32,000 bases of DNA from Wallemia ichthyophaga EXF-994 (lineage: Eukaryota; Fungi; Basidiomycota), in the NCBI RefSeq assembly GCF_000400465.1, contig NW_008806290.1, positions 120,001 to 152,000 on the forward strand, given 5' to 3'. The notes beneath the pieces were generated by a model. That model was not told the DNA's origin. It made no database searches and was given only the letters and a program-made list of their open reading frames with translations. The translations under genes and the position numbers were made by a program. This document shows, in pieces, positions 1 to 32,000 of this stretch (its first letter is position 1; the number at the start of each line of letters is the position of its first letter).

Positions 1-2009
1 CATTACCGAAAGCTTCACTCGCCTTTATGCAATGCTGTTGGTTGGTAGATACGTCAAAGCAGTAGCAAACGTAGACTGAGTCAACAGTGCTCGTTAAAAG
101 ATCACACCACATTCTGATAGCGCTGTAGGTGAGCCATCCGGCAACTATTGCTATTATCGGTGAATGTAGTGATTGGTTCAAGTAATGAGCACAGTATATA
201 AATCCAGCTACTGCGCTAAGTAGAGATACTGTAATTGCAAATAATCTAATAGTAGTCTTTACTAGTAGATCATCCATCAAGCCCTTCACTTCACGCCTAT
301 TGACTAACTGTTTGACACGTTTGGCAGATGGCGTAAACGCTTCACCCGTTATTCCAACATGAATTAGTGCGTAATTCGATATATGATCTATAAACCCAAG
401 CGTCATAGCTGCAACCATGCTGATCGCTGTGAACACGATTGATACTGGATGAAAACGCGTAATTCCACTGTTGTTAAGATTGCGCAACCGCACTAATACT
501 CTCACGAGCAAGCTAGCAGTGGTGAGAATTATTGATGCCAAGCAAATACTTCCAAATGAAGCATGAGTTGATCTGTAAAAAGAATTGCTGACGATTATGT
601 GCGGTGATGGTTGATGCGGATCGTGTCTATTGAAATACCAAGCACCCAGAACACCACTCGTAGTGACGGCAGCTATACCCCGTAACAATCCCCATGTCCA
701 GAAACCAACGAGAATAACATAAGCTACCAACAAGTCTGATGACGTATTTACGTGCCAAATCAAACCGCTGTCATTACTATCCCAATGCCCTATTCTCAGC
801 AGCTTATAAACTAGCCATGCATAAGGTATTGAGAGCAGTGTTGAAAAGAGTGTGAGTCCCAGGTGGTATATGATTAGTGTTGGGTGCTCAAGTATCACTT
901 GCGATGACAACTCGACGATTTTTATTGAGCGCTTAAGTTTATGCCTTCTTATATAGAGAGTACGGCTGAACCATACTATTATTATCATGGGTATAAGTGA
1001 AAAGACACGTAGGCTTTAGTGAAGTTAGCGTGCACGAACAATTGAAAGCCCACGTACCCAGTGCTCTGCCACCACGATGACCAACTAGAGTCAGACTCAT
1101 CGTCATCAATGAAAGAGCCTGCAAATGCCCAGGTAGAGCTTCCTAGCAAACCGAACAGGATGACAGCGATTGCAGTATACAGTATCGGTGTGATTGCGTT
1201 TTTGAGGATTATTAGATGCATAGCACCCAGAAGTAATGCTATGGTTGTCAACGCGACGAGCAGAGGTGTCGAATGTAAGAGGGTTGTCGTGATGAATGGT
1301 GTTGCGTTCGGTGGCGGTATCGCGGTATCCTTAGCGTGTAGTTAGATTCGTAAGCTCTTAGAAGAAAGACACTAACATTATTCCGAAATAATGTAAAGAT
1401 ACCTATACTTATAACGGATATTATAGAAAATCCATATGTGACTATAAAGGGAGCGTCGCGATATTTTCTAATTGGCGTACGAGTAATTGAAGGGACTGTA
1501 GGTGTGGGTGCTGGGCTTTGTATAAATAACTGATGCGGCTGCTGCTCGTCTTCCTCTATGTCGTCATTGTGATCGCCTTGTGGCCGATTTAGTAAAGGCT
1601 GAGATAACTGAAGCTCAATCTCTTCTTGTGGTTCTGGTTCTGGCTCTGGCGTAGGTGGCTTATGGAAGCTTAATTTTGACTGGTTAGTGAATAGAGATTG
1701 TGCTTGGTTGATGTGATTTGGGTCAGGGGTAGATACTCCAGATCGCTGTGAACCTGTTGAACGATTGAGGTGTTCGTTAGGAGACGGGGATCGCGATTCT
1801 GAGGCTGGCGTAGAGTTTCTGTTCAGTGTCGACTGCTGGAGGTGCGCCATTTCCTGTTCAATCTCGTCATCGTTCATCCACGGCCCTTGATTTGAGCATC
1901 TATCGTCGTAATTGGCGTGAAATATCGGTGAATGACCTGAGCTTGCACCTAATATCCGTGAACTCAGGAATTTTGAAGCATACGCCGTGAAATTGTTTGA
2001 ATTGTCCAT
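1..2009 (-). CDS. Choline transporter-like (CTL/Pns1/SLC44 family) multi-pass membrane protein; 3' end runs off the window
   Basis: ATG at 2009 (MDNSNNF...) and a disordered acidic N-terminus. Introns 1330-1376 and 1014-1057 join the ORFs into a run of hydrophobic helices with CTL-like motifs (TTSGVLGAWYF, SFGSICLASII, SNYALIHVGITGEAFTPSAK, STVDSVYVCY). Confidence 0.8.
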
Positions 2010-2367
2010 GACCGTATCAATCAACGAGGCTTTGACGGTGTCATATATCACCTCAATGATATCACCAAATGAATTATAGGTCTCTGTAGCTATCACTTCG
2101 CTTGCACAGCAATTGTGTGATTTAATCTCTTATCACCACAAGTTGCTTCATTGATACGATTACACGAATTCATTCAAAATGATTTAGTACAATTATTTGA
2201 TGATTCTATTACTTGGAATATACTCTAATTCCAGCACCCGCATCGATTTCACCCAATCACATGTGTATTACTCTTATCGTACTTTGAACCAGCGCAATGA
2301 AAAAGATCGACATTAGCAAATCATTTTGACAGATTCTTGATCTGTTAGCAAAAGACAGGCAAAATGT

Positions 2368-2371
2368 AAAA
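2368..2371 (-). terminator. Candidate Pol III terminator (T4) after the permuted tRNA trailer; further T4 tracts near 2361-2364 and 2350-2353, and T5 at 2300-2304
   Basis: Minus strand reads ...CGGTTTCC-TTTT-ACATTTTGCCTGTCTTTTG directly after the tRNA 5' half. T4 is a weak terminator in yeasts, so the real end may be at the T5. Confidence 0.45.
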
Positions 2372-2379
2372 GGAAACCG

Positions 2380-2457
2380 TACGAGTCAGGCGCTCTAACC
2401 CCTGAGCTAAAAGCGCTGGGTTGCGCCTTCGCGGATTTGAACCGCGGACCTCCTGAT
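2380..2457 (-). tRNA. tRNA-Thr(CGU): Circularly permuted tRNA-Thr(CGU): 3' half (38-73) at 2457-2422, 5-nt linker ACCCA at 2421-2417, 5' half (1-37) at 2416-2380
   Basis: The rejoined 73-nt sequence GCGCUUUUAGCUCAGGGGUUAGAGCGCCUGACUCGUA|AUCAGGAGGUCCGCGGUUCAAAUCCGCGAAGGCGCA folds into a complete cloverleaf. Acceptor GCGCUUU/AAGGCGC (7 bp, one GU), D stem GCUC/GAGC, anticodon stem CCUGA/UCAGG, loop CU-CGU-AA, T stem CGCGG/CCGCG with UUCAAAU loop. G15-C48, the Thr identity pairs G1-C72 and C2-G71, and A73 are present. Confidence 0.9.
2433..2443 (-). promoter_or_regulatory. Pol III B box (GGTTCAAATCC) in the tRNA 3' half
   Basis: Exact match to the GGTTCRANTCC consensus. Confidence 0.85.
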
Positions 2458-2478
2458 AGATCGTCGGCAAGTGCTTAA

Positions 2479-2489
2479 CCACTAGACCA
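2479..2489 (-). promoter_or_regulatory. Pol III A box (TGGTCTAGTGG) in the leader upstream of the permuted tRNA
   Basis: Matches TRGYNNANNGG and lies 35 nt before the B box, close to the spacing in an intronless tRNA gene. Confidence 0.7.
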
Positions 2490-2924
2490 CGTTTCCATAA
2501 AAACAATCTTTATCATAACAATATATTATCAGGACTTTTTCCTGTATCATAATTGCTGCTAAATTGAGCAAGATGGCTGTTTTATTACCCTTTACGAGTT
2601 CTTAAAACCGCAATTGACTACGTACCAAAGATACTCCGATGGTTCAGCGTAACTGAGAACCACCAACAATTCATAAATTGCGACGCTAGTCAAGAAACAC
2701 TTCCAGTAAATTCAGTACCCCCTTTGACTTCCTTCATGGTTTAATATTTATTGATGGACGCAGTTTTTAACATTTATCGTCTTAACAATATATTCAGATT
2801 TCATCATCAGCAAGATTGGTATGGTTCTGCAACTGTTAATTCTGCAGTAAATTTGAGAGTAGTTTTAACGTGAACAGTGTAGTGAAGTGCTCTGTACTGG
2901 TCCAGGTAGATGTGACATGCTTCA

Positions 2925-3560
2925 ATGAGTAAATCTTGGTATATAATATGGTTTCACTTCAAATCACTTCGACAAGACCTTACTGTAAGATGGATCAAGA
3001 ACGATTTCACAGTACAAGTCTACGAAATTCACGCAAGACTAGCTTTAGAGAATGGCGACTTAGGTGAATACAATCAATGCGCTGCTAATTTACAACCTCT
3101 TTATCAATTAAATCTTATGGGTAACAAATTAGAGTTTATAAGCTACCAAATTCTATACCTATGTTATAGCAGTAACTGGTCAGCGGCGAATGTACTTGTT
3201 GGACTGTTGTCAAACGAAAAGAAAGAAGCTTATGAGATAAAGCACGCTTTAAAGATACGTTCATCACTACTTACTAACAAATATCATCTCTTCTTCAGAT
3301 TAAATTAAGATTAGTTAAATATGTCTGCTTACAGTATTGATATTTTCGTTGAAAGAGAAATGTTGAAGGCATTGATAATAATAACTAAGGCTTACATAAA
3401 GATACCATTATCCTTTATAAATAATGAGCTCAAATTCGAAAATACTACGGCAGTAGAAATCTTTTAAAGCAACTCGGCGCTGTTAGCTGTTTCAAAAGGA
3501 GCGCCGTTGGTGTCACAAACAATGGCGTGCCATCAGACCATGAAAAGATGCTTCTTTGTA
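2925..3560 (+). pseudogene. SAC3/GANP/THP3 (LENG8-like) PCI-domain gene remnant with in-frame stops
   Basis: ORF has FKSLRQDLTV..IKNDFTVQVYEIHARLALENGDLGEYNQC, typical of Thp3/LENG8. The same frame continues through TAA (3306-3308) and TAG (3312-3314) into LNMSAYSIDIFVEREMLKAL...TKAY, which is also family-like, and then meets another TAA. No intact N-terminus was found. The right boundary is approximate. Confidence 0.7.
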
Positions 3561-4421
3561 TAAATTTCCATCTAATACTGGATTGCTGCTAAGTGCCTTT
3601 TACGTCTAGCGTTGTCTCAACCTTCTTCACACCCCAATTAATTGAAATGTCGAAATGCGACAGGTGAAGCCAAATTCGCGATTTCATAGTCGGGCTGAAC
3701 CCTAATTTCTTGAAATAAACTGTATTCAATAGTCGTACGAGCATTGATCCTGAATGAAATTAGTTTCCCCGGATCCAATTTTAATTCCCATGGACGCTAA
3801 GTGTCCGAAAAAGTAAATCACGTTTATAGAGCAAATTAGCTGATATGTTTAGCAGCTTGCGGTCTATAAAAGTCAAAATGGATTTTATCATCGATCAAGC
3901 TCGTGGTATCTCTTGTATCTATCCTTTAGCATGCTACAGAGCGATGTCGGATAACAACTTCCGAACAGCCTGCAAGACTCAATTGAAAGCTCCCAGGGCT
4001 TGCCCTCTAATCGATACACACACGTAGATGGTAAATCTACAAATCCAACTCGGTAAATATTGAGCGGAGGCTAACAAGGAGATAAATTTGGAATGCTGAA
4101 GATACCATAAAAATGATGGTGTCGCTATATTGTTCAAATTGACAGTATATCATATCTCTGAGTTCGTCCTCTCACTTATTTTGCCGTTTGCGAGATGCCT
4201 CGAGTAGCTTGTATACTATATAGTGTGTCTTGCTGATTTCAGACATCTGTAGCACTATTTCAAACACCCAAACACCATGCCAAGTTAAGATCTTATCGGT
4301 GCTGTGCTTCGAAGGCACAAATTGTAAGCGACCAAAGGAAGCAAATAAATATTCAAATCTGTGTTACATGATTAATTTCAAAATACAAGCATAGAACTTG
4401 GTTGGTTTCAAATAGCGAAGC

Positions 4422-7192
4422 TTATTTGCTACCCTTACCGCGTGACGCGCTAGCCTTGCCGCGTTTTGATGCAGCTGGCTTTTTTGGTTGTTTGACAAGC
4501 TTATCAGCAGTAACATCGTCATTTTCATCGTCTTCCTCTTCCTTAACATCTACAACGTTATCATCCTCATCATCCAATACGTCTTCGTGGTCCGGTACCT
4601 CAGCCTTAATTTGGGCGGCTGATGGTTTAATGACTTGACCGCGAGAAAATGCAATAGGGTGGTCTCTGTTATTGTAGCTGTTGCGAGATGGTTAACTACC
4701 AATCATCCCTTAGTGATTGACTTACTTTCTCGTGAATGCAGTTTTGTTCTTCGTGGGTATACATTTCACTGTCTTTTCAAGAGCCAAATCACCAACACCT
4801 AGCTCAGACATAACATCAAAGTCGTCCTTAGAAAGCATATAATTGTCCAGCAAGTTGATAACACTATCAATATCAGGCTAAAATGGTTAAGCGTTAGTGA
4901 CTTGGAGTGTAATTATTTGGATACGTACGACACTCTCTGTCAATGGGTTAAACATCCTTGGCCACAATGTTGGATAGTAGTACTGTCTAATTTCGTCACG
5001 ATCACCACTAACCTTGACTCTCATTTTTGCTTGAATTTCACCCAAAGCTCTGATATTCTTGTTTGTTTTCGAATATTGACCAAGCCACATTGGGAAACTG
5101 ATCGTATCTCTACCAAAGCTTTTAAATCCACCGTACATAAAGGAAGCAGGTCGGACAGTAGAGTTCATGGCATGTAAAGGCATTAAACCCCATTGTTGTT
5201 GTGAGCTATAAGCAATTTGAGCTTTGAATGAGGCTTTTAAAAAGAAAGACACACCCATGGATCATGGAATCGACCAAATCACCATCAGAAATAGCATCTG
5301 CAGCTTTACTGGCATACTTCATGCGCTTAAACTCAGCTTTCTCATTATTTGAATCTCTTGCTTTGGCAGGATTGCATTTGACGTAGTTTTCCTAATCGAT
5401 TGAGTTTTGCTTACTAGATATTGCAAGCTACTTACCTGAACGAAAAGTGGTATTAAGCTATGATCATGGAAATAATAATCAGCCTTCGATCCAAGGGTGC
5501 TAGTGCTAGTTGCACCAAACATGTGTGGACTGAAGAGATTGGACATGACAGTCCAAGGTGTTTGGATGGTAAACTTTTGATTCTGTTGAACCCTTGAAGA
5601 AAATTGTCAGCCAAAAGATAGACAGTGGAACTTCTAAACTAACAGTTCTTTGCCTTGATCAAAATTCATTGAACTAGACAGTAATTTCCATGTTGAAATC
5701 ATGTTGATGACTTGTCTGATATCTGACTGAGAACCACTCACAAGCTGATCAACAACAACAGGGTCCAATTTCATTTTTTCTCTAAAGCAAGTCAATAAAG
5801 TGGAGTGTTGAGGTATATAGAGTCGCACCTGTGAAGGATAGACATGATGCGAGATCTCACTTGAGTGGCTTCTGGTCTTCTAAAAACAATGTCACCACAT
5901 GTCGATTGAAACGGTCTCATTTTTGGATTCGCCTTGTCATTACATATGCAAATGATAGGAATCTTAATAGAGTGAGACGGATTGTTGGAAAGTAAACCAA
6001 CGTACCCTAGTCTTTCTAATAAGAGTGTTCATAGCACCAACACCTCCTCTGTCTCCTGAAGACATACCGTCGCACTCATCAAAAATCAAGCAAGTGGAGT
6101 GATTGAGAGGATGAGTCTCAGACTAATTAGAGTGTTAGGAATTGTACGAAGAGACCTAGCGTAGACGAACGTTGCTACCAAAAAAGCTATCAATAGAAGT
6201 ATTGTCGATGTTGGTGGTGTTTTCAATCAGCTTCTTACTTCTGACGTCACTGGCGTTTAGTTCAAGAGGTGAGAAGCCAGCGATCTTGGCTGCTAAATGA
6301 GCTGCAGTAGTCTTTCCTATTCCAGGAGCGCCATGAACAAGAAGCGCTCTCTTGGATTTGATATCATTCTTTGAATTGTCAGAGGGAAAACCCGCCTGTA
6401 ATTGATGTTGCCTGGATGATTTTAAAGGAGTGATGAAATTAACGGGAGACATACCAATTTTGCAACCAATTCAAAATCTTTTCTACTTGACCTTTGTTAC
6501 CGCAGATATCTTTGAGCTGAGTGGGGGCGTATTTGACAGTCCAAAGTTGAGAGTTTGGTGAGGTAGATTCAAAGGATGAGCTGGGAGATTGGATAAGAAA
6601 GATGATGGAAAGAAAAGACTATAACGCACGCTTTTGAAGAGCGTTTATCTTTAGCTTTCTGTTCTTTCTCGATGGCTTCCATCTCTTCAGCGTCTTTCTT
6701 AACCTTAGCTTCATCTTTCTTTACTTTGTTGAGATAAGAAGGGTCTTGCGAAGGAGAAGTAGTCGCAATCAAGTTACAGAAGCCGTCTTCATCGAGAGTT
6801 TTAAGGCCTTTATCTTGTATAGTCTGTAGCTTCTTTGGGCCAGGCTCTCTGCCCAAAATGACATACGAAGTTTTACCGGAAGGTGCGGCAGTGACCTTAG
6901 CGCCATAACGCTTAGCCGCCTCAACAGCAGAATCACGGCCGACGTTATCTAGTTCACCGGTGAAGACGAGAGTAAGGCCACTCAAGCAACCAGGAGCGCC
7001 CTCTGGGATAGATTTAGAGCCAAGACTTTCAGGCCCAGGGCGTTGGAGGTAATCTTTGTAAGAGAAGGAGGAGGCAGGCGCGGAAGACGAAGCAGAAGAC
7101 TTGGATTTCTTTTGAGGAGAATTCTTCTGCTTAGGAGGAGGAACGTCTTCATCGCTATCAGAGATAACGACCGTCTTGCGTTTCGGGGCCAT
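4422..7192 (-). CDS. RFC1: Replication factor C large subunit (multi-exon)
   Basis: BRCT domain (GLTLVFTGEL...AKRYGAKVT..PSGKTSYVILG), Walker A GAPGIGKT, LELNASDVRSK, DECDGMS..DRGG, IPIICICND, QSDIRQVIN and the RFC1 C-terminal FPMWLGQYS. Stop at 4422-4424. Confidence 0.95.
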
Positions 7193-7232
7193 TATCGTGG
7201 AGGTGAGAGATAAAAGTAAATAAATTACATGA

Positions 7233-8173
7233 TTACAACTTTCTAATTTGATTTTTGTTCAAATTAAAGCCAGCCAGTAAGCCGCCTAAATTGCCTTGAT
7301 TGAACAAACCCTTAGCGCCAGCGACGTGTTGAATGAATCTGTAGATGTGTTAATGGATGCGTGCGACTGATTACATACCAACCTGTCGTTACCAGAGATG
7401 ATAAAGTTGAAATCCTTCAAATCAAACTTATTGTTATTATCAAAGTAGCTCCACCAACTGCCACCCAAGCCTAGAGATTGTTTCAATTTATACATATCTA
7501 AATGTCCTTCTTTTGAAGAATTGATAAAATTCAAATGCAAGTTACCAAACTTCCTACTCATATCCAGCAAATCAGATTTAAAATACGTAGATTCTTCATT
7601 CGTTGAGCTGTAGATAAGGTGGATTTGTTTGTTTGAGTTTGTCGACAGCAATGAATTTATAGATTGCATTGCAGGTGTGATAGCTGTACCACCAACTATG
7701 AATACTAAGTTATTCCTATCAAACATATTCAAATCGAATGATAAATTTGGGCCTCTAAGCTCAATTTCATCATTTGGTTTTAAGTTGTTTATATAGTTTC
7801 CAATCTCTGAGTTCTTGTAAAGCTTCACTAGTAACTCAATCTCTCTTGTGTCTTTTGTAATAGGTTTAAGGGGCGTGTATGGTCTCTCTGTTTGGATAAA
7901 CGGCTGCTTGACCCAGATGTGGTGTATAATTGATAAAAAGTCATTCGGAAATTTATCACTTGGGATGGCAACTTTCAGCAATTTTGCATCCTCAGTGATT
8001 TTATCGACTTTATTCAATTTAAACTTTGAATATTGATAAGGATCTAAGTTTTCCTTCAAACTTGTATCATATTTTGGCATTGGTATTGTTAAATAGAGCG
8101 TTAGACTGACAGTTGATAGCCCTAGTACTCCCATCGATATTCCTCCTACGCGTCTCATAGTACTCCTGCTCAT
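7233..8173 (-). CDS. Mitochondrial NADH-cytochrome b5 reductase-like flavoprotein (Cyc2/Mcr1 type)
   Basis: N-terminal membrane anchor, RPYTP FAD motif and GGTAITP NAD motif. One late intron joins SGND-R-FIQHVAGAK...QGNLGGLL. The start (8173) is the likely Met, not proven. Confidence 0.85.
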
Positions 8174-8199
8174 CGTATCAAACAGAGAATAATTTTCAT

Positions 8200-9204
8200 T
8201 CATTGAACCGGTTTACGTAGCCAAATTATATAATTACACCAGTTGGTCGCTGGTATTGACGGATCCATTAGATTCCAACGGTTTGAAATTGGATTATACG
8301 TCATTCCGTTTATTTCACCTTTTAGTCTATTTAATATTGGCGTTGAATCTACTAAAGATATCAATGATTGGTCGTCTATTGTAACATCGTTCGGTTTCAA
8401 CCAGCCAACTTGATCTCTGAAAAACTCAACCATCTCTATTGGTTTGATATACTTGTTATAATTATGTGTACCTTTGGATACCAAGCCTAAAACATCCTCA
8501 GCCATTGTAATCGTTAAAAGCTTTGATAAAGGTGTACGCGATATCGTTGATATGAACATATGTCCACCGGGCTAAGCTTTATCGTTAAATAAGGGTTTAT
8601 ATAACACCATATCACCCACTTTAACCAAATCTGTGCACGTCTTTAAGAAATCCGCTGCTTTGTCCACATGCTCAATGACTTCCATCGCACAAACTAAGTC
8701 AAATGACTCTTTTCGCGTCTTCAACAGCTCTTCCGCTGCTGAATATTTGTACTCCAAATTGCTCTGATTGAAGTATGGGTCCTGCTTCGAATGCAACTCA
8801 GCCATTTTGATATTAGCTTCGGTGACATCAATTCCAGTAGTGGTAGCACCCAATCTAGCCAATGTCTGATAACGGTGTTAGAAAATAAAGCAAGCTAAGC
8901 GTTAATATTCAACCTCTGATAGTAAACCGCCGCCGCAACCAATATCTAACGCTGTCAACCCACTTAGAGTATTTACATCTTTAAACTGCCTATTACTTCG
9001 TATTGCGTCTTCCCTTCTAGCGTTGTTGATATTCTTCAGTATAAATTCAGCTCTAACTGGGTTCATCTTATGAAGCAATCCAAACTCTCCAGATTCATCC
9101 CACCAATGCTTGGAAAGCTTTGAGAAGAAATCAACTTCATGCTTATTTACTGTTGAGTACAGCCTGGAGTTATTTGTGATCCTCCTGATTGATCCACTCA
9201 ACAT
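8200..9204 (-). CDS. COQ3: Ubiquinone biosynthesis O-methyltransferase
   Basis: Mitochondrial presequence, EVDFFSKLSKHWWDESGEFGLLHKMNPVR, SAM motif ALDIGCGGGLLSE, FDLVCAMEVIEHV and PGGHMFISTISRT. Two short introns. Confidence 0.95.
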
Positions 9205-9277
9205 GATCCTCAACGTCGTCTCACAACCGTATAAATAGCGTAATTTACATTTATTATACAAACAAATTAATATCTGA

Positions 9278-10893
9278 TTATACTTCATCTTGGTCTGCAT
9301 GGTACTCTGTATAATCAGGTCTCTCCGATGCCTGATACTCATCAATCATATCCTGAACCACCTCCCTCGAATCATGGAACTCATCCATGTTATTTGAGAA
9401 CATCTTTTCACGCTTATATGGCTCCAAGAATGCGTTCCTCTTCATTAGTCTATCATACTGATCTCTTACACGCTTAAAGAGTGATGCAATCGATGTATGA
9501 TTAGCCAGCATCAACCCATTAACCCTATGTGAAGAAGGCACGTAAGGCGATTTACGCGTTAAAGCTACTTGGATTGATGCAGGACCCCAAGGAATAAAGT
9601 TTGCTAATTGTCTCTCCCTTATTCTTAACAAAGACTTGTGAACATCAGTTGGATCAACATCACCTTGGATTATATTCAACAATGAAATATAACAGCTATT
9701 TTTTGATGTTGGTGCACTAACCATTCTGTTTTTTGGTTGTAAAAGTCTTCTCATGACGTCCAAAACTGTTGTCTTCCTGATTGACTTGGCTTTTTCAATT
9801 TGATCTGAAGTGAAAGGTGTATAAGATGTCATTAAGAAATGACACCGTGGAGTTGGTATAAGAGATGCAATAATTGATGATAAGTCGTTGTTCATGTAAC
9901 CCGGATATCTCAGTGGTGTTGTTGCCGCTGACATGACAGTTGATACCTTTTTCTTTGTTAGAGTGTCTTAATACATGAAACAGCAACCTCACCAATTGAT
10001 TGGTTTGCGAGAATGACGGATGTGGCACGTGTAATCTATCCGCTGCAATTCTAGACAGAGCAGCGTTATCCAGAACAACAACACTATCCGCGTGATTGAC
10101 CAATCTTTTCAAAGCGAGCATGCTATTGTAAGGTTGAACAACAACATCCGAGGTTTCCTGATTATTTGGAAAAACAGAGTACGTCTGAATAAGCTTTTTC
10201 GGGAACCTATCATTCAATCTTTCAAGCAGAAAGGAACCTAAACCAGAACCGGTACCACCTGCAATAGAATGCAAAAGCATGAAGCCCTATTTAGCATAAA
10301 GTGAGCTAATTTCAATCATCATCACCTTAACTAACCTCCAACGAATCTGAACCGTCAGCCTCTCTATCAATCATATCAAAAACTTCATCATAAATACGCT
10401 CAGCTGCGTGATAACCCATAGCCCAGTTATTTGCAGCACCACCACCATCTTGTGAGACGTAGATGTTTTCTGGGTTGTATAAGTTTGCAAATGGGGACGA
10501 TAGTATGTTGTTGACGACCTAATAGCGTGACAAAGTGAGAAGTTTGTAGAAAATATAGAAAGAAACGCACCCTAGGCTCTAAATCGACTAGAATAGATCT
10601 TGGAATGTAATGATCATCGTCTGCTTGATAGAAGAAGACGTCTTTTCTATCAAAACCCGCATCCTGAGCGTGGTCTTCTAGTGTACCATCCTGGGATATA
10701 CCATGCTCGTGACAAAGCTGTTGCCAGAATGAGTGACCAACTGATAGCGATCCGTGTTAGAGTCTATAAACGCGTGTCTAGCACTGACTAACTCGCGTTT
10801 CCCGCTTGACCAGCTTGTAGGGTACTATAGAAGCGTGTCAAAAAGCATAATAGACGCTATTTAGACGGAAATTCACATTAATTCTCTTCCCAT
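9278..10893 (-). CDS. TUB4: Gamma-tubulin
   Basis: Spliced N-terminus [18 protein letters not shown]...[68 protein letters not shown]. Confidence 0.95.
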
Positions 10894-11134
10894 AGAGTGA
10901 TTGAGTGATTGTACTGAACAAGATGAAAATGGAAATGTCAAGTTCAAATCTGTGTATGTGCTTTGGATATGTGTATATTTTAAGTATTCAATATACACAG
11001 CTATATCCACTCACAAATCCCCCAACTCCGCGTTGCCAGCGTCGAATCCACGTAAAAAGTTGCAAAAATTAAAATTTAATTATACAACAATATAAGCAAA
11101 TAAAAATAGACAACTGATGAATTCAACTTTATTT

Positions 11135-11144
11135 AAATTTTTCA
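11135..11144 (-). promoter_or_regulatory. RRPE-like element (TGAAAAATTT) upstream of NOP1
   Basis: AAATTTTTCA on the plus strand, 125 nt before the fibrillarin ATG. RRPE is the known ribosome-biogenesis promoter motif in yeasts. The context is AT-rich, so a chance match is possible. Confidence 0.4.
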
Positions 11145-11269
11145 TAAAACATTTCACCATGTGACAGATTTTCCCGCCTTCTCTCTTCTGAGTGCACATT
11201 GAAGGCAAAGTCTTTTATCAGTCGCATAACCCAGATCTCTCCCTTTAAACTCATTCATATCTCTTAATC

Positions 11270-12339
11270 ATGGCTTTCGGTGGTGGTTAGTCTCCAGTCT
11301 TCTCTATCACCCTTCTAAATTTTATCTCAGATCGTGGTGGTCGCGGTGGCGCAAGAGGCGGTCGTGGCGGTGCAAGAGGTGGATTCGGTGGTCGCGGTGG
11401 TGGCAGAGGTGAGCTGAATCGCATTTCAATTCCTCCTCTCTAATTTTATCCAGGTGGTGCTACCCGCGGTGGTGGTGTTCAAGGCAGAGGCGGTAGAGGC
11501 GGTGCTCCACGTGGTCGTTAGTCTAGTTCTACGCTTGAAATACTCACTCTAACTCGTTTCCAGGCGGTGCTCCAAGAGGCGCTCCAAGAGGTGGCAGAGG
11601 TGGTAAACCTGGCCCAGGTGGAAAGAAGGGCGGTAACGTCATCCTTGAACCACACAGACATAAGGGTATCTTTATCGCTAAAGGAAAGGAACACTTGCTT
11701 GTCACAAAGAACTTGGTCCCTGGTGAAGCCGTTTACGGTGAGAAGAGAATCGCCGTTGAAGGCGACGACGGCACAAAGGTTGAATACAGAGTCTGGAATC
11801 CTTTCCGCTCCAAGTTGGCTGCTGGTGTTTTGGGTGGTTTGGACAACATCCACATTCAGCCTGGCTCAAAGGTCCTCTACCTCGGTGCTGCTTCAGGTAC
11901 TTCTGTTTCTCACGTTGCAGACGTCGTCGGTCCAGAGGGCTGTGTCTACGCTGTCGAGTTCTCCCACAGATCCGGAAGAGATTTGGTCAACATGTGTAAG
12001 AAGCGTACAAACGTCATCCCAATCGTCGAAGATGCTCGTCACCCAATGAAGTACCGTATGTTGTTAGGAACTGTTGATGCCATCTTTGCCGATGTTGCTC
12101 AACCTGATCAATCTAGAATTGTTGCCCTCAACGCTCATCACTTCCTCAAAAACGAAGGCCACGCTGTCATCTCCATCAAGGCTTCATGTATTGATTCTAC
12201 CGCTCCTGCTGAGGCCGTTTTCGCCCAAGAAGTACGCAAATTGCAACAGGAATCTTTCAAGCCAAGAGAACAACTTTCATTGGAACCTTACGAGCGTGAT
12301 CACGCTGTGGTCGTTGCCCGCTACGAGCGTCACAAGTAA
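11270..12339 (+). CDS. NOP1: Fibrillarin, box C/D snoRNP rRNA 2'-O-methyltransferase
   Basis: RGG/GAR N-terminus split by short introns, followed by [54 protein letters not shown] and LEPYERDH. Confidence 0.97.
11331..11635 (+). repeat. Low-complexity Gly/Arg (GGT/CGT/AGA) coding repeats of the fibrillarin GAR domain
   Basis: Repeated ggtggtcgcggt / ggcagaggt units within NOP1 exons. Confidence 0.8.
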
Positions 12340-12454
12340 ACGTGAAAGCGTGAAAACGTGATTCAAAGTTTAGACTCAAGATTACTAGCAGAATAAATTT
12401 ATTATCTTCTCTCTCCTTTTGTACTTTATCACATACTACGAAAAAAAAAACTAT

Positions 12455-13313
12455 CTATTTGTGGCGTGAAAGATAAGTTAAAGTCAGCGAAGATCCTATT
12501 ACCATTCCCATTAAGACTGGTGCGAAAGACTTGAATACAGAGGCTGCTTTGCTTAATGTCAATGAATGTGCCTTGGGTATCTGATCCTTGTCGTATCCCT
12601 CCAATATGTGCTCAAGGTCTTTGTCAGACATTTCTGCGAGCTCATCAAAGCTGTAATTGTCGCAGACTTTGATCATCCATTTCATCCGCTTAACGCCAGG
12701 CTTACCGCCAACTGTTGGCTCAATTGCTCGAAGTTTTTTTCTCAAACTACCTACGTTGGTTATCGCAGGTCCAATAGTCTTTGGCAGTGCATTCTCAACG
12801 ATACCCTTTAGTTTGGCTGATATTCTAGGTCCCTGACCACCGGTAGATATCAATATCTGCAGTGGACCTCTTCTGACTATAGAACCGAAGTAGAAGTCGC
12901 AATTTGGTGGTATGTCAGCCACATTTGTAGCGATATTGAGCGACTTTGATATATTATATATGTGCTTCGAAGTTTCTACATCGTCGATAGCTGTCAACAC
13001 CATATTTGCATCCTTGAAATCATTCGCGTCTTCAAACTGTCTATCGACGTAATCAAATATTTGACCAGAATCAACTCGATAAGCGACTTCTTGGTTTAAT
13101 CCATTCCTTGGGCAAATTAATCTGATTTCTAGATTGTAATTTCAATAAAAATATATGCATTCCCGCTATTCACTCACTCGCGTCTGCATTTAAGAGATTG
13201 ACGATACGACCAGCAGCAACTTCACCACCACCGATCAAAACGACAATCTTTTCCTTCAGCTGCCATGCAATCAACAAGCCACCGCCTGGTTGAATTTCTG
13301 GATACGTTGACAT
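12455..13313 (-). CDS. MET8: Siroheme synthase (precorrin-2 dehydrogenase/ferrochelatase)
   Basis: GGGLLIAWQLKEKIVVLIGGGEVAAGR Rossmann motif, NVADIPPNCDFYFGS and ISTGGQGPRIS. One intron near 13133-13178. Confidence 0.92.
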
Positions 13314-13389
13314 GAGTGATTACGTCTGAGAGCAGCTTTCAATCAAGTAAAATGAATCAAATGCTGAAAATATAATATATATTTGCTAT

Positions 13390-16300
13390 TTACATTGTAC
13401 GCCAGCCACCCTGATCACTAACAAGATCCAACTTGCGTCCAATCCACGATGGAATCTGGTGATTAACCCATATTCTGTATATCTCATTTAATCTTCGCTT
13501 ATGCAGGTATTGTGGTTTTCCACGACTACTTATATGAGCTTTATAGTGCGAGGAAATCAACTCAACTCACCGAATACCAATATCTACTTCACCGTGCGCA
13601 TCCAGATATGGTGGTTGCGCAAACGATCCCTTATTATCGTATAGGTAGAACGTTGCTGACTTCTTTGGCATGAAATATGCTCCGACTACACCGCCACATC
13701 TGATATATGTCCGTTTAGTCAACGCAATCAAATCAAATCAACTTACTTCTTCATGTGTGTGTTGCATTCACCAACCTTGGTCGACTGGTCATGACAACAG
13801 AACGACTGATGACAAAGTGATGCCCCACAAAGCAAACATAGCGCAGGATCTGATGGTACTTGGTTGCAGTTTGGACATACTCTCGTGAGAACATCATCAA
13901 TCAAAGCTGATAATTGATAAGGCAATGCTGTCAGTCTGTATATTTGTGGATAATCCAGCTTCAAAGTATAGTCTCTCGGTCTCAGCTCTTGTACATGATG
14001 TCCGAAATGTGAACACCATCCTTCAACCATTCTCTGTATTGTCGTTTGTCTCGATGAAGATGTATTCAATGCTTCGTTTGGCGGTAATATCTCTAGCTCT
14101 TTCATTAGTCGCATAAACTCGCAGTCGCTCTCTTCTTCATTCATTCCGTGCATCTTAACATCACTTTCATTACTCTTCTTGGTGAAAAGGACTGGAGCCT
14201 TCCTTACTACCCTATTCAAAATTGAAACCCTCCTTAAGAATGGTAGCATGTAGCTATACATGAGCTTGGATATATACTCATCTGGGAGTAACTTTAACAT
14301 TCTCTCCCCATCGTTGTATAAAGCAGTGAATGATTGCAACATATAATGAATCACCGATGAAATGTTCCCGAATATATGCTCTGCATTGGCAGGTAACCTT
14401 TCTATCTCTGCTGGTGGTCTTAATAACGGCGAGTCTGCAACACCATCTGTTCTAGATGCTTGGATGAGTGCAATAACTGTTCTGACTAATTGAGCATAGA
14501 AAGTAAGCGTTATCATAGGTGGTAATGACTCTGGTGCTGTTGCTGCTGTCTCTACTAGCAAGCTGAATGGATCGCGCAGCAACAAAGGCTGACGAACATT
14601 ATCTTCTCTACCAAACTCTGGTAAAATACGCTGGAAAATACCCTTGGCTATTATTTGCGGACCATTTGATTGATGTACCGGATGACGAGTTGCTAAATTT
14701 TCCAAACAACCTAACATACTTTCAATCATCAACAAATGTAATTCATTCACTTGATCGGAAACAGATCTTTCATTGCCTCCTGTACCACGGAGTGCCACTT
14801 CAATTGATGATATCGTGTATGCGACAAGTTCACCTGGTAGATACATTCCTTCACTCGATAACTCCTGTGCTGCTGGAATACTGCTTTGTCTCATATCCTC
14901 TGCATTCATTGAAATAGGTTTAATTAAACCCATTAATCTATCTGTAAGTGCAGATTGTGGATTCTTTTCGATGTTATCCAGCTTTGAAGGAGCAGATCTA
15001 GCATACCAAGGCCAAAATTCACCAGAACCAGTCTCTTGTTCTTGGAAGTCATTCAAAAGCGATACTTTTGGATCTTTGAGTAGATCAATCGATACAGATC
15101 TAACCCATTCTGTAATCTTAGGGCTGCTTGAGACTGCTTTTGGGCGTTTAAAGATTGGCATGATAGCATTACCTAATCCTTTGCATAACGGACATATAAA
15201 CTCCTTCCACTTAGGCTCGTCCGGCTGTGTTCTAGCGATTTGAGACTGATGGCGTGACACACTCGACGCGAAGTAAGTCTCGAAACACGATAAGTGCATT
15301 CTGTGTCCGCATGTTGACATGTGTAAGCCCAATCTGGTGTGCTCTGATGAGAATCCTGGAGTTGTTGTGTTTGGTTGAGTTGAACGGCTGTTTAGTTTGC
15401 TCTGAATAAAGCTTTGCTTGTACTGATTGTCAACACTTGCAGGTGATGACTCAGGACGTTTATCGAGATCGTGCGACATCCAAAGTGGTTCATAAACAAA
15501 ATTAGGATCGAGTGATGGAGTGTTTCTAAGTAGCTTTGATGGTTGAACGAAAGCAAGTGATCCGAACGACGTCCCACCCAAAACTTCCTGACAGACTATG
15601 CAGTCGCCAAAGTCTCTGTGATCTGCATGCGGATCATCACTACCCAAATTATCCTCTACTGCATCGTCTTCATCTTCCATATCTTCATCCTCATCACCCA
15701 ACTGATCCAGCAAGTTTTTCTGCTGATTAGCGAACTTCTCCATAATGGCTGTTTGTCTTGCTTTGGCAGCAGTCTTGCGAGCTTCAGCAGGATCTTCAAT
15801 TGGCTCGTTACTAGCTGGTTGGATGATTTCTCTGCTCGCACTAACAGCATCTCCACAAACATCACTCAATTGATCCAAAATCCAACTAATCCTTCCTTTG
15901 ACATTTACCAGTCTTTGGTCATTCTCGTGCTTACACAGCAACTCTACGAGCGTTGAATGCATAAGATATCTTCTTGAACCAGCGAGCTTTGCAAAGATGG
16001 TCTTGGCTTCGACCAAAGCACACATAATAAGATGCAGTGCTGCTTCAATTAGTATATCACGAGTGAATGATGCAGCTGGTCTGCCCTGCTCATCTCTCTC
16101 GTTGAAGGCGTTAAACAATGACGCGTATACAATTTGTTGGAATACCTCTGTCTTGTATACACCAATGAAGGAATTATACGGTCCATTCGTAGGCACATCG
16201 AGCTTCTTGGGAATGTGTATTGCATTCTCTTTTCCGATGCGCTTATAAAACTTCTGCAATGACGTCGCAGCTGCTTCGCGCATGTTCCTCGTAAAGTTCA

Positions 16301-19011
16301 TATAGTATGGGTCAACATGTTCAAAGTATTCGTCTCGCAGCTCGTATGTTCCATAATCAGAAGTACCATCGGGTGATCTAAACTTGGCAACTTTGTTGAG
16401 TATCCTATCGAACGCAGGATCGTCTACCAAAGTATCTGATATTAATCTAGTAAATTCAGAATATGTTGATGGACCAAAACAGAGTGCGTGTATCAGTGAT
16501 CTTTCGATGCGCTTCTCCTTTGACCATCCACCAATGTTCGTTGGCTCTGTCAGACAGGCGATCAGCAATAGAATAAACTCTTCAGCCATTGCTGGTGTTT
16601 GCTTTTCGTCATACACTGAGTGATAAACATAACCTTCAAACCAAGTGAGCATGTCGAATTTCGTCAGCAGTGACACCAATGCTTGCTCGGCATCGACGAT
16701 AGTGAACATAATTTGAACGTTGAAGAGATCCAAGTCGTAGGTGTTGTCTCTGAACGTGATTTCTCGGTAGTGGTGTACTTGACCACGTACAGAAAAGCCA
16801 TTGCGAACCCACAATCCACAACGAGCTTGAGCAACAAATGCACAAACTAAAAAAACCGTCAGCAGATTCTAAGGTGATTTTCATCAACTTACCTCTCATT
16901 GGCTGCTCAAAGAAGGCAACTGCAGGTAAGAGATTGTTCCTGGCACGTTCGCCGAATATGAGAGGCAGCTCGCGTGTATTGACACCTTCGGGATAAAAGT
17001 GACCTAGAATTTGAACATGCTTCAGAAGATTTCCGAGCCACCAGTGTAGTGGATGATGGAAACTAACTGATTCATAGGCGACACTATAGTCAATTACGTC
17101 ATACGCATGTCCACCAAATTGTATACCAGCTTCTTTGGTTGAGAATGTTGGTCTGTGCATAGTTTTAGCAATACCATCCAAAATGTGCTTGATCAGTGTT
17201 ACCAGTTGAATAGGAGTGAAGTTGGACGACAGGTCACCGAGCGCGTTAGTCACTTTGGTCAATTGTATAGTGCAATTAAAGGCATTAATCCAAGCGTCAG
17301 ATTCGTATTCAACATGCTCATGAACGGCTCTTTGGAACTGGTTCATATCTGTGAAGGGAATGAAGAATTGAATAAAGTCGTCCAACAAGTCCATCCTTTT
17401 TGGCAGCTCATCAACAACGGCTTCATTAGTTAAAAGCGTCTTGAGGTCATGGATAATATTCAGGTATCGCTTGTGTCTGATTGAAGTAGATTCGCAGTCG
17501 ATGATATCATTGCTTATTTTGTCAACTAGTTTAATCTGTTTAGGTGAAGTTCTCTGCTCTGTCAAGAAGGCATAAATAAGATGCAGGATTGTCGTTAGTA
17601 GTGAGTTGGCGTGAAATTCTGAATTGAAACATATCAACGATGCAACAGATGGTGTTGTAAAAACTTGAATGGAGAACAATAAAGCGGAGAGCTCTGGTTC
17701 GTGATCTTGTAATAAGTAGCTTTCAACCAGGTTCTTGTAGACCAAAGCAAACTGCAAGCCTGAGTCTCGTTAGTAAACAGCTCCTGCAAAGGTGATGAAC
17801 GCACCAACACGACAACGAACGTCTTGGTTTACACCCAACAAAGCGACAAGCATATCCCTGAACAATTTACGTGCTCTCTTCCACATTCTGGACTCCAATA
17901 AGAATAAGCACTGTAAATTAGTCATCTGACGCTTGTCTTTGGTGATTTTATCAATGTGGGTTGATGTAGAAACCTTGAGCAGCTCTTCTGCTACAATCAA
18001 TCTCAACTCTTGAGGTCTTGAGTGGCAGAGATCGAATAGAAATTCGAGAAGAAGATGACAAATATCTTCAAGATAAGTGTCGTGAGATGGCCTGATCGTG
18101 ACAGCGAGATCGATGGAGTTGATAATAACAGCAACTTTCAATAGAGCGTTGATATCGCTGGATGACTTAAGTACTTCTCTACCCTAAAAAAAAGTTAGTT
18201 AAGAAAAAGGTGAGAAAATGCAACGTGCGTGTTGATCGACGTGCTCTGCAGCTGTTCTAGATGTAGAGTGAGAGCAGTCAATAGCCAGGGAAACTTGCTC
18301 AATAACTTCATCGAAAGAGTGGCGTTCATCGTTCCACAAGACGACAGACCAAGGGCCAGGCTCAGATTGAGATTCAGGTTTAAGTGTAGGGAGTGACTTG
18401 ACCTGAGGAATGTTGGTAGGGGGGGTGAATTCGGTCGGGGAATGAGCAATAGTGTCAATAATGAATTTAATGATTGTAGAAACGTAGAGACGTGCTCTTT
18501 GGAGGGATTCTTCGGGAAGGTGAACATTCACATTGTCTGGTTCATCCAAGTGCGCGGGTCTTCCTGGATCGATTCTCCAAGCTTCAGGATCGCCACAATC
18601 GCAACAACCACCAGCTGTCATAAGGCTGAAGCTGATCTGGTGATTACTGAAAGGGTGATCGGGGGAATCTTGAGGGTGAGTAGCGTGAAAGCAGCGTGAA
18701 CAAAACACAGTTGTTGGATCTATAGCGCAGTCTTTGCACCTGTAAACGACGTCACCCTTCTTAAAAACATAACCACATGGTTCAAATTGAGATCTGCCTC
18801 TTCTCCCCCCGAGGAACTTATTCTGCAGCTCATTGAATCTTTCATTAGCGCCAATATCGAGATGATCGCCGGTAACGCCAAAGAAATCAGGCGCAAAAGG
18901 GCCAATGAAGGATTTGTAGAGGGAGTCCTTTGTATTTGATTGGTTAAAATTAAAAATAGAATCTCTTTGAGGGTTTTCCAGTAAGCATCCAAGGACTTGT
19001 TCAAAGCTCAT
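13390..19011 (-). CDS. UBR1: N-end rule E3 ubiquitin ligase
   Basis: UBR box (CGYVFKKGDVVYRCKDC...GGCCDCGDPEAW), ClpS-like domain (VVLWNDERHSFDEV), LWVRNG, RING-H2 (CIVCQE...CGHRMHLSC...EFICPLCKGLGN) and C-terminal CPNC...CLLCG, PPYLDAHGEVD. Several short introns. Confidence 0.95.
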
Positions 19012-19032
19012 CAACGTTAACCAACAACGGTG

Positions 19033-20915
19033 ATGGCAGATGTAAAACTCTATGATGTGGATCGATATCAATTTAATTCGATAGATTTCCACGCATCTAT
19101 AACACAGCATTTAGCATTAACTGATAAGCAGCACTTGCTGGATATCAGAGATGCCGGTACGGAGGATGGCTATATGAGGGAATTCGATGGGGACCATATG
19201 TACATATTTAACCTATTAATCAAGGTTATGAGATTCGTCAAGGATTCCTTCAATAGACCAATTTTTGAACAATTCGAATTCATCCCAGATCAAGCCCAGG
19301 ATCCCTATTTCCACTCTATAGTCACAGATCCTTTCTCCTTATCTCAATTAGAGAAGAATGTTAACTCCGGCTTCTACATTACCACCAGAGCCTTTGAATC
19401 AGATTTATTCCGCGCTTTCGACGCTTTCAGATTAGGTAGCCCTATCGGTAGTCTCCGGTACGGCAACGTAAACATTCTCCAGCGTTTTTATGTCGGCCTT
19501 TTTGCCCCTTCTCATTTAACACTTCCTCAAGAATTCAATTTCGCCTCTGCAAAAGCTGGTCCTGGTAACCCTTTCGCTGAAGAACTAGCTGAAGGTCAAC
19601 CTGGAATGGAAGGTGTTGGTCCAGCTACTTCTAGAATCCTAACAAGGCATAGGTATTTTAAAGACGATGCTCAATTCAGAGATTTACACTTGAATATGGG
19701 TGATTGGGTGCATATCATCAACCCAGACGACGCAACAAAGCCTATACCAGCTCAGCTGTTCAAGGTCTTCACTCCTGATTACTCCTCCCATATACACATA
19801 ACTGTTTGCAGATATTACAGGCCTGAGCAGACTGTTCATGCTCCTTATAGGACTTTCTACGAAGACGAGGTATTCAAGTCGGGTAATTACGTTGATTTAC
19901 CAATTGAAGATCTTCTCGAGAAGACTTTTGTTATGTTTGCTACTAAGTATTCCAGGGGCAGACCAAAGGAGCACTTATGGGACAAGCGCAGACCACTTTA
20001 CGTCGTCGAGCACAGGTATTCACCAAAGTCAAAAACAGAAACAGGTGGTTTCTCAAAGATTAAATCGTGGAACGCATGCATACCTGAAGAAGTACGAAAA
20101 ACAGAGTATGAAATGGACTCATACGATGACCAACAAAAACCAGCGTCTTTGATGTCACCCTTTATGCGAGGTATTGAAGGACCAGGTAGAATTGACGAAA
20201 ATGCACCACCTCCTCAAGAAGTTGGCCCTGTTGCTGTTAGTAATGCGGCCATTGTTGCTGAGCAAGTTAAATTGATGCCTGAAGGTGCAATGGTCTCGGC
20301 AAGTCAAGCAGGGCAAGGCTCAATGTTACTGAAGAAGCAACAAAAGGACTATATGCTTCAGCAAACGACTCAAGCTAGTAAAAAAATACAAGGTGAACTC
20401 AAGAAGACCACCCCAATATACGATAAGCCATCAGTAAAGCGCGACAGAAAGGGTAAAGAGTTGAAAGAGCTCGACAGATCGATACAGAGTATGTGCAAGA
20501 AGAGAAACTTGGGTGATCATGGTGAAGTCACTACTATCCCCGAAGAGACTGGTAGGTAGTTTACTCTGTTGATGGTGTGCTCTAACCAAACGAAGCTGCA
20601 TTCTTTGAAAGAGACGCTGAAACTAACAAGCTCAAGTGGTTTTCTGGTATGCCTATGATATTACCAAAGAGAGGACAAACTGCATACTCGGCGGAGTACC
20701 TTCTCCATAGACTCGAAGGCGAGCCGCAAACGAAGAAAAGCAAGACATTGCCTTCTATCTCTGAAGAGTCTCTGCATGCTTTCGATGACTTTTGTCGGAA
20801 TACGTTTGAGACGCAAAAAGAAAGTCGAGCTGAAACCAATACAACAGCACTAAACGCAAGTGAACCACTTCTGTATTTGTCTGAGAGCATATCAAAGACG
20901 ACTAACTTATTGTAA
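19033..20915 (+). CDS. RSC1/RSC2-like chromatin remodelling subunit (degenerate bromodomain plus BAH domain)
   Basis: Bromodomain-like segment (KDSFNRPIFEQFEFIPD...FESDLFRAF), BAH (GDWVHIINPDDATKPIPAQ...CRYYRPEQTVH...FYEDEVFKSG...KIKSWNACIPEEVR). Intron 20552-20595 joins to AFFERDAETNKLKWFSGMP. The start codon is uncertain. Confidence 0.85.
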
Positions 20916-20951
20916 AGTATCATATAAATTGTCTTTCTTAAAAACTGTCAA

Positions 20952-21946
20952 ATGATTGATAAGATTCTTATATGCAGACACGGAGTAAGGAGTTGAGCAC
21001 ACAGGGATTCATCTAACAAGCAATAAACAAGTTTAGAGCCAATTGGGTTGACAGTAGCTGGTTGGTTGGGGTTGAAGGAGAAGATATATGCTGACGCAAC
21101 AAAGGCCAGCGGAAGACAGAGATACTCCACTGGCTGCGTATGGCGTGGTGAGAATGAGAAAACTAGCGCTACTAGACGTAAAAAGCTCACCGGCGCAACC
21201 AGGATCAAGCAAATCAGCTTGCGGAGCATCTGCGATCGTCATACAACGCGTCATCGATTTACAGTTCGCCGTTCCACAGGTGCCTGCAAACCTCTCAACC
21301 GACTTCGCAGGCGTTTAGCCTCCCAATTCGAGTAGAGCCGGGTGTAAGTGGACAAATAGAAATTGATTGAGCAATGTTCTTATGGCGTGATCAGATACAG
21401 GAATGGTTTCACGAGAATCCACCAAACAAAGCACCTACATTGCATCCTCAGCCGGTGTACACGGATCTCAAGGCTAAATTTGGCGAGATTGACACCCAAT
21501 ACAAGCCCACTTTCTATCCAAATCGTCATGGAGAATCTCTAGAACAACTCCACGAGCGATGCAAGATTGCACTAGCAAATCTCATCAGGAGGGAGGAAAG
21601 AAGGGGAGTTTCTGGTACTATTCTTCTCTTTACACACGCCGCTAGCGCTATTGCACTTGGCAGAGGTCTGCTCAATGACCCAGATAGAAATATTAGAGCA
21701 GGTTGTGCTTCCTACTCTGAGGTAAGCGTACTGCACACGCTCATCCAATGTTAATTTTTGTTTCAGTATGTCCGCCGAGGGGACGCTTGGGAGATTACAA
21801 AGAATGGCAATAGTGACCATCTCATTCAAGGAGAAGAGCGCCATTGGGACTTTTCACTCTCTACTCGTGAATATGAGGATGGTTTGCAAGGTACTGAAAA
21901 TCTTGATCAGGGAGAGTGGGGACTTGTTCCAGAAGCTCGTCTGTAA
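20952..21946 (+). CDS. Histidine phosphatase / phosphoglycerate mutase-like protein (related to the tau55/Tfc7 N-terminal domain family)
   Basis: Spliced MIDKILICRHG-FRANW, DTPLAAYG, SSPFHRCLQT, EPG-IQEWF, ESLEQLHERC, LFTHAASAIALGRGL. Five short introns. Confidence 0.85.
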
Positions 21947-22034
21947 GGAACGAAGGGATATTGATCGATATTGTCGTGGTCCTCAATAATCATACATAGA
22001 GTCTTAGACATTACATGGTGTAGAACTAGTCAGA

Positions 22035-22982
22035 TTATGCCTTGCTGTAGCCCACTTTGAACTGAGTCAAGGCAGCTACAGAACCAAATAAGCCAACCCA
22101 AGCCTTGAGTCTGTTAGAATGGCTGATTTATCGCAATTTTTCGCTCACATCGTTTGAGAAGATACCAGTTGGTAAAGACCAGTGCAGTGTCAGGGGAAGA
22201 TAAGCAAGGTTAATGATGGTATCGTCGACAATTGCTTTGTACTGAGTATCTAAAGCAAGCTTATTGACGCCTTTCTCTTCTTGGACATCTCTCTGCTTGT
22301 CCTTCAGCAGAAGAGCGTGATTATCGTAGTTGTGGACGAGCTACAACGACCGCAGTCAGATGATCGTCCTGAAGAGTGTATAAATCGCGTACCTGAAGTA
22401 CCGTGTAAATCATCCAGAATCGGCAAGACCATGTTGCGATTTTACCCGAAGTTGCAGGCTTGAGAGGTAAAACACCATGATGTGCCAAATACCAGAGGTG
22501 CTCTAAAGGGAAGTATATAATCATTGAAAGTGCTTGCAGTCTTTCTACGTTGAGCGATAGCTTTGACACTTTACGCTCAGATTCAATGGATTCTGCCCAC
22601 TGAAGCATAGGGAGAAGTCCTGTAACGAGTAAGAAGTGAGCCAAAGTGTAATGCTTTTGGTATACCCAAACCCACCCCATAAACGGAGCAAAACGCGATG
22701 ATCACCGACGAGACTACCTAAAGAACGCGCCGATGCGGACAGTCCGCGTGCACTGTTTGATTTGCTGGAAGACCATACGACAAGCTTAGAAACGTATTGA
22801 ATGAGCATAAAGAACTGGGAATTGTTTGTAAATTACCGTGAATACCTCGATAAACTCACTTTGTCTGTTCCCGACCAGGTTGACAAGTAGCGGATGAGCT
22901 TATCGAAGTTATCTGGGCGTATACGCTTGATAAGCTTGCCCAAGAGACCTAGAGTTGCTAAGTTGCGACAATCGAGCACCAT
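22035..22982 (-). CDS. PEX11-family peroxin
   Basis: Spliced LIRYLSTWSGTDK-FFMLIQYVSKL, RVLLRLWG-LLPMLQW, YFPLEHLWYL, WSCRFW, INLAYLPLTLHWS, AWVGLFGSVA. Four introns. Confidence 0.85.
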
Positions 22983-23053
22983 GACCGTTTTGAGCGTTTA
23001 GTGTAAGAATCGTTTAGATTACGCTACCTCACTTGACACCAACGATCATTTGA

Positions 23054-24496
23054 ATGACAGTGGCAGAACTCGTTAACCCCGATCCGCGATACTGCTTTCC
23101 TGCGAGAGTTTCAATCAAGCACCCGTGCGTGTAGTAGGCTTGGATAGATATCCACGATCGACTGAATTCCATTATAGGCAACTTAGGGATCTCATACAGA
23201 CAGCGGATAACAGCTCTGTTTACTATCCACACAATCGATCCATTATCAAGCACTATCTTGATGCCCCCGGTGTAATTCCCTCTATTGTCACATATCACCG
23301 CTGTCTGACTTCAAGTCGCAGAAACCCAAAGTAAAGTCACAGCTCGGCTACTCTCCTGTCACGCTGTCCACTGGTTCTGGCCTCTTGGCTAGCGCTGGAA
23401 GCTCTGGAGAGATCACGTTGCAATCACTCGATCAGGACAACAGGTGTGTTTTAAGCGTTAAGCGTTTACGCGTAAACACGTAAGCATAAATATTTTCTAA
23501 CACAGTTAAGTGGCTTTTTTGAAACCCGCTTTGGTAGTGCGATCAACAATCACATCGCTTTTGCGCCCGAATCTACAAGTTCTGTGGAACCGCGACTGCT
23601 AGTCTGTAACAATGACAATCTAGTAAGGATATTTAGGGTTGGCATAAGGACGGAGCAGCCAGAATTGGATCTGGTAACCACGTTGAAATTTAACACTGCC
23701 GTTAATCAGGGTTTGTTATAGATGAAACGCGGTCATGTATCTTCTGACAATACTCTCAGCTTCTATTTCCCCTAATGCACGTATATGCGTAGCTGTAGGC
23801 GATACCAACGAAGTCCATCTCTTTGATTGTGGCAATTCGGGGACGTTTCGCAGAGTCAAAACATTAACGAGCGCTACGGATGGTGGATTTTCAACAGCTT
23901 GGTCAGCTGATGGACTAAAATTTGCTGTGTCATCTCAAGATGGGTTGTGCACAGTCTGGGATATTAGAAGTAGTAAGCCGCTCGAGAAATTTTTCACTCG
24001 AAATCAAACACCGTCAAGGGCAGTTAAGTTTACGTCAAACGCTGCCAGTAAGGAGTTAATGGTATTTACGGAGAGTACAAACAGTATTCACGTGGTAGAT
24101 GCAATGACCTTCTCACCTGTGTCACAACAGACATTGGATTTACCCTCTGCAGCTTCGTTATCAACACCACCATTTTTATCACCTCGCTCTGAGTCTCCTT
24201 TGAACGATGAGGAGAGTATAAACTCGCCCGAATTCTTCTCAACTTTCTTCCCCTCCTCGAATACAAATAGCAGATCACTTCGACAGATATTCAATAACTC
24301 ATATGGCGCCACGCTGAATAGGTTGTCGCCAAATCATTTACCTGGAGAGCAGCGGTATTGCAGTGAAGTGCAAGTAGCAGGCATTGCCTTCTCAATGGAT
24401 GGCAGCCGGTTATATGCAGCTAGCGAGAACGGGGTGATGGACTATGAAATCAACGGCGCAAATACTAAGTTATTTGAAGGAGGGGAATTCATGTGA
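23054..24496 (+). CDS. WD40-repeat protein of unknown function (resembles the fungal DUF2415 group)
   Basis: Spliced VSIKHP-QLRDLI, SAINNHI, LLVCNND, CVAVGDTNEV, GGFSTAWSADGLKFAVSSQDGLCTVWDIR, RAVKFT, GIAFSMDGSRLY. Confidence 0.75.
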
Positions 24497-24705
24497 GTAT
24501 AAATGTAATAATTGTGAATATCAAAATAATTTTATAAAATTTGATTTTGGTAGAAGTTTTGAGCGGGCTTCTTCATTTCTTGCCTTGCTCACGCACGATT
24601 CTGTTGGAAGCAGTGAAATCCATTGCAAGTTTACAAAGTCAATTACAAACTTGTAGATCGTTCTCCACAACACTCGTATTCCACTCAGCAAAGAAGAGAA
24701 CAAAG

Positions 24706-26104
24706 ATGCCACCAAAGAAGAACCAGCAACCAGAGCAAAAGATTAGACTTGGAAGACCGGGCAACAACCTCAAAATGGGTATTGTTGGTCTCCCAAACGT
24801 CGGAAAGTCATCTCTTTTTAACATCATGACTTCTTGCGATCTTGGCAAAGCTGCCAACTTTCCTTACGCTACCATTGAACCAGAAGAGTCAAAGGTTATC
24901 GTTCCTGATGAGCGTTTCGATTGGTTAGCTGACCACTACAAGCCTGCATCAAGAGTCCCAGCTTTCTTGTCTGTCATTGATATTGCCGGTCTCACTGCTG
25001 GTGCTTCCACTGGTGCCGGTCTTGGTAACGCCTTCTTGTCTCACGTCAGAGCAGTTGACGGTATTTTCCAAGTCGTTAGATGTTTCGACGACGCAGATGT
25101 CATCCACGTTGAAGGTGATGTCGATCCTATCCGTGATATGGAGATTATCCAATATGAATTGCGTTTGAAGGATCAAGAATGGTTGGAGAAGGCCGTCGAC
25201 TACCAAAAGCGTACCGCAAGATCCGCCAACCACACCACGCTCTCTGGTAAAGCTGAGCACGACAAGCTCCAAACTATCATTAAAGCTCTTGAAACTGTCG
25301 CAGGTAACGAAGAAAGTGGTGTTGAAGGTATGGACATCCGTAAGCAAATTTGGTCTGCTAAGGAGGTGAGTTTTACTCTTGCGTCGCCAGCTTTTGCAGC
25401 CTATTATGATGATAAAGAGCATTGCTCGAAACCCAGCTCGTCGAAAAGACAGGAGTAACGCCCATGTCTATGAGATAACGTTTATTCTGATTCTTTTTGC
25501 TCAACCTGGCACGCCCTTATTTTAAAACAAACTAACACATATTCAGGTTGACGTTATTAACGGTTTGAACTTGCTCACTGCTAAGCCAATCATTCGTCTT
25601 GTCAACCTTTCAAAGCGTGACTATTGCCGCAAGAAGAACAAGTGGCTCGGAAAGGTCAAACAATGGGTCGATGAGAAAAACCCTGGTGATTTAATTATCC
25701 CATTCTCAGTTGCACTTGAGGAAGAGCTCATGCAACTCTCAGATCAAGACAAAGAAAAGGAACTTAAGAGCTTGGAAGAAGAGTACAAGTTGCCTGTCAC
25801 TCAATGTCTCGGAAAGATTACAACAGCAGGATACCAATCTTTGGAACTTATCAGATACTTTACTTGTGGTGAAAAGGAAGTTAGAGCATGGACAATCGCT
25901 TCTGGTACCAAAGCACCACAAGCTGCAGGTCTCATTCACTCTGATTTCGAAAAGAACTTTATCTGTGGTGATATCATGACCTACGATGACATAAAAGAGC
26001 ACAAGACCGAGAACGCCGTGAAAGGTGCTGGTAAGATGAGGCAACAGGGTAAGCCTTATGTGATGAAGGATGGTGATATAGTCTACTGGAAGTCTAACGC
26101 TTAG
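24706..26104 (+). CDS. OLA1: Obg-like ATPase OLA1/YchF
   Basis: [76 protein letters not shown]. One intron 25366-25546 (GTGAGT...ACTAAC...CAG) joining WSAKE-VDVING. Confidence 0.97.
25402..25494 (+). ncRNA. Intronic box C/D snoRNA, snR69-like (predicted guide for LSU rRNA Cm2948, yeast numbering)
   Basis: Box C ATGATGA (25406-25412), guide AAACCCAGCTC (25429-25439) complementary to the conserved LSU GAGCUGGGUUU, D' TCGA (25441-25444), internal stem AGACAGG/CCATGTCT, C' ATGAGA (25470-25475) and box D CTGA (25487-25490). It sits in an intron about four times the local size. Confidence 0.8.
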
Positions 26105-26238
26105 ATTTCTTTTATTCTACTGTAATATTATATAAACCGAAAATTGCATTGTACTGAAAAAGTGCTTCAATACCTCTGCACACGATTCATCTACACGAAA
26201 TAATTGAGCTTCTGCATAGGAGTACATGGATATAATAC

Positions 26239-29200
26239 TTAATGATATCTATAGGATTGAGTGTCCCTAAGGAATGTTTCTGCCTTTTTGATCAGTCTTT
26301 TTGATTCGTGATGCGATTTACTGAGCTGATATTCAGGCTTAGATTCAGATTTCTGCCACGTCTGACCAGGTTTGAGACGCGTTAGGTCTACAACTCTCTT
26401 ACTGGCCAAATGATCAACCAATTGATAAGTAATTGATCTTCCTTGATTATTAAGCCCATTTGGTGTGGGAGTTGGTGGCGATAATGTTGATGACCTTTCT
26501 GATCCACTATCGCTATCACTTTCATCGTCAGTGACAAGAGATGGTGTTGCAGATCTCATCGTAGGTAAAGGTTCGAGGCTCTTCAAAGCAATTAAATTGT
26601 CTTTCGATTTCAGATAAGCATTCTCTGATCTGAGATACTTGACAACAGACATAAGACTATCAATTCTCTCGATCAATCCTGACTTTTCTAAGCTACCTTC
26701 ATTTCCACCAAGTCCGTCTAGTGCAGCGCTACTTATTTGTGCATTGTGACCGGGTGCTTGATCTGTCTTTGCAGCTGACTGTTTCAATTTATCGTTCTCC
26801 TGTTCAACGTTGTTGAGATCCGTCTGCAAAACGTCAAGAGCGTCACTCAAGGTCTTTTCTTGCTTTTTAAGACGCGAAACTTCATCTTCCATACTTTCGA
26901 GAACTTCAGTTTGCTTTTTGACAGTGTCAAGCTTCTTGGACATAACTTCAATCTTTACAGAGGATTCTTGTAATGTTTGATCTTTATTCCTAATCTCTCT
27001 GACCAGTTCCTTAACATCATTGGCGAGTTTGTTGACGGCCCGCTCAGCCTCAACGTTGTGCGCGGTGATCGACTTGAACTCTTCAATCCTAACGAGCCAT
27101 GGTTCTTCGCTGATGAGCTTAACAACTGAATCAGGTTCGAGTGATGCCTGTAGCACATCATTGATGGTCTCAGCAAATGCGTCGACAAAGTCATTCACTT
27201 TAGTCCATCCACCTCCACAGTGAGATTCTTTTCGACCAAGTGCTTGTGATGCATCATTCACAAAGGCCAACATTTTAGAAAACTCGAATGGCTCATTTGT
27301 TTCTTTGGCGTTGTTCATGTAAATACTTAAATCTTGAGCAAACGACACAGCAAAGTTGTTCAACTTGACTGTTTGATCTGATAAGACTGACAGTTGATTA
27401 CTGACCTTTGGCTCTATTGCTGATGATTCTCTGATACAGTTTTCTACTCGAGAGGCGAATTTTCTGGAGCGTGTTTAGAAACGTTATATCTCCCAAGCTG
27501 TAAACTCACCTTGAGGTGTATTTTATCGACTTGATAGTGTTAAGCACGTTTTGCACAGGTTCGAAGAAATCTCTACCAAATTCGTAATGGCCGATTTCCT
27601 TATCGACACTTTGATCGTTGTTGATACCAATCATCATCTGCTTAGACAAACCTATGGCAGCAGCAGTACTGTCCAAGTCGCAGTCAATAGCTAGTACAAA
27701 GTCTAGCTCCTTCTCGTCAAGGTCAAGCTTTGTTTCGCCTAAGTAGAGCTCGACCAGGTGCTCGAATTGACCGAGCAGCATAATAATATCCTTCGTACAC
27801 TCAAACTCCCTGAACTCTTCTCGACGCAGTAACTCTATCCAATGATCAATCTTTTTCTCAGATCCCTTGATTTCATTTGCAATCTTCCCCATGCGCAAGT
27901 ACATATCGACAGAACATCTCCTAACCATTGCCGCAAATCTTCTATTAATAGCAGCAAAGTGCGTCAGCTTAGACCTCAGTTCACAGACTCCAACTAGAAT
28001 CTCTGGGACAGAGTCGTATAGACTATTAGGTAAGCCGTGCATTTGAGCAATGACTTGATTGATGATATCGCTTTTGAATGCGCATCTCTGGAAAAATAAT
28101 AAGCAGTTGGCTGAATCCGCATCACCAGATTCAAAGAAGGTTGTCGGGAGGTAGTTTTGTACGATTTTCAAGTGTTCACTTGCTTGCGCTGCGTCTAATT
28201 TCTTTAGATCAAGATCTATAGCTTTGGCTTGGGATTTGTGCGCTGTTGTCTGTAATTTCTGATTGAGAGACAGCATCGCTTGAGATTGAGACGTCAATGC
28301 TTCCGACTCTGTGGCTTGTTGAAGTTGTGTTTGACGCATTTCGTCCAGGTCACTTGAGAAGCTGTTAGACAATCCACGCCGATCATATAATTCTTACCTT
28401 TGAAGTAGCTGCATGTGTTCGCGGAATTGCAATATAGTGTTTTCGTAATCTGCTGTGGTTTCAAGTAGTCCACTGATACGTTTCAAGCTGGCAAGTAATT
28501 GTAAGTCTTTGTAGTCCAAAAGCTCTTGCATTTGCTTTTCAGTGTCGTTGTGACTCTCTTCCAATTCATCACTTAGTTCTTTCAATGCCTCAAGTTCTTC
28601 GATTGTGGTTCTCATCGACTCGACTTGTTCATTCAAAGAAAGGTTGCTATCGGTCAAATGCTCAACCACGTCTGCTGATGCCAAGCTATCATCTAGCTGT
28701 TGTTTCAAATCATCGATATAAAGTTCAGAATCCTGCAACTTGCTTCGTATATCTTGATAATTATCTGAGCAAATATAAGCTTCATAAGTTAAGACAGTGT
28801 GACGCGTACCTTGCATTTCTTTCAAGTCTCTAATTTCAAACTGCAACTCGTTTATTTTCTGCTTTTGAAGGGTTTCATTTTCGTTTGTAACGTCTCTTAG
28901 CCGTATCAAAGCCATCTTCAATCTATCGTTTTGTTTCTCGAGTTGCTTATTTACTAATGGTGAAATTTCTCCGTTCTGCGTTTTGGAAGCAGGGAATTGA
29001 TTTTCCTGTTCTTCTTCAAGCTTAAACTTGAGATTTTCCACTTCAGTTTCCAAATCTACTTCCCTCTCTTGTACATTCTCAAGCTCAGTCACGGCATGCT
29101 CCGTCTTTTCCTCGGCAAGCTCCTTATCGAGAGTCGCAATTTCTAACAAGTCACTGACCTCTTGATGCTGTTGTTCGAGCTTTTCATTCTGTGACTGTAA

Positions 29201-30230
29201 ATCCTTACCATTGACTCTAAGATCTTTAATTTCAGTTTGCATTTCAGCTATCTTTGCCTGTAGCTTTGGCTTCATCATGTTGAATTGCTCGACCTGGTCC
29301 ATCTGTGACTCTAATTCTCTAAGCTTAATAAGCTCTTTTTCCCTGTATTGCTCAGTCACTCTGAGTTTGGCTTTACACTCCTCATAATCCCTCTTAGATA
29401 CTGTCTTCTCGAGCGTGCGAGTAGTAGGTGAGGGAGACACAGGATTATTTTGGTTAAGATGAATTGTATGATTCAGTGGAACTGAAACGGGTGTGGAAGG
29501 TGATCTAGTAAGCGGTAATCGTGATGCTGGTTTGGAGTCGAGTGATTCACTTTCTTCGGACAAATCCTGAGGTAAGGGGACACTCGAATGTGAAGGGGAT
29601 TCCTCCTCTTCAAAGTCGAATGAAGATTGCGATTGTGATCGTGAAGATTCTGCGCGTTGTGGACGTTCAGCGAGTTGTGGCTTGGTGGATACAGAAGGAG
29701 TACGTTGTGAACCAATACGCTGATTAACGATTGACGATCTACGTGAATTGGTAGAGACATTGCCGTTGGAGGTTGGTCTGGGAGTTTGAATTATTGAAGA
29801 TCGCCGTGGTGCTGATCTAGGTGGCTTAATTGAAGGCGTTCTAGTGGTAACAGGCGTTGAAGCTATAGAAGAAGCGTTAGATGAAGGTCTGCTACTAAGG
29901 CTGGGACGAGTGGTTGAGCTTGACTGCCTACTTGAAGGTGTTGATGATGGTACAGAGCGTTTCTGATTGAATTGTGAGTTGTGAACGGTTTACGCCCAAT
30001 AAACTCACTATTGGCGCGTCTTTAAGCTGTGCGGGTCTCACGAAAAGCCCAAATCCAGGTTTACATTGAAAATAGTACTTTCCAGCCACGCTACCATCGT
30101 TCTTACCCGTTTGAGTGTCTAACTCGACGCCAACCCAAACTCCAGGCGCAAATTCTGTATTACCAGAGAATCTAATTATTCCGATTCCCGCAGACGTACT
30201 TACGCGAGCACCTGGCTCTTGTAGCATCAT
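26239..30230 (-). CDS. DCTN1: Dynactin p150(Glued) subunit (DCTN1/Nip100 family)
   Basis: N-terminal CAP-Gly ([22 protein letters not shown]...[23 protein letters not shown]), Ser/Pro-rich basic linker, long coiled coil ([45 protein letters not shown]) and dynactin domain ([19 protein letters not shown]). Confidence 0.93.
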
Positions 30231-30254
30231 GGTGGTTTTGATTTGAGTTATACA

Positions 30255-32000
30255 TCATTTTACAAACGAATACGTTTGAGTCATTTTAATATTCTCTTCA
30301 CATATATAAATATCCTCTTGTTGGACATTCCATTTTATCGTTCTTGCGTAATCGTGATATATCGTCGCGTCTTCACCATCATCATTCTCTGGCTTGGACA
30401 TATCCCCAACCCATTCTCCTTGTTCATTTATAAATGGCCGTTTACATTTTCTTTGTACAGACGTTGATTCCTTCTTTGTTGCTGGTTCTGTCCACCTTCC
30501 TTCTTCTTCTTCCTCTTTGTTTGGTTGATTTTGGCTTCGCCGTCTTTTCAAGTTTTTCTTGGACAACGACTCATTGAATGCTTTGTACTTGAGTAATGTT
30601 TCTGCTCGTAGTCTAAAAGCTTGTAAGCGTGCATTTAGTTGAAATTATCTACTTACTTTAACCAAGCAGCTAACTCGAATGGTTTATCCTCTATATCATC
30701 ATGTGGAAACCTTTCGCTATATGTTTTTGCTATCTTGACTGCTTTTTCATCTGTCACTCCATTTTCATTCATCGGACTGTCCATTCGAAAAGCAAGACCG
30801 CCCAAAAATTCACCCAATACAACTAGATTCCTTATCACCCTCTCAGGTAGCTTTTTCCCTTCTTTTAAGACCTTCGTGTAATGATTTGCAACGTACCTGT
30901 TGACTATAAGTTAATTAACCCAATCAATGGTGTCTTCACGCACCAACAAAGCGTCTGATACCCAGGAAATCTGAACTTCAAAGGTACTTTTGTATCAATT
31001 TCTATTTGGACAATCTTTTGTTGTCCTTCTATACCGTAGCTGTGAACAAAATTACCTCCAATGACCAAAGAATCTTCAGGTGTATATACAGCATGCATCC
31101 AACCAGTTGGAATTATTAGCGTATTTCCTTGCTTCAGAGTTACTGTATATGTAGCATCTGCCAAATCTCCAAACCATTGCGAGCCTTGATCTGCAGACTC
31201 TGACCACATTTTGTACTGTTGAAGGTTATAACTATTTGGGCGAGCAAGATAGAAAGTTTTTTGACCTCTAAGGACGTGATAAAATACTGAAGATCCCGCA
31301 AAATCTATATGCCAATCGGTGAATGAGCCTGTCAAACTCATCAAGACATATAAAAGCACACGAGGAGCATCTTTGGCCTTATCTTTTGGCCAAAAGTTAC
31401 CGACCCAATCCAAGTCTCTTACGAACTTAGGAGGTATAATATGGCTAGCAAAATCAGTATCGGAAACCTCTAAACTGATAACATTTAGTGTTTTCTCAAC
31501 TTCAGGTGCTTCTCTGCGCTTGTAATAGTGAGCAGCCCATTGACCAAGAGTCCAAGGGAATTTAGAGAGATGTTGAGTGCTATTGAGTTGTTATTAAGAT
31601 GAGTATAAACAAGGAGACAGACGTACGCGCAATCGATTACTTCAACAGGCTTGTCCTTACCGACAATATCAGCGATTTGATCGATAGTAATATGCGAAGG
31701 GGGCATTTTCATCTGTGACGAGATCAGCGTGAGTTAACAACACCCAAAAAGACCATCAACACACATCTAGTCCGGTTGGATTAGGAACGATGATAGGTTC
31801 TGACATACTTGAAGGATCGTTATCTAGCCAATCAAGAGTGAGTTCATCACCTTTTAAATGCTTGAATTGATAATCTTGAATTTGTAGAGAAGGAAGACGT
31901 TCGACGTGCAAGTAAGAAGATGCAATTCCATCGTTTATGGCAGCGTAGTCGTGCTTAACTTTAGATCTCTTAGATTTTCTAGGCTCGGGTTTATTTTTAA
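30255..32000 (-). CDS. JHD1: JmjC histone H3K36 demethylase, KDM2/Jhd1 type; 5' end outside the window
   Basis: SFTDWHIDFAGSSVFYHVLRGQKTFY, IPTGWMHAVYTPEDSLVIGGNFVHSY (HxD...H triad), KVPLKFRFP, VGKDKPVEVID. Several short introns. Confidence 0.9.

Follow-up and report, generated by a model that had tools for sequence, protein, structure and literature searches.

A candidate circularly permuted tRNA-Thr(CGU) gene in the nuclear genome of the fungus Wallemia ichthyophaga

Can a fungus make a transfer RNA from a gene whose two halves stand in reversed order? The question is raised by a locus on the minus strand of the window analysed here (the whole 32-kb stretch of Wallemia ichthyophaga DNA, to which all positions refer), where the 3′ half of a tRNA-Thr(CGU) precedes its 5′ half. 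Circularly permuted tRNA genes have so far been regarded as a curiosity, confined to a handful of unicellular algae, to nucleomorphs descended from such algae and to a single archaeon; where they come from, and whether they bring any benefit, are still questions for the field. By 2014, 34 such genes were on record from six unicellular algae (a nucleomorph included) and one archaeon (PMC3978253). Full-text literature searches returned no precedent for a permuted tRNA gene in a fungus, and reviews from 2014 and 2026 give algae, nucleomorphs and archaea as the only hosts; within the literature searched, with reviews up to 2026, the statement of a first-pass annotation of this DNA that no fungal example is known therefore holds. 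The same annotation had placed the locus in a fungal nuclear genome, and it indeed lies on a 249-kb nuclear scaffold of W. ichthyophaga, positions 2340–2560 of the window being 100% identical to strain EXF-994 (GCA_000400465.1, KE007240.1). Two proteins encoded in the window also share 90%-identity clusters with annotated W. ichthyophaga proteins, those of EXF-994 among them. The host is a haploid, obligately halophilic basidiomycete with a genome of 9.6 Mb, 1.67% of it repeats (PMC3849046). Judging from the sequence, we consider it probable that the locus is a functional, circularly permuted nuclear tRNA-Thr(CGU) gene of this species with its junction between positions 37 and 38.

Swapped halves and the tRNA they rebuild

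Read in the 5′ to 3′ direction of the minus strand, tRNA positions 38–73 (2457–2422; 36 nt, ATCAGGAGGTCCGCGGTTCAAATCCGCGAAGGCGCA) are followed by the linker ACCCA (2421–2417) and then by tRNA positions 1–37 (2416–2380; 37 nt, GCGCTTTTAGCTCAGGGGTTAGAGCGCCTGACTCGTA), the latter carrying the anticodon CGT at 2383–2381. With swapped halves on one strand and a short intervening sequence between them, the locus has the structure that defines a circularly permuted tRNA gene. When the 5′ half is placed before the 3′ half, ARAGORN recognizes the resulting 73-mer as tRNA-Thr(cgt) with a standard cloverleaf and no stem mismatch, comprising seven of seven acceptor pairs, four D-stem pairs, five of five anticodon pairs and five T-stem pairs. 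The permuted order, the coordinates of the two halves and the complete acceptor and anticodon stems formed across them had been described in the first-pass annotation, and all withstood both this analysis and a direct reading of the sequence; the annotation had lacked the one wobble pair of the acceptor stem, T5–G68. The universal residues that it had listed are likewise all readable in the sequence and intact (U8, A14, G18G19, U33, the TTC within TTCAAAT, and G15/C48). Each of the 12 stem pairs that join one half to the other is formed (12/12), for which we estimate, by our own arithmetic, a chance of ~0.375^12, or ~1e-5, were the halves unrelated.

Standard scanners had been expected to overlook such a gene, and both programs used here were blank in the native order: ARAGORN reported no tRNA in the 32-kb window, and Rfam none in the window at the gathering threshold, its sole report being a snoRNA elsewhere. 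By contrast with these native-order searches, an intron-aware ARAGORN scan of circularized 170-nt windows over ~100 kb (the window and related loci) reported a permuted tRNA, and did so at this locus alone, so that the permuted arrangement does not appear to be a frequent product of chance. Further permuted loci were also sought through a spurious 53-amino-acid ORF that runs across the gene (2348–2506, minus strand); used as a protein query, it returned none. Exact look-ups of both flanking ORFs found none on record. In the JGI metagenomes, a 21-mer of the 5′ half gave 0 matches, and the junction pattern gave 10, all of them either bacterial tandem tRNA-Lys(CTT) genes or chance matches.

Several other classes of tRNA-related locus were compared with this arrangement. 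Yeast dimeric tRNA genes (such as tRNA-Arg/tRNA-Asp and tRNA-Ser/tRNA-Met) consist of modules a few nucleotides apart, which form one RNA polymerase III unit under the promoter of the upstream module. The Wallemia locus resembles them in its two tRNA-derived modules a few nucleotides apart, and a gene of this kind is a plausible ancestral state for it; however, each yeast module is a complete tRNA, whereas here neither is complete and only the inner halves match each other. A dimeric gene was rejected, since ARAGORN finds no complete tRNA in the native order with or without introns allowed, and since the leader upstream of the 3′ half cannot build an acceptor or anticodon stem with the corresponding strands of that half. 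A split gene of the Nanoarchaeum type was rejected as well, since only 5 nt separate the halves and these share a single promoter-like region and a single terminator. Nor does the locus look like a tRNA pseudogene or the relic of a fragment, which should have stem mismatches, lost universal residues and polymorphism at the local neutral rate: its stems and universal residues are intact, and the halves are invariant amid hypervariable surroundings. A tRNA-derived SINE would be multicopy and dispersed, and one copy is present in ~100 kb of Wallemia sequence, in a genome with 1.67% repeats. Finally, the bacterial YrlA family was dismissed on its weak Rfam match (22 bits, against a gathering score of 69). 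We observe in passing that the aligned YrlA positions run from a T-arm-like hairpin through a closing hairpin to a D-arm-like hairpin, which is the module order of the Wallemia locus.

Predicted transcription unit, junction fold and processing

The inverted order of A and B boxes in permuted genes should not suit TFIIIC, and algae seemingly use upstream TATA-like elements instead (PMC3978253). At the Wallemia locus, the T arm contains a B box (GGTTCAAATCC; 2433–2443, minus strand) that is the only match to GGTTCRANTCC in the window with at most one mismatch. Upstream of it, the 39-nt leader (GGAAACGTGGTCTAGTGGTTAAGCACTTGCCGACGATCT; 2458–2496, minus strand) contains a D-arm-like sequence, GTGGTCTAGTGGTTAAG, within which sits an A-box-like element, TGGTCTAGTGG (2479–2489, minus strand), matching TRGCNNAGTGG at 10 of 11 positions. 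The start of this pseudo D-arm lies 46 nt upstream of the B-box start, which is the normal A-to-B spacing. A-box matches with at most one mismatch occur at the chance rate (~8.5 per 64 kb), from which p ~0.004 follows for one falling on the right strand 30–60 nt upstream of the B box. In addition, the Rfam tRNA model aligns weakly (15.6 bits) to 2489–2430, that is, to the pseudo 5′ module and the true T arm, at model positions 8–63. In three strains the element reads AGTTG where the others have AGTGG; this G>T substitution falls on a conserved A-box G and weakens the case for the element. The idea that the remains of a 5′ module in the leader could put the A and B boxes back into their usual order has, on this sequence evidence, moderate support. 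The leader was also compared with the 5′ half of the tRNA-Thr itself, as a possible decayed copy of it, and the similarity was not significant (p = 0.33).

The flanks of the unit carry further candidate signals. A TATA-like element (TAATATAT; 2521–2528, minus strand), two columns of which are polymorphic among strains (alignment A1, columns 34–35), lies ~25–30 nt upstream of the predicted transcript start and may serve as a promoter. Downstream, the trailer (CGGTTTCC; 2372–2379, minus strand), which begins (+1) with C in some strains and with A in others, leads into two T4 runs at 2371–2368 and 2364–2361 (minus strand), which are candidate RNA polymerase III terminators. The runs are merely T4 in the window, compared to T4 and T8 in W. 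ichthyophaga-like strains from Logan assemblies and T5 in a further Wallemia species (L004). Going by consensus matches alone, the locus thus has the upstream promoter element and the downstream T-stretch that flank permuted genes.

The same unit lies 360 bp upstream of a choline-transporter-like gene on the same strand, and is bracketed by spliceosomal-intron-like signals (GTACGT at 2625–2620 and CTAAC..AG at 2348–2342). This setting, together with a B box and an A-box-like element placed as in a normal tRNA promoter, lends some weight to a functional locus that does not decode, either a TFIIIC/RNA polymerase III element with effects on chromatin or neighbouring genes, or a source of tRNA-like RNA or tRNA halves with another role. 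We regard such a locus as quite unlikely: a protein-binding site would constrain ~11 nt and not all 73, and neither the full set of inter-half pairs (12/12) nor the intact anticodon loop nor the Thr identity positions would be required.

RNA folding was used to examine the junction of the proposed permuted gene, with the cloverleaf imposed and the remainder left free. The first six nucleotides of the leader, GGAAAC (2491–2496, minus strand), form six Watson–Crick pairs with GUUUCC of the trailer (2377–2372); this outer helix is found in free, minimum-energy folds as well as in cloverleaf-constrained folds of all four haplotypes, and is invariant in ten strains. Nearer the 3′ half, leader ACGA (2461–2464, minus strand) pairs with U33-C34-G35-U36 in a 4-bp anticodon–leader helix, which occurs in the constrained folds of all four haplotypes, the ACGA itself being invariant in the ten strains. 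The predicted order is therefore anticodon stem, 4-nt loop, 4-bp helix, 3-nt loop and 6-bp outer helix. In these constrained folds, the predicted 3′ splice site falls in the 4-nt loop (UCU and A38) and the predicted 5′ splice site in the 3-nt loop (A37 and two trailer nucleotides). A strict hBHBh′ motif could not be drawn in the canonical register, position 32 having no pair with leader –3 (C/U) and the 3′ site lying in a 4-nt rather than a 3-nt loop; the register of the junction is off by one from the canonical form. Among the ten strains, leader –8 and trailer +1 show no covariation, although both vary. Overall, the modelled layout resembles a relaxed bulge–helix–bulge.

A pathway from this locus to a mature tRNA can be proposed, all enzymatic steps of which we infer by comparison with that of algae (PMC3978253). 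RNA polymerase III would produce a single unit of ~130 nt, from ~2496–2500 to the T-runs at 2371–2361, its transcription probably directed by the B box of the T arm, the A-box-like pseudo D-arm of the leader and the TATA-like element near –30. The transcript would fold into the tRNA body, with a 6-nt loop (A73 and ACCCA) closing the acceptor stem, while ACGA of the leader would pair with U33–U36 and GGAAAC with GUUUCC, leaving both splice sites unpaired. The tRNA splicing endonuclease, placed by the mature domain together with the structure at the junction, would cut off the leader, at the 3′ splice site before A38, and the trailer, and a fungal tRNA ligase would then join A37 to A38. The linker ACCCA (2417–2421, minus strand) would be removed by RNase P and a 3′ end-processing activity, after which CCA would be added. 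Were splicing to come first, the product would be a 78-nt circle, as in algae; were end processing to come first, it would be a nicked tRNA in two pieces, which the acceptor and anticodon stems would keep together until its ligation. In budding yeast, end processing normally precedes splicing, and splicing is cytoplasmic (PMC3978253).

Variation among strains and relatives

The swapped arrangement was found in all ten NCBI assemblies of W. ichthyophaga that were read (L011–L020). Nine of the ten are reference-guided (IDBA-Hybrid, PMC6738226), so that they are not fully independent of one another. The concern that the order of the halves is an assembly artefact, already voiced in the first-pass annotation, is thereby given a concrete form, namely a mis-join at a repeated tRNA sequence in a K=21 reference that was then spread by reference-guided assembly. 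Specifically, the short reads of EXF-994 were assembled by SOAPdenovo at K=21 (PMC3849046), the other strains were assembled with the EXF-994 reference as guide (PMC6738226), and four Logan contigs break inside the 5′ half. However, the strains carry SNPs of their own inside the unit, in several combinations (A/G at the first linker base, G/A at leader –8, C/A at trailer +1, and G/T and A/T in the pseudo D-loop), and such strain-specific SNPs in leader, linker and trailer imply that each strain's own reads cover the junctions, which makes an artefact unlikely. Moreover, IDBA was run with k up to 120 on 150-nt reads, exceeding the 78-nt core (PMC6738226), and in four independent k=31 Logan assemblies the 5′ half is followed immediately by the trailer and then by the neighbouring gene, a 3′ half being absent downstream. 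With 10 of 10 assemblies keeping the arrangement alongside their own SNPs, we give a mis-join very little credence.

The distribution of these polymorphisms also bears on whether the permuted gene is in use. The alignment of the ten strains over the 2.4-kb interval that separates the annotated RFC1 gene from the choline-transporter-like gene has 39 variable columns. All 73 tRNA positions are monomorphic (the 36 of the 3′ half and the 37 of the 5′ half alike), compared to 10 variable positions among the 108 that make up the remainder of the unit (promoter region, leader, linker, trailer and terminator; Fisher p = 0.005, for a local comparison window picked after seeing the data). Of the remaining 2231 positions of the interval, 29 vary, so that the non-tRNA part of the unit is 7.7 times more polymorphic than the sequence around it (p = 6e-6); among 181-nt stretches of the interval, the one in which the unit lies is the richest in polymorphisms. 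Transcribed tRNA genes typically combine mutation-rich flanks with a constrained mature sequence, a pattern attributed to mutagenesis associated with transcription, together with strong purifying selection (PMC6130373). Invariant halves amid hypervariable flanks match this published pattern, as expected for an actively transcribed tRNA gene under purifying selection, and the strain variation thus suggests that the permuted gene is in use. The pattern speaks for transcription and constraint and not for decoding itself, and to that extent it would also suit the non-decoding locus described above. A need for decoding is indicated by codon usage: ACG accounts for 17% of the Thr codons in the long ORFs of the window, which calls for an ACG reader.

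The same data must be weighed against a non-functional relic, that is, a tandem or dimeric tRNA-Thr pair that has lost its outer halves, the inner halves persisting by chance while tRNA-Thr(CGU) comes from a conventional gene. The accepted origin of permuted genes is tandem duplication, so that an intermediate of this kind must occur at some point (PMC3978253). Taken by itself against the whole 2.4-kb interval, the absence of polymorphism from the 73 tRNA positions is not significant (p = 0.30), which leaves some room for chance persistence, as does the relaxed form of the junction motif. However, a relic would not be expected to have zero stem mismatches and all universal residues intact, nor halves that stay invariant while the 108 nt around them exceed the background polymorphism 7.7-fold. 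The 6-bp helix that joins the leader and trailer ends, lying exactly between predicted start and terminator, and the compactness of the genome (9.6 Mb, 1.67% repeats; PMC3849046) likewise stand against it. We therefore consider a relic unlikely, and the comparison with a second species, described next, points in the same direction.

In that species (L004), tRNA positions 10–37, the trailer and the T-run (AGGTTCCTTTTT) align to the window with 95% identity over 40 nt. Positions 10–37 are identical to those of the window, and the trailer reads AGGTTCC. The neighbouring protein is 75% identical and its coding DNA ~82%, and nothing in the intergenic region can be aligned apart from the 5′ half with the trailer, a sole conserved island that argues against a relic. 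The L004 contig begins inside the 5′ half, and the full arrangement of 3′ half, linker and 5′ half is known from one species; conservation in relatives, to which the first-pass annotation had pointed as a check, is accordingly borne out for the 5′ half and trailer portion, the 3′ half lying outside the contig. In W. hederae, the fibrillarin locus (L021) is rearranged next to RFC1 and the region is absent there. Distant homologues of the neighbouring gene (L005–L009) are uninformative, their upstream sequence being either too short or else AT-rich and lacking a tRNA.

L004 is one of the four k=31 Logan assemblies, the other three being W. ichthyophaga-like, and in all four the 5′ half runs through the trailer directly into the neighbouring gene, without a 3′ half downstream. 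The three W. ichthyophaga-like contigs start exactly at tRNA position 8 and that of the other species at position 10; in a k=31 graph, these starting points imply a branch right after A37, or two bases later. The shared 30-mer that bears on the contig breaks after A37 is TAGCTCAGGGGTTAGAGCGCCTGACTCGTA. Such a break may reflect a second locus sharing positions 8–37, such as a conventional gene with an intron or another permuted copy, or it may reflect a mixture of strains that differ at the polymorphic trailer. The hint of a second locus with positions 8–37 is a further point on the side of a relic, and a conventional tRNA-Thr(CGU) gene may exist elsewhere in the W. ichthyophaga genome. Nevertheless, no branch interrupts the contigs within the 30-mer between position 9 and the nucleotide that follows A37, and this argues against an identical, intron-less conventional copy in those samples.

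Relation to known permuted genes and implications

The closest parallels to the Wallemia locus are the type II permuted genes of prasinophytes (Ostreococcus and Micromonas) and of the Bigelowiella natans nucleomorph (Maruyama et al. 2010; PMC3978253), which share with it a 3′ half upstream of the 5′ half on one strand. Green algae and the nucleomorph typically have the junction between positions 37 and 38, and the intervening sequences of permuted genes range from 1 to 74 nt (PMC3978253). The likeness extends to a 37/38 junction at the canonical intron position, a short intervening sequence that closes the acceptor stem, predicted leader–trailer pairing that surrounds the junction, and flanks with an AT-rich element on the upstream side and a T-run on the downstream side. 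The differences lie in the host, a basidiomycete and thus an opisthokont without algal ancestry, in the tRNA species, Thr(CGU), and in the junction, which is predicted to be relaxed rather than a strict bulge–helix–bulge. The Wallemia leader also has its A-box-like pseudo D-arm, whereas the permuted genes of algae are thought to be free of TFIIIC-type internal promoters.

In Cyanidioschyzon merolae, where the circular intermediate has been demonstrated (PMC3978253), the gene logic is the same, as are the enzymes proposed here (splicing endonuclease, ligase, RNase P, tRNase Z and CCA addition). That alga has many permuted genes with varied junctions and extra introns, whereas a single locus with the canonical junction was seen in Wallemia; it also lacks recognizable TFIIIC subunits that bind the A and B boxes, and relies on an upstream TATA element (PMC3978253). 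The archaeon Thermofilum pendens (Chan, Cozen and Lowe 2011) has swapped halves too, with an intervening sequence down to 1 nt (PMC3978253), but its 59/60 junction, its strict bulge–helix–bulge for the archaeal endonuclease and its gene-encoded CCA are all absent in Wallemia. What sets the Wallemia locus apart is its host lineage, its tRNA species and its leader-borne A-box-like module, a possible new variant of promoter.

Given this taxonomic distribution, an origin independent of the algal and archaeal cases is plausible. The fullest form of the proposal is that this is the first permuted tRNA gene of fungi and of opisthokonts, of independent origin and in working order, perhaps the sole source of tRNA-Thr(CGU) in the genus, with the leader remnant acting as a surrogate A box for TFIIIC and with ligation of the Trl1 type; we offer it tentatively, as one possibility for the locus as a whole. 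Because routine annotation of fungal tRNAs can overlook a real gene of this kind, isoacceptors that seem to be 'missing' merit a permuted-aware search. A fungal case, if true, would mean that a lineage whose RNA polymerase III system is of the standard, TFIIIC-dependent kind, and whose splicing enzymes are of the yeast type, can acquire and keep the permuted arrangement. The phenomenon would also be brought into a culturable, haploid organism with a small genome (9.6 Mb), related to tractable yeasts, and in such a host both the promoter question and the order of processing would be open to direct testing.

Structural resemblance and contig ends at the tRNA locus

The circularly permuted tRNA-Thr(CGU) locus weakly matches the Rfam model of bacterial YrlA (Y RNA-like) RNAs at window 2385-2454 (minus strand), and in the aligned YrlA positions the modules follow the same order as at the tRNA locus, with a T-arm-like hairpin followed by a closing hairpin and a D-arm-like hairpin. 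The match scores 22 bits against a gathering score of 69, and YrlA was rejected as the family of the locus.

Four independent Logan contigs (k=31) start inside the tRNA 5' half: position 1 of the W. ichthyophaga-like contigs L002, L003 and L010 corresponds to window 2409, or tRNA position 8, and that of L004, from another Wallemia species, to tRNA position 10. With k=31, these starts place a graph branch directly after A37, the last base of the 5' half, or two bases later. Such a branch would reflect either a second locus with the same positions 8-37 or samples of mixed strains differing at the polymorphic trailer.

Possible intronic settings

Spliceosomal signals flank the entire tRNA unit on the strand of the downstream choline-transporter-like gene: a good 5' splice site (GTACGT; window 2625-2620, minus strand) and a branch point with acceptor (CTAAC..AG; 2348-2342, minus strand). 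The unit might lie inside an unusually long 5'-UTR intron (about 280 nt). A C/D-box snoRNA at window 25402-25494 (plus strand) matches Rfam Afu_304 with 46.7 bits, which exceeds that model's gathering score; it is probably intron-encoded, since it sits between the two large ORFs (24541-25458 and 25565-26104) of an OLA1/YchF-like GTPase gene.

Neighbouring genes and rearrangement

SAC3/GANP (THP3/LENG8-like) similarity occurs in ORFs at window 2925-3467 (plus strand), within a wider stretch of about 2500-4400, with homologues 57-59% identical and a Pfam PF03399 match (E=6.5e-5) below the curated cut-off. They lie in a 2.4-kb stretch in which none of the ten NCBI W. ichthyophaga assemblies carries an annotated gene, and they probably represent a missed gene. 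Window 4476-21945 has a collinear counterpart in W. hederae; past RFC1, the W. hederae locus L021 (GCA_004918325.1, 1-2851, compared with window 4476 and 26515-28588) runs into the dynactin gene, which in W. ichthyophaga lies about 22 kb off and inverted. This passage from RFC1 into dynactin places a rearrangement breakpoint between RFC1 and the THP3-like/tRNA region.

Follow-up and report, generated by a model that had tools for sequence, protein, structure and literature searches.

The minus strand of the window (the whole stretch of Wallemia ichthyophaga DNA that was analysed, 32 kb in length) carries the parts of a tRNA-Thr(CGU) gene and, as read from the sequence, a 39-nt leader is followed by the 3' half of the tRNA, an ACCCA linker, the 5' half, a trailer and a T-run. 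W. ichthyophaga is a halophilic, non-pathogenic basidiomycete with a compact genome. The features of the locus are as follows.

2521-2525, minus strand: TATA-like element TATAT, at -29/-25 if +1 is G2496
2499-2503, minus strand: T5 run in the sense strand, just upstream of the leader and bounding the likely start site
2458-2496, minus strand: leader, absent from the mature tRNA; its order is GGAAAC(G), A-box hairpin, ACGA, UCU
2491-2496, minus strand: GGAAAC, leader strand of the predicted outer helix, pairing with GUUUCC of the trailer (2377-2372)
2479-2489, minus strand: leader A box TGGTCTAGTGG, at +8/+18 from the predicted start
2465-2489, minus strand: 25-nt D-arm-like hairpin containing the A box, between the outer helix and the anticodon-leader helix
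2458-2464, minus strand: ACGA (2464-2461), predicted to pair with U33-C34-G35-U36, and UCU (2460-2458), a predicted bulge before A38
2422-2457, minus strand: 3' half of tRNA-Thr(CGU), from A38 to the discriminator A73, with the B box inside
2443-2433, minus strand: B box GGTTCAAATCC, within the 3' half, at +54/+64
2417-2421, minus strand: linker ACCCA, joining the discriminator to G1
2380-2416, minus strand: 5' half of tRNA-Thr(CGU), from G1 to A37, with an internal T4 at 2412-2409
2409-2399, minus strand: the tRNA's own, displaced A box TAGCTCAGGGG, within the 5' half
2372-2379, minus strand: trailer CGGTTTCC, of which GGTT(T)CC is kept in a second species
2350-2371, minus strand: terminator region with three T4 runs (2371-2368, 2364-2361 and 2353-2350)

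Along the minus strand the leader region reads TTTTT-AT-GGAAACG-TGGTCTAGTGG-TTAAGCACTTGCCGACGATCT and passes into the 3' half, ATCAGG AGGTC CGCGG TTCAAAT CCGCG AAGGCGC A; beyond ACCCA the 5' half reads GCGCTTT TA GCTC AGGGGTTA GAGC G CCTGA CTCGTA and is followed by CGGTTTCC and TTTT. When 2416-2380 is joined to 2457-2422 the product is a flawless 73-nt tRNA-Thr(CGU) cloverleaf, which ARAGORN calls as tRNA-Thr(cgt). As written, the 32-kb window was found to contain no tRNA, either by ARAGORN or by Rfam at its gathering score, and none was obtained from the locus as written, from the leader plus the 3' half or from an intron-tolerant search. Since the rejoined halves form a perfect cloverleaf and the forms as written give nothing, the gene is taken to be circularly permuted at the canonical position 37/38, and by every sequence criterion tested the locus is a permuted tRNA gene. 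The leader plus the 3' half was rejected as a tRNA in its own right, there being no call, and an intron-containing reading does not exist. The B box is the sole match in the window to the consensus GGTTCGANTCC and is invariant in five strains, and the tRNA's own A box begins 23 nt downstream of it; the claim of the original prediction, that permutation had put that A box downstream of the B box, is thus borne out by the perfect rejoined cloverleaf together with the position of the only B box.

No Rfam family was found to match 2480-3000. A match to YrlA (22 bits against a gathering score of 69) was dismissed, as it mirrors only the common order of T arm, acceptor and D arm. A search for spurious open reading frames called across the permuted gene found none, and the other open frames end before reaching the leader A box. 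A 26-nt direct repeat is present at 2502-2527 and 2769-2794.

Comparison with other genomes began from four NCBI assemblies of W. ichthyophaga (L012-L015), which are collinear with the window and ~99.8% identical to it and which all have the same permuted locus at the same syntenic site in contiguous scaffolds (4/4). These assemblies come from the window's own species and give population data, not deep conservation. A fibrillarin fragment clusters at 90% or more with W. ichthyophaga and W. hederae, and by this cluster and the collinear NCBI loci a mucoromycete source, suggested by Mucorales hits at 55% to neighbouring genes, was rejected. The neighbouring transporter exon yields a graded series of relatives. 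The Logan contigs of L002 and L003 represent a more distant lineage (99.1%), and L004 (SRR25399871) is a different species, neither W. ichthyophaga nor W. hederae, with 76% identity in the neighbouring protein and a divergence of 37-42% at four-fold sites. The contigs of L002-L004 begin inside the tRNA 5' half and show the truncated 5' half, AGGTT(T)CC and the T-run. Between L004 and the window only the coding region and a 46-nt island made up of the 5' half and the trailer still align, and it is from the conservation of this island that the permutation is judged to predate the split of that species and to be maintained. The first base of the trailer (2379) is A in L002, L004, L012, L013 and L015. 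Further candidates found via the transporter exon (L005-L009) had too little upstream DNA or no tRNA, and synteny around the SAC3/GANP-like ORF gave relatives of <=56% identity and no close species. Neither the permuted junction nor the 3' half had a match in scans of JGI metagenomes and prokaryote genomes, and in W. hederae (L016) synteny is broken beside RFC1 and the B box is absent within 21 kb. These searches yielded no leader of another species.

Polymorphism within W. ichthyophaga is concentrated around the gene. The five sequences have 52 segregating sites over 21 kb (0.25%), and between 2358 and 2526 there are none in the 78 mature and linker bases and seven in the remaining 91 bases, at 2526, 2480, 2475, 2465, 2379, 2366 and 2358. 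This is an enrichment of the flanks of ~30-fold over background (P ~2e-9, five strains). In animals and plants a frozen mature sequence with hypervariable flanks is a hallmark of actively transcribed tRNA genes, where it is explained by transcription-associated mutagenesis combined with purifying selection (PMC6130373). If the animal and plant pattern is carried over to a fungus, it suggests that the locus is transcribed and used. The locus is genuine and probably active.

The variable sites also touch the elements of interest. The base directly 5' of TATAT, 2526, has three alleles among the five strains. The leader is one of the most polymorphic stretches, with three variable sites in 39 nt, of which the A box has 1/11 and the rest 2/28, so that no depletion is visible in what is a small sample. 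At 2480, which is position 10 of the A box, G is shared by the window with L014, while the other three assemblies (L012, L013 and L015) have T, giving TGGTCTAGTTG; the perfect A-box consensus is therefore not fixed, with three of the four other W. ichthyophaga assemblies losing conserved position 10. The G at 2480 is linked to a C at 2379, a site at which L002 and the outgroup L004 have A, and because the outgroup shares its state at 2379 with the T-allele haplotype, the perfect A box may belong to a derived haplotype, a polarity that is drawn from the linked site and not from 2480 itself.

At least one further copy of the 5' half exists. In three samples the Logan de Bruijn contigs break off within the 5' half, which shows that these genomes have one or more other loci where the same 5' half is followed by a different sequence. 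The branch point lies directly behind A37 in L002 and behind ...CTCGTAAG in L004. By these branch points the extra copies are not plain intron-less genes and are possibly further permuted copies, and the copy in the window may not be the sole source of tRNA-Thr(CGU).

Reviews up to 2026 record permuted tRNA genes in algae, a nucleomorph and archaea only, and by that literature the Wallemia locus, in a basidiomycete fungus, would be the first permuted tRNA gene in Fungi. In its arrangement it closely follows the permuted genes of Cyanidioschyzon merolae, prasinophyte green algae, the Bigelowiella nucleomorph and Thermofilum pendens (type II, 37/38), which likewise have the 3' half first on the same strand and a short linker, are preceded by an element that is AT-rich or resembles a TATA box and are followed by a T-stretch, and in which the leader and trailer pair into a motif resembling a bulge-helix-bulge, with a circular intermediate expected (PMC3978253). 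The difference beyond the host lies in the promoter. Algal permuted genes are held to be TFIIIC-independent, C. merolae being without recognisable TFC1 and TFC3, and no A box has been described in algal leaders (PMC3978253), whereas the Wallemia leader has one at the canonical distance from the B box. The original prediction that the locus represents a solution unlike the algal one stands in so far as no leader A box has been described in algae, but the TATA-like element at the locus opens the algal route to Wallemia as well.

That TFIIIC can use boxes which are not both inside the mature RNA is known from the yeast U6 gene, SNR6, where an internal A box is combined with a B box beyond the terminator; the A-then-B order is kept there and there is no permutation. 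Closer in one respect are yeast RPR1, snR52 and ZOD1, in which, as is proposed here, a promoter element stands in a transcribed 5' leader that is cut from the mature RNA; in RPR1 a tRNA-like promoter lies within the first 84 nt (PMC2566860). The leaders of those genes, however, contain both the A and the B box and their mature RNAs are not tRNAs, whereas the Wallemia leader has an A box only and the mature tRNA provides the B box as its T arm, so that the locus is not a member of the RPR1/snR52 type. In the tRNA-Ser/tRNA-Met dicistrons of S. pombe and the tRNA-5S dicistrons of Yarrowia the downstream RNA depends on the A and B boxes of a tRNA-like unit upstream in the same transcript (PMC2566860), but that unit is a complete working tRNA, and here its place is taken by a hybrid of the A-box leader and the tRNA's own 3' half.

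The leader A box and the B box are both on the minus strand, with the A box upstream and a gap of 35 nt between them, and the letters and coordinates given for both boxes, the 35-nt gap and the 39-nt length of the leader in the original prediction proved exact. TGGTCTAGTGG fits TRGCNNAGTGG at all five conserved positions (1, 3, 7, 10 and 11), the set that was mutated in yeast (PMC11724288). The gap compares with 33 nt in the rejoined tRNA-Thr and, in yeast, with a mode of 32 and a range of 31-93 (PMC11724288). By itself the motif shows no enrichment, as in the 64 kb of the two strands TRGYNNARTGG is found twice and 1.57 times would be expected by shuffle, and with the count so close to expectation it is only the strand and placement of the leader A box that count. 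The chance of such a placement is ~7e-4 with the strict consensus (2.5e-5 per site times ~30 permitted spacings) and ~7e-3 under a looser A-box consensus. In the Rfam tRNA model 2489-2430 align to model positions 8-63 with 15.6 bits, below the threshold of 29, and on this alignment the leader plus the 3' half keeps the layout of a tRNA gene, though it is itself no tRNA.

If +1 is G2496, the first T4 lies at +126, and the T5 run occupies -7/-3, where it would block read-in by Pol III from upstream. The conservation of the trailer implies that its partner GGAAAC is transcribed, which in turn would put the start of transcription upstream of the leader A box, and the T5 run together with the implied transcription of GGAAAC places the start at ~2498-2496. 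A 5' end near 2497-2510 had been anticipated, and the sequence narrows this interval to its leader-proximal end, with 2496 itself just beyond it. Seven nucleotides, GGAAACG, precede the T of the A box, where the acceptor strand would stand, and in a yeast tRNA-His template the A box likewise starts at +8, as counted from the -44..+20 sequence (PMC11724288). In the yeast system the B box provides affinity and the A box positions tauA, acting as a ruler for TFIIIB (PMC11724288), a task for which the displaced internal A box would no longer serve. The T-run terminator is present as T4 at 2371-2368 with the two further T4 runs, as T4 and T8 in L002, and as T5 in L004. With +1 at G2496 the layout at the locus copies that of a normal tRNA gene, with a putative promoter role for the leader A box, and the proposal that the leader motif restores normal promoter geometry holds for A-then-B order, canonical spacing and register alike. 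A weak upstream pseudo-A-box in yeast did not replace the real A box, but only four of its positions matched and the real A box was competing (PMC11724288).

The origin of the motif is less clear than its placement. Its matches to the Thr 5' half are T8, G10, A14, G15, G18 and G19, all of them consensus-defining positions, and the similarity of the rest of the leader to that half is no higher than that of shuffled sequence. The reading of the leader as a decayed but still recognisable copy of the Thr 5' half was rejected on the lack of detectable similarity outside the A box, and its description as a promoter-only tRNA half, though a fair image, overstated its origin for the same reason. The A-box hairpin (2489-2465) is most simply seen as what is left of a tRNA 5' half produced by the duplication behind the permutation, the candidates being a 5' half decayed except at its promoter positions, a piece of another tRNA (GTGGTCTAGTGGT is what we take to be typical of Pro, Glu and Val tRNAs) and convergence.

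When the precursor is folded with the cloverleaf enforced, three elements are predicted outside it. GGAAAC (2496-2491) and GUUUCC (2377-2372) form the outer helix, the hairpin at 2489-2465 is self-contained with the A-box T as its first base, and ACGA (2464-2461) forms a 4-bp helix, ACGA/UCGU, with U33-U36 of the anticodon loop. The 4-bp helix is flanked by bulges, UCU (2460-2458) before A38 on one strand and A37-C-G on the other, so that the prediction is of a relaxed bulge-helix-bulge with its junction at 37/38; covariation is minimal. In this model the A-box hairpin is dispensable for the junction geometry and looks like an added module. The fold of the whole transcript is only marginally better than that of shuffled sequence (z = -1.95).

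The best single explanation, which we hold at about an even chance of being correct, is that a surrogate A box in the leader completes an otherwise ordinary type-2 Pol III promoter. The tauB module of TFIIIC would bind the B box of the 3' half (2443-2433) as an anchor, and the tauA module would span the 35 bp upstream to the leader A box (2489-2479) and not engage the tRNA's own downstream A box. TFIIIB would thereby be set over the TATA-like element (2525-2521), and Pol III would start at ~2498-2496 and produce a transcript of ~130 nt running through the 3' half, the linker and the 5' half to the T-runs from 2371. In this precursor the pairing of GGAAAC with GUUUCC and of ACGA with the anticodon would present the 37/38 junction as a relaxed bulge-helix-bulge, from which the splicing endonuclease would cut off the leader and trailer and tRNA ligase would close a 78-nt circle. 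RNase P and 3' trimming would then open the circle at the ACCCA linker ahead of CCA addition, so that standard processing enzymes would suffice. The broader reading, that the locus belongs to a permuted tRNA gene family, the first in Fungi, and that its leader is an A-box module left by the duplication and kept by selection, is more tentative and is put at somewhat under an even chance.

The surrogate A box is weakened as an explanation by the polymorphism at position 10, the hypervariability of the leader and the good placement of TATAT, and these same observations favour a D-arm relic without a promoter role, with TFIIIB recruited by the TATA-like element and TFIIIC at the B box or absent. 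Transcription of permuted genes in algae is believed to be TATA-driven, and in vitro TFIIIC can be dispensed with by yeast tRNA genes that possess a TATA box (PMC3978253), and neutral survival of the nine constrained A-box positions since the split from the second species, which is a minimum age, has a probability of ~10%. TATA-like pentamers, however, arise easily in AT-rich intergenic DNA, and fungi, as far as is known, keep TFIIIC. A B box makes a poor promoter if no A box lies upstream of it (PMC11724288), and a relic does not readily account for a leader in which the consensus-defining positions and the canonical spacing survive while the rest has lost its similarity to a 5' half; we regard the relic as unlikely, though it is the foremost of the alternatives. 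That the resemblance to an A box is simply due to chance would accord with the motif count in the window, but the positional probability of 7e-4 to 7e-3 and the extension of the match to a D-arm-like stem-loop in register with the T arm make this very improbable.

The hairpin might instead act in the precursor RNA, for example by shaping a three-way junction for the splicing endonuclease, in which case it would resemble an A box only because it descends from a tRNA. It does fold as a discrete element beside the anticodon-leader helix, and its closing pair, U2489-G2465 in the window, is A-U in the other four strains and so is still paired, but the change of G to T at 2480 breaks a stem pair, 2475 varies in the loop, the bulge-helix-bulge and outer helix are complete without the hairpin and the stability of the whole transcript is marginal against shuffled sequence, all of which renders an RNA role improbable. 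A non-working locus, in which the leader motif would have no function, could be a rearranged by-product alongside a canonical copy of tRNA-Thr(CGU) or a collapse of a tandem array in assembly. It would fit the occurrence of the same 5' half with different downstream sequence elsewhere in the genomes of the Logan samples and the fact that all of the assemblies appear to be short-read based. It is nevertheless quite improbable given the identical arrangement in five assemblies, the invariance of the mature parts amid hypervariable flanks, the retention of the trailer and T-run in a second species with otherwise unalignable intergenic DNA and the perfection of the rejoined cloverleaf, and the extra copies are not plain intron-less genes.

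It has been held that permuted tRNA genes can be tolerated only by lineages whose tRNA transcription uses upstream elements over TFIIIC, and their absence from most eukaryotes was a puzzle in a 2014 review (PMC3978253). If the surrogate A box is real, it provides a second way of keeping a permuted gene expressed, by rebuilding a normally ordered A/B pair with the help of the leader. The promoter would then be a hybrid, half of it disposable and half of it mature tRNA, in an organism that depends on TFIIIC, and the locus would serve as a natural test of how far TFIIIC cares whether the A box belongs to the mature RNA. It would also be a living intermediate of the tandem-duplication route to permuted genes, and permutation could arise without internal promoters first being abandoned. 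On a practical level, standard tRNA finders overlook this tRNA-Thr(CGU) gene in Wallemia genomes.

Around the permuted tRNA-Thr(CGU) gene the mutation hotspot (2358-2526) consists of the non-mature parts only, with 7 segregating sites in 91 nt of non-mature DNA against a background of 0.25%, as counted among five W. ichthyophaga sequences. Site 2526, which adjoins the TATA-like element upstream of the leader on its 5' side, carries three alleles (A, C and G). The TATA-like stretch, AATATATTGTTA, is contained in a 26-nt direct repeat (2502-2527 and 2769-2794, 77% identical), which may reflect chance or a duplicated upstream element.

A T4 run at 2409-2412 on the minus strand lies inside the tRNA gene, where it is made up of acceptor-strand bases and U8, and Pol III must pass it when transcribing the gene. 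Since this run has to be read through and the gene's own terminator is itself only T4, with two further T4 runs as backup, T4 is probably a weak terminator in W. ichthyophaga.

Contigs from related genomes point to at least one further copy of the tRNA 5' half. In each of three samples, a de Bruijn contig of the Logan set breaks off within it:

window 2409: position 1 of contigs L002 and L003, from a more distant lineage
window 2407: position 1 of contig L004, from a different species

These branch points imply that each genome carries at least one additional locus in which the same Thr(CGU) 5' half is followed by non-exon sequence, this locus being either a paralogue or another permuted copy. 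In the W. hederae sequence (L016, 1-5568) synteny with the window is broken beside RFC1, a JmjC/dynactin-type gene stands in place of the transporter-tRNA segment and a search of 21 kb found no B box. The W. hederae tRNA-Thr locus must be located elsewhere in the genome.

The sole Rfam match at gathering score within the window is:

25402-25494, plus strand: C/D-box snoRNA, Afu_304 (46.7 bits for a gathering score of 35)

GCTGATGATGAAATCTGA (2780-2815, minus strand), which lies some 300 nt upstream of the tRNA, has C-box-like and D'-like motifs and is a possible snoRNA, with no match to an Rfam family. The bacterial, Y RNA-like YrlA model gave a weak match to the permuted core (2385-2454, minus strand). 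The tRNA-like module of YrlA is ordered T arm, acceptor, D arm, as is the core, and this module order, not homology, is the common factor. The score was 22 bits for a gathering score of 69.

A 282-aa ORF (1248-2096, minus strand) without a Pfam match is the N-terminal exon, evolving rapidly, of a choline-transporter-like gene that NCBI annotates at 647 aa. The permuted tRNA lies ~270-390 nt upstream of this ORF, within the promoter region of the gene. Adjoining the tRNA are:

2925-3467, plus strand: SAC3/GANP (Thp3-like) ORF fragments

No gene is annotated there in the NCBI W. ichthyophaga assemblies, the nearest relatives of the fragments are from Mucorales (~55%) and the region is unusually polymorphic, with 11 segregating sites in 3070-3469. 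The fragments look like the remnant of a decaying or foreign gene.
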